Part shown: in pieces, positions 1-64,000 of the stretch
How the letters are laid out: each line of letters opens with the position of its first letter
How positions within the stretch are numbered: the first letter of the stretch is position 1
From: a virus
Lineage: Duplodnaviria; Caudoviricetes
DNA: 64,000 bases
Reading direction: 5' to 3' (one strand)
IMG/VR virus record: IMGVR_UViG_3300032214_000867
Span: 820 to 64,819 of that record
Position numbers and translations under genes: made by a program
The notes under the pieces: model-generated
What the model was told of the DNA's origin: nothing
Seen by the model: the letters and a program-made list of their open reading frames with translations, nothing else
The model's database searches: none

Positions 1-2
1 GT

Positions 3-269
3 AGATATTATCTCGTTCACTTTAAGGAACTGTTTGCTCTTGATGGCAAACACGCAAACCTGACTGTGAATGATGTGCAGCGCCGTAATCGTATTGCCCA
101 ACTTCTTGCCGATTGGGGATTGATTACAATTGTTGATCTTGAAAAAATTCAAGATATTGCACCTTTAAATCAAATTAAAGTTCTTTCTTATAAAGATAAG
201 GGAGAGTGGATTTTGGAAACCAAATATAATATTGGATCCAAAAAGAAAAGAGTAGAAGAAACCGAATGA
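3..269 (+). CDS. regA: Translational repressor RegA (5' truncated by window edge)
   Basis: Frame from nt 3 reads RYYLVHFKELFALDGK...RRNRIAQLLADWGL, the T4-type RegA signature; usual position upstream of hsp20/gp43. Confidence 0.93.
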   Translation, partial: RYYLVHFKELFALDGKHANLTVNDVQRRNRIAQLLADWGLITIVDLEKIQDIAPLNQIKVLSYKDKGEWILETKYNIGSKKKRVEETE

Positions 270-275
270 TCTTGT

Positions 276-300
276 AGGGAGTTCAACACTCCCTTTTTTT
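276..300 (+). terminator. Intrinsic terminator after regA
   Basis: AGGGAGT-TCAAC-ACTCCCT hairpin followed by a T run. Confidence 0.8.
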
Positions 301-376
301 ATGTTTGTTGTATAATTAATATTGGATGCCGAAAGGGTCCACACAACACAAACTCGCTTTTAAAGGAGCTACTATA

Positions 377-811
377 ATGACTAACCTCACAAGGTATACT
401 GCTGCGGATCTTCCTGCTTTGATGGAAAGGATCAACAAATACAGTATTGGAATGGATGAATACTTTGATCGTATTTTTCATCTACATGAAACTACTACAA
501 ACTATCCCCCATACAATCTAGTTCAAATTAGTAATGTGGAATCGCGTCTTGAACTTGCACTTGCTGGATTTAAAAAGAAAGAAGTTTATGTCTACACACA
601 AGATGGCAAACTTTTTGTGGAAGGTCAGAAGGAAGATAAAGAAACGGAGACCAACTATCTCCACAAGGGTTTGGCTCAACGAAGTTTTAAGAGAGCGTGG
701 ACACTCTCTGATGATACGGAAGTACGATCAGTTGATTTTGAGGATGGGCTTTTGACTGTAACACTTGGTAGAATTGTTCCAGATCATCATAAGCGCAAAG
801 ATTACCTCTAA
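377..811 (+). CDS. hsp20: Small heat-shock protein Hsp20
   Basis: NYPPYNL...LALAGF...HKGLAQRSF...FEDGLL alpha-crystallin motifs; AAGGAG SD favours ATG 377 over the track's 326. Confidence 0.95.
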   Translation: MTNLTRYTAADLPALMERINKYSIGMDEYFDRIFHLHETTTNYPPYNLVQISNVESRLELALAGFKKKEVYVYTQDGKLFVEGQKEDKETETNYLHKGLAQRSFKRAWTLSDDTEVRSVDFEDGLLTVTLGRIVPDHHKRKDYL

Positions 812-842
812 ATATAATTGAATATCGTCGGCGCTATGCCAC

Positions 843-894
843 GGGAGGTAACTGGCAAAATCCAGTTGACACCTCCCATTTTTATTGCTAGAAT
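843..894 (+). promoter_or_regulatory. Terminator hairpin containing a sigma70-type promoter
   Basis: GGGAGGT/ACCTCCC stem with TTGACA (866-871), 17 nt, then TGc-TAGAAT (889-894). Confidence 0.75.
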
Positions 895-917
895 AGAAAC
901 ACAGAAATTTTAAGAAA

Positions 918-1262
918 ATGACAGTAAAATTAGTTCTATTAAAATCTGGTGAAACCGTAATTGCGGACGTAAAGGAAGTTCATCAAGAAGAAAAACTTTA
1001 TGGATATTTGTTTACCAATCCACAAAGAGTTTTTTATGATTCACCAGTTTTAGTTCCTGAAGAAGAGAAAAATTCAAGCGTCGTAAATGTATCTTTGACC
1101 AAATGGATGCTTCTTTCAAAAAGCAATCAAATGGTAATTCCTTTTGATTGGGTTGTTACTATCGTGGATCCTATTGATTCTCTTGCAAAAATGTATGATC
1201 CAGATGGCACCAATACTGAAGAAGTAATTCAAGAGGAGACTGAAAGTGGAAGCAGCAATTAA
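918..1262 (+). CDS. Conserved cyanophage hypothetical protein (possible Sm-like fold)
   Basis: MTVKLVLLKSGETVIADV type ORF normally found between hsp20 and gp43. Confidence 0.75.
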   Translation: MTVKLVLLKSGETVIADVKEVHQEEKLYGYLFTNPQRVFYDSPVLVPEEEKNSSVVNVSLTKWMLLSKSNQMVIPFDWVVTIVDPIDSLAKMYDPDGTNTEEVIQEETESGSSN

Positions 1263-1515
1263 AACTATTGTTTTTAAAGATGGAACAATAGTTATCTCAC
1301 AAATTGAAGAAGTTGACTCCGAATTAGGAGATCCGAATTGTAAATTAATTAAACCTTGCGAAATAAAAAAACAAATCACTAATGAGGTTTATTTGCAAAA
1401 CTGGTTATGTGATTATACAAAGCAAGATGAATTTCTAGTTAATTCTGATAGCATTTTAACAATTATCAATCCAAACACTGATATTATTAAAAAATATATT
1501 GATATTATTTCCTGA
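1246..1515 (+). CDS. Conserved cyanophage hypothetical protein
   Basis: 89-aa ORF coupled to gp43 (TGATG overlap); ELGDPNCKLIKP motif. Confidence 0.7.
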   Translation: MEAAIKTIVFKDGTIVISQIEEVDSELGDPNCKLIKPCEIKKQITNEVYLQNWLCDYTKQDEFLVNSDSILTIINPNTDIIKKYIDIIS

Positions 1516-4016
1516 TGCGATTTTATACTAACGTTCAGATGGTCGGGGACAACTTTCTTGTCCGTGGTTATGAAGATGGTAAACACTTTATGACCCGTGA
1601 GAAGTTTAACCCGACTCTTTTTGTCCCTTCTAATAAAAAAACCAAATATCAAACTTTAAGTGGAGAATATGTAGAATCAGTCCAACCTGGATCAGTTCGT
1701 GATTGTAGGGAGTTTGTTAAAAAGTATGAGAACGTAGAAAACTTTAAAATCTTTGGGAATACTCAGTATATCTATCAGTACATCTCTGATATTTACCCCG
1801 AAGAGGAACTTAAATTTGATATCAATAAGATTAAAGTAACTACGATTGATATTGAGGTTGCATCTGAAAATGGTTTCCCTGATGTAGAGTCTGCAGCAGA
1901 AGAAGTTCTCTTGATCACTGTTCAAGATTATTCTTCAAAACAAATTCATACTTGGGGAAAGGGTCCTTTTCGAAATAATCAGAAAAATGTTTCGTACCGT
2001 TCTTTCTCGTCCGAATATGATCTTCTGAATGATTTCATTCACTGGTGGATGGTCGAAACTAATACACCAGAAGTAGTAACTGGATGGAACAGTAAACTGT
2101 ACGATATTCCATACCTCGTGCGACGTATTGATAGAGTTCTTGGTGAAAAACTGATGAAGCGTTTATCTCCTTGGGGTCTTGTAACTGAAGATGAAACTTA
2201 TATTGCTGGTCGTAAGCATCTTTGCTATGATATTGGTGGAATCTCACAGTTAGATTATCTTGATCTTTATAAGAAGTTTACTTATAAGGCACAGGAATCT
2301 TATCGCCTAGATTATATTGCCGAAGTTGAACTTAAGCAGAAAAAACTAGATCACTCCGAGTTTGATACGTTTAAGGACTTCTACACCAAAGGTTGGCAGA
2401 AGTTTGTAGAATACAACATCAAGGACGTGGAACTTGTTGACCGTTTGGAAGACAAGATGAAACTGATTGAACTTGCTCTTACGATGGCATACGATGCCAA
2501 GGCAAACTATGAGGATGTATTTTCTCAAGTTCGTATGTGGGATACAATCATTTACAACTATCTAAAGAAAAGAAATATTGTTATTCCTCCTAAAGAGCGT
2601 TCTGATAAAGACACCAAGTATGAAGGTGCCTATGTAAAAGAACCAATTCCTGGGATGTATGATTGGGTGGTGAGTTTTGACCTTAACTCACTATATCCAC
2701 ACTTGATTATGCAATATAACATTAGTCCTGAAACTTTGGTTGAAGAAAAACATCCATCAGTTAATGTTGATAAAATTCTCAATCAAACTATCAACTTTGA
2801 GATGTATAAGGACTATGCAGTATGCGCCAACGGTGCGATGTATCGTAAAGATGTTCGTGGATTTCTTCCAGAACTGATGGAGAAGATCTATAATGAACGT
2901 GTGATCTTCAAGAAAAAAATGCTTGCGGCAGAGCAAGAATATGAAAAAACAAAGAACAAAGAATTAGTTAAAGAGATTGCCCGATGCAATAACATCCAAA
3001 TGGCACGTAAGATTCAACTTAACTCTGCTTATGGTGCTATTGGTAATCAGTATTTCCGTTATTTTAAACTCGCAAATGCAGAGGCAATTACCCTTTCTGG
3101 TCAAGTTTCAATTAACTGGATCATGAATAAGGTAAATGCTTATCTAAACAAAATTCTTAAGAGTACAGATGTTGATTACGTTATTGCTTCAGATACTGAT
3201 TCTCTTTACGTTAATATGGGTCCTTTGGTTGAGAGTGTATACAAAGGAAGAGAGAAAACTACTCAAAGCGTTGTTTCGTTCCTTGATAAGGTCTGTCAGG
3301 TGGAATTTGAAAAATATATTGAAAGTTCTTATAAAGAATTGGCGGAATACGTAAATGCTTATGAGCAGAAAATGATCATGAAGCGGGAATGTATCGCTGA
3401 ACGTGGTATTTGGACTGCAAAGAAACGATATATTTTGAGTGTTTGGGATAGTGAAGGTGTTCGTTATGAAGAATCTAAACTCAAGATCAAAGGTATTGAA
3501 GCAATTAAATCTTCTACACCTGCCCCCTGTCGTAAGATGCTAAAAGAATCTTTTAATATCTTAATGAGTGGTACTGAAGATGACATGATTAATTTTATTG
3601 ATCGGTGTCGTGAGGAGTTTAAGTCTCTTCCTCCAGAACAAATTGCATTTCCAAGAACTGCTTCCGATATTCGCAAATATTATTCATCTTCTAATATTTA
3701 CGCTCCTAAAACACCAATTCAAGTTCGTGGTGCATTATTGTTTAATCACTATGTAAAGCAAAAAAATCTCACAAACAAATACTCTCTTATCAATAACGGT
3801 GAAAAAGTCAAGTTCTTATTTTTAAAAAAACCAAATATTATTCAGGAAAATGTAATTTCTTTCATTCAGCAGTTTCCTACTGAACTTGGTCTTGACAAAT
3901 ATATTGATTATGAATTACAATTTGAGAAAGCATTCTTGGATCCACTCAAAACAATTTTGAATATTATTGGGTGGAAAGAAGAAAAAACCGTAAACCTTGA
4001 ATCATTTTTTTCCTAA
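1515..4016 (+). CDS. gp43: Family B DNA polymerase gp43
   Basis: DIEV exonuclease motif, SFDLNSLYP, KIQLNSAYG, SDTDS, C-terminal clamp-binding NLESFF; no intein or intron. Confidence 0.99.
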   Translation: MRFYTNVQMVGDNFLVRGYEDGKHFMTREKFNPTLFVPSNKKTKYQTLSGEYVESVQPGSVRDCREFVKKYENVENFKIFGNTQYIYQYISDIYPEEELKFDINKIKVTTIDIEVASENGFPDVESAAEEVLLITVQDYSSKQIHTWGKGPFRNNQKNVSYRSFSSEYDLLNDFIHWWMVETNTPEVVTGWNSKLYDIPYLVRRIDRVLGEKLMKRLSPWGLVTEDETYIAGRKHLCYDIGGISQLDYLDLYKKFTYKAQESYRLDYIAEVELKQKKLDHSEFDTFKDFYTKGWQKFVEYNIKDVELVDRLEDKMKLIELALTMAYDAKANYEDVFSQVRMWDTIIYNYLKKRNIVIPPKERSDKDTKYEGAYVKEPIPGMYDWVVSFDLNSLYPHLIMQYNISPETLVEEKHPSVNVDKILNQTINFEMYKDYAVCANGAMYRKDVRGFLPELMEKIYNERVIFKKKMLAAEQEYEKTKNKELVKEIARCNNIQMARKIQLNSAYGAIGNQYFRYFKLANAEAITLSGQVSINWIMNKVNAYLNKILKSTDVDYVIASDTDSLYVNMGPLVESVYKGREKTTQSVVSFLDKVCQVEFEKYIESSYKELAEYVNAYEQKMIMKRECIAERGIWTAKKRYILSVWDSEGVRYEESKLKIKGIEAIKSSTPAPCRKMLKESFNILMSGTEDDMINFIDRCREEFKSLPPEQIAFPRTASDIRKYYSSSNIYAPKTPIQVRGALLFNHYVKQKNLTNKYSLINNGEKVKFLFLKKPNIIQENVISFIQQFPTELGLDKYIDYELQFEKAFLDPLKTILNIIGWKEEKTVNLESFFS

Positions 4017-4180
4017 TGGATCTGCCTATTAATGACGAAGAATTAAATACAATCGTGAGTGCTTTAACTCTGGGTGGAAACACTGCACTTTATCAAAAAT
4101 TAAAATTGGTAAAGGAACTTAAAGAACAAGGTTTGCCTTACAAAAAAATACTTCGTGAAGAGTATGGTATGGTAGCATGA
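4016..4180 (+). CDS. Small hypothetical protein (54 aa)
   Basis: Hand-translated MDLPINDEELNTIVSAL...; TAATG coupling to gp43 stop. Confidence 0.6.
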   Translation: MDLPINDEELNTIVSALTLGGNTALYQKLKLVKELKEQGLPYKKILREEYGMVA

Positions 4181-4317
4181 TAACATTACCAATAACAGAT
4201 AAAGATCTAATTGTTATTATGGAATTGTTGGAAAGGAACAAAGACAAGCATAAAGACTTGTACGCAAAACTATGGTCGTTTAAATTTCAAAGGAATACTA
4301 AAAATGGATTTTCTTAA
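4177..4317 (+). CDS. Small hypothetical protein (46 aa)
   Basis: Hand-translated [18 protein letters not shown]...; ATGA overlap with previous ORF. Confidence 0.55.
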
Positions 4318-5311
4318 AGATATTGTAAAAGAAATTGGTGGCGAGTATACGCAACTTGCTTCCGATATTGATGAGACTGAGAGTTATGTTGATACGGGTT
4401 CATACATTTTTAATGCACTGGTTTCAGGTAGCATATTTGGTGGTGTATCTGGGAATAAGATTACTGCTATTGCTGGAGAGTCTTCTACTGGAAAAACTTT
4501 CTTCAGCCTCGCCGTTGTTAAGAATTTTCTTGATACCAATCCCGATGGTTATTGTCTCTACTTTGATACTGAAGCTGCTATTACTAAATCTCTTTTAGAA
4601 TCCCGTGGAATTGATACTTCTCGTCTTGTGGTTGTCAATGTTGTTACTGTTGAAGAGTTTCGCGGAACGGCGCTTAAGGCAGTAGATATGTATATGAAAA
4701 AACCAGAAGCAGAACGCAAACCTTGCATTTTTGTGCTAGACTCTTTGGGTATGCTTTCAACCAGTAAAGAGATTAATGATGCTCTGAATGACAAAGAAGT
4801 TCGGGACATGACCAAATCCCAACTGATTAAAGGTGCATTCCGTATGCTTACTCTTAAGTTAGGGCAGGCAAAAATTCCTATGATTGTAACTAATCACACA
4901 TATGATGTGATCGGTGCTTATGTTCCCACAAAAGAAATGGGTGGCGGAAGTGGTCTCAAATATGCTGCTTCTAGTATCATCTATCTTTCCAAGAAAAAAG
5001 AAAAAGACGGAACAGAAATTATTGGAAATATCATTAAAGCAAAAACTGCTAAATCACGTTTAAGTAAAGAAAATAAAGATGTTGAAGTACGCCTTTATTA
5101 TGATCATCGTGGTCTTGACCGATATTATGGTCTTCTTGAACTCGGTGAGATTGGTGGACTTTGGAAGAACGTAGCAGGGCGTTATGAAATGGATGGTAAG
5201 AAGATTTATGGTAAGCAAATTCTTGCAAATCCAGAGGAATACTTTACCGAAGAAGTGATGCAAAAACTTGACGAAATTGCCAAAAAAGAATTCTCTTATG
5301 GAACGAATTGA
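4304..5311 (+). CDS. uvsX: RecA-like recombinase UvsX
   Basis: Walker [31 protein letters not shown]; start at MDFLKD. Confidence 0.97.
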
Positions 5312-6677
5312 AACTACTATTCTGCGAAACCTTGTATTTAATGAAAACTATTCTAGGAAAGTAATTCCTTTCATTCAACCAAATTATTTTGAACAAAGAA
5401 CAGAAAAAGTAGTTTTTCAAGAAGTTGTAAATTTTATTGTAAAATACGGATCTTCTATTACAATTGAAGCACTCAATATTGAGATTGAGAACCGTACAGA
5501 TCTATCAGATAGTGAAGTAAAAGAAATCAGAGAAATTTCTAAATCGCTCCATAATTCTATTGTAGACGAACGGTGGTTGTTAGACACTACCGAAAAATGG
5601 TGTCGTGATCGTGCGATTTATCTTGCTCTTATGGAATCAATCCATATTGCAGATGGTAATGATGAAAAGAAAAATAGAGATGCTATTCCTAGCATTCTCT
5701 CAAATGCTTTAGCAGTATCTTTTGACAATCATATTGGGCATGATTACTTACAAGATTATGAAGAACGATATGAGTCTTACCACAAGAAAGAAAATCGTAT
5801 TCCCTTTGATTTGGAATATTTTAACAAAATTACAAAAGGTGGTCTTCCTAATAAGACTCTTAATATCGCTCTTGCTGGGACAGGTGTTGGTAAGTCTCTT
5901 TTTATGTGTCATATGGCTAGCTCCTGTGTGCTTGACGGACTTAATGTACTTTACATTACAATGGAGATGGCAGAGGAGAAAATTGCTGAACGTATTGATG
6001 CAAACCTTCTGAATGTTCCAATCCAACAATTGATTGAACTTCCTCGCCAAATGTTTGAAACTAAAGTTACAAATCTGGCAAAGAAGACGCAAGGTACTCT
6101 TATAATTAAAGAATATCCTACTGCATCAGCACACAGTGGTCACTTCAAATCACTTCTTAATGAACTTGCACTTAAGAAGTCATTTAGACCTGATATTATT
6201 TTCATTGATTACCTTAATATTTGTGCTTCCAGCAGGTATAAGTCAAACCTTTCTGTCAATTCATATTCGTATATTAAAGCAATTGCTGAAGAATTACGGG
6301 GACTTGCAGTTGAGTTCAACGTACCAATCGTATCTGCTACTCAAACCACTCGTTCAGGTTATGGTAATAGCGATGTTGAACTTACTGATACTAGTGAGTC
6401 CTTTGGTCTCCCTGCTACTGCTGATCTTATGTTTGCCCTTATTAGTACTGAAGAGTTGGAAGGACTTGGGCAGATTATGGTAAAACAATTGAAAAATCGT
6501 TATAATGATCCAACGATTTATAAGCGTTTCATTGTGGGTATTGACCGTGCTAAAATGAGATTGTATGATTGTGAGCAGACTGCTCAAAAAGATATACTTG
6601 ACTCTGGACAAGATGAAGAGTATAATTATGAAGAAGACAAAAAACCTAAAAAATCATTTGAAGGATTTAAATTTTAA
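5298..6677 (+). CDS. gp41: Replicative DNA helicase gp41
   Basis: AGTGVGKS Walker A, IFIDYL, SATQTTR, KQLKNRY. Confidence 0.97.
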
Positions 6678-7093
6678 TGGAAACTCCTAAACACGTTAAT
6701 TTTGATAAGTATGCAGAGTTTGTGGATGCCGTAACTTCTGATGCATCTAAAGACTTTCTTGCTCTTTCTGACCGCCTAGTTGCCCTTGATGAAAAAGGTG
6801 CGAATATTGAGCGTCTTCTAACTGCTGCTGTTGGTATTAATGCAGAAGGTGGTGAGTTTATGGAAATCGTCAAGAAAATGATCTTCCAAGGCAAACCTTA
6901 TAACGAAGATAATCGTGAACACCTGATTATTGAACTTGGTGATATTATGTGGTATGTTGCTCAAGCATGTATTGCACTTGAAGTTTCACTTGATGATGTT
7001 GTTGCTCGTAATGTTCAAAAACTTCTTAAGCGTTATCCTGAAGGTGCTTTTGATGTTTATTTTTCCGAAAACCGTGCTTCTGACGACCGATGA
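6677..7093 (+). CDS. mazG: MazG nucleotide pyrophosphohydrolase
   Basis: AEGGEFMEIVKK and IELGDIMWY motifs. Confidence 0.93.
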   Translation: METPKHVNFDKYAEFVDAVTSDASKDFLALSDRLVALDEKGANIERLLTAAVGINAEGGEFMEIVKKMIFQGKPYNEDNREHLIIELGDIMWYVAQACIALEVSLDDVVARNVQKLLKRYPEGAFDVYFSENRASDDR

Positions 7094-7272
7094 CTAAAGA
7101 AAAACAAGTAACAGTAAAGATGGATGTGCGTTCTGCTGCTGCAGTTCGCCAAATTCTTTTTGAATCTCAAAAAGGTTATACTTATGATGAGGTGAGTGTT
7201 CCTCCTCGTATTTCTGATATTCGTACCGTAATTTTTAATTTAGATTCTGAAATTGAAAAACAAGTACAATGA
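7090..7272 (+). CDS. Hypothetical protein
   Basis: 60-aa ORF with ATGA coupling to mazG. Confidence 0.6.
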   Translation: MTKEKQVTVKMDVRSAAAVRQILFESQKGYTYDEVSVPPRISDIRTVIFNLDSEIEKQVQ

Positions 7273-7781
7273 AAATTTACAGTGAAGTTTTGTCAGAAGA
7301 TCTTTTAGATCTCTGTAAAAAAGATGTTCTAGAAAAACAAAAACAACTAGTCTGGGGATCTAGTTGTTTTAAGTGGGATCACAATTTGCAAAAAAATATT
7401 GATGGTGTCTGTTTACATTGCTTTATTACCGACAAAAAAATAAAAAACTTGTTAGAAGCAGAATTATCTATTGCATTTAAAAATTATGACTACAATGAAT
7501 TAGATTACCAGTATTACATCTGGGATTCTTATTCTGGAATATCTCCTCATGATGATTCCATTTATAAATTTGGTGCTACACTATATTTAAATTCCAACTG
7601 TATTTACTCTGGTGGTTTGTTTGTCTGGCAGGATAATGAATGTCCAGAAAATTTTTATCGTTGTCTAAATCCTCAAGAAAATATGATGGTTGTAAATGAC
7701 AACAGAGAGATGCACTTTGTAACAACTATTTCTCCTCATGCTATAGAATATAGATATACTATTCAAATTTGGGGAAGATAA
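7269..7781 (+). CDS. 2OG-Fe(II) oxygenase
   Basis: HDD (HxD), ATLYLN, GGLF, distal H and R. Confidence 0.85.
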   Translation: MKIYSEVLSEDLLDLCKKDVLEKQKQLVWGSSCFKWDHNLQKNIDGVCLHCFITDKKIKNLLEAELSIAFKNYDYNELDYQYYIWDSYSGISPHDDSIYKFGATLYLNSNCIYSGGLFVWQDNECPENFYRCLNPQENMMVVNDNREMHFVTTISPHAIEYRYTIQIWGR

Positions 7782-7806
7782 ATATTTAACCCTTCGGGGT
7801 TTTATT

Positions 7807-7877
7807 GGGGAATTAGTTAAACGGTATAACGGGTGCTTTGCAAGCACTTATTAGGAGTTCGATTCTCCTATTCTCCA
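7807..7877 (+). tRNA. trnA: tRNA-Ala(UGC)
   Basis: Cloverleaf, GGGGAAT/ATTCTCC acceptor with G3:U70, loop TTTGCAA. Confidence 0.92.
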
Positions 7878-7880
7878 TTT

Positions 7881-7953
7881 GCCCGTGTACTCCAACGGTA
7901 GAGAGAGTGGACTTAGAATCCATACAGTGGAAGTTCAAATCTTCTCACGGGCA
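7881..7953 (+). tRNA. trnL: tRNA-Leu(UAG), short variable loop
   Basis: GCCCGTG/CACGGGC acceptor, GTGGA-CTTAGAA-TCCAT anticodon arm, 5-nt variable loop, A73. Confidence 0.88.
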
Positions 7954-7973
7954 CTAAATACCAGTAAAAAGTT

Positions 7974-8204
7974 ATGAATTCAATAATTACGAGTATTATT
8001 AATTCATTTGAAACTAAATCTAAAACAACTACGACCAGATATAAAGATTTTATTACTCACGTTTACAAAACTTTTGATGATAAAATAAAATCTTCTAGGG
8101 TAGAAAAAATAAAGAATAAATATAAAAAGATGAGATTAAGTGTTTTAGAATACATAATTACACACGAAAAAGAAATAACATTTAAAATTTGTAAACGTAA
8201 GTAA
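7974..8204 (+). CDS. Hypothetical basic protein
   Basis: ORF after CTAAATA late-promoter-like site; coupled to next ORF. Confidence 0.55.
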   Translation: MNSIITSIINSFETKSKTTTTRYKDFITHVYKTFDDKIKSSRVEKIKNKYKKMRLSVLEYIITHEKEITFKICKRK

Positions 8205-8638
8205 TGAAAAGTTTTTCCCAATTTTTAGAAGAAGCATCTCTAGCATCTTTTCATGCAAAAAGATTAGGTCTTGTTGGAAATGGGCATGGAGATTGGCATA
8301 ATAATAAAACAGGAGAATTTGAAGCAAAAACTATAGGTGGTAGATTACAGTTTTATAATAAAAGGCAGCGACTTGGGATACAGGATCCCAGACAAACTTC
8401 TAGAGAAAAGAATTTATCAAAATCAACTGTTCAAAATGCCCCAGTAATTGGTGAGCAAGAATTGAGGGAAAAATATATTAGTGGAGAAATATTTAAAGAG
8501 GGAGATATTGTACAAAGTTTAATAACTGGTATGATTGGAAAAATAATTCGTAGGGGTACAAATCATTTAATTTGTGTAACTGAAGATAGTATTATGTTTA
8601 AATCTTGGATAAAAGATGTTGTCGAAACAATTGTTTGA
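8204..8638 (+). CDS. Putative head-internal protein; C-terminus resembles the accessory domain of cyanophage cytidylyltransferase-like proteins
   Basis: N-terminal MKSFSQFLEEA resembles the T4 capsid-targeting sequence; LREKYISGEIF...GKIIRRGTNHLICVTED. Confidence 0.6.
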   Translation: MKSFSQFLEEASLASFHAKRLGLVGNGHGDWHNNKTGEFEAKTIGGRLQFYNKRQRLGIQDPRQTSREKNLSKSTVQNAPVIGEQELREKYISGEIFKEGDIVQSLITGMIGKIIRRGTNHLICVTEDSIMFKSWIKDVVETIV

Positions 8639-8690
8639 TATTGAGTAATTCATAAATAAGTATAGAAAAAAGTAAATTAGAAAAAATTCC

Positions 8691-9962
8691 ATGGCTGAAC
8701 AAACAGGTGGTCCTCATCGTGGACATGCTGCTGGTAATACTGATCTTGAAAAGCAGGCATCCCAACTAGCTTCTGATGTTAAATATAAAGTTAAGCAAAG
8801 GATGGGTTCTCAAACTGATATGAATCCTGCACAAGTTTCTAAAGCATATTTGGCACAACTAGCAAGTTCCCCAGCACCATCAACTGTAAAAGCACTTGCC
8901 AGGAAAAAACTCACTGCAGGTGTATCTGAAGAATATGGAATTTCTGAACTTGCAAGAAAATCTACAGTAAATGCTCTCATTAAAGTTTTTGTTGAGGGTG
9001 TTCAAAGAGAGGAAGAAGATCTTACAGAAGCAGAAGAATCTGGGGAAAAGAAATACTGGATAGTTGTTACTGATAAAAAGACTGGAAATACATATCGTCG
9101 TCAAGCAACTCGTGCAAAGATTTCAGAACTTCGTTCAAATCCTAATATTAGAAGAGTTGAAATCACTGCTTATCATCCAAAAGAAACTGATGATAAGCAA
9201 GGTAAAAAGACTTCAAAGGTAAAATCTGGTAGGGGTCTAGATCCAGTTGGAAGAGAAGACAGTGATGTAAATAACAACGGCGTTGCAAATGATAAGTCTG
9301 ATAAGTATCTTCTCAAGCGTCGTGCCGCAATCGGTAATGCAATTTCAACTAGAAAAGAATCTTTAGATCCTGTTGGGCAGGAAGACGCTGATGTAAATAA
9401 TAATGGCATCCCAAATGATAAATCTGATAAGTATTTAAAGAAGCGTCGTAAGGTAATTGGAGATGCTATTTCTTCTAAAGGAACTCAAAAAGAAGAATTT
9501 ATTGGCGAAGCAAAAAAAGCAAAGAAAAAAACAGGTGATGATAGAATTACTGGTGAAGGAGTTAATAATTCAAAGTATATTAATGTAAAACCAACAATGG
9601 AGCAATCTGAACCTTCAGTTGCTACAAAAAAACCTGAAGATGAAGAAGCAAAGAAGAAACTTAAGTTGAGACAACAACAAGTTCAAATGGCATTAACACG
9701 CCAGCGCCAGACTATGCAATTGCAAAGATCTGGTAGACTTCCTTTAAATTATTCTGAAGATAATACTCAAGAAGGTGATGATATCCAAGAAGTTGCCCCT
9801 CCAGGATTTGAAGGAACTGTTAAAGCGATGAAGAAGTATCCTGAACTTTCCCAGGGAAAAACTTCAGAAGGTAAAGATAAGAACATTTATGCTCTTGCTT
9901 GGTTTATGAAAAATAAAGGTTACAAGAGTCATAAAACAAAAAGTGGTGCAGATAAAAAATAA
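8691..9962 (+). CDS. Putative virion internal protein with two DPVGxEDxDVNNNG repeats
   Basis: Late promoter ATAAATA at 8652; charged sequence with (I/L)xE sites; internal duplication of about 42 aa. Confidence 0.65.
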   Translation: MAEQTGGPHRGHAAGNTDLEKQASQLASDVKYKVKQRMGSQTDMNPAQVSKAYLAQLASSPAPSTVKALARKKLTAGVSEEYGISELARKSTVNALIKVFVEGVQREEEDLTEAEESGEKKYWIVVTDKKTGNTYRRQATRAKISELRSNPNIRRVEITAYHPKETDDKQGKKTSKVKSGRGLDPVGREDSDVNNNGVANDKSDKYLLKRRAAIGNAISTRKESLDPVGQEDADVNNNGIPNDKSDKYLKKRRKVIGDAISSKGTQKEEFIGEAKKAKKKTGDDRITGEGVNNSKYINVKPTMEQSEPSVATKKPEDEEAKKKLKLRQQQVQMALTRQRQTMQLQRSGRLPLNYSEDNTQEGDDIQEVAPPGFEGTVKAMKKYPELSQGKTSEGKDKNIYALAWFMKNKGYKSHKTKSGADKK

Positions 9963-9992
9963 AGCAAGATAAATAATTTTGATACTATTTGC

Positions 9993-10178
9993 ATGGAGGA
10001 CATCATGGATGCAGTTGTAGTAGTGGTAAAACCACTTCTTCTTAAAATTGCTACTCACCCAGCAGTTAAAAATCTTGTGATTGAACTTCTTGAAAAATAT
10101 GTAAAAACAACTGATAATAGTATTGATGATATGGTTCTTACTACAGTTAAAGAACTTTTATTCAAACCACAAGAATGA
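9993..10178 (+). CDS. Hypothetical protein
   Basis: ORF downstream of ATAAATA (9969); TDNSIDD motif. Confidence 0.6.
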   Translation: MEDIMDAVVVVVKPLLLKIATHPAVKNLVIELLEKYVKTTDNSIDDMVLTTVKELLFKPQE

Positions 10179-10339
10179 TTACTTGTTTTTTAACTAATTG
10201 GGGTATAACTATTTTTCTTGGATTATTATTAACTGCTTCAGAGTGGTTAGCAAAAACAAAAAGATTTGAGGAAAATGGTTTGCTTGATTTAACGACACAT
10301 TTTTTAAAAACTATTTTGCGAAAGGGAGACAAGAATTAA
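10175..10339 (+). CDS. Small membrane protein (54 aa)
   Basis: Hand-translated MITCFLTNWGITIFLGLLLTASEWLAK...; ATGA overlap. Confidence 0.55.
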   Translation: MITCFLTNWGITIFLGLLLTASEWLAKTKRFEENGLLDLTTHFLKTILRKGDKN

Positions 10340-10361
10340 AAGTCTCCTTTTTTTATAAATA
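10325..10361 (+). terminator. Terminator whose T tract runs into a T4-type late promoter
   Basis: GGAGAC/GTCTCC stem, T run, TATAAATA 10354-10361. Confidence 0.75.
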
Positions 10362-10392
10362 TCAATAGAAAAAGAATTTATAGGTAAGGCAC

Positions 10393-10992
10393 ATGGCTCT
10401 TTGGGGCAGTAAAGATTTAGTCGGAAAAGGTGGAACTGTTTGGATAAACCTTTCTAACGAAGTTGTAACAGGAACTGGAACTACTTTTTCAACTTCTGGA
10501 TTTGAAGTTAGTGAAGGTGATGTTATTGTTGTTGGCGCTGGCGCTACTTTTGGACATGCGGTAATATCATCTGTTACAAGTAATACAGTTGCATCTATTG
10601 CTACTACTCAATACTTAATTCCACACCCAACAACTGGAATTATCACAGCAGCATCTTATTATATTACACAAAGACCAATTTCTTCAATTGAAGATTCTGT
10701 TTATCAGGCACCAGAAGTAAGAACATCTGGATTTTCCGCTAATCCTTTAACTAGAACTGTTTTTGGAGTCGATACTGCAGAAGCAGGTGTTGCCAGAGCT
10801 ACAACTTTTGGTGGAAAAGCAGGTGCTTTTAGTGTTGGACATGCTGGTTGGGTTGGCGTAACAACTTATGTTGACTGCCACGGCAATTTAAGAGTTAAAT
10901 CTGAAACATTAGTTGCTATGGGTAAAGATTCTGCTGGAAGTGGTGGTATTCAAAATGATAATGATGATGATGTAAGATTCCCAGATACTTGA
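10393..10992 (+). CDS. Putative virion structural protein
   Basis: Late promoter; MALWG start, VTGTGTTF, HAGWVG...RVKSETLVA; G/T/S-rich. Confidence 0.7.
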   Translation: MALWGSKDLVGKGGTVWINLSNEVVTGTGTTFSTSGFEVSEGDVIVVGAGATFGHAVISSVTSNTVASIATTQYLIPHPTTGIITAASYYITQRPISSIEDSVYQAPEVRTSGFSANPLTRTVFGVDTAEAGVARATTFGGKAGAFSVGHAGWVGVTTYVDCHGNLRVKSETLVAMGKDSAGSGGIQNDNDDDVRFPDT

Positions 10993-10998
10993 TAATAT

Positions 10999-11370
10999 AT
11001 GAGATTTGATGAGTTGAATGAGGGTAACTATTTACTCTTTGCTATAAAATTTTATAATAATCCGCAAGCGGTAACAAAGGAAGACTTTGACGAAGACTTG
11101 AAAAGAATTCGTTATATTAAAAAGTTATTGAGAAAGTATAAAAAAGATGGGGTTTTAAAATCTCATCTTTTGTTGAATCATTTAACTGTTCTGTTTAATG
11201 TTTTTGATGATGCTGCGGTTCCTCTTCTATTTTATAATTTAGAAAAAGATCTTTGGCCTTCTTTAAAAAGTTTTTTGGTATTTTTAAAAAGAGTTCCCGA
11301 ATATCCCAAATCTAAACTTAATGAAATAGATGAGGACGAATATTGTAGTTCTGTTTTAAATTACATCTAA
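10999..11370 (+). CDS. Conserved T4-like hypothetical protein
   Basis: FAIKFYNNPQ...FDEDLKRIRYIK...HLLLNH motif usual upstream of gp61. Confidence 0.75.
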   Translation: MRFDELNEGNYLLFAIKFYNNPQAVTKEDFDEDLKRIRYIKKLLRKYKKDGVLKSHLLLNHLTVLFNVFDDAAVPLLFYNLEKDLWPSLKSFLVFLKRVPEYPKSKLNEIDEDEYCSSVLNYI

Positions 11371-11603
11371 TGGACATAGAAAGGATTATACAAATAGTTC
11401 GCCAGTTAAAAGAGGATGCAGTTGTTGGTGGTATGACCACTGGGAGTTCTGGTCCTATTGCTGGATATAGTGAAAAATCACCAGCACAAGGTCCAAATGC
11501 TGGAATTACACCAAAACTCGGAAAAACACAACGTAGAAATAGTTATGCGACAGGTGGACGTGGATCTCGTTCCATGTGGTTAAAATATTTAAGAGGAAAA
11601 TAA
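11370..11603 (+). CDS. Hypothetical protein
   Basis: 77-aa coupled ORF; LKE followed by a Gly-rich basic tail. Confidence 0.6.
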   Translation: MDIERIIQIVRQLKEDAVVGGMTTGSSGPIAGYSEKSPAQGPNAGITPKLGKTQRRNSYATGGRGSRSMWLKYLRGK

Positions 11604-11605
11604 AA

Positions 11606-12022
11606 ATGTTCTCTCAAGAATCAAAACTAGCGGTTCTTGAATCAAAACTCGGTATTTATGAGGATCTTTCCCGCGAAATGTTATCAAAATTAGAAGCAGC
11701 GGTCGATAAGATCTCCGAAGGTAATTCACGTATTGCTACAATTCTTGCAAAACATGATGAGAGAATAGAACAAAGTATGAAAAATGATGCACTTCTTGTT
11801 AAGATGATAGATGAGATGAAAGAAGATAATGATAAAGAACATAAAGGAATAGAAGAAAGATTTAATAAAATTGATGAAAAAATAGAAGATCTTAAGAAAT
11901 TTAGATGGCAAGCAGGTGGTGTACTTGCCTTTGTAATCGTTCTTATTGGGGTCATTAATGCATTTGTCCCCAAGTTCTTGACAGCACAACCCCAGCAGGT
12001 TATAATAGAGCGCACGAACTGA
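11606..12022 (+). CDS. Coiled-coil protein with C-terminal transmembrane helix
   Basis: Heptad-rich body, KFRWQAGGVLAFVIVLIGVI. Confidence 0.7.
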   Translation: MFSQESKLAVLESKLGIYEDLSREMLSKLEAAVDKISEGNSRIATILAKHDERIEQSMKNDALLVKMIDEMKEDNDKEHKGIEERFNKIDEKIEDLKKFRWQAGGVLAFVIVLIGVINAFVPKFLTAQPQQVIIERTN

Positions 12023-12033
12023 TACCCTTTATA

Positions 12034-13005
12034 ATGGATTTGATTGACTCTAAGTATATTGGATTAGTTTCATCACGCCTGCAAAAATTTAAGAGGGTCA
12101 AGGCAGATCTCTACAACTTCCGCTGCCCCCTCTGTGGCGATTCGCAGAAGAATAAAAATAAAACAAGAGGGTATATTTACCCAGTCAAAAACAATACAAA
12201 CTTCAAGTGCCATAATTGTGGTGCCAGTTTATCCTTTAATAACTTTCTCAAAGAGTTAGATCCCACGCTTCATAAGCAATATACACTAGAAAAGTTTAAG
12301 GAAGGACATACCGGTAGAAACTTTGTAGTTGAGGAACCCAAGTTTGAATTTACCAAACCAGTTTTCAAAAAAAAACTGGACTTACCTAAAGCATCAGAAG
12401 TACCTATTGCCAGGGAATATCTGGAAAAGAGAAAATTGAATCCAGAAAAGTTTTATTTTGCTCACAAATTTAAGGAGTGGACAAATACTCAAAAACAAAC
12501 TTTTAGCAACTTTTATAAAGATGAATGTCGCATTATTATACCATTATATGACACTCAAAGTAATTTAATTGGATTTCAAGGAAGAGCACTCGAATCTTCT
12601 CCAAATAAATACATCACCGTTATGATTTCTGATGATGCTCCAAAAATTTATGGACTTGAAAATGTCGATTCTACGAAACCCATTTACATTGTTGAAGGAC
12701 CATTCGATTCCACGTTGGTCGAAAATTCTGTTGCTATGTGTGGGGCCGACGTTGATATTGGGACGTTTGGTTGGAGCGATTATATTTACGTTTTTGATAA
12801 TGAACCACGTAATCGAGAAATCGTCAACCGAATATCAAAAACCATCAGTAGAGGTGACAAAGTAGTTATTTGGCCAACATCCATTGAGCAAAAAGATATT
12901 AATGATATGGTGCTCGCTGGACTTAATGTTATGGATGTGTTAAAATCAAGTATCTATTCAGGTTTAGAAGCAAAAATTAAGTTTAACAATTGGAAAAAAA
13001 TATGA
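12034..13005 (+). CDS. gp61: DNA primase gp61
   Basis: CPLCGDS..CHNC zinc finger, GFQGR, EGPFDS, DNE, KDINDM TOPRIM motifs. Confidence 0.97.
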   Translation: MDLIDSKYIGLVSSRLQKFKRVKADLYNFRCPLCGDSQKNKNKTRGYIYPVKNNTNFKCHNCGASLSFNNFLKELDPTLHKQYTLEKFKEGHTGRNFVVEEPKFEFTKPVFKKKLDLPKASEVPIAREYLEKRKLNPEKFYFAHKFKEWTNTQKQTFSNFYKDECRIIIPLYDTQSNLIGFQGRALESSPNKYITVMISDDAPKIYGLENVDSTKPIYIVEGPFDSTLVENSVAMCGADVDIGTFGWSDYIYVFDNEPRNREIVNRISKTISRGDKVVIWPTSIEQKDINDMVLAGLNVMDVLKSSIYSGLEAKIKFNNWKKI

Positions 13006-15299
13006 GCAACGGAACGAAAGTCGTTAAAAGAGATGGTAAAACTGAATCATTGGATCTTAATAAACTCCATGTTATGGTGGAGGAATCCTGCAAAGACCTA
13101 GCAGGTGTATCAGCATCTCAAGTAGAGATGAAATCAGGCATTCAATTTTATGATGGCATCACTACAGCAGAGATTCAGGAGATTCTGATTCGTTCTGCTT
13201 CTGACCTGATTGATCTTGATCACCCTAACTATCAATTCGTCGCTGCTCGCCTGCTTCTGTTCGCTCTCCGCAAGCAGTTGTTTGGTCGTATGCACGAATG
13301 CCCTACAGTTAAGCAACACGTGCTTCGCGCAGTTGGTAGAGGTGTCTATGATGCAGAAATTCTTGACCTGTATACTGATGAAGAATTTGATAAACTTGAG
13401 TCGTTTATTGATCATAGTCGTGACTATCTGTTTACTTACGCAGGTCTACGTCAAGTCGTTGATAAGTACCTCGTGCAAGACAGAAGTTCTAACGAACTTT
13501 ATGAAACGCCACAGTTTATGTACCTTTTGATCGCGGCGACAATCTTTTCCAAGTATCCTAAAGAAACACGTTTAGACTACGTTAGGAAGTACTATGATGC
13601 AATCTCAAAGCACAAAATCAACATCCCAACACCAATCATGGCAGGGGTGCGAACGCCACTTAGACAATATGCTAGTTGTGTTCTTGTTGATGTTGATGAC
13701 ACCCTCGATAGCATCTTTAGTTCTGATATGGCTATCGGCAGATATGTTGCACAAAGGGCGGGAATTGGTATCAACGCAGGTCGTATCAGGGGCATCAACA
13801 GTAAGATACGAGGCGGCGAGGTTCAGCACACGGGTGTTGTACCGTTCCTCAAGAAGTTTGAAGCGACTGTCAGATGCTGTACTCAAAATGGCATACGAGG
13901 TGGATCAGCTACGGTACACTTCCCCATCTGGCACCAAGAGATAGAAGATATTCTAGTATTAAAAAATAACAAAGGAACTGAAGATAATCGTGTTCGTAAG
14001 TTAGACTACAGTATCCAAATCTCTAAACTGTTCTATGAACGATTCATCCGCAACGAAGAAGTTTCACTCTTTTCTCCCCACGCAGTTCCTGGTCTGTATG
14101 ATGCTTTTGGGACTGATCGATTTGACGATTTGTATGTGGCTTACGAACGAGATCAGTCTATTCCAAGAAAAACTATCGCTGCTCAAGAACTCTTTCTGGA
14201 CCTCCTGAAAGAACGTGCAGAAACTGGTCGTATTTACATCATGAATATTGACCATTGCAACTCTCACTCTTCCTTTATGGACAAAGTTGAGATGAGTAAT
14301 TTGTGTCAGGAAATCACTCTTCCTACCAAACCCATTCAACATATTGATGATCCTAATGGTGAAATTGCTTTGTGCATTCTTTCTGCTATTAATGTTGGCA
14401 AAATCAGGGATCTTGAAGATCTTCAAGTTCTTTGCGATCTTGCTGTTAGGAGTCTTGATGAACTCATTGATTTTCAAGGATATCCCGTCAGAGCAGCAGA
14501 AATCGCCACCAGAGCACGTCGTTCGCTTGGAGTAGGTTTTATTGGACTTGCACATTATCTTGCCAAGCACGGTGAAAATTATGATGATCCTGGTGCTTGG
14601 AAATTGGTGCATGATTTAACAGAAGCGTTTCAATATTATTTAATTGATGCAACCGTAAATCTTGCTAAAGAAAAAGGTGCCTGTGAGTATTCCGACAGAA
14701 CCAAATATGGTAATGGTATTCTTCCTATAGATACATACAAAAAGGACGTTGATGAAATAGTTCCAAATGAGCTTAAGTATGATTGGGAGCATCTTAGAGA
14801 ACAGGTACTCAAATATGGGGTACGGAACTCAACATTGTCCGCACAGATGCCATCGGAGAGCAGTTCCGTTGTGTCAAATGCCACAAATGGAATCGAACCA
14901 CCTAGAGGATACCTGTCCGTTAAGAAGTCGAAAAAAGGTCCGCTCAAGCAGATTGTTCCCCAGTATCAAACACTTAAGAACAATTATACGCTTCTGTGGG
15001 ATATGCCTAGCAATCGTGGTTATATCAATATTGTTGCAGTTATGCAAAAATTCTTCGATCAAGCGATTTCTGGAAACTGGTCCTATAATCCAGAAAATTA
15101 CCCAGATAATGAAGTTCCTACTTCAGTAATGGCACAGGACCTTTTAACTACATATAAGTACGGCTGGAAAACCAGCTATTATCAAAATACTTATGACCAT
15201 AAGACTGATGAGGTTGAAGAAACCAAACAGTCACTTGAAGATTTAATTTCTCAACTAGAACAAGCAGAGGAGGAAGATTGTGAGTCTTGTAAGATTTAA
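13002..15299 (+). CDS. nrdA: Class Ia ribonucleotide reductase alpha subunit
   Basis: ATP cone VVKRDG, PTPIM, SNLCQEI, SYYQ, C-terminal CESCKI. Confidence 0.99.
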   Translation: MSNGTKVVKRDGKTESLDLNKLHVMVEESCKDLAGVSASQVEMKSGIQFYDGITTAEIQEILIRSASDLIDLDHPNYQFVAARLLLFALRKQLFGRMHECPTVKQHVLRAVGRGVYDAEILDLYTDEEFDKLESFIDHSRDYLFTYAGLRQVVDKYLVQDRSSNELYETPQFMYLLIAATIFSKYPKETRLDYVRKYYDAISKHKINIPTPIMAGVRTPLRQYASCVLVDVDDTLDSIFSSDMAIGRYVAQRAGIGINAGRIRGINSKIRGGEVQHTGVVPFLKKFEATVRCCTQNGIRGGSATVHFPIWHQEIEDILVLKNNKGTEDNRVRKLDYSIQISKLFYERFIRNEEVSLFSPHAVPGLYDAFGTDRFDDLYVAYERDQSIPRKTIAAQELFLDLLKERAETGRIYIMNIDHCNSHSSFMDKVEMSNLCQEITLPTKPIQHIDDPNGEIALCILSAINVGKIRDLEDLQVLCDLAVRSLDELIDFQGYPVRAAEIATRARRSLGVGFIGLAHYLAKHGENYDDPGAWKLVHDLTEAFQYYLIDATVNLAKEKGACEYSDRTKYGNGILPIDTYKKDVDEIVPNELKYDWEHLREQVLKYGVRNSTLSAQMPSESSSVVSNATNGIEPPRGYLSVKKSKKGPLKQIVPQYQTLKNNYTLLWDMPSNRGYINIVAVMQKFFDQAISGNWSYNPENYPDNEVPTSVMAQDLLTTYKYGWKTSYYQNTYDHKTDEVEETKQSLEDLISQLEQAEEEDCESCKI

Positions 15300-16464
15300 A
15301 ACAAGTTTAGGAGATAAAAAAATGGTTGAATCTATGACCGTTTTTAATTCTCAAGAAGTAGATACCAAAAAGCAACCTATGTTTTTTGGACAACCACTAG
15401 GAATTCAGAGATATGATTCTTACAAGTATCCAATTTTTGATAAACTAACCACACAACAACTGGGTTACTTCTGGAGACCCGAAGAGGTCTCTCTTCAGAA
15501 GGATAGGGGAGATTATCAATCTCTCCGTCCAGAGCAAAAGCATATCTTTACAAGTAATTTGAAATATCAAGTTATGCTCGATTCCGTTCAGGGTCGTGGA
15601 CCTGGTATGGCATTTGCACCATACTGTTCACTTCCTGAATTGGAAGCGTGTATGAAAGTTTGGGAGTTTATGGAGATGATCCACTCCCGTTCTTATACCT
15701 ATATCATTAAAAACGTTTATTCAGATCCTTCTGAAGTGTTTGATACGATTCTTAAAGAGGATCGTATTATGGAACGTGCCGTAAGTGTTACTCAAGCATA
15801 TAACGACTTCATTAATAGTGCCCATCACTATGACAATTCAAGTGAGTGGATTCACGCATTAGAACAAGTCCCATACGCAAAAGAGGCAAGGTATGAACTC
15901 AAACGTAAACTTTTCCGAGCAGTTGCAAACGTTAATATTCTTGAAGGTATTCGCTTTTACGTCAGTTTTGCTTGCAGTTTTGCATTTGGCGAACTCAAAC
16001 TTATGGAAGGAAGTGCAAAAATCATCTCACTAATTGCAAGAGATGAAAATCAGCATTTAGTAATCACTCAAAATATTATGAATAAGTGGAAAGAAGGTGA
16101 TGATCCTGAAATGGCAAGTATTGCTAAAGAAGAAGAGCAATGGGTTTATAAGACCTTTGAAAATGCTGTTAATCAGGAAAAACTTTGGGCAGAGTATCTT
16201 TTCAAGGATGGATCTATGATTGGTCTAAATGACAAACTGCTACAGCAGTATGTTGAATGGATTGCAAACCGTAGAATGAAAGCAATTGGTCTTAAACCAC
16301 TTTATGATATTTCTGCAAAAAATAATCCACTTCCATGGACTGAACATTGGATTTCCTCCAAGGGACTTCAAGTAGCACCTCAAGAAACGGAAGTTGAATC
16401 ATACATAGTAGGTGGGATTAAACAAGATGTTACCAAGGATACTTTCTCAGGATTCCAACTATGA
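15280..16464 (+). CDS. nrdB: Ribonucleotide reductase beta subunit
   Basis: FWRPEE, DSVQGR, EMIHSRSY, LEGIRFY, DENQH, VAPQETE. Confidence 0.99.
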   Translation: MSLVRFKTSLGDKKMVESMTVFNSQEVDTKKQPMFFGQPLGIQRYDSYKYPIFDKLTTQQLGYFWRPEEVSLQKDRGDYQSLRPEQKHIFTSNLKYQVMLDSVQGRGPGMAFAPYCSLPELEACMKVWEFMEMIHSRSYTYIIKNVYSDPSEVFDTILKEDRIMERAVSVTQAYNDFINSAHHYDNSSEWIHALEQVPYAKEARYELKRKLFRAVANVNILEGIRFYVSFACSFAFGELKLMEGSAKIISLIARDENQHLVITQNIMNKWKEGDDPEMASIAKEEEQWVYKTFENAVNQEKLWAEYLFKDGSMIGLNDKLLQQYVEWIANRRMKAIGLKPLYDISAKNNPLPWTEHWISSKGLQVAPQETEVESYIVGGIKQDVTKDTFSGFQL

Positions 16465-16588
16465 CGAATGGGTAGAACAAGAAATTGTTAATGCCTATAA
16501 AGAAGCAGCAGAATGTGATGAATTTTTGTTCGGTGATTATGATTATGAAAAAGAATGGTTAGGTAAAAAAAATGATGATGTAATGTGA
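16427..16588 (+). CDS. Small acidic hypothetical protein overlapping nrdB end
   Basis: Hand-translated MLPRILSQDSNYDEWVEQEIVNAYKEAAECDEFLFGDYDY... Confidence 0.45.
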   Translation: MLPRILSQDSNYDEWVEQEIVNAYKEAAECDEFLFGDYDYEKEWLGKKNDDVM

Positions 16589-16618
16589 GGGTCCTAGGAC
16601 CCTCTTTTTTTATAAATA
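16587..16618 (+). terminator. Terminator fused to late promoter
   Basis: GAGGGTC-CTAG-GACCCTC, T run, TATAAATA 16611-16618. Confidence 0.85.
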
Positions 16619-16644
16619 AATAAAAGTAAGAAAAAAAATTAAAA

Positions 16645-18006
16645 ATGAACGCTTTTAACCTATACGAAGCATATTCTGCGGTTTATAATGAAGATCTGAG
16701 AGGAGATATTCTAACTGTAGAAGAAGATTTTGAGTTTATTGACGAACTTTCTGATAATGAACTTGATCAAGTAATGGAAGAAATTCTTTCAGAAGGTGTA
16801 GAACTTTCTGAATGTATTGAAACATTTGATGAAGTTCTTAGTGAAGCAAGAGTGGATATGGCTGCTCGTGCTGCTGCAAGAAAACAATATGCTGCCACGT
16901 CTGAAAAGGCCGCAAAAGAGGCAAGAGGGCGAGCAAAAGAAAAAGAAAAATCAGAACGAAGAGCAGAAAGAGTAGAAAGAATTAAATCTTCTGCAAAAAG
17001 GGCAGCAGAGAACGTAAAGACAAAGGCAGCAGGAGTTGCCTCTGCCGCCGCTGGAGGCGCCGCTGAGGCGGGTAGAAAGGCGAAAGAGGGTGTTAAAAAG
17101 GTTAGTGGTAAACTCGCCGCTGCTAAGGATAAAATAAAAGGTTTTATGGGTCGTGTGGGTAAAGCAGCAAAAGCAGGTGTTTCTGCTGCTAAGAAAGAAT
17201 TTAGTGGTGAGGCAGATAGAGAGGCAAGAGCAAGATCAACTGGCAGAGAAATGAGAAGAGCTGCTAGACGCCATGCTTCTAAAGATACAAGTGAATTTAG
17301 TGGTGGTTCTTCAAAAAAATCAACATGGAAACCTAGTGGTGAAAATGTAAAGCGCACTTTCCCATCTTCTGCTTCTTCTGGATCTTCATCATCTGGTAGT
17401 AAAAAGTCAACATGGAAACCTAGTGGTGAAAATGTAAAGCGCACTTTCCCATCTTCTGCTTCTTCTGGATCTTCATCATCTGGTACTAAAAAGTCAACTC
17501 TTAAACCTAATGTTTCTGGTAGAAAAGAAGCAGCATCTGGTGGTGGAATTAAATCAAAGTCTGTTTCTGGGGGTAGCGGCGGACCTTCATCTGCTGGTAG
17601 AGCACTTCCACCCAGAGGTGCTACATCAGCAACTGCTTCCGGAAAACCAAGACCAGAATCGCAAAGAATTCTTGCTATGAGCAGAGCTGCTTCTAGAGGA
17701 AGAAAACTTTTAAATAAAGAAGATTTTGAAATTCTTGCTGCATATATTCTTGAAGATTTAATTTCTGAAGGATATGCTAATACTTTTGAAGACGCACTTT
17801 ATGTTCTCGAATCATTCTCTGATTATGAATTAGGAGAAATTGCAGAGTCTTATTTAGTTGAAGAAAGAGTGGATCTTTATGATGTAGTTCTTGAGCATTT
17901 GCTCGACGAAGGGTATGCTGACAATGAAGAATCAGCAACTGTAATTATGACAAACATGAGTGAAGAATGGAGAAATGAAATTTTGGATCAACTTGTTGAT
18001 TTTTAG
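16645..18006 (+). CDS. Putative head-internal protein, acidic ends and K/R/A/S-rich core
   Basis: Late promoter; LYEAY and LSEAR sites; duplicated L(I/L)xEGYA motif and MSEEWR at C-terminus. Confidence 0.7.
   Translation: MNAFNLYEAYSAVYNEDLRGDILTVEEDFEFIDELSDNELDQVMEEILSEGVELSECIETFDEVLSEARVDMAARAAARKQYAATSEKAAKEARGRAKEKEKSERRAERVERIKSSAKRAAENVKTKAAGVASAAAGGAAEAGRKAKEGVKKVSGKLAAAKDKIKGFMGRVGKAAKAGVSAAKKEFSGEADREARARSTGREMRRAARRHASKDTSEFSGGSSKKSTWKPSGENVKRTFPSSASSGSSSSGSKKSTWKPSGENVKRTFPSSASSGSSSSGTKKSTLKPNVSGRKEAASGGGIKSKSVSGGSGGPSSAGRALPPRGATSATASGKPRPESQRILAMSRAASRGRKLLNKEDFEILAAYILEDLISEGYANTFEDALYVLESFSDYELGEIAESYLVEERVDLYDVVLEHLLDEGYADNEESATVIMTNMSEEWRNEILDQLVDF
17314..17497 (+). repeat. 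87-bp in-frame tandem duplication (two copies plus a partial third)
   Basis: KKSTWKPSGENVKRTFPSSASSGSSSSG encoded from 17314 and again from 17401, near-identical DNA. Confidence 0.95.
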
Positions 18007-18026
18007 TATAACATAGATCTAAAGGT

Positions 18027-18065
18027 AAAGGGGGGTTGACAAACCCCCCTTTTTATTGCTAGAAT
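18027..18065 (+). promoter_or_regulatory. Terminator hairpin containing a sigma70-type promoter
   Basis: GGGGGGTTGACAAACCCCCC-TTTTT; TTGACA 18036-18041, 18 nt, TAGAAT 18060-18065. Confidence 0.8.
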
Positions 18066-18113
18066 CGCTTTGCTAGCGTTGAAGGATAAATAATAGCTCT
18101 TAAAGATTACTAT

Positions 18114-18575
18114 ATGAGCTATGAAAATCCTTGGAGATACAATAGCGAAGTATTTGACTCTAATGATATTGGGGAGTACTTTGGTTTTGTTTATTGTATT
18201 ACCAATAAGACCACTGGGAGAAAGTATATTGGAAGAAAGTACCTATGGTCTTACAGAACACCACCAGGTAAGAAAAGAAGAGTAAAGCAAGAGTCAGATT
18301 GGAAGAAGTATTATGGATCTTGTCCAGAACTAAAAGAAGATGTTAAAAAGTATGGTAAAGAGATCTTCAGTAGAGAAATATTAAGTCTTCATATTGCAAA
18401 AGGTGAATGTAATTATGAAGAGACAAAACAACTTTTTTTAAATAATGTACTGAAAGAAGCACTTGACGACGGCACTCCCGCGTATTACAATAGCAACATA
18501 CTAGGACGCTATATGCGGAAAGACTATGGAAACTTTGGAGCAAACTCTTCGACAAACTCACGATTGGGCAGTTGA
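18114..18575 (+). CDS. GIY-YIG family nuclease-like protein
   Basis: GFVYCITNKTTGRKYIGRK, WKKYYGS, YEE, YYNSNI. Confidence 0.75.
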   Translation: MSYENPWRYNSEVFDSNDIGEYFGFVYCITNKTTGRKYIGRKYLWSYRTPPGKKRRVKQESDWKKYYGSCPELKEDVKKYGKEIFSREILSLHIAKGECNYEETKQLFLNNVLKEALDDGTPAYYNSNILGRYMRKDYGNFGANSSTNSRLGS

Positions 18576-18702
18576 TAGAATTCATACGTTGTCTGAACAA
18601 GATCTAGAAGATGCTCGTTCTATTCAATTAGAGTTTAGTGAATGGTTGAATCCTGATATTGAAGATCATGATATATACTCTTTAGAATATATTGGAGAAT
18701 AA
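18526..18702 (+). CDS. Small hypothetical protein (58 aa)
   Basis: Hand-translated METLEQTLRQTHDWAVDRIH...EFSEWLNPD. Confidence 0.55.
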   Translation: METLEQTLRQTHDWAVDRIHTLSEQDLEDARSIQLEFSEWLNPDIEDHDIYSLEYIGE

Positions 18703-18712
18703 TAAGGGTTAA

Positions 18713-19411
18713 ATGAGTAATAAATTATTTCCAGTTTGTGTAATAGATGATTTTTATACAGATCCTTATGCGGTAAGGGAATTTGCACTATCCCAAAAAT
18801 TTTATCCCAACACTGATGGTAGATGGCCAGGAGCAAGAACTGAACCAATTCATATAATTAATGAAAATTTGTTTCATCACTTTTGTGAAAAAATTTTATC
18901 TATATTTTATGATATGAATCAAATACAAAATTATAGAATAAGTACTTTATTTCAAAAAATTAAACCATTTCATTCCGATAAGTATAATGAAATTAATAGA
19001 GGTTTTATTCATCGGGATGGAGTTTTATTTGGTGGTGTGATATATTTGGATACGGATCCAGAAGAAACGACAGGGACATCAATTTATACTTTTAAAAATA
19101 AATGGTATTGTAATAATGATTTAGATAATAAGGCAAACAATATTAAGTTTAAAAAATATGGGGGAACAAATTTGACTGATGATGATATGATTTCTTGGAA
19201 TGAAAGTAGAAATCAGTATTTTGAATCGGTTAGAGTTGAAAATGTATTTAATCGTTGCATATTGTTTGATGGAAATAGTTTTCACGGAGTTCCTTTTTTT
19301 GGTACTAAAGAAAGATTAACCCAAGTATTTTTTGTGGAAGATATAATATTTGATACATCTAACAATAAGTCTTCCCCAAAATATCCACTTATTAAAGATA
19401 ATGTTGGGTAA
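18713..19411 (+). CDS. DUF6445-like 2OG-Fe(II) oxygenase
   Basis: VIDDFYTDPYAVREFAL, WPGART, IHRD, GVIYL, FNRCILFD..FH, RLTQVFF. Confidence 0.8.
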   Translation: MSNKLFPVCVIDDFYTDPYAVREFALSQKFYPNTDGRWPGARTEPIHIINENLFHHFCEKILSIFYDMNQIQNYRISTLFQKIKPFHSDKYNEINRGFIHRDGVLFGGVIYLDTDPEETTGTSIYTFKNKWYCNNDLDNKANNIKFKKYGGTNLTDDDMISWNESRNQYFESVRVENVFNRCILFDGNSFHGVPFFGTKERLTQVFFVEDIIFDTSNNKSSPKYPLIKDNVG

Positions 19412-19414
19412 TTG

Positions 19415-19443
19415 TTGACAAAACCTAAATATTAACTTATTAT
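19415..19443 (+). promoter_or_regulatory. Sigma70-type promoter
   Basis: TTGACA-17 nt-TATTAT; CTAAATA lies inside the spacer. Confidence 0.75.
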
Positions 19444-19449
19444 GTAAAA

Positions 19450-19565
19450 ATCCCTATTATGAGTAGGGTACTTATTATGAGTCTTTGATGTGACAATTAG
19501 AGCCGTGGAAGATGCCCTTCGAGAGTTGGGTGTACCCCTCTTCTATACGGATGTAGAGTTCAATT
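19450..19565 (+). ncRNA. Putative structured cis-regulatory leader RNA (family not recognised)
   Basis: CCCTATT/AGTAGGG hairpin, repeated TATTATGAGT, nested CCGT/ACGG, TGGAAGA/TCTTCTA and ATGCCC/GGGTGT stems. Confidence 0.55.
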
Positions 19566-19572
19566 AAATTTA

Positions 19573-20202
19573 ATGCAAAACATCTTTACTGTAGCCCTGC
19601 CCCTTCTGGCATCGGTTACAACCAATGTGGCAACACTGCCTGTATTTCCTCCTTTGACGACGCCTCCAGCGCCGTTTTCTGTTATTAAGGAGTTTGATAC
19701 GACAGCGACCCGAGAGGTTGCTCCCGAAAAGCCAAAAGAGAAAAGGCTAATTTGTAAAGGGTGTTCAGAATATGAACAACTTGCCTTGGATTTTTTCCAA
19801 GATCAAGGAATTAAAGACAGAAACGCCCTTGCTACTATCATGGGCAATATTAAGCAAGAATCTATGTTCGTGCCTAATATTTGTGAAGGTGGTAGCAGGA
19901 CTCAGTACCATCACTGCGGTCGTGGTTATGGTCTGATCCAATGGACATCTGCCGATCGTTATTATGGATTGGGTGATTTTGCTAGGAAGTATGGTGGTTC
20001 TCCATCAGCACTCCCAACGCAACTTCGTTATCTAACGACTGAGGTTCAATGGAAACGAATTGTTGACAGGATGAAAACTCCTGGTAAATCCATCAATCGT
20101 TACATGGACTATGCGTATAGTTGGATTGGTTGGGGCATTCATGGTGCCCGCACTTCATATGCTCATGAGTATGCTAACCGACTGATCACGGTAGAGGTTT
20201 GA
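19573..20202 (+). CDS. Phage tail-lysozyme-family (Phage_lysozyme2-like) muramidase with hydrophobic N-terminus
   Basis: ALATIMGNIKQES, GYGLIQWT..R, QLRYL..E. Confidence 0.82.
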   Translation: MQNIFTVALPLLASVTTNVATLPVFPPLTTPPAPFSVIKEFDTTATREVAPEKPKEKRLICKGCSEYEQLALDFFQDQGIKDRNALATIMGNIKQESMFVPNICEGGSRTQYHHCGRGYGLIQWTSADRYYGLGDFARKYGGSPSALPTQLRYLTTEVQWKRIVDRMKTPGKSINRYMDYAYSWIGWGIHGARTSYAHEYANRLITVEV

Positions 20203-20308
20203 CACAATAAAATAGTAATTTATGGAGGAAAGTTTAAACTTTCCTCTATCCTCTATATAATATTTTTAAAGTGTTATATATAAACATATCTTATTTTTGG
20301 AGATTATT

Positions 20309-20503
20309 ATGTCTATTACAGTACAACAAATTACTGATGCGGTAACTACTTGGCAAACCGAAGACGAAAAGTTTGTTAGTGGGAATAGTGCCGCAGGTAC
20401 ACGAGCACGTAAGGCACTTCAGGAACTTTCTAAACTCGTTAAGATTCGTAGAACGGAAATTTCCGAAGAAAAAAATTTGAGAAAAGCAAATAAAAATTCT
20501 TGA
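20309..20503 (+). CDS. Histone H1-like Hc1-family small protein
   Basis: GNSAAGTRARKALQELSKL motif. Confidence 0.7.
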   Translation: MSITVQQITDAVTTWQTEDEKFVSGNSAAGTRARKALQELSKLVKIRRTEISEEKNLRKANKNS

Positions 20504-20534
20504 TTTTTTATTTTTATTTTAATTATTTGTAGAA

Positions 20535-21113
20535 ATGACCGAGTATTATCCAGAAACTCCTATTTTAGAGCATTACTTTATTCCTTCTCAAATGAGTAAA
20601 GAAATATGTGATAATATAATTAAAGATTTTCTTGAAGAGGAGTATTTGGAAAAATCATGTATCAGTACTAAAGGTAAATTTATTCCTCAAGTGAGATTAT
20701 CATCTCATCGATGGCTTTATACTGATTCTTGGGTTGCTGGAATGCTATCTCATTTTGTTACAGTGGCAAATAAATCTTTTTTTGATTTTGATTTGGAAGG
20801 GTGGCATGATCAGATTCAATTTACTGTGTATCAACCACCTAAAGATCATTACAATTGGCACATTGATGTTATACATAAACCACAAAGACATTTTCTTAGA
20901 AAATTGAGTATTGTGATGTGTTTGAGTTCTAAAGAGGATTATGGTGGTGGAGAACTTCAATTATTTCATCCAACAAAAAAAGTAAAAACTTTTAAGCTTG
21001 ATGTTGGTGATGTAGTTATTTTTCCATCAATAGTTTCTCACAGAGTTAAACCCGTAACTTCTGGTAGAAGAATTTCTTTAGTTGGGTGGTATGGTGGACC
21101 ACCTTTTCGTTGA
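20535..21113 (+). CDS. 2OG-Fe(II) oxygenase (prolyl-hydroxylase-like)
   Basis: YNWHID, RKLSIV, YGGGEL, FPS..SHRVKPVTSGRRISLVGW. Confidence 0.9.
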   Translation: MTEYYPETPILEHYFIPSQMSKEICDNIIKDFLEEEYLEKSCISTKGKFIPQVRLSSHRWLYTDSWVAGMLSHFVTVANKSFFDFDLEGWHDQIQFTVYQPPKDHYNWHIDVIHKPQRHFLRKLSIVMCLSSKEDYGGGELQLFHPTKKVKTFKLDVGDVVIFPSIVSHRVKPVTSGRRISLVGWYGGPPFR

Positions 21114-21122
21114 TCTGGATGC

Positions 21123-21151
21123 TTGACAAGGTTGCCACTATCCTCTATAAT
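21123..21151 (+). promoter_or_regulatory. Consensus sigma70 promoter of the tRNA operon
   Basis: TTGACA-17 nt-TATAAT. Confidence 0.85.
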
Positions 21152-21190
21152 ACTCTCATGGGCAGGCGGGGTTCCACTCCACTCCCACAT

Positions 21191-21262
21191 GGGATTGTCG
21201 CCTATTGGTTAAGGCCCACTGCTTATAACGGTGTGAAGAGGGTTCAATTCCCTCCAGTCCTA
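21191..21262 (+). tRNA. trnI: tRNA-Ile(UAU)
   Basis: GGGATTG/CAGTCCT acceptor, CACTG-CTTATAA-CGGTG, GAGGG-TTCAATT-CCCTC. Confidence 0.88.
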
Positions 21263-21288
21263 TTTGGAAGATTTTACTCTTCCATAAT

Positions 21289-21362
<74 letters not shown>

Positions 21363-21409
21363 TTGGAGATGTATTCTCCATAATACACACGAACACACAA
21401 GAGTAAATT

Positions 21410-21613
21410 ATGACACCATACGAACTACGATTTGAGATTTTTAAGCAAGCATATGCATTTGCTAACGATAAGTTTAGTATTGAATATGATACTGCCCGTT
21501 GTTGGAATGAAAATTCTATGAATACGGTCAAGATGGATTATCCAGATTTTCCTTCTTATCAAGATGTTGAGTCACTTGCTGAAAAAATTAATGAGTTTGT
21601 AAGTTCTAAGTAG
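21410..21613 (+). CDS. Hypothetical protein inside the tRNA operon
   Basis: MTPYELRFEIFKQA...FPS...AEKINEFVS; AC-rich leader. Confidence 0.7.
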   Translation: MTPYELRFEIFKQAYAFANDKFSIEYDTARCWNENSMNTVKMDYPDFPSYQDVESLAEKINEFVSSK

Positions 21614-21621
21614 TAGAACAT

Positions 21622-21693
21622 TCCACAATGGCGCAGCGGTAGCGCAGATGACTGTTAATCATTTGGTCCCTGGTTCGAATCCAGGTTGTGGAG
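21622..21693 (+). tRNA. trnN: tRNA-Asn(GUU)
   Basis: TCCACAA/TTGTGGA acceptor, loop CTGTTAA. Confidence 0.95.
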
Positions 21694-21727
21694 TTGGAAG
21701 GGTTGGAAATGTTCGATTCTTTCATAT

Positions 21728-21880
21728 TATCACTGCCCTCTAATGCAGTGAAAATCGCAGAAAGTGTCTTCTGCTGGTGATGGGCACTCATCACCGTTCC
21801 GTAGGTGCCAAATACCCCTCCTGGTTACGACTGGGAGAAGTAAAGAGAAAGAACATAGGTAAAGTTCTTTCCACCTACCA
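21728..21880 (+). ncRNA. Multi-hairpin structured RNA, probably the manA motif
   Basis: Hairpins TCACTGC/GCAGTGA, GCAGAA/TTCTGC, GGTGATG/CATCACC; GTAGGTG/CACCTAC closes two more; tRNA-adjacent. Family name recalled, not searched. Confidence 0.65.
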
Positions 21881-21883
21881 TAT

Positions 21884-21956
21884 GCCCTTGTAGCTCAGTT
21901 GGTAGAGCACCGCTTTTGTAAAGCGGTTGTCGCAAGTTCAAGTCTTGTCGGGGGCT
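21884..21956 (+). tRNA. trnT: tRNA-Thr(UGU)
   Basis: GCCCTTG/CGGGGGC acceptor, CCGCT-TTTGTAA-AGCGG. Confidence 0.95.
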
Positions 21957-21984
21957 TGACATAATACTTATTATGTCTTATACT
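21956..21984 (+). promoter_or_regulatory. Sigma70-type promoter
   Basis: TTGACA-17 nt-TATACT directly after tRNA-Thr. Confidence 0.75.
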
Positions 21985-21990
21985 TTTCCT

Positions 21991-22033
21991 ATCCGTGTGA
22001 AGGTAAGTGCTGGGGGAGAAATCTCCCACTTTT
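21991..22033 (+). ncRNA. Putative 43-nt sRNA or tRNA-Gly leader
   Basis: Starts at the expected +1; AUCCGUGUGAAGG followed by a GGGAG/CUCCC hairpin and U run. Confidence 0.4.
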
Positions 22034-22104
22034 GCGAATGTGGTGTAGCGGTAACATCCCATCCTTCCAAGTTGGTGTCACGGGTTCGATCCCCGTCATT
22101 CGCT
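22034..22104 (+). tRNA. trnG: tRNA-Gly(UCC)
   Basis: GCGAATG/CATTCGC acceptor, loop CTTCCAA, U73. Confidence 0.92.
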
Positions 22105-22105
22105 T

Positions 22106-22188
22106 CTTAACCAAATCTTAGTTGACATAAGACTCAAGATGCTCTAAGATACTCTCAATCTTAAGATTTGCTTAAGACTTCCTAAATA
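22106..22188 (+). promoter_or_regulatory. Porin promoter with 11-bp periodic CTTA(A/G) repeats (Pho-box-like) and late promoter
   Basis: CTTAACC 22106, CTTAGTT 22117; TTGACA 22122-17 nt-TAAGAT; CTTAAGA 22160 and 22171, CTAAATA 22182. Confidence 0.55.
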
Positions 22189-22246
22189 ACGAAGATTTGC
22201 TTTGTTGTAAATCTTTATATTGTCCTATAGTACATAAAACAATTTT

Positions 22247-23716
22247 ATGAAACTCAAACAACTGATGCTTGCACCTGTTGCTCTGGGAATGGTTGCTCCT
22301 GTTGCTGCGAATGCCGCAGATCTGAATATGGCAGCAGTCAACCAATATGCTTCCTCTGAGCAGGTTACAAGTATTAATCAACTCTCTGATGTGCAACCAA
22401 CCGATTGGGCATATCAGGCACTCAGCAACCTTGTAGAGCGTTATGGTTGCGTTGCTGGTTATCCTAATGGCACTTATGGTGGTGGTAAGGCAATGACCCG
22501 ATATGAGGCAGCAGCACTTCTTAATGCTTGCCTTGATCGCGTAACCGAACAAACTGATGAACTGAAGCGTCTTGCCGATGAGTTCCGTAATGAACTTACT
22601 GTAATTCAAGGTTCTGTTACTAAACTGGAAGCACAAGTTGGACAACTTGAAGCAACTCAGTTCTCCACCACAACTAAACTGCGTGGTGAAGCAAACTTCG
22701 TGATCGGTAATGTTGATAATTACAAGACCAAAGGTGGTGATGTAACTCATGCAGCATTCAATTATGATCTGCGTCTGAACCTGGATACTTCATTCACTGG
22801 TAAGGATCTACTCAAAACCCGTCTGCGTTCTGCTAACTTCAGTAGTGATCCTTTCGGTTCTAGTTCTTCTCTGTTTAAACTTGATAAAGCTGACAACACT
22901 TCTAGTGAAGTTGGTAACAACGTAGTTATCGACCGTCTGTACTATCAGTTCCCTGCTTTCAATAACAAAGCAACTCTGACTGCTGGTGCTGCTGTTCGCA
23001 ACACTGAGATTGCCTGGGTGCCTTCTGCTTATAAGTCTGGTATTCTTGACTTCTTTGCCGTTGCTGGTACTCCTGGTGTTTATAACAAGGCAACTGGTGC
23101 TGGTTTCGGTGTTCAGTATGGAAAGAAAGGTCTTGTTGCTGGTGTAAACTACGTTGCACAAGCAGGACAAGATAGTTCTAAGGGTGAGTTTGATGAGACT
23201 GGTGCTCTCAATACTCTTGCACAAATCGGTTATCGTGGTACTAACTGGGGTGCTGCATTTGGTTATCGTTATGGTACTGAAGGTACTCGTGTTCGTACTT
23301 ATAACGGTCTTGATGGTTCTTCTGGTACTCTGGTTCCTGGTCAAACTTCCAACGGTTATGCTCTGAACGCATACTGGCAACCTAAGAAGTCTGGTATTGT
23401 TCCTTCTGTCTCCGCAGGTTATGGTTGGAATACTGTGAGTGGTACTGCTAGTGCTGCTACAGATAGTCAGTCTTGGTTTGCTGGTTTGACTTGGGATGAT
23501 GTGTTTATTGATGGTAACTCTGCTGGCGTTGCTATCGGACAGGCACCTACTGGTGAAGATCTTGAAAAGGCAACGATGCTTGAGATTTTCTACAAGTATC
23601 AAGTGTCTGATAACATCAGTGTCACTCCTGCTATTATCTACGGAAGTGATAACCAGCGCCTTGCTGATAACTCCTCTAACTGGGGTGGTGTAATTCAGAC
23701 GACTTTCCGTTTCTGA
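22247..23716 (+). CDS. som: Cyanobacterial Som-type outer-membrane porin (SLH domain + OprB-like barrel)
   Basis: Signal peptide, SDVQPTDWAYQAL..LVERYGCVAGYPNG..TRYEAAA, QFSTTTKLRGE, C-terminal TTFRF. Confidence 0.95.
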   Translation: MKLKQLMLAPVALGMVAPVAANAADLNMAAVNQYASSEQVTSINQLSDVQPTDWAYQALSNLVERYGCVAGYPNGTYGGGKAMTRYEAAALLNACLDRVTEQTDELKRLADEFRNELTVIQGSVTKLEAQVGQLEATQFSTTTKLRGEANFVIGNVDNYKTKGGDVTHAAFNYDLRLNLDTSFTGKDLLKTRLRSANFSSDPFGSSSSLFKLDKADNTSSEVGNNVVIDRLYYQFPAFNNKATLTAGAAVRNTEIAWVPSAYKSGILDFFAVAGTPGVYNKATGAGFGVQYGKKGLVAGVNYVAQAGQDSSKGEFDETGALNTLAQIGYRGTNWGAAFGYRYGTEGTRVRTYNGLDGSSGTLVPGQTSNGYALNAYWQPKKSGIVPSVSAGYGWNTVSGTASAATDSQSWFAGLTWDDVFIDGNSAGVAIGQAPTGEDLEKATMLEIFYKYQVSDNISVTPAIIYGSDNQRLADNSSNWGGVIQTTFRF

Positions 23717-23725
23717 TAGTTTAAT

Positions 23726-23760
23726 AGGGGGTTGACAAAACCCCCTTTTTGTTGTATTCT
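23726..23760 (+). promoter_or_regulatory. Terminator hairpin containing a sigma70-type promoter
   Basis: GGGGGTTGACAAAACCCCC-TTTTT; TTGACA 23732-17 nt-TATTCT 23755. Confidence 0.78.
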
Positions 23761-23781
23761 GTGTAAGGAAAGGAAAAACTA

Positions 23782-23946
23782 ATGAAAATTAATCTTTGGT
23801 TCTGTAAAGATATGAACCAATGGCGTTGGACTCTTGTTGATGATCATCGCCCAATCATTAAACAAGAATCTGGTCAAAGAGAAAATCTTCGTGATGCTAT
23901 GAATGATGTGGCAAATACTGTAGAATACATGATGAGTCAAACTTGA
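23782..23946 (+). CDS. Small hypothetical protein (54 aa)
   Basis: Hand-translated MKINLWFCKDMNQWRWTL...ESGQRENLRDAMNDVANTVEY; AAGGA SD. Confidence 0.65.
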   Translation: MKINLWFCKDMNQWRWTLVDDHRPIIKQESGQRENLRDAMNDVANTVEYMMSQT

Positions 23947-23954
23947 CTTTTATT

Positions 23955-24026
23955 GGGCGATTAACTCAGCGGTAGAGTGGCTGCCTTACAAGCAGTAAGT
24001 CATTGGTTCGAATCCGATATTGCCCA
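23955..24026 (+). tRNA. trnV: tRNA-Val(UAC)
   Basis: GGGCGAT/ATTGCCC acceptor, loop CTTACAA. Confidence 0.93.
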
Positions 24027-24053
24027 CTTTATAAATACCTAAAAAATGGTATA

Positions 24054-24560
24054 ATGGAAACACTATTTAAACTATTAAGTGATGCTCAAGCATCACTTTT
24101 TGTGTTATTTCATAAAACTTGGATCTATCACTGGAATGTTGTTGGGCAAGATTTTCAGCAACTTCATACTCTTTTTGGTGGTCAATATGAAACCATGTTT
24201 GAAGAGATAGATAGATTATCAGAACATATGAGATACTTAAATGTAAAACCTTTGAGTAGTTTAAATCGTGTTCTTGAGGTTTCTAAAATCAAAGAGGCAT
24301 CAAGTTCTGCAAATGCTGAAGGTATGATTTCTGATCTTCTTCAATCAAATATTGATTTCTGTAATATGATGGGTAAAATATCTGAAGAAGCAGAAGATCA
24401 AAAATCATATGCTACCGCAAATCTAGTTCAAGATTTGATGGAGTCTCATGGCAAGTTTGTTTGGATGCTTCGTGCATTTTCGGACTCTGGAACAAAAAAA
24501 GTTCAAGAAGAAGTAGAAGAAGTTATTGAAGATCAAATAGAAGAAACAATAGAAGAATAA
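24054..24560 (+). CDS. dps: Dps family ferritin-like DNA-protection protein
   Basis: YHWNVVG..F..LH..F..QY, DRLSE, HGKFVWML; late promoter TATAAATA 24030. Confidence 0.92.
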   Translation: METLFKLLSDAQASLFVLFHKTWIYHWNVVGQDFQQLHTLFGGQYETMFEEIDRLSEHMRYLNVKPLSSLNRVLEVSKIKEASSSANAEGMISDLLQSNIDFCNMMGKISEEAEDQKSYATANLVQDLMESHGKFVWMLRAFSDSGTKKVQEEVEEVIEDQIEETIEE

Positions 24561-24569
24561 TTTAAAATT

Positions 24570-24827
24570 ATGGAAAATATAAGAATCAGATGCCGCTCCT
24601 GTGGTAAGGAGTTAGAAGGGCATCCTACGAAAACTGTGTCTTGTGGTTGTCCGAATATGGCAACTATTCGTGGAGGAGTTATTTCTGCAGTTGACTTATC
24701 ACAGGTTGTTATGCTAAACTCTATGAATAACAAATCTAAAAAAAGTGTTCTTACCAACGAAGATATTGCCTGGCAAGAGGCAAGAAGACAACGTAAGGTA
24801 AGACGTTTAGATTTTGAGATTCGTTGA
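24570..24827 (+). CDS. Small Cys-rich zinc-finger protein
   Basis: CRSC..SCGCPN. Confidence 0.7.
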   Translation: MENIRIRCRSCGKELEGHPTKTVSCGCPNMATIRGGVISAVDLSQVVMLNSMNNKSKKSVLTNEDIAWQEARRQRKVRRLDFEIR

Positions 24828-24869
24828 GTTCTAATTTTTTATAAATAAATTAGAACCTTTTGCATTATT

Positions 24870-25226
24870 ATGCCTTATAAAGATAAAGAAAAGCAAAAAG
24901 AAGCACAGCGTCTTTGGGCTCAAAAACAATCCGATGAATTTAAAAAACTTAAATACAAAAGAGAGTATAATAACAAAAAGTTGATGGTTGAAAAACTCAA
25001 TCAGTTAAAACTTGAAAAGGGTTGTTGTGAAATTTGTGGAGATTATCATCCACCTTGTTGCTTTGATTTTCATCATATTGGTGTTGAAGATAAGAAAAAA
25101 GAAGTTTCCTACCTTGCTGGAAAGGGATATAAATGGGAAACAATATTGACAGAAGTTGAAAAATGTATTATGATATGTGCTCCATGTCATCGTAAAATAC
25201 ATGCTGGTTTATTAACTATACTTTAA
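24870..25226 (+). CDS. HNH-type endonuclease (putative free-standing homing endonuclease)
   Basis: MPYKD start, CEICG, FDFHH, EVEKCIMICAPCHRKIH; own late promoter. Confidence 0.82.
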   Translation: MPYKDKEKQKEAQRLWAQKQSDEFKKLKYKREYNNKKLMVEKLNQLKLEKGCCEICGDYHPPCCFDFHHIGVEDKKKEVSYLAGKGYKWETILTEVEKCIMICAPCHRKIHAGLLTIL

Positions 25227-25230
25227 TTTT

Positions 25231-25313
25231 GGAAGGAGTCCGGTTGGTCGAGGACACCGCCTTGAAAGCGGCTGGGTTTAAAAGCTTCGCAGGTTCGATT
25301 CCTGTTCCTTCCG
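25231..25313 (+). tRNA. trnS: tRNA-Ser(UGA), atypical acceptor/D-arm junction
   Basis: GGAAGGA/TCCTTCC, loop CTTGAAA, long variable arm, G73. Confidence 0.85.
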
Positions 25314-25426
25314 TTACAAATATTATAAAATTTTAGATTTTTTTAATCTATATTTTCGTATCAACACATAGTTGACAGGTTGAAATTACTGATTAGACTA
25401 ACTAGTAGTATTCAACCTAAAAACCT

Positions 25427-25576
25427 ATGGATCAGCACACCTACGATAATTGGGTGAAGATCAAGGAAACCTTCGAATCTTCTGGTAACATGGATAATAT
25501 GTTCTATAAACGAGCAGTTGAAATTGTTAAAACGAGAAGAGATCCTCTTGCAAAGTTTCTTGGTGATGAAAAATGA
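25427..25576 (+). CDS. Small hypothetical protein (49 aa)
   Basis: Hand-translated MDQHTYDNWVKIKETFESSGNMDNMFYKRAVEIV...; TTGACA..TAGACT promoter at 25372-25399. Confidence 0.65.
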   Translation: MDQHTYDNWVKIKETFESSGNMDNMFYKRAVEIVKTRRDPLAKFLGDEK

Positions 25577-25776
25577 TGTATGAACAGGAAGAGTTTATTA
25601 CACGCACAGAAGTCCAGGAGATGATTGATGCAGCAATACGACGACACAACCGTAATGCTTCTATCATTAGCATGTGCGTCGGTTGGGTGGTTCTTGCTTT
25701 ATTTGCTGAAGGATTATTGAGGTTGATTGGAGTTATTCCACCATTACTTCCATTTCTTAAAATTACTCTTAATTAA
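25573..25776 (+). CDS. Small membrane protein
   Basis: EVQEMIDAAIRRHNRNAS followed by a hydrophobic helix and IPP. Confidence 0.7.
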   Translation: MMYEQEEFITRTEVQEMIDAAIRRHNRNASIISMCVGWVVLALFAEGLLRLIGVIPPLLPFLKITLN

Positions 25777-25784
25777 TCTTTTAT

Positions 25785-25889
25785 ATGGAAAAAGAAAATA
25801 TAAGTAGCACAATATTTTCGGCAATGACTATTTTTGGTTTTATCGGATTATTCATTTATTGGGGTCTCACTCACGCATATCCACAATGA
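25785..25889 (+). CDS. NdhQ-like single-helix peptide (34 aa)
   Basis: MEKENISSTIFSAMTIFGFIGLFIYWGLTHAYPQ aligns without gaps to the NdhQ C-terminal helix as recalled (ISAVLILGFIAGLIWWALHTAYA). Confidence 0.55.
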   Translation: MEKENISSTIFSAMTIFGFIGLFIYWGLTHAYPQ

Positions 25890-26002
25890 TTTTTCATACC
25901 GTAGAAGCACTCGCAGCAAGTCCAGTTTGGTTGGGACTTTGTGGATTTGGTATAATTGTAGTTCCTATCATGGGAATTGCATATATACATAATAGAAGAT
26001 AA
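25886..26002 (+). CDS. Small membrane peptide (38 aa)
   Basis: MIFHTVEALAASPVWLGLCGFGIIVVPIMGIAYIHNRR; ATGA coupling. Confidence 0.6.
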   Translation: MIFHTVEALAASPVWLGLCGFGIIVVPIMGIAYIHNRR

Positions 26003-26015
26003 TTATTTAATTTAA

Positions 26016-26477
26016 ATGCCAAATGTAAATTATACGATTGCTAGCGATGGTGGTAATCCTCTTCTTCAGGGATCTGGGTGGACTGGAACTATAGATGTTC
26101 CCAACCTAGCAGTTACTCCAATATCTGCTTTTCCAACATCTGTTAGTGGTGTTTCTGGGGGGTTAACAATAACTTTTACTCCACATGCAACAAATGGGTT
26201 TTATGTTTACCCATCATCTACAGATACTAATCATTATATCACTTTTAGATCCCAAGATATTGCTACCCAATATCCAAATAATGGATATAGCCTTGACATA
26301 TGGTCGGCTGCGTTGTATAATGATATTAATGGGGGAAAAACTTGGCAGGGATTAATTGATGATGGTCCTTATAATTTAAATAATACAAAATATACATTAT
26401 TATATGATTATACCCCAGGAAATCCTACAGCACAAATGTGGTGTAGGGGTGGAAGAATTACATTTACTGCAGGATAA
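26016..26477 (+). CDS. Hypothetical beta-rich protein
   Basis: 153-aa G/T/N/Y-rich ORF, no recognisable motif. Confidence 0.6.
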   Translation: MPNVNYTIASDGGNPLLQGSGWTGTIDVPNLAVTPISAFPTSVSGVSGGLTITFTPHATNGFYVYPSSTDTNHYITFRSQDIATQYPNNGYSLDIWSAALYNDINGGKTWQGLIDDGPYNLNNTKYTLLYDYTPGNPTAQMWCRGGRITFTAG

Positions 26478-26482
26478 TTTTT

Positions 26483-26556
26483 CGGGATGTAGCTCAGTTT
26501 GGTAGAGCACTCGCTTTGGGAGCGAGTGGTCGTAGGTTCGAATCCTATCATCCCGA
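26483..26556 (+). tRNA. trnP: tRNA-Pro(UGG)
   Basis: CGGGATG/CATCCCG acceptor, CTCGC-TTTGGGA-GCGAG. Confidence 0.96.
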
Positions 26557-26633
26557 TTGTCCAGTTTTTAAATTGGACCACTTGACTAAAGGCAATTTAA
26601 CTCTTATAATACTAGAGCACACAATTCAAAACA

Positions 26634-26849
26634 ATGTCTCTGATTCAAAAATTCAAGAAAGATGTTAGCACTCTTCGCCTTGCTGCTAATGGTGAAATCT
26701 ACCTTGACGTAAAAAGTCCTAAACTTTATAAAAAAGTTCGGCGTTATTATGAAAACGAAGGTGTAGTATTTTCTGGAGATCCTTTGGATGATTATGAAAT
26801 GCTTATGGAGTATCTCTATCAAGATTTAGAAACAATTGAAGTTGCTTGA
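26634..26849 (+). CDS. Conserved cyanophage hypothetical protein
   Basis: LDVKSPKLYKKVRRYYENEGVVFSGDPLDDYE; upstream TTGACT..TATAAT. Confidence 0.7.
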   Translation: MSLIQKFKKDVSTLRLAANGEIYLDVKSPKLYKKVRRYYENEGVVFSGDPLDDYEMLMEYLYQDLETIEVA

Positions 26850-26853
26850 TAAA

Positions 26854-26960
26854 ATAGACACGGAGAGTCTATAAAAGAACTGGTGGAGTCAATCCCAATA
26901 TGCCCGTGATGGAGACACGTTAAAAACCCTGGTGCGGATGGGATAACTCCCGCTCAGTTT
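26854..26960 (+). ncRNA. wcaG RNA motif
   Basis: Two UGGUG segments (26881, 26930), AACTG/CAGTT closing stem, directly upstream of gmd-fcl as described for wcaG RNAs. Confidence 0.72.
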
Positions 26961-27050
26961 TACATCTGAATAAAATGTAAATAATTGCATGAAGGCGGGT
27001 TGTTTAAACCTGTCTTTTTTGCTATAATAGAATAATTCATATTATATTTT

Positions 27051-28052
27051 ATGAAAGTTGCATTAATAACAGGTATAACAGGTCAAGATGGATCATATCT
27101 TGCTGAACTTCTTTTAGAAAAAGAATATGAAGTTCATGGTATTGTTCGTAGATCTTCTTTAATTAATACTGATCGTATTGACCATATTTACGATCAAATT
27201 AAACTTCATTATGGAGATCTTACTGATTCTACAAACTTGGTAAAAGTTATTCAGCAGGTTCAACCTGATGAGATTTATAATCTAGGTGCTCAAAGTCATG
27301 TAAAAGTATCGTTTGAGATGCCTGAATATACAGGTCAAACTGATGGATTAGGAACTCTTCGCATTCTTGAGGCAGTTCGTCTTTTGGGAATGGAAAAGAA
27401 AACTAGAATTTATCAAGCATCAACTTCAGAAATGTTTGGCGAAGTTCAGGAAATTCCTCAAAAAGAAACCACACCTTTTTACCCTCGTTCACCTTATGGA
27501 GTTGCAAAAGTTTATGGATACTGGATCGTTAAAAACTATAGAGAGTCATATGGACTACATGCAAATTCTGGAATTCTTTTCAATCACGAATCCCCTAGAA
27601 GAGGAGAAACTTTTGTCACAAGAAAAATCACTCGCGGACTATCACGCATTTCAACTGGGCAACAAGATATACTATATCTCGGCAACCTGAACGCAAAACG
27701 TGACTGGGGACATGCTAAAGACTTTGTAGAAGCAATGTGGTTGATGTTGCAGCAAGATGAACCAGATGATTATGTAATTGCCACAGGGGAGCAGTATTCA
27801 GTTCGTGAGTTTGTTGAGGCAGCAGCACCTTATTTTGGTATGAGTATTGCCTGGGAAGGTGAAGGATTAAATGAGGTTGGTATTGATAAACTTACTAAAA
27901 GAGAGGTTATAAAAGTTAGTCCTAAATATTTCCGACCTGCTGAAGTAGAGACCTTATTAGGTGATGCCACGAAGGCAAAGAAAAAATTAGGTTGGGAACC
28001 TAAAATTTCATTTGAACAATTAGTTGAGGATATGTGCATTTATGGACAGTAA
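27051..28052 (+). CDS. gmd: GDP-mannose 4,6-dehydratase
   Basis: [50 protein letters not shown]. Confidence 0.98.
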
Positions 28053-28977
28053 TTCTAGAGTATTAGTTGCTGGTGCTAACGGGATGGTTGGTTCGGCAAT
28101 TGTGAGAAATCTTGAAAGTAAAGGATATACGAATATTATTAAAGGTACTCGTGATAATGTTGACTTTACAAATCAAGAAGAAACTGAAAAATATTTTTCT
28201 TATGAAAACCCAGAATATGTTTTTCTTTCTGCTGCTAAAGTTGGAGGAATTGTTGCAAATAAAACATATCCAGCACAATTCATTTATGATAATTTGATGA
28301 TACAATCTAATGTCATCAATACTTCTTATAATTTTGGTGTTAAAAAATTAGTTTTTCTTGGATCTTCTTGCATTTATCCAAAACATTCTAATATTCCTAT
28401 AACCGAAGATCAACTTTTAACTGGACCATTAGAAAAATCTAATGATGCTTATGCTATTGCTAAAATAGCAGGAATTAGAATGTGCGAGGCATATCGCCAA
28501 CAGCATGGTTTTAATGCTATTTCCTTAATGCCTACTAATCTTTACGGTCCTAATGATAATTTTGACTTTGAAACCTCGCATGTTTTTCCTGCAATGATTG
28601 CAAAATTTCATGATGCGGTTACAAATCACAGTGAGCACTGGGAAGTCAAACTGTGGGGAGATGGTTCTGCGATGAGAGAGTTTTTACACGTCGATGATTT
28701 GGCAGAAGCATGTTATATTTGTATGCAAAAGTATGAAGATCAAAATCATATTAATATTGGCACTGGTGAAGACGTAACTATTAAAGAATTATCTAAAATG
28801 ATTGCAGAAGTAATTGGTTATAAACGTGATATTAATTGGGATACTGCAAAACCAAATGGTACTCCACGTAAAGTTCTAAATGTGGATAAAATTAAATCAC
28901 TTGGATGGGAACCAAAGATTAGTCTTTTCGAAGGGATCAAAAAAACATATGAATGGTATAAAGAAAATGCAATTTAA
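28042..28977 (+). CDS. fcl: GDP-L-fucose synthase family epimerase/reductase (Fcl or ColC)
   Basis: [40 protein letters not shown]. Confidence 0.93.
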
Positions 28978-30121
28978 ATGGCCGTTAATGAAGAATAATA
29001 TCACTTTTAGTGATAAATTTAGTCTTGCTAAATTTGTTTTAACTTCTGATCGTTTTACTAACGGTAAAATGGTTAAAAAGTTTGAAAATGAGTGGAGTAA
29101 ATGGTTAGGATCAAAATACTCACTCTATGTTTCTTCTGGAAGCACTGCAAATTATTTACTTCTTTCTGCAGTTAAAGAACTTTATAATTTAAAAGATGGT
29201 GATAAAGTTTTAGTTCCATCTTGTACTTGGGTAACTAATGTTGGACCAGTTATTCAATTAGGATTTACTCCTATCTTTTGTGATATTAATACGAATAATT
29301 TTAGTTTTTGTGAAGAAGACCTTGAATTTATTGCAGAAAAACATCCTGATATTAAATTGATATTTGTTACACATTTAATTGGATTCTCTGCTAACACTGA
29401 AAGATATCGCACTCTTTTTCCTAACGCCTTAATTTTAGATGATATATGCGAATCTCATGGATGCAAATCTCCAGATGGATCTAAAAGAGGATCTGATAGT
29501 TTAGGTGCTACATTTAGTTTTTATTTTGGGCATCATATGACAACAATTGAAGGTGGAATGGTGTCTACTAATAATTATGAATTGTATGACTTAATGCGTA
29601 TGAAAAGAAGTCATGGATTGGCAAGGGAATCTACTAGATATCAAGAATATGTGGATCAGTATCCAGATATATCAAATCAATTTTTGTTCATAACAGATGG
29701 ATATAACTTTAGAAATCACGAACTTTGTGCTGTAATTGGACTATCGCAACTGAAAAGACTTGATAAGTATATAGAAATCAGGAATAAAAATTATCTAAAT
29801 TTTATAGAATTAGTAAAAAAATATCCAGATAAATTTATTGCACCAAAGTATTATCCAACTTGTAGTAATTTTTGCTTTCCTTTGTTATGTAAAACAAAAG
29901 AGATTGCAGATGATCTAAAACAAAAATTTACAGAGATTGGTATTGAACATAGACCAATTATTAGTGGTAATTTGCTAAAGCAACCTTTTTTAAAAGGTCA
30001 TGGTATAACAACAAATAAAGATACATTAACTGTTGAATTTGTTCATAATAATGGAATATATCTTGGAAATAATCACTTTGTTAGTGAAAAAGAATTAAGG
30101 TTACTTGAAAGTGTTTTTTAA
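28967..30121 (+). CDS. colD: PLP-dependent GDP-4-keto-6-deoxymannose 3-dehydratase (ColD-like, DegT family)
   Basis: SSGSTAN, DDICESHG, FSFYFGHHMTTIEGG with His in place of the Schiff-base Lys; no Fe-S Cys cluster of E1/RfbH. Confidence 0.8.
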   Translation: MQFKWPLMKNNITFSDKFSLAKFVLTSDRFTNGKMVKKFENEWSKWLGSKYSLYVSSGSTANYLLLSAVKELYNLKDGDKVLVPSCTWVTNVGPVIQLGFTPIFCDINTNNFSFCEEDLEFIAEKHPDIKLIFVTHLIGFSANTERYRTLFPNALILDDICESHGCKSPDGSKRGSDSLGATFSFYFGHHMTTIEGGMVSTNNYELYDLMRMKRSHGLARESTRYQEYVDQYPDISNQFLFITDGYNFRNHELCAVIGLSQLKRLDKYIEIRNKNYLNFIELVKKYPDKFIAPKYYPTCSNFCFPLLCKTKEIADDLKQKFTEIGIEHRPIISGNLLKQPFLKGHGITTNKDTLTVEFVHNNGIYLGNNHFVSEKELRLLESVF

Positions 30122-30910
30122 ATGGAATTTTCTATAAATGAATTTGGCAATAATGGGCATTTGGGAAATCAAATGTTTCAATATGCATTTGTAAAAGCAA
30201 TTGCAAAAAAATATAATGCAACTTTCTACATACCTCCAAAAGAAGTATTTGGTAAATTTTATTATCAAAGACTTTTTAGTAATGTAGATGAATGCTTTGA
30301 TATTAAATGTAATAGAGAAATGAAACGGTATCCGAGCATTCATGAAAAATATTTTCATTATGATCAAGATTTAATTAATAATATTGAAGGAGATCATAAT
30401 TTTGTAGGGTTTTTTCAATCCGAAAAATACTTTAAAGATATAGAGGAAGAGTTGCGTTCTGTTGATTTTGTTTTTAAAAAAGATATACAAGAAGAATGCA
30501 AAGAAATAGTTGAAGAATATAAAGGGTCAATAGCATTACATATTCGACGAAATGATTTTGTAACAAATCCTAATCATCCTGTACAAAGTAATCAATATTA
30601 TATTGATGCTCTTAATCAATTTCCTCAAGATTTATCTGTTCTTGTTTTTTCTGATGATATTGCATGGTGTAAAAAACAAGAAATGTTCTCGGACGATAGG
30701 TTCTTAATTTCTGAAACTGAAAATGCTTATTTTGATTTGTATATTATGAGTCAATGTGCTTATCATATTATTTGTAATAGTACTTTCAGTTGGTGGGGAG
30801 CATGGTTAGCAGATAGTAAAAATGTGATTGCCCCTAAAAATTGGTTTTCTGGTGATTGTATTAATCATGATACTAAAGATCTTTATTTGCCTCATTGGAA
30901 GTTACTATGA
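30122..30910 (+). CDS. GT11 alpha-1,2-fucosyltransferase-like
   Basis: GHLGNQMFQYA, GFFQSEKYF, ALHIRRND, FSDD, NSTFSWWGAWL. Confidence 0.93.
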   Translation: MEFSINEFGNNGHLGNQMFQYAFVKAIAKKYNATFYIPPKEVFGKFYYQRLFSNVDECFDIKCNREMKRYPSIHEKYFHYDQDLINNIEGDHNFVGFFQSEKYFKDIEEELRSVDFVFKKDIQEECKEIVEEYKGSIALHIRRNDFVTNPNHPVQSNQYYIDALNQFPQDLSVLVFSDDIAWCKKQEMFSDDRFLISETENAYFDLYIMSQCAYHIICNSTFSWWGAWLADSKNVIAPKNWFSGDCINHDTKDLYLPHWKLL

Positions 30911-31677
30911 ACCTTTATGTTTATTTGATGGGTGGATTGGGAAATCAAATGTTTCAATATGCTGCTGGGATATCTGCTTTAACGGAGTATCCCGAATTTA
31001 CCAATCTTAAGATAGACGCTAGTTTTTATAACAATCAACAAAGAAAAGTAATTGTTGATGGTATGACTGGTAGAGGATATGATTTAGATTTGTTTAATAT
31101 AAAATATAATCAAGTTGAGGAAACACCAGATGGGGCAGTAATGCTCCAAGGTTGGTTTCAAAATATAAAGGAATTTGATAACGTCATTGATGATGTGAAG
31201 GAACAGTTTACTTTTAAAAATACTTTTCCAGAAAATATACAAACACTATCCGAAAAAATTAAAGATACTGAAGATAGTGTTTGTATTCATGTTAGAAGGT
31301 CTGATTATGTAAATAATCCAACTGCAAATGCACATCATGGTGTTTTAGAACTTGAGTATTATGAAACTGCAAAAAAACTTATTGAGGATAGATACAAAAA
31401 TCCAGTTTATTATGTTTTTTCTGATGATATAGAATGGTGCAAAAATAACTTAACATCAGATTGTGAAATCAATTTTATTGGTAATGATTATTCTGGGGAT
31501 CGAGATAGTGGTCACTTACATTTAATGCAGATGTGTAAAAATCATATTATTGCCAATAGTTCTTTTAGTTGGTGGGGTGCATTTTTGTCAAAATCTAGAT
31601 ATACAATAGCACCCAAAAAATGGAGACGAGATGGTAATGGTTGTGATATAATATTAGATAACTGGGTAAAATTATGA
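30907..31677 (+). CDS. GT11 alpha-1,2-fucosyltransferase-like
   Basis: GGLGNQMFQYA, IHVRRSDY, FSDD, NSSFSWWGAFL. Confidence 0.93.
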   Translation: MNLYVYLMGGLGNQMFQYAAGISALTEYPEFTNLKIDASFYNNQQRKVIVDGMTGRGYDLDLFNIKYNQVEETPDGAVMLQGWFQNIKEFDNVIDDVKEQFTFKNTFPENIQTLSEKIKDTEDSVCIHVRRSDYVNNPTANAHHGVLELEYYETAKKLIEDRYKNPVYYVFSDDIEWCKNNLTSDCEINFIGNDYSGDRDSGHLHLMQMCKNHIIANSSFSWWGAFLSKSRYTIAPKKWRRDGNGCDIILDNWVKL

Positions 31678-32402
31678 AAAAAGATTTAATAAAAAAAATA
31701 ATAGAAATTGCGTATATTAAAAGAGAGGGACATATTGCCAGTTCTCTTTCCATACTAGATGTATTGATGGTTTTATATTCTGATTTTATTAATGAAAAAA
31801 ATAAATTTGTATTATCAAAGGGACATGCATCTCTTGGTTTGTATGTTGTATTAAATTATTTTAACTTGTTAGAAGAAGATATTGATACATTTTGCGATTT
31901 TAATTCTTCTCTTGGTGGGCATCCTTCAAATAAAGTAAAGAATGTCGAAAGTTCTACTGGTTCTTTGGGGCATGGATTTCCATTTGCACTTGGCATGGCA
32001 ATGGCAAAAAAAATTAAAAATGAAGATGGAAAAATATTTACTATAATCGGTGATGGAGAATCTAATGAAGGAACTATTTGGGAAACTGCTTTATTAGCAT
32101 CTCATCACAAATTGGATAATTTTTGTTGCATTCTTGATCATAATCATTCAACTAATAGAGCTTTGGGTATTGGAAATATGCTTGAAAAATTTAAATCTTT
32201 TGGGTGGGATGTTTCCGAAGTTGATGGGCATAATCAAATAGAATTAAAAGAAGTTTTATCTAAAAACTTTGATCGTCCTCATTTTGTTCTGGCAAATACT
32301 GTCAAAGGAAAGGGATGTAAAATTATGGAAAGTAATCCAGAATGGCATCATAAATTTCCAACAGAGGAAGAATATTCTAAAATATTACATGAAATATTTT
32401 AG
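31674..32402 (+). CDS. Transketolase-like N-terminal (TPP-binding) subunit
   Basis: GHIASSLS, LSKGHA, STGSLGHG, GDGESNEG..WE. Confidence 0.92.
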   Translation: MKKDLIKKIIEIAYIKREGHIASSLSILDVLMVLYSDFINEKNKFVLSKGHASLGLYVVLNYFNLLEEDIDTFCDFNSSLGGHPSNKVKNVESSTGSLGHGFPFALGMAMAKKIKNEDGKIFTIIGDGESNEGTIWETALLASHHKLDNFCCILDHNHSTNRALGIGNMLEKFKSFGWDVSEVDGHNQIELKEVLSKNFDRPHFVLANTVKGKGCKIMESNPEWHHKFPTEEEYSKILHEIF

Positions 32403-33180
32403 AATATATAATAAGAACTATTTTTTTTTTATGAAATATAATCACGAGACTCCAATTTGTAATTCTAATATGTCCAAAATTTTGGATTATTGTAAAGATG
32501 TTAAATGCGTTTTTGAAATAGGTGCATATGATGGAGTTGATATAGAAGAAATAAAAGGATTATTTGGAGAGGAATGTCACATACATGCATTTGAACCAGA
32601 TTTTGAATCTTTTCCAATATTAGAAGAATACTATAAATCTGATACTGTTTTTTGTAATAATATAGCATTATCTAATTTTATTGGGGAAACTAAATTTGTA
32701 AAATGTTACGATCCTGATCTTGTAGACCCAGATACTAATGAATTACGTAGAAATAGACAACATCCGGCAGATTTGTGGTATAAAACAATTCAATCTTTAC
32801 GTTATAATAATGTAAAATTATTGAATGAAAGCGGTCTTAGACCAGGAACTAAAATAATTCATAAAGAATATCCAGTTTCGGTAACTACAATTGATGAATA
32901 TTGTAAGGTTAATAATTTAAAACCTGATGTTTTGCTTTTAGATACGCAAGGAAGTGAGTATGAGATCCTTGAGGGTGCTAAATCTATACTGAATAGTGTT
33001 CAAGCAATATCTACCGAATGGTCGGCAATAGAATTGTATGAAGACCAAAAATTACTTTCTGATATTGAAAATATTTTAGGAGAATATGGATTTAGATTAG
33101 TTGAAAAGGTAGATTTGTGGTGTTTGCCTGGCAATGTATATACTCCAATTCATGGAGATGCTATTTTTGCAAAAGTTTAA
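32389..33180 (+). CDS. FkbM family methyltransferase (alternative start 32431)
   Basis: FEIGAYDG, HAFEP, LDTQGSEYEILEG. Confidence 0.85.
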   Translation: MKYFRIYNKNYFFFMKYNHETPICNSNMSKILDYCKDVKCVFEIGAYDGVDIEEIKGLFGEECHIHAFEPDFESFPILEEYYKSDTVFCNNIALSNFIGETKFVKCYDPDLVDPDTNELRRNRQHPADLWYKTIQSLRYNNVKLLNESGLRPGTKIIHKEYPVSVTTIDEYCKVNNLKPDVLLLDTQGSEYEILEGAKSILNSVQAISTEWSAIELYEDQKLLSDIENILGEYGFRLVEKVDLWCLPGNVYTPIHGDAIFAKV

Positions 33181-33217
33181 TTAATTTAAAAAAATTACAA
33201 AAATTTGAATTGAAAAA

Positions 33218-34090
33218 ATGAGAAAACAATTTGTAAAAACTTTAAAAAATATTCTTTATAATGATGAAAGAACAGTTCTTTTATTGGGTGATATTGGTGT
33301 ATATGGATTTAGGGATGAATTGAGAGATATACCTAATAGAGCATATAATATTGGAATTTTAGAACAAAGTACAGTAAGTATGGCATCTGGAATGTCTCAT
33401 TCTGGATTGATTCCTTTTATTCATACTATTGCTCCATTTATGGTTGAGAGAGCATTTGAACAAATAAAGGATGATTTTGGTTATCAAAATTTAAATGGAA
33501 ACTTCGTAAGTATTGGTAATTCTTATGATTTTTCTGCTTTAGGATGCACTCACCATTGTCCAGGGGATGTTCAAATTTTAATGAGCATTCCTAATATTAA
33601 AATTTTTACACCAGGAACAAGTTCAGAATTGAATTATTTAATGAATAAAAATTATGATAAAGGTGTGAATTATTATAGACTGAGTGAATATGAAAATGAT
33701 GTTTCTTATGAAACTGATAAAATTTCTGTAATTAAAACAGGATCTAAAGCTACTGTTTTATGTTTTGGTAATAAATTAAATGAAACTATAGAAGCATGTA
33801 AGGATATTGATGTAACTTTATTATATTCTAATACTGTAACTCCATTTGATGAGCAGACTTTAAAAAACAATTTCAATAAAAATATTATAGTTGTTCAACC
33901 TTTCTATGTTGGATCTGTTGATAGTTTAATTTCTAAAGTTTTTCAGGATCAGTATTATAGGATATATAATATAGGAATTCCCAAACAATTCCTAACCAAA
34001 TATGGATCTAAAAATGAACAAGACATTTATCTTGGATTAGATACTGAAGGAATTTTTAATCAAATAAAAAATATTTTGGGGAACATTTAA
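33218..34090 (+). CDS. Transketolase-like C-terminal subunit
   Basis: NIGILEQ, RAFEQIK, LGCTHH, YYRL. Confidence 0.9.
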   Translation: MRKQFVKTLKNILYNDERTVLLLGDIGVYGFRDELRDIPNRAYNIGILEQSTVSMASGMSHSGLIPFIHTIAPFMVERAFEQIKDDFGYQNLNGNFVSIGNSYDFSALGCTHHCPGDVQILMSIPNIKIFTPGTSSELNYLMNKNYDKGVNYYRLSEYENDVSYETDKISVIKTGSKATVLCFGNKLNETIEACKDIDVTLLYSNTVTPFDEQTLKNNFNKNIIVVQPFYVGSVDSLISKVFQDQYYRIYNIGIPKQFLTKYGSKNEQDIYLGLDTEGIFNQIKNILGNI

Positions 34091-34092
34091 GT

Positions 34093-35133
34093 ATGATAGA
34101 TTTAATTTTTGATAATGCACAAAAAAATGTTGATGTTATAGATTTTTCTAAATTAGATAATAAGAGAATTTTATTGACTGGATGTAGTGGTTTAATAGGA
34201 ATTCATTTACTTTCTACATTAAAATTGTTGAAAAGTAAGTATAATATTGATATATATTGCTTGGTTCATGATACTCCAGAACCTCCATTTGACGTATTAT
34301 TTAAAGATTGTTTTGTGGTAAAGGGTGATCTTGTTAAATCTGATAGTGTAGATTATCTTTTAAATATATTTTCAGAAAATCAAGTTGGTGTTGATTATAT
34401 TATACATGCTGCAGGATATGCCCAACCAAAGAAGTTTACTGGGGATAAATTAAACACTATTCTTTTGAATACCAAAACAACTTCAGATTTGTTCAGGTTA
34501 TTAAATCCTGGTGGGTCTTTTTTATTTTTGAGTTCAAGCGAACTTTACAGTGGTTTAGATATTGAAAATATTAGTGAAGATTTAATAGGAAATACAACTC
34601 CAGATCATCCTAGGTCTTGCTATATTGATTCCAAAAGGTGTGGTGAATCAATAGTTCACTCTTTTAAGGAAAAGGGATTCGATACAAAAATTGCACGAGT
34701 AAGTCTTACTTATGGTCCAGGAACTAAAAAAAATGATTGTAGAGTTATGTCTGATTTTGTAACAAAAGCTCTACAAAATGGTATAATAAGTTTAATAGAT
34801 GATGGTCAATCTATTAGAACCTATTGTTATATTTCAGATACCACAGAAATGTTATGGAATATTTTATTGCATGGTAAGCAAATTGTATATAATGTTTCCG
34901 GAACTTCTAAAGTTTCTATTTTAGAAATGGCAAATAAGATTGGAAAAATATTAGATGCCAAAGTATCTTGCCCCGAAGACAATAAAAATTCTCTTCAAGG
35001 TAATCCTAAAGTAGTTAATTTAAGTTTAGAAAAATATATAATTGAATTTAATAAAACAGAATTTATTCCTATTGATTATGGAATAGAAAAAACAGTTGAA
35101 TGGATTAAATCACTTTATTCAGAGGAATTTTAA
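34093..35133 (+). CDS. NAD-dependent epimerase/dehydratase (UDP-glucuronate decarboxylase-like)
   Basis: TGCSGLIG, SSSELY, RSCYIDSKRCGE, TYGPG, RTYCYISD. Confidence 0.88.
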   Translation: MIDLIFDNAQKNVDVIDFSKLDNKRILLTGCSGLIGIHLLSTLKLLKSKYNIDIYCLVHDTPEPPFDVLFKDCFVVKGDLVKSDSVDYLLNIFSENQVGVDYIIHAAGYAQPKKFTGDKLNTILLNTKTTSDLFRLLNPGGSFLFLSSSELYSGLDIENISEDLIGNTTPDHPRSCYIDSKRCGESIVHSFKEKGFDTKIARVSLTYGPGTKKNDCRVMSDFVTKALQNGIISLIDDGQSIRTYCYISDTTEMLWNILLHGKQIVYNVSGTSKVSILEMANKIGKILDAKVSCPEDNKNSLQGNPKVVNLSLEKYIIEFNKTEFIPIDYGIEKTVEWIKSLYSEEF

Positions 35134-36024
35134 ATGTTACTTTCTATATTGGTGCCTGGAAAAAATGATAATTTTAGAAAAAGTAATTCTAAAGTTTTAA
35201 AATTTAATTTGGAGCAAACAATACATAACATCAAAGATTTGGGTGTTGATGACGTAGAGTTAGTTTTGTGTGACTGGGGATCCCCGAAAGAAAAAAGGAT
35301 AGTAGATGATATTGTTAAAACAAAACATATTAATTTTAAATGTGTATATGTGTCTCCGGAAATAGCACAAAAATATAATGGGGAATGGAATTATTCTATT
35401 GTTCACCCAATCAATACTGCATTCAGACACTCAACAGGTAAGTATGTTATTTTTTGGGATTCTGATTGTTTTCATACGTTGGAAGATTTCAAAAAACTTT
35501 ATGAGTTTGTTCAAAATATGGACAAAACTAATGATCTAAAGTTTTACTGGGGATCTAGGCATCATCTTCCGTATAGTAATTACTCAAACTTTGATAGACC
35601 AAAAGAACTTGAAAATTATTTAATTAATAATTTAAGTAATTTAAAGTTTAATATTGAAGGAACTGAAATGTATAATACTGGAAATATTCCAGGAATGGAA
35701 ATGGGTGGATTTTACGGAAATGGAATTTCTATGTTAATGAATAGAATGTTATGGGAAAGTAGTACTGGGTGGTTTGAAGAACTTCCATATTGGGGATTTC
35801 AAGATGTTGAATTCCACAATAGACTGTTGCAAAGGTATAAGCATGGAGGAGATCTTGCCAAGTTTGGAATTAATTTTTATCATTTATTACCTAATGATAA
35901 TCATATGGATTTTAATAACGATAAGCATCCAAATATGAAGATGAATAAACATCATGGGTCTGAAAAATTTGAAGCCAATCCTCCTAGTTGGGGTCTTTCT
36001 AATGAAATGTTAGAGGTTATTTGA
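35134..36024 (+). CDS. GT-A fold glycosyltransferase (GT2-like)
   Basis: LVLCDWGS, FWDSD, WGFQDVEF..RL. Confidence 0.75.
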   Translation: MLLSILVPGKNDNFRKSNSKVLKFNLEQTIHNIKDLGVDDVELVLCDWGSPKEKRIVDDIVKTKHINFKCVYVSPEIAQKYNGEWNYSIVHPINTAFRHSTGKYVIFWDSDCFHTLEDFKKLYEFVQNMDKTNDLKFYWGSRHHLPYSNYSNFDRPKELENYLINNLSNLKFNIEGTEMYNTGNIPGMEMGGFYGNGISMLMNRMLWESSTGWFEELPYWGFQDVEFHNRLLQRYKHGGDLAKFGINFYHLLPNDNHMDFNNDKHPNMKMNKHHGSEKFEANPPSWGLSNEMLEVI

Positions 36025-36028
36025 TATA

Positions 36029-36913
36029 ATGATCCGCATAGTAGATGTTCCAGATTCATTTCTTCCAAAAATGCCAATAGAATATCCTCCACATCAAGGA
36101 TCTAATCCTATGATTGAAGAAAGAGCATATTCTTTTTTTGCAACTAAACTGGAAATTCAATCCGAATACATTTATATTCCAATTCACTGGACTTCTTGGC
36201 ACATTAATCCTGGTGGTGAGTTTGGAAAAAATACACAACCTTTGATTAATTTTTGTCAAGAATTAATTCAAAAGCATCCTAATGAAAAATTTTTCACTAT
36301 TGTTCAATATGACGGTGGAACTTTAATTCCTATTGATAATTGTAAGATATTTGCCTCTTCTGGAAATTTTCTTTCTCCCCTAGGAAAAAATTCAGTTTAT
36401 GAACCTATTCCATTATTATGCAATCCTCATGATGGAATTCCAAAAGAAGTTAGAGAATATAAGGTTGGATACGTTGGAAAGGACACTCATCCGATTAGAT
36501 TTAAAATGAATCAGATTTTATCCAATTTTTCCGGATATAATATTATTGCAAATAATGAATATAATAAAACTGAGGTTTTTCGTGATGTTTTATATAATTC
36601 AGTATTTGCACTTGCTCCAAGAGGGTTTGGACCTGCTTCATTTAGAATGTATGAAGCAATTCAAATGCAGTGTATTCCCATTTATATTAGTGATGAGTTT
36701 TGGTTGCCTTTTGTTCAAGATATTGAATGGAGTAAAATGAGTTTATTGATTAAAGAAGAGGAAATTGAAACTATTCCCGAGAAAGTAGATACTTTATTAG
36801 AGAGTGGAGAATATCAAAATATGATTGATTATGGACAAGAAATTTATGAAAAATATTTGTCTTTTGATGGGTGTTTAAATACTATAGCGCAAAAAATATC
36901 AAATTATGATTGA
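36029..36913 (+). CDS. Exostosin-like GT47 glycosyltransferase
   Basis: THPIR, SVFALAPRGFGPASFRMYEAIQMQCIPIYISD..LPF. Confidence 0.88.
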   Translation: MIRIVDVPDSFLPKMPIEYPPHQGSNPMIEERAYSFFATKLEIQSEYIYIPIHWTSWHINPGGEFGKNTQPLINFCQELIQKHPNEKFFTIVQYDGGTLIPIDNCKIFASSGNFLSPLGKNSVYEPIPLLCNPHDGIPKEVREYKVGYVGKDTHPIRFKMNQILSNFSGYNIIANNEYNKTEVFRDVLYNSVFALAPRGFGPASFRMYEAIQMQCIPIYISDEFWLPFVQDIEWSKMSLLIKEEEIETIPEKVDTLLESGEYQNMIDYGQEIYEKYLSFDGCLNTIAQKISNYD

Positions 36914-37652
36914 TAAAATTTCTTTAGCCATTCCATTTTATAATACCTCTAAATATTTTTTAGAATGTATTAAATACTCTATTGATGATGATTTTGTATC
37001 TGAAATAGTAGTAAATGATGATCAGTCTAATGAAGAAGAATGGAATAATCTTAACACTATTGTTTCTGAATTAAATAATCCTAAAATAAAATTATACAGA
37101 AATCCTATAAATCTTGGCGGATTTAAAAATAAGTATAAAACTGTCAAGAAAACAACTTCAAATTGGGTTTATCTTCTAGACAGTGATAATTATTTGGATA
37201 TTACTACTTTAAATTTAATTAAAGATATTGAAAATCCAGATGAGAATATTTGTTATTGTCCACAAATAATGGTAATGTTCAATGATGATGGTGAAATTCT
37301 ACGAGAAGTTAATTTTGATTATCCTTATGATAATATAGGTTTTTCCGAGTCAAAAAAATCTATGGGAGATGTAAATTTTCCTATGTTTTTAAACACTGGT
37401 AATTATATTTTTGATAGGGAAAATTATCTTTCTAGAATGTATGACCTTTATACTAGACAAGAAGATCCTTTATCTTGTGATTGTATCGCTTTTCAATATA
37501 ATTGGATGTTGGTAGGTGGATACACAAAAATAGTTTCTAATTTAAAATACTATCATAGATTAAGAAATAATAGTTATTGGATGACTTGTGGACATAATTC
37601 TGATATTAAAGCTTCTTATTATATAAATTTATTTAATTCTGTTAAAAATTAA
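36906..37652 (+). CDS. GT2 glycosyltransferase
   Basis: ISLAIPFYN, VVNDDQS, NLGG..NK, LLDSD. Confidence 0.85.
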   Translation: MIDKISLAIPFYNTSKYFLECIKYSIDDDFVSEIVVNDDQSNEEEWNNLNTIVSELNNPKIKLYRNPINLGGFKNKYKTVKKTTSNWVYLLDSDNYLDITTLNLIKDIENPDENICYCPQIMVMFNDDGEILREVNFDYPYDNIGFSESKKSMGDVNFPMFLNTGNYIFDRENYLSRMYDLYTRQEDPLSCDCIAFQYNWMLVGGYTKIVSNLKYYHRLRNNSYWMTCGHNSDIKASYYINLFNSVKN

Positions 37653-37662
37653 TTACGAAATT

Positions 37663-38451
37663 ATGGAAAATATAAAAAACACTATTTTAAATTTTTTGGA
37701 TTATAATTGGAATGGATCTTGGAAAGAACTAGAAAAATTTGCTGCATTAAAACAAGGTAAGGGGTGGGGATCTGGAACGATTGTTGAAGAGGTTGATAAT
37801 TGTATTTCTTTGTTAAATGATGATCCAAAAATTGTATTGGATATTGGAAGCAATATTGGTCTTTATACACAAGAACTACTTAAAAGATATCCTGATGCAA
37901 TTTATTTTTTATTTGAACCATCTGATTATAATATAAACATTCTATCTAATAAATTTTATTCTTGTGATAATGTTTATTGTAGTTCATACGCATTATCTGA
38001 TAAAACTACAACAGATGCTTTGTATTCTGACAAACCTGGATCTGGTTTAGCTTCTTTGACAAAGAGAAGATTGAATCATTTTAATATTGATATGGATTTT
38101 GTTCAAAATGTCAAAACAATACGATTTGATGAATTTTTAAAATTGGATGATATTCCAAAAATTCCAGAAATTATTGATTATGTGAAAATGGATGTTGAAG
38201 GACACGAACTTTCTGTACTAAATGGATTTGGAAATCTAATTGAAAAAATTAAATTAATTCAATTTGAATTTGGCGGTTGTAATATAGATACTAAAACTTA
38301 TTTTCAAGATTTTTGGTATTTCTTTAAAAGTTTTGATTTTTCAATGTATATTATAACTTTTGATGGTCCTCAAAAAATAAATCAATATGAAGAATCTTTT
38401 GAATTCTTTTCTACTACAAATTATATTGCTTTGAATAATAAATTAAAATAA
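37663..38451 (+). CDS. FkbM family methyltransferase
   Basis: LDIGSNIG, FEP, KMDVEGHELSVLNG, IQFEFG. Confidence 0.92.
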   Translation: MENIKNTILNFLDYNWNGSWKELEKFAALKQGKGWGSGTIVEEVDNCISLLNDDPKIVLDIGSNIGLYTQELLKRYPDAIYFLFEPSDYNINILSNKFYSCDNVYCSSYALSDKTTTDALYSDKPGSGLASLTKRRLNHFNIDMDFVQNVKTIRFDEFLKLDDIPKIPEIIDYVKMDVEGHELSVLNGFGNLIEKIKLIQFEFGGCNIDTKTYFQDFWYFFKSFDFSMYIITFDGPQKINQYEESFEFFSTTNYIALNNKLK

Positions 38452-39140
38452 TGAAAATCTGTATTTTAACAATCGCTACAAATAAGTATCTTCAATTTGT
38501 TGAAGAACTTTACGACTCTATTGAGAAGAATTTTCTTAATGGGCATGAGATTAGTTGTCTTTTGTTTACTGACCATGAAGTAGAAACATCAGACAACGTA
38601 AGAGTTCACTATATTGATCATGAACCTTGGCCTATGCCAACTTTAAAGCGTTATAATTATTTTGTTAAGGAGAAAGAATTCATTCTTCAGCACGATTATT
38701 GTTTCTATTTTGATGCCGATATGAGAGTTGATAATTTGGTTGGTGATGAAGTTTTAAGTGATCTGGTCGGAACTCAACACCCGTATCAATCTTTTCATTC
38801 TATTGAGAAAATGTCTTATGATAGAAATCCAAAGTCTTTAGCATATGTTCCTTTGGGTGAAGGTAAAAATTATTATGCTGGTGGATTTAATGGTGGATCT
38901 ACCAAATCTTTTATTGAAATGTCTGAAGTGATTGCTGATAGAGTTAATAAAGATTTGGAAAAAGATGTAATCGCTTTATGGCATGATGAAAGTCATATGA
39001 ACCGATATATGATCGATAATCCTCCTACATTATCATTAACACCATCTTATTGTTTTGCTGAAGAATTTTATGGGACTGATTATCCACATGAACCCAAGAT
39101 TATTGCTTTGAGGAGAAATAAAGATGAACTTAGATCTTAG
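38451..39140 (+). CDS. GT6 glycosyltransferase (ABO-type alpha-1,3-Gal/GalNAc transferase family)
   Basis: IATNKY, FTD, WPMPTLKRY, FDADM, YYAGGFNGG, ALWHDESHMNRY. Confidence 0.92.
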   Translation: MKICILTIATNKYLQFVEELYDSIEKNFLNGHEISCLLFTDHEVETSDNVRVHYIDHEPWPMPTLKRYNYFVKEKEFILQHDYCFYFDADMRVDNLVGDEVLSDLVGTQHPYQSFHSIEKMSYDRNPKSLAYVPLGEGKNYYAGGFNGGSTKSFIEMSEVIADRVNKDLEKDVIALWHDESHMNRYMIDNPPTLSLTPSYCFAEEFYGTDYPHEPKIIALRRNKDELRS

Positions 39141-39777
39141 GGAAATACCTTTCTATTACATTAATCTTGAAAATGCAGTAGAAAGAAAAGAAAAAACAGA
39201 AAATCATTTAAAAGCACTTGGTATCAAAAGTATTAATAGGATTAATGCTGTTCCTCATAGTAATGGATTTGCTGGATGTGCCAGAACCGTAAGTGATTTT
39301 TTACATCAGATTACAGAGGGACCTTTTGTTTTAATTGAAGATGATATTGATGTTAAAAGGTGGGATCCGATTATAGAAGTTCCAGATGATGCCGATGCTC
39401 TTTATCTTGGTATTTCTGGATGGGGAAGAATGAATGGACACTCTGGTCCATTTGTTCAGTGGGAGCAAGTTGATGATAATCTTCTTCGCGTTTATAATAT
39501 GTTAAGTGGACATGCAATTGTATATCTTTCTGGAGAATGGGTTGAGATGGCAAGGCGTTGCTGTCATCATGCTGGATATGTGATTGAAAGTTATTATGAT
39601 GTTCAGATTGCGGAAGTTCAAAGATTTTTTAACATTTATGCTTTAGATGATCCATACTTTTATCAGACCAGTTCTGATGGAAATCAAAAAGTAACATATG
39701 AAAAACTTTCTACTCAACAATCATTAGAGTGTTTATCATACATTCCACAACTGTTTTTACCAGAAAGAATTAACTGA
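39124..39777 (+). CDS. GT25-like glycosyltransferase
   Basis: YYINL..ERK, GC, LIEDD, LYLG, HAIVY. Confidence 0.75.
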   Translation: MNLDLREIPFYYINLENAVERKEKTENHLKALGIKSINRINAVPHSNGFAGCARTVSDFLHQITEGPFVLIEDDIDVKRWDPIIEVPDDADALYLGISGWGRMNGHSGPFVQWEQVDDNLLRVYNMLSGHAIVYLSGEWVEMARRCCHHAGYVIESYYDVQIAEVQRFFNIYALDDPYFYQTSSDGNQKVTYEKLSTQQSLECLSYIPQLFLPERIN

Positions 39778-40724
39778 TGTATATTGCTTCTTGCCCTCTT
39801 CGAGTTTCTTTATTTGGAGGATCTACAGATAACCCGTACTTTGTTGAAAAGTATGGGTTTGGTTCCGTAATTAGTTTTAGTTGCAATCTTAAAACTTATA
39901 TCAGTCTCCATGAGGATAAGTTGGGATACAATATGCAAGGAAGAAAGTATATTGTAAACTATTCCAAAAGAGAAGAAACTGAATATATTGGTGATATTAA
40001 GAATGAGTTGGTTCGGATTGTTCTAAACTACTTTGGATGTTTTCCTTTAACTGTGAGTATGACTAGTGATGCATATTCGCAGGGTAGTGGTCTTGCTTCA
40101 TCATCATCTTATATTATTGCTCTGATTAAGTGTATTTCTATGTTTAAAGACTTGCATTTAACTGATATTGAAATCTGTGAACTTGCTCTTCAATTGGAGC
40201 AAGAGATGAATCCTTACTGTGGATATCAAGATCCTTATGGATGTGGTATTGGTGGATTTAAAAAGATTGATTTTGAAAAAGGTGGCATCATTAAATATAA
40301 TTTCTTATCTACAGATTTGTTCAAGAACTATGATGCCCATTTGGTTTTTACTGGTGTAACAAGAAATTCCAAAAATGTTCTTCAAGATGTAACTGCAAAT
40401 ATTGATAAGTCTTTGCCTTTGTTAAAAACTGTAGATGATGCTTATGGTGCTTTAAGATCAAAGGATTATATTAAGTTTTTGGATTTGTTAAATTACGGAT
40501 GGGAACAGAAAAAGGCAACAAGTTCATTGATTACGGAAAATGAGGAAATAAAGAATATTGATAAAGTTCTTACCGATAGTAAAGAAGTGATTGCTCATAA
40601 ACTTTGTGGTGCTGGAAATGGTGGTTTCTTTCTTGTATTCTCGGAACCAGATACCTTGAAAATTCCGTATAAATCAATTAAAATAGATGTAGAACCAAAC
40701 GGAGTAGTAGGACATAAATTATGA
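39777..40724 (+). CDS. hddA: GHMP sugar kinase, HddA-like heptose-7-phosphate kinase
   Basis: PLRVSLFGGSTD, GSGLASSSS, GYQD.Y..GG, KLCGAGNGGF. Confidence 0.85.
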   Translation: MYIASCPLRVSLFGGSTDNPYFVEKYGFGSVISFSCNLKTYISLHEDKLGYNMQGRKYIVNYSKREETEYIGDIKNELVRIVLNYFGCFPLTVSMTSDAYSQGSGLASSSSYIIALIKCISMFKDLHLTDIEICELALQLEQEMNPYCGYQDPYGCGIGGFKKIDFEKGGIIKYNFLSTDLFKNYDAHLVFTGVTRNSKNVLQDVTANIDKSLPLLKTVDDAYGALRSKDYIKFLDLLNYGWEQKKATSSLITENEEIKNIDKVLTDSKEVIAHKLCGAGNGGFFLVFSEPDTLKIPYKSIKIDVEPNGVVGHKL

Positions 40725-41224
40725 ACCCTTTTACGGAATATATTGATGCTCTTCAATCTGCCCATATGGGTAATGAGTTTGAAAAATTTCAAGAAGCATT
40801 TAGGAAATATCCTAGAATTATTGTTCTAGGAAATGGTGGCAGCAATTCAGTTGCCTCTCATATCTCTCAAGATTATATGAAGTTTCATGGTAAGAAAGTT
40901 TCTATTCTTTCCGATCCTTCTATGCTAACGATGTTAACAAATGACTTTGGATATGAGAATGCATATCAAAAGTTTTTAGAATATTATGTTGAAGATAATA
41001 CTCTTGTGGTAATTATGAGCTCTGGTGGTGAGTCAAAAAATATGCTAAACTGTCTAGAGTGGTGTGAAATTAACAAAGTGAATTATGGGGTATTAACTGG
41101 ATTTAGTCCAGATAATAGTATTCGTACCAGAGCAACGAACGCTCTATGGAACTACTACATAAGTAGTGATGATTATGGTGTTGTTGAGTGTGTTCATCAA
41201 ATTTTTCTTCATGGAGTTGTATGA
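40721..41224 (+). CDS. gmhA: SIS-domain phosphoheptose isomerase (GmhA-like)
   Basis: GNGGS..ASH, TNDFGY, SSGGESKN, LTGF, YGVVECVH. Confidence 0.85.
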   Translation: MNPFTEYIDALQSAHMGNEFEKFQEAFRKYPRIIVLGNGGSNSVASHISQDYMKFHGKKVSILSDPSMLTMLTNDFGYENAYQKFLEYYVEDNTLVVIMSSGGESKNMLNCLEWCEINKVNYGVLTGFSPDNSIRTRATNALWNYYISSDDYGVVECVHQIFLHGVV

Positions 41225-41937
41225 GATATTGCTTTGATATTGACGGAACTCTTTGTCATACTCCAAATAATGAAAAGGGTAAACCAGATTATTTGAATGC
41301 CAGACCGTATGGTTTTATGGTTGAGCAAGTTAATCGTTTGTATGATGAAGGAAACTATATTATTTTGCAAACCGCAAGAGGTAAAGGATCTGGTATAGAT
41401 CACACAGAATTAACCAAAACTCAGTTAGCAGAATGGGGATATAAGTATCATGAACTATTCCCCATGTTCTGTAAACCAACTGCAGATATTTTTATTGATG
41501 ATAAGGCAGTTAATGCCGTAGACTGGGCGGCAAGTCAACCAAAAGTTAAAGGTATTGTTGCTGGAGCATTTGATCTTATTCATCCTGGATATATTAGGAT
41601 GTTTGAAGAGTGTAGGGAATACTGCAATCACCTTACTGTTGCTCTTCATGAAGATCCTTCTTGGGCACGACCAAACAAACTTCCTCCTGTTCAATCTTTA
41701 GAAGACAGAAAGGAGATTTTGAGATCTATTAAATATATTGACGATATTGTAGTTTATCAAGCAGAAGATACATTTTTATCTTATCTCAAAGACTATGATA
41801 TTAGATTTTTAGGTGATGACTATAGGGATGAATCTTATACTGGCAAAGACGTTGATATAAAAATTGTTTTTGTTGATAGAAGTCATGATTATTCGACTAC
41901 TGAATTAAAAAGAAAAATTGTTAAATCTTGGAGGTAA
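41221..41937 (+). CDS. HAD phosphatase fused to cytidylyltransferase-family nucleotidyltransferase
   Basis: FDIDGT, TARG, KPTADIFIDDK, then GAFDLIHPGY, R..IL, GDDY, YSTTELK. Confidence 0.88.
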   Translation: MRYCFDIDGTLCHTPNNEKGKPDYLNARPYGFMVEQVNRLYDEGNYIILQTARGKGSGIDHTELTKTQLAEWGYKYHELFPMFCKPTADIFIDDKAVNAVDWAASQPKVKGIVAGAFDLIHPGYIRMFEECREYCNHLTVALHEDPSWARPNKLPPVQSLEDRKEILRSIKYIDDIVVYQAEDTFLSYLKDYDIRFLGDDYRDESYTGKDVDIKIVFVDRSHDYSTTELKRKIVKSWR

Positions 41938-41941
41938 AAAA

Positions 41942-42838
41942 ATGAAAGCATTAGTGACAGGTGGTGCAGGTTTTATTGGATCAAATCTTGTCGATAAACT
42001 GGTTGAACTTGGACATGAAGTTGTAGTTATTGATAATGAAAGTGCCGAGTCTAATGAGCAGTTCTATTGGAACGATAAAGCACAAAACTATAAGTATGAT
42101 ATTCGTGATTACGCGAATACCCGACCTCTTTATGATGGAGTAGATTTTGTATTTCATCTTGCAGCAGAGTCTAGAATTCAACCCGCAATTGAAAATCCGA
42201 TTGAAGCAGTGAGTCTTAATTCTGTTGGAACCTGTACGGTTCTTCAGTGTTCTCGTGAGGCGGGCGTAAAGCGTGTGATGTATTCTTCTACTTCTTCTGG
42301 ATATGGAATGAATCAATCTCCAAATGTAGAAACACAACCAGATGATTGTTTAAATCCATACTCGGTTTCTAAAGTCAATGGTGAAAAACTTTGTAAAATG
42401 TATACAAGTTTGTATGGTCTCCCTACGATTTCTTTCAGGTATTTTAATGTTTATGGTGAGCGCCAACCTCTTCGCGGTCAATATGCTCCTGTAATTGGTA
42501 TCTTCCTTCGCCAACGTGCTGCTGGAGAACCTCTGACGATTGTTGCCGATGGAAACCAGCGCAGGGATTTTACCTATGTTGGTGATGTTGTAAACGCAAA
42601 TATCCTTGCTGCAACTACAGAAGTTGACTCTGATGCATTTGGACAACTTTATAATGTTGGTAATGGTGTCAATTATTCAATCAATCAAATTGCCAGAATG
42701 ATTGATCACCCAACAGTTAATATTCCCCCACGTCCAGGTGAAGCACGAGTAAGTCTTGCTAATAATCAAAAACTTCGTAAGACCTTTGGTTGGGAACCTA
42801 CCGTTAAGGTTGAAGACTGGATTAAGGAGCAACTTTGA
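41942..42838 (+). CDS. NAD-dependent nucleotide-sugar epimerase
   Basis: TGGAGFIGS, HLAA, SSTSS, PYSVSK, RYFNVYG, RDFTYV. Confidence 0.92.
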   Translation: MKALVTGGAGFIGSNLVDKLVELGHEVVVIDNESAESNEQFYWNDKAQNYKYDIRDYANTRPLYDGVDFVFHLAAESRIQPAIENPIEAVSLNSVGTCTVLQCSREAGVKRVMYSSTSSGYGMNQSPNVETQPDDCLNPYSVSKVNGEKLCKMYTSLYGLPTISFRYFNVYGERQPLRGQYAPVIGIFLRQRAAGEPLTIVADGNQRRDFTYVGDVVNANILAATTEVDSDAFGQLYNVGNGVNYSINQIARMIDHPTVNIPPRPGEARVSLANNQKLRKTFGWEPTVKVEDWIKEQL

Positions 42839-42839
42839 T

Positions 42840-43670
42840 ATGACTGTTCAAATCTTTACAACAGTAGTTAATCGTCCTGATTTTGTAGAAATACAAGATA
42901 AATTATTCAAAAAATTTTTGAAAGAAGAGTATCAATTTCATGTTGTTGATGACTCTATGGATGAAAATATTTCTCAAGAGTTTAAAACTATTTGTGAAAA
43001 GTACTCAATTCATTATTATCGTAAACCGCAGAGTGAAAGTAAAAAGTTTGATAATCCTTTAGCAGGTGCTCGCCATGCCACTGAAACTATTCAGTGGACT
43101 TATGATAATCTTATTAAGCAAAATCATTCAAAAGATTTGATTTTATTTTGTGACTCTGACATGTTCTTGTTGGATGATTTTTCTCTTGAAGAATATATGA
43201 ATGGTGAAATTATTGCTGGTCATCTTCAAGTTAGGGGACATGTAAGATATATTTGGAATGGACTTATGTTCTTTAACATGGAAAAAATTTCAGAGATTGA
43301 TACAGATCTCAATTTCTCCGATGGTGATATTGAGGGTCAACTTACTGATATTGGTGGACACTTGTATCCTTATTTTAAAAAGTATAATATTAATTTTAAA
43401 AGGATTAATGATAGTGGAACTGACGGTGAAGACTATCCAGAGTATCCATCCAAATATAATGGAGTTGAAATTCCAGTATTATTAACTTCTGATATGTGGT
43501 GTAAACCTGAAGATGGGTACAATTTTGAATTGCACTTGAACGGAACTTTTCTTCATTATCGTGCTGGAACTAACTGGCACACTCAAACTAGTTGGAAAAC
43601 TAAAGAAGATCCTTTAAAACTAAAGGCACAAATTTTTAATCAAATTATAGGAGATTTTATCCATGAGTAA
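42840..43670 (+). CDS. Probable glycosyltransferase-like protein
   Basis: NRPDF..Q, VVDD, FCDSDMFL, DIGG, FLHYRAGTNW. Confidence 0.6.
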   Translation: MTVQIFTTVVNRPDFVEIQDKLFKKFLKEEYQFHVVDDSMDENISQEFKTICEKYSIHYYRKPQSESKKFDNPLAGARHATETIQWTYDNLIKQNHSKDLILFCDSDMFLLDDFSLEEYMNGEIIAGHLQVRGHVRYIWNGLMFFNMEKISEIDTDLNFSDGDIEGQLTDIGGHLYPYFKKYNINFKRINDSGTDGEDYPEYPSKYNGVEIPVLLTSDMWCKPEDGYNFELHLNGTFLHYRAGTNWHTQTSWKTKEDPLKLKAQIFNQIIGDFIHE

Positions 43671-44352
43671 TGTAAATATTGAAGTTAAAACTGAATATCC
43701 AGGAGCTTTTGAATCATTAGATCATTTGTATCCACTAGGATCTGTAAATGATAATTTTAGTTCTTTAGAACTTATTTCTGAAGTTAGCGAATATTTTGGA
43801 ATTAATAATCAAATATCTGTTTTGGATTTGGGATGTGCTGGTGGTAAATTTATTTGTGATTTTATTAATCAGGGAGATATTGGTGTAGGACTTGAAGGCA
43901 GCAGTACTGCAATTTCTGGTGCAGGAAAGGTAAATTGGAAAAAATACTATAATAAAAATTTATTTCTTTGTGATATTGGAAAACCATTTGAAATATTAAA
44001 TAATGGATCTCGCTTAAATTTTGATTTTATTCATTCTGAAGAAGTTTTTGAACATATACCAGAGCAAGATATTGATTGTTTACTTCAAAATATTAAAAAT
44101 CATATGAAAGAAGAGGCAATTTGTTTGTTTGGTATTTCAATTGTTACAAGTATTCATACTCAACCAGATGGTACTCAAATTGATTTACATGTAACTAATA
44201 AACCTGCAGAATGGTGGATTGAAAAATTTGACAATACTGGATTTAAATTGTGTGAAAATGGTGTAACTCAAGGAAATATTTATGGATTTATTTTTAAATC
44301 TGTAGTAAGACCTTGTCAGGATACAATTTATTTTTGCCTAGAAAAAAAATAA
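43663..44352 (+). CDS. Class I SAM-dependent methyltransferase
   Basis: VLDLGCAGG, GLEGS, EVFEHIP. Confidence 0.88.
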   Translation: MSNVNIEVKTEYPGAFESLDHLYPLGSVNDNFSSLELISEVSEYFGINNQISVLDLGCAGGKFICDFINQGDIGVGLEGSSTAISGAGKVNWKKYYNKNLFLCDIGKPFEILNNGSRLNFDFIHSEEVFEHIPEQDIDCLLQNIKNHMKEEAICLFGISIVTSIHTQPDGTQIDLHVTNKPAEWWIEKFDNTGFKLCENGVTQGNIYGFIFKSVVRPCQDTIYFCLEKK

Positions 44353-44384
44353 TTAAAACAAATTTTTACAATGATTGAAAAAAT

Positions 44385-45167
44385 ATGGTAACTATACTTA
44401 AGCAGTGCGGATTGTCTAATAGGATAAAAACTATGTGGAGCGCAGTTCCTTTTCATGATGAAATTTATACCGAATCGGCATCAGATGCTTACATATTTCC
44501 AGATATTAAATTTACTGATAATACTATAAATCCAATAATTGATTGGAGATTAAAAGTTCTTCCAGAAGAAGAAAAGTATATTGATGAATACAAAACTATA
44601 GATCTTTTATATGAAAAGACCCCACAATATTTTATAGACAAGTATTTGAAAATTATTGAAAATTTAAAAATTAATCCTGATATATTGGAATATGTTAATG
44701 ATTTTGTTGAAGACTGGGACAATGAAGTTTTAGGAGTTCATATTAGAACATGGTGGTCTGGTGGAGATAGGAGTTTATGGCATCATAATTCTTTATTCGA
44801 AGAGCAAATTGAAAAACTTCCAAACGATTTAAAAATATTTTTATGTAGTGATAGTCCAGATACTATAAAACATTTTACTAACAAATATGGAGATAGAATT
44901 ATCTTTCATCCACAAAAACTTCATAATATGGCTTTGATGAATATTAATCCTTATGATCAGCATTATAGTGATATTCAACTTGTTGTGGATGGTTTTATAG
45001 ATTGTTTATTGTTGTCAAAGTGTAGTACAATTATTGGAACATGGTGTAGTACATTTACCGAGTGTGCTTGGTGGTTTGGTGGATGCAAAGCAAAAGTTAT
45101 TATTCCAGAACCATTAAATTATGATCCAAATTATAATGATAAGTTGTTTTTAAGAAAAGATGGATAA
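44385..45167 (+). CDS. O-fucosyltransferase-fold (GT-B) glycosyltransferase
   Basis: GLSNRI, GVHIRT, FLCSD, LLSKC..IIGT..STF. Confidence 0.75.
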   Translation: MVTILKQCGLSNRIKTMWSAVPFHDEIYTESASDAYIFPDIKFTDNTINPIIDWRLKVLPEEEKYIDEYKTIDLLYEKTPQYFIDKYLKIIENLKINPDILEYVNDFVEDWDNEVLGVHIRTWWSGGDRSLWHHNSLFEEQIEKLPNDLKIFLCSDSPDTIKHFTNKYGDRIIFHPQKLHNMALMNINPYDQHYSDIQLVVDGFIDCLLLSKCSTIIGTWCSTFTECAWWFGGCKAKVIIPEPLNYDPNYNDKLFLRKDG

Positions 45168-45951
45168 AAATAAAGCAGCATATAAACTCAAAGGTCTCCC
45201 TGAAATTTATTATATTAATCTGGATGATCAACCAGAGAGAGCAAAGTATATGGAGGACCAATTTAAATATTGGGAGGTTGAGAAATATACTCGTATTTCT
45301 GCATACGATGGGCGTGATGATGATCTAAGTGATATTATTAAAGGTAGATATCCATCTATGATGAACTCTGGTGAAGTTGGGTGTGTTACCTCTCATCTAA
45401 AATGCTTAAAACATTTCTTAGAAAATTCTAATGATCCATGTGTATTAATAATGGAAGATGATTGTGATTTGGACACTGTTAAGCACTGGTCATTTTCTTG
45501 GAAAGATTTTTATTCTAAAATTCCATATGATTATGATGTTATTCAATTAGCAATAATTAATCCGGCTCAAATTCATATGAAATTGCATAGAAGATTTGTT
45601 AACGATTTTTCAACTGCATGTTATTTAATTACACGACATCATGCACAAAAATTAGTTAATCTTCACTGTAGGGATGATAAGTATAAGTTAGATAATGGAG
45701 TTAAACCTCGTGCGGTTGCTGACGATTTAATTTATAATTCTGGAAATACTTTTTCAATTCCTCTATTCATGTATAAAATTGAATTGGGTTCTTCTATTCA
45801 TAAAGATCATATAGATGTTTTTCACAGATCTAGTTACGATGGTCTATGGCAATTTTGGAAAAATGAATCATCTGACGTTACGGATTGGAATTCTATTTTT
45901 GATTATGATCCTTATTTTGGAACACTTCCTCCAGGTTGGGAAGGAAAATAG
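45160..45951 (+). CDS. GT25 glycosyltransferase
   Basis: YYINL...R, RISAYDG, GEVGCVTSH, IMEDD, TACYLI. Confidence 0.88.
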   Translation: MDKNKAAYKLKGLPEIYYINLDDQPERAKYMEDQFKYWEVEKYTRISAYDGRDDDLSDIIKGRYPSMMNSGEVGCVTSHLKCLKHFLENSNDPCVLIMEDDCDLDTVKHWSFSWKDFYSKIPYDYDVIQLAIINPAQIHMKLHRRFVNDFSTACYLITRHHAQKLVNLHCRDDKYKLDNGVKPRAVADDLIYNSGNTFSIPLFMYKIELGSSIHKDHIDVFHRSSYDGLWQFWKNESSDVTDWNSIFDYDPYFGTLPPGWEGK

Positions 45952-45987
45952 TAAGCATTTATACTTATAATGTGTGAAAACCGTAAC

Positions 45988-46045
45988 AAAGGGGTGCTTG
46001 ACACCCCTTTCTTTTTGCTATATAATTCTGTAACAGTTCTTTACA
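45988..46045 (+). promoter_or_regulatory. Terminator hairpin containing a consensus sigma70 promoter, with HLR1-like repeat
   Basis: AAAGGGGTG-CTTGA-CACCCCTTT; TTGACA 45998-17 nt-TATAAT 46021; minus-strand GTAAAGAA-CT-GTTACAGA. Confidence 0.78.
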
Positions 46046-46053
46046 AAACTACG

Positions 46054-46257
46054 ATGACTGTAACGACCAATGAGTATGGCCAACAAAATATGTGGGCCAA
46101 AGAACCTGAAATGGTTTATCAAGAATACAATCGCAAGGGTCTTATGACTCCTATGCAAACTACGGAGATGTACAATGGACGCTGGGCAATGGTCGGTATT
46201 GTTGCTGGGGCTCTTTCTTATGCTCTCACTGGCAAACTCTTTTTCGGCATCTTCTGA
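46054..46257 (+). CDS. hli: High-light inducible protein
   Basis: NMWAKEP; TEMYNGRWAMVG; TGKLFFGIF. Confidence 0.93.
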   Translation: MTVTTNEYGQQNMWAKEPEMVYQEYNRKGLMTPMQTTEMYNGRWAMVGIVAGALSYALTGKLFFGIF

Positions 46258-46270
46258 TAATTGATTGACA

Positions 46271-46357
46271 ATGGCAGAATTTACGTTTACAATTACTAGT
46301 GTTGCCTTCTTCGTACTGTTGGCAGCATCCGTAGAAAAACTTTGTGAAACTTACTAA
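46271..46357 (+). CDS. Small hydrophobic peptide (28 aa)
   Basis: [28 protein letters not shown]; TAATG coupling to petF. Confidence 0.5.
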
Positions 46358-46650
46358 TGGCAACCTATAACGTTACCCTTCAATCTCCTGATGGCACTGA
46401 AACTACTATTCAGTGTCCCGATGACCAATACATTCTTGAAGCTGCTGAAGAGGCAGGAGTAGATCTTCCTTCTTCATGTAAAGCTGGTGCTTGCTCTGCT
46501 TGTGCTGGTAAACTGATTAGCGGCACCGTGGACAACGAGGAGCAATCGTTCCTTGATGATGACCAGATTGCTGAAGGTTGGGTACTCACTTGTGTGGCAT
46601 ATCCTACTAGCGATTGTGTAATCCTTACCGAACAAGAAGAAAATCTGTGA
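46357..46650 (+). CDS. petF: Plant-type [2Fe-2S] ferredoxin
   Basis: [13 protein letters not shown]...VLTCVAYP. Confidence 0.97.
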
Positions 46651-46859
46651 GTGCTAATATGTTAGGGCAATTTAACCTTGTCCTTCAAGAGTTGATTGAT
46701 AGTGGTGCCTGGGATCGAGATGTAGAACTAGAAGTCAAGATTGCAGGCACTCTTAAAAATGATAAGTTTATCGTTATTAAACCTATAAAAGAAAAAATGG
46801 TTTGTAATCCAAACCCAGAACTTAAACAACAACACCCTTATCAAGGAGAAACAAAATGA
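46647..46859 (+). CDS. Hypothetical protein
   Basis: GTG start overlapping petF stop; [19 protein letters not shown]. Confidence 0.55.
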
Positions 46860-46978
46860 AAAAATTCGGTTTTACCCCTGAGGCAGAGATCCTCAACGCA
46901 CGTCTGGCTATGATTGGTTTCGTTGCTGGAGTTGGTGCTTATCTGGTTACTGGACAAATTATTCCTGGTATTTTCTGA
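46856..46978 (+). CDS. hli: High-light inducible protein (40 aa, below ORF-track cut-off)
   Basis: FTPEAEILNARLAMIGF...TGQIIPGIF; AGGAG SD. Confidence 0.95.
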   Translation: MKKFGFTPEAEILNARLAMIGFVAGVGAYLVTGQIIPGIF

Positions 46979-47517
46979 TGGAAGTCAATATGCGTAAAGA
47001 AGGATATCAAGTACCTGAAGTTCAATTTTTGTTCAGGGAAAATGGAGAGTTTGTAAATCGCACATCATCAGAACTTTTTAATGGAAAGCGTGTGGTCATT
47101 TTTAGTTTGCCTGGTGCTTTCACTCCTACTTGCAGTGCCTATCAGTTACCTGGATTCGAAGAGAGATACGACGACTTTATTGGTCTTGGCATCGACGATA
47201 TTTACTGCATCTCTGTTAATGATGGGTTTGTGATGAACGCCTGGGCTAAAGACCAGAATATTGAGAAAGTAACTCTTATTCCAGATGGAAATGCATATTT
47301 TACACGCTCCATGGGAATGCTTGTTAATAAGTCTAATCTTGGTTTTGGTAATCGCTCTTGGCGTTACGCTGCAATTGTAGATAATGGAATTATCGAAAAA
47401 CTTTTTATTGAAGAAGGTTTGCGTGATAATTCTGATGTTGATCCATATGAAGAAACAACTCCAGATAAAGTCCTTGAATATGTTTCGGAAAATGTAAAAG
47501 TGCCTGCTACTGTTTGA
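46978..47517 (+). CDS. Peroxiredoxin (Prx5/type II)
   Basis: LPGAFTPTCS..QLPG, SVNDGFVMNAW, GFGNRSWRYA. Confidence 0.95.
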   Translation: MEVNMRKEGYQVPEVQFLFRENGEFVNRTSSELFNGKRVVIFSLPGAFTPTCSAYQLPGFEERYDDFIGLGIDDIYCISVNDGFVMNAWAKDQNIEKVTLIPDGNAYFTRSMGMLVNKSNLGFGNRSWRYAAIVDNGIIEKLFIEEGLRDNSDVDPYEETTPDKVLEYVSENVKVPATV

Positions 47518-47537
47518 AACAATAAGTAATAATATTT

Positions 47538-47571
47538 AACTCTGTTGCTAAATAGGCAGCAGAGTTTTTTT
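47538..47571 (+). terminator. Terminator with late-promoter motif at its apex
   Basis: AACTCTGTTGC/GCAGCAGAGTT stem, CTAAATA at 47548, T run. Confidence 0.7.
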
Positions 47572-47577
47572 ATGTTT

Positions 47578-47742
47578 ATGCCACGTTGTCAACTGACTAA
47601 AGAAATTATTAAATGTGAAGTTCTTAAAATGAAAAGGGATTTGGATAATGAATGGATGAATAAATCTGGATATGATCCAAAATGGTTAGCACACCAATAC
47701 CTTAATAAGGTATTGGATAAGATTGAAGAATACTCATATTAA
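47578..47742 (+). CDS. Hypothetical protein
   Basis: MPRCQLTK...AHQYLNKVLDKIEEY. Confidence 0.6.
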   Translation: MPRCQLTKEIIKCEVLKMKRDLDNEWMNKSGYDPKWLAHQYLNKVLDKIEEYSY

Positions 47743-47773
47743 TAAATACTTTAGTTGCATTCGGGAGAAAGGC

Positions 47774-48445
47774 ATGACATTAGATCTTCATAATTTTTTC
47801 AAATATTATGATGATGGTAATGTGAACCATGTGGCAGCAGTTCAGTGGTTGGAAGATAATCTTCCTGCTCAATTTCTTGACGATTCAGAAACAGAATGGA
47901 TTGGAATTTTTAGAACTAAACCACCTACACCAGAAGTTCTAGCAGTTCCATATTTCAATCAAGTAGACAACTACAGAGATGCACATAGAACTTGTAATAG
48001 TTCATCATGTGCTATGTGCCTTGCTTTCCTCAAGCCAGGAAGCATCAAAGGTGATGATGAATATGTTAAAAAAGTATTTGCGATTGGTGATACAACCGAC
48101 CATGCAGTTCAAACTAAAGTTCTTGCTGGATATGGCGTAAAGTCACACTTCAGTTATAATCTTTCTTTTGCTGATATTGATAAGAGTCTTGATGCTGGGA
48201 AACCTGTTGTTATTGGTATCTTGCATCGCGGTTCTTTATCTAACCCTACTGGTGGACATATGTGTGTAGTCATCGGTAAGACTCCAGATGGTAAAGGATA
48301 CTATGTAAACGATCCATATGGTTCTCTGAATGATAACTATACTGGTCCTGTAACTAACGGTAAAAAAACTATTTACACCAAAGCAGTTCTTAAGCACCGT
48401 TGGTGTCCAGGAGGTAATGATGGCTGGGGAAGAATATTCGATTAA
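47774..48445 (+). CDS. C39-like cysteine peptidase with N-terminal accessory domain (putative cell-wall hydrolase)
   Basis: LAVPYFNQ..CNSSSCAM, GGHMCVVIG, VNDPYG. Confidence 0.88.
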   Translation: MTLDLHNFFKYYDDGNVNHVAAVQWLEDNLPAQFLDDSETEWIGIFRTKPPTPEVLAVPYFNQVDNYRDAHRTCNSSSCAMCLAFLKPGSIKGDDEYVKKVFAIGDTTDHAVQTKVLAGYGVKSHFSYNLSFADIDKSLDAGKPVVIGILHRGSLSNPTGGHMCVVIGKTPDGKGYYVNDPYGSLNDNYTGPVTNGKKTIYTKAVLKHRWCPGGNDGWGRIFD

Positions 48446-48543
48446 ATTTAAAGCAAAGATGCTTAAAGTCATCAAAGAACTTACAAATAATGGAAAGCAT
48501 GTTGAAGCAAACGAACTCTATCTAAAATACTTTGGAGGTAAAA

Positions 48544-49239
48544 ATGGCAAGAATTGATCTTCATAACTTTTTTAAATTTTATGATGAAAAAAATCCTAAT
48601 CATGTAAAGGCAGTTCAGTGGTTAGAAGATAATTTACCAGTCAAATATCTTGAAGATAATATTGATTGGGCGGAGATTTATAGGGGAAAAAAGGGTAATG
48701 CTGCAGCAGCATCTACATCAGATTCTGCTTCTGCTCCTGCAGCATCTTCTTCACCTGCACCTGTAGGTGGTGATGATGTTCCACAAATGGGTATTAAATT
48801 AATTAAAGAATTTGAAGGATGCCACTTAAATGCATATCCTGACCCTCTAACTGGTGGACTTCCAATCACAATCGGTTGGGGATCTACTAGAGATAAGAAT
48901 GGACAACCATTCCAAATGGGCGATAGTATCACTCAATCAGAAGCAGATGAATTGCTAATTACCCAGTGTAAGAATCAGTTTCTTCCTGCACTTCGAAAAA
49001 TTCCACATTGGGGAGAAATGTCAGATGGAAAAAGAGGCGCTTTGCTCAGCTTCGCTTATAATCTTGGTGCTGGTTTCTACGGTGGTGATAACTTTAACAC
49101 TATTACTAAACGCTTGAAGAATAAAGAATGGGACTTAGTTCCAGATGCTTTATATCTCTATCGCAATCCTGGATCTAACGTAGAAGCAGGTTTAGCACGT
49201 AGAAGAAAGGCAGAAGGTGAAGCTTGGAAAAAAGGTTAA
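48544..49239 (+). CDS. GH24 lysozyme (endolysin) with the same N-terminal domain
   Basis: LIKEFEGC..AYPD..TIGWGST, ALLSFAYNLG, GLARRRKAE. Confidence 0.93.
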   Translation: MARIDLHNFFKFYDEKNPNHVKAVQWLEDNLPVKYLEDNIDWAEIYRGKKGNAAAASTSDSASAPAASSSPAPVGGDDVPQMGIKLIKEFEGCHLNAYPDPLTGGLPITIGWGSTRDKNGQPFQMGDSITQSEADELLITQCKNQFLPALRKIPHWGEMSDGKRGALLSFAYNLGAGFYGGDNFNTITKRLKNKEWDLVPDALYLYRNPGSNVEAGLARRRKAEGEAWKKG

Positions 49240-49257
49240 CCCTACAAACTCACTAAA

Positions 49258-49683
49258 ATGGACCCTCAAAAGAAAAGAGAAGCTTGTATGAGCCAAATTA
49301 TTCGTATTGCGATTTTGGGTTGGTCTGCCGCACTTCTTACGGCAAGTTATGCTGGGGCTCTTGCTAAAATGGACCCAACGTTTATAGCAACAGTATTTAC
49401 TGCATCTGCCGCAACATTTGGAATTAATACTATGAAGAAAGGTGGAGATGATGATGACGAAAAAAAGTCTGAAGCAAAAAGAGAGGAGTTTGTAGAAACA
49501 CCTCCAACTACTGCTTCCGAAGCAGTAGTTGAACCAGTAGTAGAGGCAGTAGTTGAAGAAACAACTGTTGAAGAACCATTAGTTCAAACTGGTTATAAAG
49601 AAGAAACTTCTCTTGAAGAAAGAGTTGAAGCTTTAGAAGCAAAAGTCGATGAAGAAAAACCCTATTCAAGAGGAGATCTCTAA
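49258..49683 (+). CDS. Holin-like protein, two TM helices and acidic tail
   Basis: ILGWSAALLTASY and DPTFIATVFTASAATFGI directly after the endolysin. Confidence 0.55.
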   Translation: MDPQKKREACMSQIIRIAILGWSAALLTASYAGALAKMDPTFIATVFTASAATFGINTMKKGGDDDDEKKSEAKREEFVETPPTTASEAVVEPVVEAVVEETTVEEPLVQTGYKEETSLEERVEALEAKVDEEKPYSRGDL

Positions 49684-49790
49684 TGGCAAAATCTGCTAAC
49701 AAAGGTAAAAAAGGATCTGCTAATAATAAAAAGCAGAATTCTGGAAATGCAACTGCCAAAAAGGCAAAAAATGGAGGTAAGAAAAAGTAA
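49683..49790 (+). CDS. 35-aa Lys-rich peptide
   Basis: MAKSANKGKKGSANNKKQNSGNATAKKAKNGGKKK; TAATG coupling at both ends; AGGAG SD. Confidence 0.6.
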   Translation: MAKSANKGKKGSANNKKQNSGNATAKKAKNGGKKK

Positions 49791-49963
49791 TGTTACTGGA
49801 AATTTTAATTGCTGGTAATATTATAATCGGACCTAATTTATGTCAAATTGATTTTATTCATAAAGGACAACTTTATACTGTTGAATACAAATGCCAAGAG
49901 AATGGAACACTCCAAAGAGGGAGTGTTGGAACGCTCCAATCCACAATATACTCAAAGCCATAG
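49790..49963 (+). CDS. Small hypothetical protein
   Basis: MLLEILIAGNIIIGPNLCQIDF...; GGAGG SD and TAATG coupling. Confidence 0.5.
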   Translation: MLLEILIAGNIIIGPNLCQIDFIHKGQLYTVEYKCQENGTLQRGSVGTLQSTIYSKP

Positions 49964-50091
49964 ATAATCACACTCGTCTTCATATGGAGACGGGTGATTT
50001 TTGGCATGAAGAACAGGCCCAGATGTTGAGAAAGTATGTCAAGGATTTGAAAGTCTGGATTCACAAACAAGAAGGATGGTGGGATGAATGA
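49891..50091 (+). CDS. Conserved hypothetical protein
   Basis: WNAPIHNILKAIDNH...WHEEQA..LRKYV.DLK.WI. Confidence 0.7.
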   Translation: MPREWNTPKRECWNAPIHNILKAIDNHTRLHMETGDFWHEEQAQMLRKYVKDLKVWIHKQEGWWDE

Positions 50092-50834
50092 AAAAAATCC
50101 TAACAGCAATCGGTTTATCACTAACCTTATCATTTCCAGCAATTGCTGCATCACTTGAACCCAAACAACCAACAGTAAGACCTTACAGTTTAGAGGCAAT
50201 GGGTTGTATGATACTTTTGGAATGTACCGAGGGTATTGAAAAATTATCAGAAGAATCTCAATTCTTAAAAAACCAAGACTTTGATCCATTTAGAGAAGAA
50301 ATTGTAAGGATAGTAACTTCTCTTAATAAACTAGAAGTTCCTGTTTACGTCGCACCAGAGAGATATTTTACTCCAAGAACGGTAGGGTTATATAAACCAA
50401 ACTATAATCGTTTCTTTATTAATGAAACTCTTCTCAAAGATCCAAGAGAATTTTTAGGAACACTTCGTCACGAAGGTTGGCATGTTGTTCAGGATTGTAT
50501 GGGTGGTGGATTGAAAACATCTTTCATGGCACAAGTTCATCAGGATAGTGAAATTCCTGCTTGGATAATGAAGCAAACAAGACTTACTTATGAGTCAATG
50601 ATGCAAAGTCGTGCTGTTCCTTGGGAGGCAGATGCAAACTGGGCAGAAGAACAATCAAATGTAACTGCTGAAAAGTTAGAGATGTGTGCGAAAGGTCCTT
50701 TATGGGATCAAATTCGCCCAACACCAATGACTATGGATTGGTTGATTGGTTGTGGATATATGAAACCACAGGAAGGAAAGTATCCATATTATCCAAATAA
50801 AAAAGTAGAGTATTGTACGGAAGGTAAGTATTGA
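50088..50834 (+). CDS. Secreted zincin-like metallopeptidase
   Basis: Signal peptide (PAIA), LRHEGWHVVQDC (HExxH), WEADA. Confidence 0.75.
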   Translation: MKKILTAIGLSLTLSFPAIAASLEPKQPTVRPYSLEAMGCMILLECTEGIEKLSEESQFLKNQDFDPFREEIVRIVTSLNKLEVPVYVAPERYFTPRTVGLYKPNYNRFFINETLLKDPREFLGTLRHEGWHVVQDCMGGGLKTSFMAQVHQDSEIPAWIMKQTRLTYESMMQSRAVPWEADANWAEEQSNVTAEKLEMCAKGPLWDQIRPTPMTMDWLIGCGYMKPQEGKYPYYPNKKVEYCTEGKY

Positions 50835-50986
50835 TGGATCAGTTTCCCTGGGGAGTTGTAATATTATTGTCTTGCGGTCTTGCCTTCACCGCATATATCA
50901 TTTACTACATATTAAAGTTAGCAAACGAGGAGATGAAAGATGAAACATTTAAGTCTGATTCTATCAATCACAAGTCTGAGCATTAG
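50834..50986 (+). CDS. Small single-TM protein
   Basis: MDQFPWGVVILLSCGLAFTAYIIYYILKLA...; TGATG coupling. Confidence 0.55.
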   Translation: MDQFPWGVVILLSCGLAFTAYIIYYILKLANEEMKDETFKSDSINHKSEH

Positions 50987-51152
50987 TGCTGCAATTGGTG
51001 TGGGGGCATACCTGACTTACCAAAAGGCACAGAAAATCTTAGATAATCCAGAAGCATTTGTTGGTACTGTTGTAGAGAAGCAGGTTAACAAAGCATTTGA
51101 GAAACTACCTATCCCTAAACTAAATAATGGGAGTATTAAGTTTCCTTTCTAA
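50940..51152 (+). CDS. Small membrane-anchored protein
   Basis: N-terminal hydrophobic helix; GAGGAG SD. Confidence 0.65.
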   Translation: MKHLSLILSITSLSISAAIGVGAYLTYQKAQKILDNPEAFVGTVVEKQVNKAFEKLPIPKLNNGSIKFPF

Positions 51153-51565
51153 TGTCAAACCAAGATCCATACATATATCGTATTCGCTCAATCCATAAGG
51201 TAGTCGATGGAGACACTATTGACGCTGATATTGATTTGGGGTTCGATATATCTCTTACTAAACGGATTCGCCTTGCTGGTATTGATACCCCAGAAAGTCG
51301 AACATCTGACGCGAACGAAAAGAAATACGGACTTGAATCAAAAGATTGGTTGAAGAAGCGTTGTGAGAATGCAAAAGACATTCTTATCAAGACCGAACTT
51401 CCAGATTCCACAGAGAAATATGGGAGAATTATAGGTCACTTGTTTATCAATGGCGAAGAGACTTCTCTGAATAATCAGATGATTGTTGAAGGATATGCTT
51501 GGAATTATGATGGTGGAACAAAGAAAAAGAACTTTGATGAACTTTTAGCAAAAAGGAAAAAGTGA
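51152..51565 (+). CDS. Thermonuclease (SNase-like)
   Basis: KVVDGDTID, RIRLAGIDTPE, KYGR, GYA. Confidence 0.9.
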   Translation: MSNQDPYIYRIRSIHKVVDGDTIDADIDLGFDISLTKRIRLAGIDTPESRTSDANEKKYGLESKDWLKKRCENAKDILIKTELPDSTEKYGRIIGHLFINGEETSLNNQMIVEGYAWNYDGGTKKKNFDELLAKRKK

Positions 51566-51762
51566 TTTACTTTAATATTGTTAGACTATTCATCATTATC
51601 TGGGCTGCATTGATGATTTCTGCTGTTGAGTCTGTTGCGATTAGAACAGAGGGGCAAGTAGAACTAGAGAGTACAAGTCGTGATGCCTATTCCAAAGTTC
51701 TCATTCTTGCAGTTGGTTCTTTTCTTGGTGATGCTGCTTTTAAGTTAAAGAATAAGAAATGA
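51562..51762 (+). CDS. Small two-TM protein
   Basis: Two hydrophobic segments; GTGA coupling. Confidence 0.55.
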   Translation: MIYFNIVRLFIIIWAALMISAVESVAIRTEGQVELESTSRDAYSKVLILAVGSFLGDAAFKLKNKK

Positions 51763-51992
51763 AACTTTTTATCTTAGATGCATTAATAGTTTTAAGATTA
51801 TTAACCAATGATGGTATAATGCTTGAGAATAGAAGACCTATTCCTAAGAAACAACCACCAGAAGTATTTCGTTTTGTTAGGAGACCCGCACGAAAAGGTA
51901 GCAAAAAATCTTTACAATTTGATGTTTCTTTGTTAAATAGTAAAGATTTGTTTAAGGTGTTACACAATGACCACGGCACCAGCAAAGGATAA
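51759..51992 (+). CDS. Hypothetical basic protein
   Basis: ATGA coupling; hydrophobic N-terminus, R/P-rich middle. Confidence 0.5.
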   Translation: MKLFILDALIVLRLLTNDGIMLENRRPIPKKQPPEVFRFVRRPARKGSKKSLQFDVSLLNSKDLFKVLHNDHGTSKG

Positions 51993-52101
51993 ACGTAAAG
52001 AAGAGAAGGATAATATCTTTCTAGAAATTTTTTATAACGTTTTAGTTCAATTGCCAGCAATGATTGTTGTGTGGATTATTTCTAAATTTACTTCAGATTG
52101 A
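51967..52101 (+). CDS. Small single-TM protein (44 aa)
   Basis: MTTAPAKDKRKEEKDNIFLEIFYNVLVQLPAMIVVWIISKFTSD; converges on the minus-strand operon. Confidence 0.45.
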   Translation: MTTAPAKDKRKEEKDNIFLEIFYNVLVQLPAMIVVWIISKFTSD

Positions 52102-52974
52102 AAACTTAGATGATAATTTTTTAGCAATTTTTTTAGCAGGGGCAAAGAGAGACTTAAATCTTTCTTTGCCTTCTTTTGTGAACTTATCTTTGATTACATC
52201 GTCAATAATAATTTTATTATCAATCTCATAGAGAGCATTGATTTCAACTTGGTCACGGATATATTGTTCTACATTATCAACTTGCTCTACTAAACGAGTT
52301 CCTTCTGCTGAGTATTCAAAAACATCTACATGCCCACCTTCTGCTAGGACATAATGTAGAACTGGTTTAACTTGTTTGATTTTAATTTTAAACTTATTCT
52401 TTGTTGCTTCTTTTATAAGGGGTTCTGCTGCATTCTTCAGAGCATTCAGAACTGTTGTTGATGCTATTGTGGCAGCAGTTGTGACTACTGCGACAGCACC
52501 AGCCGTAGCAACAAGAGAAGGGTCAGGTAAATTAATATCGATTCCATTTATAGTAAAGGTTGGAGTAGTAGGTTTGTCTGCTGGTATCTCTGCTTGTACA
52601 GATTGTACTGGAACTTGTACGCTCTGTATAAGTTGTTGTGGTATCTCTGGTGGTTTAGTATCTGGTAATCCTCTTTCTTTTGGTTTTTCTTCCTGTTTTT
52701 GTTTTTCTCTTTCTGCTTTTACTGCAGCATCAAACTCTGCTTGAGTTGGAACATTAATGACTGGATACGGTATTCTTGTATTTGGCACATCAACAATAGG
52801 AACTTCTAACCCACGAACAACTGGTGCTTCAACATCACGAATTGCTGGTTTCTCTATAGTAGAAATTACAGAGGGACCAGCAATTTTACTGATGTTTGAA
52901 TTTGGAACATTAATCGGATTATTTCCGATTATAGGTCTTAAACTAGAATTATCAATTGGTTTTATTGGTTCCAT
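52093..52974 (-). CDS. Pro-rich protein with internal hydrophobic helix (putative membrane anchor)
   Basis: P/I/V-rich first half, LPDPSLVATAGAVAVVTTAATIASTTVL, basic segment after it. Confidence 0.75.
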   Translation of the reverse strand: MEPIKPIDNSSLRPIIGNNPINVPNSNISKIAGPSVISTIEKPAIRDVEAPVVRGLEVPIVDVPNTRIPYPVINVPTQAEFDAAVKAEREKQKQEEKPKERGLPDTKPPEIPQQLIQSVQVPVQSVQAEIPADKPTTPTFTINGIDINLPDPSLVATAGAVAVVTTAATIASTTVLNALKNAAEPLIKEATKNKFKIKIKQVKPVLHYVLAEGGHVDVFEYSAEGTRLVEQVDNVEQYIRDQVEINALYEIDNKIIIDDVIKDKFTKEGKERFKSLFAPAKKIAKKLSSKFSI

Positions 52975-53536
52975 TTACTACGTCCTCAACTCGTGGATAT
53001 TTCACAACAACATCTGCACAAACTTTGTAGTAAGGACTTTCTGGATGGAACATTACTCCATTCTTATATGCTTCACCACATTTTAATAATCTTACGAGTT
53101 CAAAATCCAATCTTGCCTTATCAGTTTCTACTTGTTGTCTGGCAATTTCAGTTGCTGCTCTTTTTTTACATAATTCCATTAGATTTCCATCTAATGGAAT
53201 ATTAAGACCAGCAGAAATTCCCCAGTTACCATTGCGAGAAGCAAAACTTTCTGGATCATCACTATTATTGCCACTGTGCATTAAAAATGGAGAAACTGAA
53301 AATGTTGCTCCTTGACAACTAACTCCACCACCATAAGTATTTACTGCATATGGACCTTGTAATACCTGAACTGCTTGGTTAGTTACATTACCAGTAGCAG
53401 ATGCTGAAGGTCCTGCAATATTCGTATTACTTGGTGCTGGAGTGCTTTGTGCGAATGCAGTTCCAGTTGAAATTATTGCGTAAAGACAGAGATTGATGTA
53501 GTGGTTGATTGAGTTTCTGTAGTGCGATCTATCCAT
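52952..53536 (-). CDS. Exported protein with TolC-repeat-like beta-hairpin plus helix and four Cys
   Basis: AFA-Q signal cleavage site; GATFSVSPF...NWGISAGLNIPLDG then RAATEIARQQVETDKARLD. Confidence 0.7.
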   Translation of the reverse strand: MDRSHYRNSINHYINLCLYAIISTGTAFAQSTPAPSNTNIAGPSASATGNVTNQAVQVLQGPYAVNTYGGGVSCQGATFSVSPFLMHSGNNSDDPESFASRNGNWGISAGLNIPLDGNLMELCKKRAATEIARQQVETDKARLDFELVRLLKCGEAYKNGVMFHPESPYYKVCADVVVKYPRVEDVVNGTNKTN

Positions 53537-53832
53537 GTTTCTTTAGCCACTCCAGGCCCGAGATAGGTTTCACTGAACTGGAATGGAGCACCTTGAGTCA
53601 TAATACTGTAGTTTGCTCCCTGTTGAGGAGTGCCAGGAATGTTAATATTAGTTCCAGTCACAGTATATGATGTGCCAGTTGTATATTCAACTTGGCGAAT
53701 TGTTTCTATAACTCTTGTAGTTGATTCTGTAGTTGCATTGATTGTGCCTCTGGTAAAGTTAGGCACAACGGATTCTGCTAGGGCAGGGCAAGAAAACCCT
53801 AGCAGGAATAAACCTGCTAGGATATTTTTCAT
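53473..53832 (-). CDS. Exported Thr-rich beta protein
   Basis: Signal peptide (PALA-E), VVPNFTRG, GAPFQFSETYLGPG. Confidence 0.8.
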   Translation of the reverse strand: MKNILAGLFLLGFSCPALAESVVPNFTRGTINATTESTTRVIETIRQVEYTTGTSYTVTGTNINIPGTPQQGANYSIMTQGAPFQFSETYLGPGVAKETWIDRTTETQSTTTSISVFTQ

Positions 53833-54290
53833 TTGAATACGCTTAATTCAATACTACGTTGACCTGTTGCGGTTGTTCCTGCACCACCAGCAGTAACAGT
53901 AGGAACACCAGTTGGGGATAAGGTTCCTGCGAGAGTTCCTTTTTCACCACCAACTTGAGTTACACTATCTCCATAGAGATTTGGTGTTCCAATAACACCA
54001 TTAGTGACTGTTTGGGTTGTTACGGGAGTATCTGCAGCATTAAAACTTTCAGAGAAAGTGAATGCTTGACCTGGAGTATTAATATCATAGGTTCCAGCAC
54101 CACCTACACCACCAAAGGATGTGGATTGGATATTGGTTCCCGACGCTGAATATGAAGCACCGATTCGGGTTGATTGAACTGCAGCACCATCAACTTTCAA
54201 TTGTACAGAGTCAGTGATTCTTGATGTGATTTCAGCAGCATTAACTGGGATTGCGAAGAATAACGAAAAGGCTAATAGAAGTCTTTTCAT
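53829..54290 (-). CDS. Exported G/T/S-rich beta protein
   Basis: Signal peptide (VNA-A), ITDSVQLKVD, GQAFTFSESF, TAGGAGTTATGQ. Confidence 0.8.
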   Translation of the reverse strand: MKRLLLAFSLFFAIPVNAAEITSRITDSVQLKVDGAAVQSTRIGASYSASGTNIQSTSFGGVGGAGTYDINTPGQAFTFSESFNAADTPVTTQTVTNGVIGTPNLYGDSVTQVGGEKGTLAGTLSPTGVPTVTAGGAGTTATGQRSIELSVFK

Positions 54291-54318
54291 TTTCTTATAT
54301 TGTGATAAACACTACAGC

Positions 54319-54325
54319 TATTTAG
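54319..54325 (-). promoter_or_regulatory. T4-type late promoter of the minus-strand operon
   Basis: CTAAATA on the minus strand about 29 nt upstream of ATG 54290. Confidence 0.6.
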
Positions 54326-54346
54326 CAATAAGTTTCTGTATAGGGC

Positions 54347-54409
54347 TTGACACTTCAAGTGCCCTGGTGCTATGATAAATACATCAACAACGTTAAGGAA
54401 TGTAACACT
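54347..54409 (+). promoter_or_regulatory. psbA promoter: sigma70 boxes, overlapping late motif and HLR1-like repeat
   Basis: TTGACA 54347-18 nt-TATGAT; ATAAATA overlapping the -10; GTTAAGGA-AT-GTAACACT. Confidence 0.7.
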
Positions 54410-54424
54410 TTCTAATGTTTTGTA

Positions 54425-54540
54425 ACTCCCATTAACCGAGACCTATGGGGAGTATAAATTACGTCTCTCATACCCACAATGGAGGGTGTTGTGGGGAATA
54501 CCGTAACCATCCAGACCCCCCTGGACTTTTACTTACCCTT
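54425..54540 (+). ncRNA. PhotoRC-II RNA motif (psbA leader)
   Basis: ACTCCC/GGGAGT hairpin with loop GAGAC complementary to downstream GTCTC; CCCACAAT/GTTGTGGG and TCCAG/CTGGA hairpins. Confidence 0.75.
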
Positions 54541-54547
54541 TTAACAA

Positions 54548-55630
54548 ATGACTGCTTCAATCGCTTCACGCCGTTCTGGCGAAAACCTCTGGGAACAATT
54601 TTGCCAGTGGGTAACTTCAACCGATAACCGCCTTTATGTTGGTTGGTTCGGTGTTCTGATGATTCCAACGCTGCTTGCTGCTGCTACTTGTTTCATCATC
54701 GCATTCATCGGTGCTCCCCCTGTGGACATTGATGGTATTCGTGAACCCGTTGCTGGTTCACTCATGTACGGAAACAACATCATCTCTGGTGCTGTTGTTC
54801 CTTCTAGCAATGCTATCGGTCTACACTTCTACCCCATCTGGGAAGCTGCTTCTCTCGATGAGTGGCTATATAATGGTGGACCGTTCCAACTGGTCGTATT
54901 CCACTTTCTGATTGGTATCTATGCCTACATGGGTCGCGAATGGGAACTTTCTTACCGACTTGGTATGCGTCCTTGGATTTGTGTTGCCTACTCTGCACCC
55001 GTTGCTGCTGCTAGTGCAGTGTTCCTGGTCTATCCCTTCGGTCAAGGATCCTTCTCTGATGCGATGCCTCTGGGGATTTCAGGAACTTTCAACTACATGC
55101 TTGTTTTCCAGGCGGAACACAACATTCTTATGCACCCTTTCCATATGCTGGGAGTTGCTGGTGTCTTCGGTGGTTCTCTTTTCTCTGCTATGCACGGATC
55201 TCTTGTCACCTCTAGTCTTGTACGTGAGACGACAGAAAATGAGTCACAGAACTACGGATACAAGTTTGGACAAGAAGAAGAGACCTACAACATTGTAGCT
55301 GCTCATGGTTATTTTGGTCGCCTTATTTTCCAATATGCTTCCTTCAATAACTCCCGTAGTCTTCACTTCTTCCTTGCTGCTTGGCCTGTAGTTGGCATCT
55401 GGTTCACCGCTCTTGGTGTTTCTACGATGGCTTTTAACTTGAATGGTTTCAACTTTAACCAGTCAATTCAAGATAGTCAGGGTCATGTAATTAATACATG
55501 GGCAGACATTCTGAATCGTGGTGGTCTGGGTATGGAAGTTATGCATGAACGTAACGCCCACAATTTTCCGTTGGATCTTGCTGCTGCTGAGTCAACTCCC
55601 GTTGCTCTCACCGCTCCTACCATCGGTTGA
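54548..55630 (+). CDS. psbA: Photosystem II D1 protein (Glu130 high-light type, Synechococcus-like C-terminus)
   Basis: [34 protein letters not shown]; no intron. Confidence 0.99.
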
Positions 55631-55650
55631 TAAATAAATCATTGTCGTGC

Positions 55651-55675
55651 AAAGGATCCTTCGGGGTCTTTTTTA
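55651..55675 (+). terminator. Intrinsic terminator after psbA
   Basis: GGATCC-TTCG-GGGTCT with T run. Confidence 0.85.
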
Positions 55676-55752
55676 TTATGTCTTCAATTCATAACAAAAT
55701 CTAACACATCAGTAAGAACTCATTATAATTAGTGATGAGTTCTTACTTTTTT

Positions 55753-56412
55753 ATGAAGATCTTTTTAGATACAGCAGATGTTTCAATGATTAGTCCAGCA
55801 TATGAGACTGGACTATTAGATGGAGTCACTACAAATCCATCTTTAATTCTTAAGAGTGGAAGGCAACTTATAGAAGTCATTCAAGAGATTGCAACGGATT
55901 TTAAAAACTTAAAAAGTATTTCTGCAGAGGTTGTTGCTGAAACTTCAGAGGAAATGCTTTCACAGGCACAACAATTTTATTCAATCGCACCAGCAGTTAC
56001 AATTAAAGTTCCTTGTACCGTAGAAGGACTTAAGGCTTGTAAGTTTCTAACTGATAAAGGAATACAAGTTAATGTAACATTAGTGTTTTCTGTAGCACAG
56101 GCAATTCTTGCATCAAAGGCAGGAGCAACATTCATCTCACCATTTGTTGGACGTTGGATGGACAATTCTATTGATGGAATTGAACTCATCAAGAACATTC
56201 GTAAGGCATTTGATCATTCATTTTCACAAACAGAAATTCTTGCAGCATCTCTTCGTGATGTAAGACAGGTAGAACAGTCTGCTCTTGCTGGTGCAGATGT
56301 CGTTACAATCCCTCCTATTGTATTCTGGGGAATGTATAAGAATATTATGACTGATAAGGGTCTAGAACTCTTTCAGAAAGATTGGGAAGAGGTTATTAAA
56401 AATCAAAAATGA
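55753..56412 (+). CDS. talC: Transaldolase TalC
   Basis: IFLDTA, GVTTNPSL, TIKVP, NVTLVFS, ISPFVGR. Confidence 0.97.
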   Translation: MKIFLDTADVSMISPAYETGLLDGVTTNPSLILKSGRQLIEVIQEIATDFKNLKSISAEVVAETSEEMLSQAQQFYSIAPAVTIKVPCTVEGLKACKFLTDKGIQVNVTLVFSVAQAILASKAGATFISPFVGRWMDNSIDGIELIKNIRKAFDHSFSQTEILAASLRDVRQVEQSALAGADVVTIPPIVFWGMYKNIMTDKGLELFQKDWEEVIKNQK

Positions 56413-56615
56413 AATCGGAACATCAGTGCTGGAATTTTGTGATGTCTTCTTTTGCTAGAATTTATGGGGTTCCTGCAATAAAAGGGCACGAAAGATTTCA
56501 TGCATTTGCTTTACAATGGTGTGACGATCATAACTATACTTGTGATATTCATCTTGATGATTTAAATAAGGTTGATAGGTATTTTAGAGAAGAATATGAA
56601 TCTTGGGAGGGTTAA
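56409..56615 (+). CDS. Hypothetical protein
   Basis: 68-aa ORF coupled to talC. Confidence 0.6.
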   Translation: MKSEHQCWNFVMSSFARIYGVPAIKGHERFHAFALQWCDDHNYTCDIHLDDLNKVDRYFREEYESWEG

Positions 56616-57650
56616 ATGAAAGTAGGATTAATTGGACTAGGGCGAATGGGCGAAGGAATGTCCCGTCGTATGATGAAAGCAGGAATAGAAGTCTGGGGTT
56701 ATCGGAGGAATTATGAGAAAGCAAACGAAGCATATGAAAAGGGATATGTGGATGGAATTGCAACTACTATTGAAAATCTTGTTAAAGTAGTTAAACAAAA
56801 TCATAAAGGTGGTCAACAACCAGGCATTTTTCAAATGGTTGTTCCTGCTGAAACAGTAGAGGAGACGATTAATGAGTTACTACGATATTGTGGTGAAGGA
56901 GATATTATTATTGATCATGGCAATAGCAATTTTAAGGACAGTCGGAAGAGAGCAGAACGACTTGCAAAGCAGGGCATCCAGTATATTGATTGCGGCACTA
57001 GTGGTGGTGTTTATGGTTTGGATCGTGGATACTGTCTTATGGTTGGAGGTGGAGATACTGCAGTCGCCACTTGTGCAAAGATATTCTCTGCCCTCTCCCC
57101 AGATATTCACTCCTGCCATAGAACGGATCCAACATCTGATGTAACTTCTGCGGAATACGGTTGGTTACATTGTGGAGGTCCAGGCGCTGGACACTTTGTA
57201 AAGATGGTCCATAATGGTATCGAATATGGCATTATGCAAGCATATGCTGAAGGATTTAATATCATCAAGAATGCAAACGCAGGTGCCAAATATGTCAGAG
57301 AAGGAGATGCAGAGGTTGCCCCTATGGCAGACCCAGAGAGTTATTGTTATGATGTTGATGTTGCTGAAGTGGCTGAGTTATGGCGTCGTGGTAGTGTGGT
57401 TGGGTCTTGGTTACTTGACCTTACTGCTGATGTGTTACGCAGGGATGGTGAGCTTAAACAGTTCTCTGGAGGTGTATCCGACAGCGGTGAGGGTCGTTGG
57501 ACTGTTTCTGCCGCTGTGGACTTGGGGGTTCCCGCTCCTGTCATTACTACTGCACTATTTGAAAGATTTAACTCACGCAATCTCGGATCGTTCGGAGCAA
57601 AGATTTTAAATGGAATGCGTTACATGTTCGGAGGACATCACGTTAGATGA
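56616..57650 (+). CDS. gnd: 6-phosphogluconate dehydrogenase (short decarboxylating type)
   Basis: IGLGRMG, DHGNS, DCGTSGG, GAGHFVKMVHNGIEY, DSGEGRW, FGGH. Confidence 0.97.
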   Translation: MKVGLIGLGRMGEGMSRRMMKAGIEVWGYRRNYEKANEAYEKGYVDGIATTIENLVKVVKQNHKGGQQPGIFQMVVPAETVEETINELLRYCGEGDIIIDHGNSNFKDSRKRAERLAKQGIQYIDCGTSGGVYGLDRGYCLMVGGGDTAVATCAKIFSALSPDIHSCHRTDPTSDVTSAEYGWLHCGGPGAGHFVKMVHNGIEYGIMQAYAEGFNIIKNANAGAKYVREGDAEVAPMADPESYCYDVDVAEVAELWRRGSVVGSWLLDLTADVLRRDGELKQFSGGVSDSGEGRWTVSAAVDLGVPAPVITTALFERFNSRNLGSFGAKILNGMRYMFGGHHVR

Positions 57651-57755
57651 TTAGTTCAGAAACACCTTATAAACTTGCAGAAATAATTCGGGATACTTGG
57701 CCTAGTCTTTACAGAAAACCAGAACCATCATATAATAAAGAAAAGCAATTAAATA

Positions 57756-58028
57756 ATGAACGAATACTGGATAGTAACTGAAAATAGGACTGGAAGAGTC
57801 ATCGCTCATTGTGGTGATATTAATGATGCAATTATGATGGTTTCATTTGATCCTCATTATCGTTCATATAGTCGCCATCGTTTCATTATGGATCAAGTAA
57901 TTGATATTACTTCAACAACTGATAAGCAACTTCCTGGTCAACAAGGACTTCCTGCCGGACAAATTCAAGTATTAAATTCATATAAAGAAAAACTTCCGCA
58001 AGGTGTTGGTAAACCTGTGATTGTATGA
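57756..58028 (+). CDS. Hypothetical protein
   Basis: 90-aa ORF, RTGRVIAHCG. Confidence 0.6.
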   Translation: MNEYWIVTENRTGRVIAHCGDINDAIMMVSFDPHYRSYSRHRFIMDQVIDITSTTDKQLPGQQGLPAGQIQVLNSYKEKLPQGVGKPVIV

Positions 58029-58213
58029 ACCATAAAAAACATAAACAATCACAGAATCTCAAAAAGAAAAGGATGTATACACCTGAAGGATACGTTGGTG
58101 ATCCCCCAGATGCAAAATGTCCACATTGCGGAAAATCTGGAAAATCTTGTTCTTATGTAAATAGTTTAAGACGTGCTTGGGCAAGGAGTGCTTGTGCTAA
58201 AAAACATGAATAG
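58025..58213 (+). CDS. Small Cys-containing hypothetical protein
   Basis: CPHCG..C...C. Confidence 0.55.
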   Translation: MNHKKHKQSQNLKKKRMYTPEGYVGDPPDAKCPHCGKSGKSCSYVNSLRRAWARSACAKKHE

Positions 58214-59318
58214 AAAAAAGAAAATTGCAATTGTTGGTGCTGGTAATGCTGCTTGTGCTACAGCATTATGTTTGTATTACCAAGCATTTGATGGGATAGA
58301 TAAAATAACAATATATTACGATCCTTCGGTGCCGATAGAAAAAGTTGGACAAGGAACAATTATAAATTTTCCATATTATATTTCTAAAGTTCTTGGAATT
58401 AACTGGTATTTAAATGATAATATTATAAAGGCAACTTATAAAAGTGGAGTTCTTTATGAAAATTGGGGTAAAAAACAAGAAAAAATATTTAATCCGTTTC
58501 CCATGGATTCTACTGGAATTCATTTTGTTCCTCACTTATTATCAAAAGCTGTTTTGGAGTCTGGGTTATTTGATATAGTTGAAAGAAATATTGTTGATCC
58601 TGAAAAAGAAATAGATTCTGATTATATTTTTGATTGTAGAGGAAAAAATAATAGAAAACCAGATTTATATGAAAATTTAGTTAATCCTCTTAATCATGTA
58701 ATTCTCGCTAAAAAATCTGAACCAGATTTAAAATTAAACTATACAAGATGTGTAGCAACTCCTGATGGGTGGACTTTTGTAATTCCAAATCAAGATAGTG
58801 TATCTTATGGATATTTATTTAATAGTAATATAACTGAATTAAAAAATGCATCTAATAATTTTGTTGAAATGTTTGATGTTGAACCAAGTATAGAGTTTCA
58901 ATTTGAAAATTATATTGCTAAAAGTTGTTTTTATGGCGAAAAGACAATATTAAATGGCAATAGATTGTGTTTTTTGGAACCACTTGAAGCTACATCAATT
59001 GCTTATTACTTAACAGTTGTAGAAAATTGTTTACCTTACATATTTGAAAATTTAAGTAAGGAAAAATGTAATAATCAAATCAGAAATGAAATGTATAAAA
59101 TTCAAAATTTTATTTTGTGGCATTATCAATATGGATCAAAATATGATACTCCATTTTGGAGATATGCAAAATCTTTATCATTTCAACCAGATTTTGAATT
59201 TAAAAGCGCAGTAGAATATGCTGAAAAAAATAACTCTATTATTTGTAGATCTAGTGAAATGCAATATTCGCAGTGGCAAATTAACAGCTTTAAAATATGG
59301 ATTGATGGTAATACATGA
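58206..59318 (+). CDS. Flavin-dependent tryptophan-halogenase-like protein
   Basis: IAIVGAGNA, KVGQGT, ATYKSG, FDCRG, GWTFVIP, FLEPLEATS. Confidence 0.85.
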   Translation: MNRKKKIAIVGAGNAACATALCLYYQAFDGIDKITIYYDPSVPIEKVGQGTIINFPYYISKVLGINWYLNDNIIKATYKSGVLYENWGKKQEKIFNPFPMDSTGIHFVPHLLSKAVLESGLFDIVERNIVDPEKEIDSDYIFDCRGKNNRKPDLYENLVNPLNHVILAKKSEPDLKLNYTRCVATPDGWTFVIPNQDSVSYGYLFNSNITELKNASNNFVEMFDVEPSIEFQFENYIAKSCFYGEKTILNGNRLCFLEPLEATSIAYYLTVVENCLPYIFENLSKEKCNNQIRNEMYKIQNFILWHYQYGSKYDTPFWRYAKSLSFQPDFEFKSAVEYAEKNNSIICRSSEMQYSQWQINSFKIWIDGNT

Positions 59319-60856
59319 ATAACATGAAATTTATTGGTATTAGGGTATGTGATCATGATTCAAATATCACATATTCTAATGGGAAAAAAATAAAATATTA
59401 TAAGTCTGAAAGAGATTATCAAATTAAACATCATGGATTTAAAGATTTAAATCAGTGGAAGAAAATAATAGATATGTGGGATGTTTCTCCATCTGATATT
59501 GATGCGATTGGAATAGTAATGGATTGTTTTAGATATCCAAATATAGAATGTAGGGAGGAAAAAATTTATGAATTGATTGATATTCCTTTTTTTAATTTTC
59601 TTGGATTTGATTGTCCTATTTTTAGAATTAATCATCATTATGCACATACATTAAGTTCTTGGCCTCTTGGTGTTAAAACTGATATTGATTTTGTTTTTGA
59701 TGGATTTGGGGATGATTGGGAGTCTCATTCTATATTTAAAAATAATGAAAGAATTGTTAGGCGTAGTTCTAATGAGTTCCCAAGTCTTGGGATGGTTCTT
59801 GCCGAAATTGGTGTAATTTTAGAAATGCAAGGATTGGGATTAGATTATGCCGGAAAGATTATGGCGATGAAAGGATATGGGAGATCAAAAAATATTAATA
59901 ACCAATTTAGTTTTGAGTCATTTGGATTATTAAAATTGTGGGATTATAATTACTGCGCTCACATGAGTAGAAAAATACATAATTCTGTTCATGGGGTCGA
60001 TAAGATTGGAAAGGAATTTCAAGAATTTTTTGATCATATAAGAACATGCCATGAGGAAACCGAAAGAATTTTTGTTAATTATTTTAAATCTCATACATCT
60101 GAAAATGATGTGATAAGTTATAGTGGAGGAGTTGCTCAAAATACTATTATTAATTCCGAAATTAAAAAAGTTAGACCAAATCTTTATATTCCACCCCACT
60201 GTAACGATGAAGGGTTATCGTTAGGAATAGTTGAATTTCTTCGTCAATATTATGATCAAGAACCTTTTGATAACACTGGATATCCCTATTGGCAATCGGA
60301 TGAAAAACCAGAGTCTGATCCTTCAGATGAAACAATTTCTAAAACCGCAAGACTTTTATCTGAAGGTAAAATTGTTGGATGGTATCAGGGAAATGGTGAA
60401 GTTGGATCTAGAGCACTTGGAAACCGTAGTATATTAATGGATCCTTCTGTAAGAAATGGAAAGGAAATATTAAATAAAAAAGTTAAACGTAGGGAATGGT
60501 TTAGACCTTTTGGAGCTTCAATTCTGGAAGAAAAAACTGAAAAGTATTTTGATTGGACTGGACCGTCTCCATATATGCTTTATGTAATGGATATAATTAA
60601 TAAAAAATCTTTTCCTTCAATTACACATGTGGATGGTACTTGCAGAATTCAAACTGTTTCTTCGGATTTAAATTTTTACTATAAATTAATATCCGAGTTT
60701 AATGAAATTACTGGTATTCCTATGTTGTTAAATACTTCTTTAAATGGTGGTGGAAAACCAATTTGCGGATCAATAAATGGTGCAGTAGAAATTTTTTCAA
60801 CAACTGATATTGATGTTCTTGTAATAGGAGATGAGATATATGAAAAAAATTATTAA
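59315..60856 (+). CDS. NodU/CmcH family O-carbamoyltransferase
   Basis: HDS, HHYAH, DGFG, AGKIMA, GGVAQN, RALGNRSIL, KRREWFRPF, LNTSLN. Confidence 0.93.
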   Translation: MNNMKFIGIRVCDHDSNITYSNGKKIKYYKSERDYQIKHHGFKDLNQWKKIIDMWDVSPSDIDAIGIVMDCFRYPNIECREEKIYELIDIPFFNFLGFDCPIFRINHHYAHTLSSWPLGVKTDIDFVFDGFGDDWESHSIFKNNERIVRRSSNEFPSLGMVLAEIGVILEMQGLGLDYAGKIMAMKGYGRSKNINNQFSFESFGLLKLWDYNYCAHMSRKIHNSVHGVDKIGKEFQEFFDHIRTCHEETERIFVNYFKSHTSENDVISYSGGVAQNTIINSEIKKVRPNLYIPPHCNDEGLSLGIVEFLRQYYDQEPFDNTGYPYWQSDEKPESDPSDETISKTARLLSEGKIVGWYQGNGEVGSRALGNRSILMDPSVRNGKEILNKKVKRREWFRPFGASILEEKTEKYFDWTGPSPYMLYVMDIINKKSFPSITHVDGTCRIQTVSSDLNFYYKLISEFNEITGIPMLLNTSLNGGGKPICGSINGAVEIFSTTDIDVLVIGDEIYEKNY

Positions 60857-61751
60857 TGTATTGTTTCTTTCTAGAAATTATAAAGAACAACTTTGGGAAT
60901 ATGATTTTATTATGAATGATATTCTTCCTTCGGATGTAGATAAAAATCCATACTTTATGTTTTTGGATGATGTTAGAAACTCAACAGAAACTTTTGATGT
61001 TCTTGTTTATAGTGCTAGAGATCCAAATAATTATCCTTGGGGGTGGATGCCAACTTATGATGAAGTATTGGAATGTGTATTAAAGACAAAACCAAAAATA
61101 ATTATTCAATTATCTGATGAATTTAAACATGAAGATTTACAATCTCATAATAAATTGGGAAATTATTGTGAATTATTTTTAAGACAATATCATCATGAAA
61201 ATTATTTTTATACTTTAAACACTATTCATATACCACTTGCATATAAAAATGGATTTGACATTAAAAATAAGTCAATCAAATCTATAAAAGATAGGAAATA
61301 TAATTGGAGTTTCGTTGGAACTTATAAATCAGATAGACAAGAATTGATTGATTATTTTTCTGAAATTAAAAATAATAAGTGTATTGTTCGGGAAGAGAGT
61401 GATACTCAAGTCATTTCACCAGATCAACTTGTTGACTATTTTCTTGATTCTATTTTTATTCCTTGTAGTAGAGGATGGTCAACTATAGATACTATGCGGT
61501 TGTATGAAGCATCTATGTCTGGTGCTATTCCAGTTTTAGTTTCAACTAAAGAAGAATTTGAATTAGTATTTAAATATGAAGAAAATCCTCCTTGGATTTT
61601 TGCTCAAAGTTGGCAAGAAGCATCTAATATTTGTAAAAATCTTTTAGAAAATAAAGATGAGTTGGAAAAAATGCAACAATTAATTTTGGAGTGGTGGGAA
61701 AATAGAATTAACAAAATAAAAAAAATAGTTTACTTTTTAATATCAATTTGA
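60840..61751 (+). CDS. Exostosin-like glycosyltransferase
   Basis: LSDE, RKYNWSFVG...R, SIFIPCSRG...RLYEA..GAIPV. Confidence 0.78.
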   Translation: MKKIINVLFLSRNYKEQLWEYDFIMNDILPSDVDKNPYFMFLDDVRNSTETFDVLVYSARDPNNYPWGWMPTYDEVLECVLKTKPKIIIQLSDEFKHEDLQSHNKLGNYCELFLRQYHHENYFYTLNTIHIPLAYKNGFDIKNKSIKSIKDRKYNWSFVGTYKSDRQELIDYFSEIKNNKCIVREESDTQVISPDQLVDYFLDSIFIPCSRGWSTIDTMRLYEASMSGAIPVLVSTKEEFELVFKYEENPPWIFAQSWQEASNICKNLLENKDELEKMQQLILEWWENRINKIKKIVYFLISI

Positions 61752-61905
61752 AATGAAAAATTTAGCACATCAAGTTAAAGTTGTTTTAACACGAGATTCT
61801 GATATTACATATAAAGAAGAGTTTAATTATATTTTTATAACTCTAAAAGAAACTATAAAAATACTGCTAAAGATTAAATAAATAAGTATAAGTTATCTAT
61901 TCTTT

Positions 61906-62277
61906 ATGGAATTGTTTCATTCTTCCGAATGTTATTTGTATAATCTTGAAACTACTTCATCAAGTAAAGCAAAAAAAATTTGGAGAGAAGCAATAAAAGA
62001 AAAGTGGGATTATGAATGTGCATATTGTGGATCTAAAAATGACATTACATTAGATCATGTAATTCCTCAAGCATTTGGCGGTCTTGATATTTCCTCTAAT
62101 ATTGTATCTTGTTGTAAAACTTGCAACCATAATAAAGGGCATAAAAAATGGGATGAATGGTTCTTTGAAAAAGAATTTTTTTCAGAAAATAGATATAATA
62201 AAATAAGATCGTGGATTGGACAGAACCAAGTAAAAGAACTATATCCATATAAAATGAGAAGGAATAATTGTACTTAA
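61906..62277 (+). CDS. HNH endonuclease
   Basis: CAYCG, TLDHVIP..GG, NIVSCCKTCNHNKG. Confidence 0.9.
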   Translation: MELFHSSECYLYNLETTSSSKAKKIWREAIKEKWDYECAYCGSKNDITLDHVIPQAFGGLDISSNIVSCCKTCNHNKGHKKWDEWFFEKEFFSENRYNKIRSWIGQNQVKELYPYKMRRNNCT

Positions 62278-62330
62278 ATAAATATACATAACGGAGAATT
62301 TTTTGATTTATCAGCGAGAGAAATCATCTA

Positions 62331-64000
62331 ATGGCAGACATACGGGTTCGTGTAAATTCAGGAAATCAACCAACCGTTAGGGTCGGCCAAGAAAATGCTG
62401 TAAAAATAGTTGCTAGTAGTTCTGGTGCTCAAGGAATACAGGGTTCTCAAGGTGCTAGAGGACTTGATGGTTTATTTACTGGGCAAGGAGCACAGGGTAC
62501 TCAAGGAGAACAAGGCACTCAAGGAACCCAAGGACTTTCTGGTGCATATGCAGGTCAAGGTGCTCAAGGAACTCGTGGTGCTGATGGATATATTGGATCT
62601 GATGGATCGCAGGGTGCCCAAGGAACGCAAGGATTGCAGGGACTGCAAGGATCTGGGGGTCTTCAAGGAGGATTAAGTAATTTCCAAGGTACTCAAGGAC
62701 TTCAAGGTAATCAAGGTACTCAAGGATTACAGGGTAATCAAGGATTGCAGGGTAATCAAGGTACTCAAGGACTTCAAGGATTGCAAGGTGATCAAGGAGT
62801 TCAGGGTATTCAAGGTTCAGGTTCTCAAGGTATTCAAGGACTTCAAGGTGATCAAGGACTTCAAGGCACTCAAGGTGTTGGGTCCCAGGGTACTCAAGGA
62901 TTGCAAGGTACTCAAGGTGTTGGGGCACAGGGTGCTCAAGGTCTTCAGGGTGATCAAGGTATTCAAGGCACTCAAGGTGTAGGTTCTCAAGGTGCTCAAG
63001 GCACTCAAGGATTACAGGGTGATCAGGGTACTCAAGGACTTCAAGGATTACAAGGGAATCAAGGATTACAAGGTTCTCAAGGTTCTCAAGGTTCTCAGGG
63101 AACACAAGGACTTCAAGGTGATCAAGGAATACAAGGTACTCAAGGACTTCAAGGTTCTCAAGGTCTTCAAGGTAATCAAGGTTTACAGGGTTCTCAAGGT
63201 CTTCAGGGTAATCAGGGTACTCAAGGATTGCAGGGTACTCAAGGCACTCAAGGATTGCAGGGTAATCAAGGTACTCAAGGATTACAAGGTAGTCAAGGAC
63301 TTCAAGGTGATCAAGGTGTTCAAGGTCTTCAAGGTTTAAGTAATCAAGGATCTCAGGGCATTCAAGGATTTCAAGGAGTTGTTGGACAAAAAGGTGATAA
63401 AGGTGATGATGGAACTTCAGTTAACATTATTGGATCTGTTCCCTCAAAAACTACTTCTATTGGATCCACTGTTTTAACTAATAATGATACCGTTTATTCC
63501 TGGTATCCACCTTCAACCGGAGATGGAGTTATTGCTTCTGATACTGGTAGTTTATGGGTTTTTGATGGATCTATTTGGAATGATGCTGGGAATGTTAGAG
63601 GTCCGCAAGGTGTTCAGGGTTTACAAGGTACTCAAGGATTTCAAGGTACTCAAGGTCTTCAGGGTGAGCAAGGAATTCAAGGTACTCAAGGTGTAGGAGT
63701 TCAAGGTCTTCAAGGTACTCAAGGTTCTCAAGGACTTCAAGGTGATCAAGGAATACAAGGTACTCAAGGTCTTCAGGGTAATCAGGGTACTCAAGGTCTT
63801 CAGGGTAATCAAGGACTTCAAGGTTTTCAAGGTTCTCAAGGTCTTCAAGGTACCCAAGGACTTCAAGGTACTCAAGGATTACAGGGTAATCAGGGTACTC
63901 AAGGACTTCAAGGTGATCAAGGAATACAAGGTACTCAAGGACTTCAAGGTAATCAAGGTACTCAAGGATTACAGGGTAATCAAGGATTGCAGGGTAATCA
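62331..64000 (+). CDS. Collagen-like (Gly-X-Gln)n fibre protein, 3' truncated
   Basis: Open frame from ATG 62331 (MADIRVRVNSG...) to the window end; long GTQ/GLQ/GNQ/GDQ runs with an insert GTSVNIIGSV...LWVFDGSIWNDAG; TAAATA late motif upstream. Confidence 0.9.
   Translation, partial: MADIRVRVNSGNQPTVRVGQENAVKIVASSSGAQGIQGSQGARGLDGLFTGQGAQGTQGEQGTQGTQGLSGAYAGQGAQGTRGADGYIGSDGSQGAQGTQGLQGLQGSGGLQGGLSNFQGTQGLQGNQGTQGLQGNQGLQGNQGTQGLQGLQGDQGVQGIQGSGSQGIQGLQGDQGLQGTQGVGSQGTQGLQGTQGVGAQGAQGLQGDQGIQGTQGVGSQGAQGTQGLQGDQGTQGLQGLQGNQGLQGSQGSQGSQGTQGLQGDQGIQGTQGLQGSQGLQGNQGLQGSQGLQGNQGTQGLQGTQGTQGLQGNQGTQGLQGSQGLQGDQGVQGLQGLSNQGSQGIQGFQGVVGQKGDKGDDGTSVNIIGSVPSKTTSIGSTVLTNNDTVYSWYPPSTGDGVIASDTGSLWVFDGSIWNDAGNVRGPQGVQGLQGTQGFQGTQGLQGEQGIQGTQGVGVQGLQGTQGSQGLQGDQGIQGTQGLQGNQGTQGLQGNQGLQGFQGSQGLQGTQGLQGTQGLQGNQGTQGLQGDQGIQGTQGLQGNQGTQGLQGNQGLQGN
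62424..64000 (+). repeat. 9-bp periodic coding repeat (CAAGGNNNN)
   Basis: Degenerate 9-nt units; block CAAGGACTTCAAGGTGATCAAGGAATACAAGGTACTCAAGG recurs near 63105, 63729 and 63900. Confidence 0.92.

Follow-up and report, generated by a model that had tools for sequence, protein, structure and literature searches.

Two-component spanins, such as lambda Rz/Rz1 and T7 gp18.5/18.7, consist of an inner- and an outer-membrane subunit encoded by overlapping genes that lie in or beside the lysis genes, and they combine a periplasmic coiled coil with conserved cysteines. The outer subunit (o-spanin) is a lipoprotein with a lipobox, and the inner subunit (i-spanin) is a type II membrane protein with an N-terminal transmembrane domain (TMD), oriented N-in/C-out. 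The relevant sections of Kongari et al. 2018 (PMC6139136) class P-SSP7, P-SSM7, Syn9 and other marine cyanophages as spanin-less, and 20 of the 91 spanin-less phages given there were isolated on Prochlorococcus or Synechococcus. A cyanophage gene cluster, T4-GC 218/219/234/235/237, is described in the comparison of 16 T4-like cyanophages by Sullivan et al. 2010 (PMC3037559). The sections of that paper on the cluster assign it no function, treat it as mobile and guess at a shared function; they report it absent from the lytic phage S-PM2 and do not list g2, one of the genes treated below. The same paper marks experimentally determined structural proteins in its genome figure and calls the five cluster genes hypothetical.

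The window analysed here is the whole 64,000-nt stretch of the virus record IMGVR_UViG_3300032214_000867, and its genes g1–g4 are the local version of a gene cluster that is conserved and mobile among picocyanobacterial phages (Table 1). The genes overlap by 4 (g1/g2), 64 (g2/g3) and 23 nt (g3/g4), and the ORF and motif coordinates confirm the four overlapping minus-strand genes behind CTAAATA described in an earlier note on this DNA, including a g3 N-terminus encoded 64 nt inside g2. The g2/g3 overlap is forced, because the ATG at 53536 is the sole ATG, GTG or TTG within the first 50 codons of g3. That the unit is the only one on the minus strand is supported by the PHROG scans: of the 10 further minus-strand ORFs tested, each ≥100 aa long, 0 match a PHROG, and g1–g4 all do, g4 weakly.

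Table 1. Positions in the window of the minus-strand unit, its promoter-like motif and the neighbouring plus-strand genes
Feature	Position	Strand	Description
Four-ORF unit, neighbours overlapping	52093-54290	-	behind CTAAATA motif
g1	53829-54290	-	153 aa; exported T/G/S-rich beta protein, g2 paralogue; phrog_564; T4-GC 237 of Sullivan 2010
g2	53473-53832	-	119 aa; exported polar beta protein; Pfam DUF6322, phrog_650; invariant C-terminal S..S.F.Q
g3	52952-53536	-	194 aa; signal peptide, hairpin, helix, four invariant Cys; phrog_848/1755; T4-GC 235
g4	52093-52974	-	293 aa; bitopic membrane protein, Pro-rich N-terminal part; TM region related to phrog_9426/T4-GC 234
CTAAATA, T4-type late-promoter-like motif	54319-54325	-	28 nt upstream of g1 ATG
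DUF6450 two-TM protein	49258-49683	+	phrog_2714/721/21865; T4-GC 218; directly after lysozyme; holin candidate
Peptidase C39-like	47723-48445	+	endolysin gene; context, outside minus-strand unit
Phage lysozyme	48532-49239	+	endolysin gene; context, outside minus-strand unit

Across the window CTAAATA is not enriched (10 occurrences seen versus 18.6 expected). Of 57 distinct regions upstream of g1 in related loci, 47 have TAAATA within 120 nt of the gene, mostly 29–35 nt ahead of the ATG where g1 is called at ~153 aa. Motifs of the TAAATA type are late promoters in T4 and cyanophages, putatively so here, and the retention of the motif upstream of g1 would support late expression.

Related loci were analysed in two clades. 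In clade 1, which comprises 80 viral loci with a g3 61–100% identical, g2 is found in 79 and g1 in 71 (tblastn), always upstream and in the order g1-g2-g3, and the loci missing one of them start inside the cassette; in 62 of the 80, g4 follows directly downstream of the others and on their strand. The second clade consists of 80 podovirus loci including P-SSP7 (99.5% identity), 66 of which carry a g4-like gene, DUF6450, g2 and g3 on one strand, and 12 of the 14 loci lacking the full block are cut by the locus end; our own g1 HMM detected g1 in 0 of these 80. P-SSM7, S-RIM8 and Bellamy loci have g1, g2 and g3 together, with a g4-like gene (detected by HMM in P-SSM7 and S-RIM8, read from the translation in Bellamy) and DUF6450 (by HMM in P-SSM7 and Bellamy, by genome search in S-RIM8). 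A single fixed four-gene operon, as originally proposed, is not what these relatives display: g4 shifts in place and strand, and DUF6450 also belongs to the wider conserved set. Overall, g3 occurs in 462 phage records, every one named as a cyanophage or marine/uncultured, and in 312 cluster representatives at E ≤0.001, g1 in 235 records (tblastn) and g2 in 207.

Annotation and PHROG scans assign the P-SSM7 proteins of T4-GC 237, GC235 and GC218 to phrog_564, phrog_848 and phrog_2714/721, respectively, and g1, g3 and the product of 49258-49683 fall in the same PHROGs. The g2 counterpart in P-SSM7 is unannotated, and a search of the window's contig, 33% complete, gave no GC219 (phrog_605). Judged by these family assignments, the cassette is not new as a gene cluster but is the T4-GC 218/219/234/235/237 cluster of Sullivan et al. 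2010; the families are the same, with the difference that g4 of the window has an extra C-terminal ~105 aa. What is new is the tight block of a g4-like gene, two-TM DUF6450, g2 and g3 in T7-like cyanopodoviruses, and the convergence of the cassette on endolysin and DUF6450 in the window's clade.

The proposed convergence on a lysis module stands, as the plus-strand C39-like peptidase, lysozyme and DUF6450 genes run toward the unit. The product of 49258-49683 matches PF20048 (DUF6450) at 5.8e-16 and the podovirus 'tm2' HMM at 4e-14; its size, two TM segments and position make it a candidate holin, and in the literature searched we found no paper assigning a holin to Prochlorococcus or Synechococcus phages. 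Like the T7 type II holin gp17.5, DUF6450 is small with two TM segments, and its P-SSP7 form lies between tail fibre and small terminase; it is longer, at ~100–145 aa, with a charged tail, and we know of no sequence similarity between the two. The neighbourhood link between the unit and lysis genes is seen in the window, in the 4-kb flanks of clade 1 (DUF6450 in 61/80 loci, lysozyme in 20/80) and in P-SSP7, whose block is flanked by the tail-fibre genes and the small terminase, the place taken in T7 by the two-TM type II holin. DSL-LC03 has, in this order, endolysin, an autotransporter-like gene, DUF6450 and a g4-like gene, followed by g3-g2-g1 on the opposite strand. Lysozyme was found in just 5 of the 80 podovirus loci, and the P-SSM7 and Bellamy loci have no annotated endolysin beside the cluster, which speaks against a role in lysis. 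With S-PM2 lytic and yet reported to lack it, the cluster is not universally needed, which also speaks against that role.

The Sec-type signals claimed for g1–g3 were recovered by eye as hydrophobic N-termini ending in VNA followed by A (g1), ALA followed by E (g2) and, with weaker hydrophobicity (KD19 1.02), AFA followed by Q (g3). The hydrophobic region and the A-x-A site are conserved in the g2 family and in the g3 family, in the latter across 51 aligned relatives, and with these signals g1–g3 look like proteins exported to the envelope more than like evident virion components. The cysteine count for g3 needed correction, from four to five with one inside the signal peptide, and holds for the four outside it: C74, C123, C153 and C173 are present in every one of the 51 sequences and may form two disulfides.

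The AF2 model of g3 (pLDDT 75.4, pTM 0.48) contains the anticipated hairpin leading into a helix, with an amphipathic hairpin at 78-90/100-112 and a 42-residue helix at 117-158; ahead of the hairpin there are short strands only, with a conserved unstructured segment after the signal peptide. Across 51 sequences, hydrophobic residues alternate with small polar ones in strand 105-115, with G106 and P114 invariant. The loop of the hairpin is hypervariable in length (15–112 aa), and the helix region has two lengths only, 36 or 43 aa, a difference of one heptad; the helix is read as a heptad-quantised coiled coil. Because both faces of the hairpin are free of charged residues, it may insert in the outer membrane; alternatively, its hydrophobic face could form the interior of a small barrel in solution. 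A four-copy model of residues 30-181 reached a score of 0.53, against 0.00 for the best of 3 controls; among proteins of solved structure, 20 of 30 same-chain pairs and 1 of 23 single chains reached this mark, a calibration that applies only roughly to g3, which was run with our own alignment and as four copies instead of two. The four-copy runs agreed in at least 90% of contacts with a partner pLDDT of at least 63, placing strand 109-115 antiparallel to 77-83 of the next copy, with further contacts along helix 122-158. As modelled, then, g3 copies self-associate side by side, hairpin to hairpin and helix to helix; copy number, ring closure and the membrane lie outside the model.

TolC and other outer-membrane factors share with the modelled g3 a membrane beta-hairpin, a long periplasmic helix and side-by-side assembly, and a TolC repeat is, in the earlier note, a beta-hairpin ending in xGxxLxxPL and followed by such a helix. 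TolC, however, has two helix-strand-strand-helix repeats in ~430 residues, whereas g3 has one hairpin and one helix in ~165 mature residues, with four invariant cysteines. Scanned against Pfam with E up to 1, g3 matched no family, and hence not the OEP repeat (PF02321), and Foldseek found no solved fold at E ≤0.001; the top weak matches were mostly to TolC-family chains (SilC, OprJ, OprM, TolC, CmeC, MtrE and CusC), with E 0.2–2, TM ≤0.22 and rmsd mostly 12–22 Å for these, and the best VIA hit (VIA-align wide, Z 4.6, none ≥5) covered the long helix only. Membership of g3 in the TolC/OEP family is thus not borne out. Trimeric autotransporter anchors, in which each chain gives a few strands to an oligomeric barrel and the attached coiled coil exits through that barrel, resemble g3 in this barrel-and-coil plan but differ in topology and order of parts, and no search run here returned a match to them.

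The motifs reported as common to g1 (SGTNI, GQAFTFSES) and g2 (TGTNI, GAPFQFSET) are present, and the paralogy of the two proteins is backed by BLASTP (E 5e-5) and by hhalign (probability 99.2%, E 3.4e-19, with the signal peptides within the alignment). By family, g1 matches phrog_564 at 1.7e-31, and g2 reaches 53.1 bits with PF19847 (DUF6322), above the gathering cut-off of 30.6 bits, under which g1 stays at just 13.8 bits. g1 has no cysteine, and C15 of g2 is not conserved among 36 aligned sequences. The g2 model (pLDDT 80.7, pTM 0.34) consists of long beta-hairpins with strands 28-51, 55-61, 85-91 and 94-118, and the long strands, judged by eye from the sequence and the model's strand boundaries, are polar on both faces. 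Its weak Foldseek matches (TM ≤0.31) are to the phage Andhra tail (2.6e-4) and to lysenin, aerolysin and protective-antigen pores (E 0.006–0.05); these are oligomeric long-hairpin barrels or tubes. Phage tail and collar proteins are also among the weak matches. Curli combine curlin repeats with the CsgG lipoprotein pore, and the Pfam scan found neither curlin nor CsgG among g1–g4; having no repeats, no Pfam match of this kind and long g2 strands polar on both faces, g1 and g2 give no support to the curli-like major and minor fibre subunits suggested for them.

With one hydrophobic segment (~153-178), a C-terminal part of ~105 aa and a proline content of 9% overall, against 13–19% for the N-terminal parts of 70 members of its family, g4 fits the single-helix membrane anchor with a Pro-rich arm that had been envisaged. 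In the g4 family the TM segment begins at median residue 152 of 286. The PHROG match of g4 is weak (phrog_9426 at 5.9e-4), and the podovirus 'pr' HMM matches it at 2.9e-5 with high compositional bias; hhalign aligns residues 125-196 with the 'pr' profile at a probability of 98.1% (E 1.2e-13), and the 'pr' HMM matches the T4-GC 234 gene of P-SSM7 at 4.9e-9. This makes the TM region of g4 a homologue both of phrog_9426 proteins (PSSP7_042 type) and of the T4-GC 234 type. Net charge ahead of the TM segment is −2 in the g4 family (70 sequences) and −3 in the podovirus 'pr' family (65), compared with 0 and +2, respectively, after it; because of this charge bias, the Pro-rich N-terminus is predicted to lie outside the cytoplasm and the C-terminus inside. 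TonB, in contrast, has an N-terminal TM segment, a periplasmic Pro-rich spacer and a C-terminal TonB domain. With its TM segment central or C-terminal, the Pro-rich part N-terminal to it, the predicted orientation reversed and no Pfam TonB domain, g4 does not support the TonB-like anchor that had been supposed. g4 and its relatives have no N-terminal signal, and an N-terminal arm of 45–176 aa would have to cross the membrane, which counts against a lysis role.

These features can be combined in a model in which the cluster products form a complex made late in the host cell envelope. g3 oligomers would be embedded in the outer membrane, their coiled coil projecting into the periplasm, g4 would extend from the inner membrane toward g3, and g2, plus its paralogue g1 where present, would serve as periplasmic or surface accessory subunits. 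This anatomy we consider probable. Together with the two-TM DUF6450 protein, the holin candidate, and endolysin, the complex would carry out the last step of lysis, the disruption of the outer membrane. The function, that of a non-canonical spanin-like disruptor in phages listed as spanin-less, is our preferred but tentative reading. The likeness to two-component spanins would lie in the inner- and outer-membrane subunits, the overlapping genes, the predicted periplasmic coiled coil with cysteines (helix 117-158 and the four Cys of g3) and the location in or beside lysis genes, which applies to the window's clade, DSL-LC03 and, by position, P-SSP7, though not to the P-SSM7 and Bellamy loci. 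The complex would be non-canonical in that its outer subunit is no lipoprotein but a protein residing in the outer membrane and modelled as an oligomer of beta-hairpins (by eye, g1–g3 have no lipobox, and the g3 signal peptides end in A-x-A sites), in that its inner subunit, g4, has no N-terminal TMD and is predicted N-out/C-in, and in that one or two extra exported beta proteins are added. We know of no spanin that gives proteins like g1 or g2 a role, and the Pfam and PHROG scans found no sequence similarity of g1–g4 to spanins.

Phage-encoded outer-membrane proteins and lipoproteins have coliphage precedents in T5 Llp and Cor, and the cassette could likewise serve superinfection exclusion or receptor masking, its exported proteins acting late in the outer membrane or periplasm to block other phages or to keep progeny from sticking to debris. 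The signal peptides of g1–g3 agree with such a role, and changing selection on a surface would fit a g3 hairpin tip that would then face outward and whose length ranges between 15 and 112 aa, although an unconstrained loop would vary equally. Genes of this kind are usually early or constitutive, at odds with the late-type motif found here, and exclusion does not explain why a bitopic protein of the inner membrane and a two-TM protein should be so tightly linked to the cassette in two phage families, and at the position of the T7 holin. The mobile behaviour of the cassette, with place and strand varying, and its dispensability in S-PM2, both in keeping with the cluster sections of Sullivan et al. 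2010, would suit exclusion, which we nevertheless regard as unlikely.

The miniature secretion or fibre system put forward in the earlier note, in which an outer-membrane g3 pore exports g1 and g2 for polymerisation into surface fibres or a tube, draws on the laterally assembling hairpin and helix modelled for g3, on its weak matches mainly to TolC-family channels (E 0.2–2), on the pairing of paralogous exported beta proteins and on the 24–25-residue strands of the g2 model with their resemblance to oligomeric long-hairpin barrels or tubes. OEP, curlin and CsgG are, however, absent from the Pfam results, amyloid-type repeats are absent, and the structural matches are all sub-significant (TM ≤0.31); a two-subunit fibre is not conserved, given that the HMM detects no g1 in 80 podovirus loci, and fibres offer no evident gain to a lytic phage late in infection, which renders this system improbable. 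A virion or assembly role, with hydrophobic N-termini that do not act as signal peptides, would match the late-type promoter motif, the P-SSP7 block coming after tail-fibre genes and the tail and collar proteins among the weak g2 matches, but is very improbable in view of the A-x-A sites conserved with those N-termini in the g2 and g3 families and of invariant g3 cysteines that fit an oxidising compartment. The P-SSM7 homologues, moreover, are annotated 'hypothetical protein', and Sullivan et al. 2010, whose genome figure marks structural proteins, call the five genes hypothetical. Targeting to the thylakoid lumen or membrane, where Sec signals also lead in cyanobacteria and where the cassette might modify photosynthetic membranes during infection, is about as far-fetched: psbA is the divergent neighbour in the window, DSL-LC03 and Bellamy and occurs in 21 of 80 clade-1 flanks, yet the neighbours are hsp20 in P-SSM7 and S-RIM8 and tail-fibre and terminase genes in P-SSP7, the link to DUF6450 and endolysin goes unexplained, and an amphipathic beta-hairpin oligomer would suit the outer membrane instead.

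If disruption of the outer membrane is indeed the role of the complex, T4-like and T7-like picocyanophages of marine and fresh waters may share a horizontally exchanged lysis cassette representing a new class of spanin, with a self-assembling beta-barrel/coiled-coil outer subunit that contributes one hairpin per chain and is not a lipoprotein, an N-out, Pro-rich, C-terminally anchored inner subunit, and DUF6450 as holin. This wider proposal is possible though doubtful; if true, it would account for these phages having been scored as spanin-less.

When phages lyse Prochlorococcus and Synechococcus, carbon and nutrients are released, which is a major source of both in the ocean. For the cyanophages in which the relevant sections of Kongari et al. 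2018 (PMC6139136) recognise no spanin, the cassette would offer concrete genes with which to approach the question of how lysis is completed. It is common to cyano-myoviruses and cyano-podoviruses, occupies the T7 holin position in P-SSP7 and converges on endolysin in the window's clade. The design of g3 is unusual, each chain having a single amphipathic hairpin and a single coiled-coil helix, with a predicted lateral assembly and no solved relative found, and if g3 truly inserts in the outer membrane, it would represent a new small outer-membrane protein architecture. Should the cassette serve exclusion or surface change, it would still be a widespread, mobile phage gene set that alters the host envelope. 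Possibly, it is the tool that cyanophages use to break the outer membrane of their hosts at lysis.

Four overlapping minus-strand open reading frames (ORFs), g1 to g4, form the cassette considered here and lie where the earlier note had placed them. Neighbouring genes overlap by 4 (g1/g2), 64 (g2/g3) and 23 nt (g3/g4), and since no alternative start for g3 occurs within its first 50 codons, the region encoding its signal peptide must overlap the conserved C-terminus of g2. The four genes match PHROG families 564 (g1), 650 (g2), 848/1755 (g3) and, weakly, 9426 (g4), and none of the 10 further minus-strand ORFs with a length of 100 aa or more matches a PHROG, in line with the description of the cassette as the single minus-strand unit. 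The gene content of the window is that of a T4-like cyanomyovirus, and a search of the phage collection for near-identical DNA gave no match. Two blocks of the window have a markedly lower G+C content (0.27–0.31 vs 0.34–0.43 elsewhere) and consist of many back-to-back plus-strand ORFs of 220–350 aa.

Coordinates of the cassette, its neighbours and the features discussed in related phages
Feature	Record	Position (nt)	Strand	Length
Low-G+C block	window	~28000-46000		
DUF6450 gene	window	49258-49683	plus	
phrog_591 protein	window	50088-50834	plus	248 aa
Small hydrophobic ORF	window	50831-50986	plus	
Small hydrophobic ORF	window	50940-51152	plus	
Small hydrophobic ORF	window	51562-51762	plus	
g4	window	52093-52974	minus	293 aa
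g3	window	52952-53536	minus	194 aa
g2	window	53473-53832	minus	119 aa
g1	window	53829-54290	minus	153 aa
psbA	window	54548-55630		
Transaldolase	window	55732-56412		
6-phosphogluconate dehydrogenase	window	56616-57650		
Low-G+C block	window	58000-62000		
Autotransporter-annotated gene	DSL-LC03 (L002, OR003938)	8039-9688	minus	549 aa
Unannotated g2 ORF	P-SSM7 (L181, GU071103)	6582-7046	plus	
'Plasmid stability protein'	P-SSM7 (L181, GU071103)	9662-9925		
PSSP7_045	P-SSP7 (L183)	5657-6112		
ORF rejected as g4-like	S-RIM8	3728-4231		

Among the 80 viral loci whose g3 is 61–100% identical to that of the window (clade 1), tblastn located g2 in 79 and g1 in 71. Wherever present they lie upstream, in the order g1-g2-g3; the loci missing g1 or g2 start inside the cassette. 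The position of g4 is less regular. In 62 of the 80 loci it is the next gene downstream on the same strand (full length in 41, 221–242 aa long in 21); 13 loci carry it at another place on the opposite strand and one carries it on the same strand at a distance. It was not found in four, two of which have no room for it. This spread implies that g4 is linked to the cassette without being fixed in it. Within 4 kb on either side, the 80 loci carry DUF6450 (61), SNase (55), the phrog_591 protein (36), psbA (21) and lysozyme (20), indicating that the layout of the window is typical for its clade.

Several further genes lie in this neighbourhood. The phrog_591 protein, encoded between the DUF6450 and SNase genes, has a Sec-type signal peptide, an HEGWH (HExxH-like) motif and no Pfam hit; it may be a secreted metallopeptidase of the same envelope/lysis neighbourhood. 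Between it and the cassette are three small ORFs with one or two hydrophobic segments each, the last of which weakly matches a DUF6450-type profile (E 0.004); they may be additional membrane proteins or proteins of lysis timing. In DSL-LC03 the endolysin and DUF6450 genes flank a gene that adjoins the cassette and bears the annotation 'autotransporter outer membrane beta-barrel domain-containing protein'.

Relatives of g3 were also present in 10 loci on genome contigs (L004–L013), all of them MAG or single-cell contigs. The MAG labels were Crocinitomicaceae, Sphingobacteriales, Neomarinimicrobiota, Saccharibacteria, Flavobacteriaceae and Pelagibacterales, with two picocyanobacterial single-cell assemblies in addition. 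We read these genes as phage and not host genes; g2 lies beside g3 in 9/10 of the loci and several carry the full phage-type block (L004, L006, L007 and L011, i.e. four of the six inspected); the tenth locus, L013, was a 27-residue match and was set aside. The contigs are probably cyanophage contigs that were mis-binned or came from infected cells.

The sequence CTAAATA is found 28 nt upstream of g1. In T4 and cyanophages a motif of this kind marks late transcription, and it may do so here. In the window as a whole CTAAATA is not enriched (10 found vs 18.6 expected). Upstream of g1, TAAATA is retained in 47 of 57 distinct regions from relatives, mostly 29–35 nt before the ATG where g1 is called at ~153 aa, and the surrounding sequence has diverged. 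Two metatranscriptome runs match small shares of the window (0.06 and 0.05) through short contigs of relatives, mainly g1 and g2; we do not count these as expression evidence, because the contigs reveal neither strand nor transcription and DNA was possibly present. Transcriptomes of P-SSP7 and Syn9 were reportedly described by Lindell in 2007 and Doron in 2016, respectively.

Distant g3 sequences retrieved another 80 loci, which belong to T7-like cyanopodoviruses, among them P-SSP7 (L094, 99.5% identity). In 66 of them a one-strand block has the order Pro-rich one-TM protein, DUF6450 two-TM protein, g2, g3; of the remaining 14, 11 are truncated at the 5' end of the locus and one at the 3' end, and in two the profile does not detect the first gene. 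With a g1 profile, g1 was detected in none of the 80 podovirus loci. The profile of the podovirus two-TM protein matches the DUF6450 gene of the window, directly after lysozyme, at 4e-14. In P-SSP7 the block corresponds to PSSP7_042-045, annotated in turn with one TM region, two TM regions, a SignalP signal and 'hypothetical'; the last is annotated with a late start and so loses its signal peptide. The block has the tail-fibre genes on one side and the small terminase on the other; in T7 this interval carries the two-TM type II holin, and the T7 spanins come just past the small terminase.

All of g1, g2 and g3 are present in the marine T4-like phages P-SSM7, S-RIM8 and Bellamy. In P-SSM7, g2 is an unannotated ORF (HMM E 1.9e-27) under an over-long 446-aa g3 call. 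An HMM identified the g4-like gene in P-SSM7 and S-RIM8; in Bellamy it was recognised by reading the translated sequence. The gene converges with g3 and overlaps its 3' end in P-SSM7 and Bellamy. Another S-RIM8 ORF was discarded as the g4-like gene, having neither the Pro-rich arm nor the TM segment of g4. DUF6450 lies a few kb away in P-SSM7 and Bellamy and was also located in S-RIM8 by genome search.

The P-SSM7 annotation together with PHROG scans equates g1 with GC237, g3 with GC235, the g4-like gene with GC234 and DUF6450 with GC218 of the gene clusters of Sullivan et al. 2010, and GC219 with a two-TM phrog_605 protein. The phrog_591 protein of the window showed no similarity to GC219, and neither phrog_605 nor phrog_570 was found in the window's source contig, which is 33% complete (CheckV). 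The cluster was therefore already published, with no function given; Sullivan et al. 2010 (PMC3037559) report it in 15 of 16 cyanophages, all but S-PM2, at varying positions, guess that the clustering has functional reasons, and link a 'plasmid stability protein' with it. The P-SSM7 gene of that name matches phrog_568/33185.

The most widespread cassette gene is g3, with 462 phage records, all cyanophage-named or marine/uncultured, 2643 close cluster hits and 312 representatives at 50% clustering. Signal peptides and TM segments were assigned from hydropathy, charge counts and reading by eye. In 51 aligned g3 sequences the N-terminal hydrophobic region and an A-x-A site are retained, and N53, C74, G106, P114, C123, C153, G160 and C173 are invariant. 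The AF2 model (pLDDT 75.4, pTM 0.48) predicts a signal helix, a conserved low-confidence segment (25–53), short strands, a hairpin (78–90/100–112), a 42-residue helix (117–158) and short C-terminal helices. Throughout the family, hydrophobic residues alternate with small uncharged ones in strand 105–115, the length of the hairpin loop varies between 15 and 112 aa, and the helix region has only two lengths, 36 or 43 aa, one heptad apart. A four-copy model of residues 30–181 scored 0.53 (best of three controls 0.00), above the tool's mark. Of 30 proteins solved as one-chain pairs 20 reach this mark, as does 1 of 23 solved single chains, counts that are only rough for g3 because a custom alignment and four copies were used. 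The runs share at least 90% of contacts, with partner pLDDT of at least 63, and the contacts of least error pair strand 109–115 antiparallel with 77–83 of the next copy and extend over the full helix length. The side-by-side assembly of hairpin and helix that had been proposed is thereby reproduced at the level of the model. Against solved folds, Foldseek returned nothing at E ≤0.001 for g3; many of its weak rows are TolC-family channels (E 0.2–2, TM ≤0.22). VIA-align wide found no Z ≥5 among 48,161 chains (best Z 4.6, long helices and coiled coils only), which shows no known fold for g3 and does not prove a new one, and in the ESM Atlas g3 matched only its own unnamed viral clusters.

The paralogy of g1 and g2 is supported by BLASTP (E 5e-5) and hhalign (probability 99.2%, E 3.4e-19), and both carry the GTNI and FxFSE(S/T) motifs. 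In Pfam, g2 belongs to DUF6322 (53.1 bits vs a cut-off of 30.6), and g1, g3 and g4 give at most sub-threshold rows. Invariant features in an alignment of 36 g2 sequences, which come from two families of phages, are the cleavage-site Ala, P24, F26, T27, G29, G60, N62 and a C-terminal S..S.F.Q. The AF2 model of g2 (pLDDT 80.7, pTM 0.34) contains very long strands (28–51, 55–61, 85–91 and 94–118), both faces of which read as polar in the sequence. Its best Foldseek row, a weak one, is a staphylococcal phage tail protein (2.6e-4), followed by phi29 tail and protective-antigen, CDTb, lysenin, iota and aerolysin pores (E 0.006–0.05), with TM ≤0.31 throughout; the long hairpin building oligomeric tubes or barrels that these have in common can be taken as a shape hint only. 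The top matches to g2 in BFVD were uncharacterised cyanophage proteins only. One GenBank record names the g1 homologue 'OMP1 protein'; in the openly licensed literature the single paper mentioning both 'cyanophage' and 'OMP1' is an unrelated metagenome study.

The fourth protein, g4, combines a Pro-rich N-terminal half with a single TM segment and a ~105-aa C-terminal part. In its TM region it is homologous to the phrog_9426 proteins, which are short and Pro-rich and have one TM segment (hhalign probability 98.1%, E 1.2e-13; PHROG 5.9e-4). The 70 g4-type and 65 short-type sequences lack an N-terminal signal; their flank before the TM segment is acidic and that after it neutral to basic, which by the positive-inside rule suggests an outside location for the Pro-rich arm and an inside one for the C-terminus. 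Together, the shapes predicted for g3 and the g4 type make up a pair that appears in Kongari et al. 2018 (PMC6139136). Those authors place P-SSP7, P-SSM7, Syn9 and numerous further marine cyanophages among the phages without spanins, and count 20 of 91 spanin-less phages as isolated on Prochlorococcus or Synechococcus.

The best single reading of these data, which we put forward tentatively as a serious candidate short of being probable, is that the cassette encodes a late envelope complex for outer-membrane disruption. It draws on the podovirus block lying where T7 has its holin, the convergence of the cassette, both in DSL-LC03 and in the window's clade, on the endolysin and DUF6450 genes, the late-type motif and the translational coupling expected from gene overlap. 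In such a complex g3 would insert into the outer membrane and contact g4, g1 and g2 would be accessory subunits, DUF6450 would be the putative holin, and the whole would serve lysis. The reading is weakened by S-PM2, which is without the cluster, by several T4-like genomes in which no endolysin adjoins it, and by the missing canonical spanin features (lipobox, type II i-spanin); it explains neither g1 and g2 nor the export of the g4 arm, and the g3 barrel could be soluble. A function in superinfection exclusion or receptor masking seems to us rather unlikely. The pore-plus-fibre system of the earlier note is more doubtful still. The interpretation in that note finds partial support for its anatomy and its lysis link, and no support for a place in the TolC, curli or TonB families. 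Targeting to the thylakoid would be very surprising, and we give equally little weight to a role in the virion or its assembly.

Excerpts of openly licensed papers and preprints give no function for the cassette genes and name no spanin or holin for marine cyanophages; subscription journals may differ. The cluster itself was already known, and what we propose as new is its architecture and its role in outer-membrane disruption, both of which are open to direct testing.
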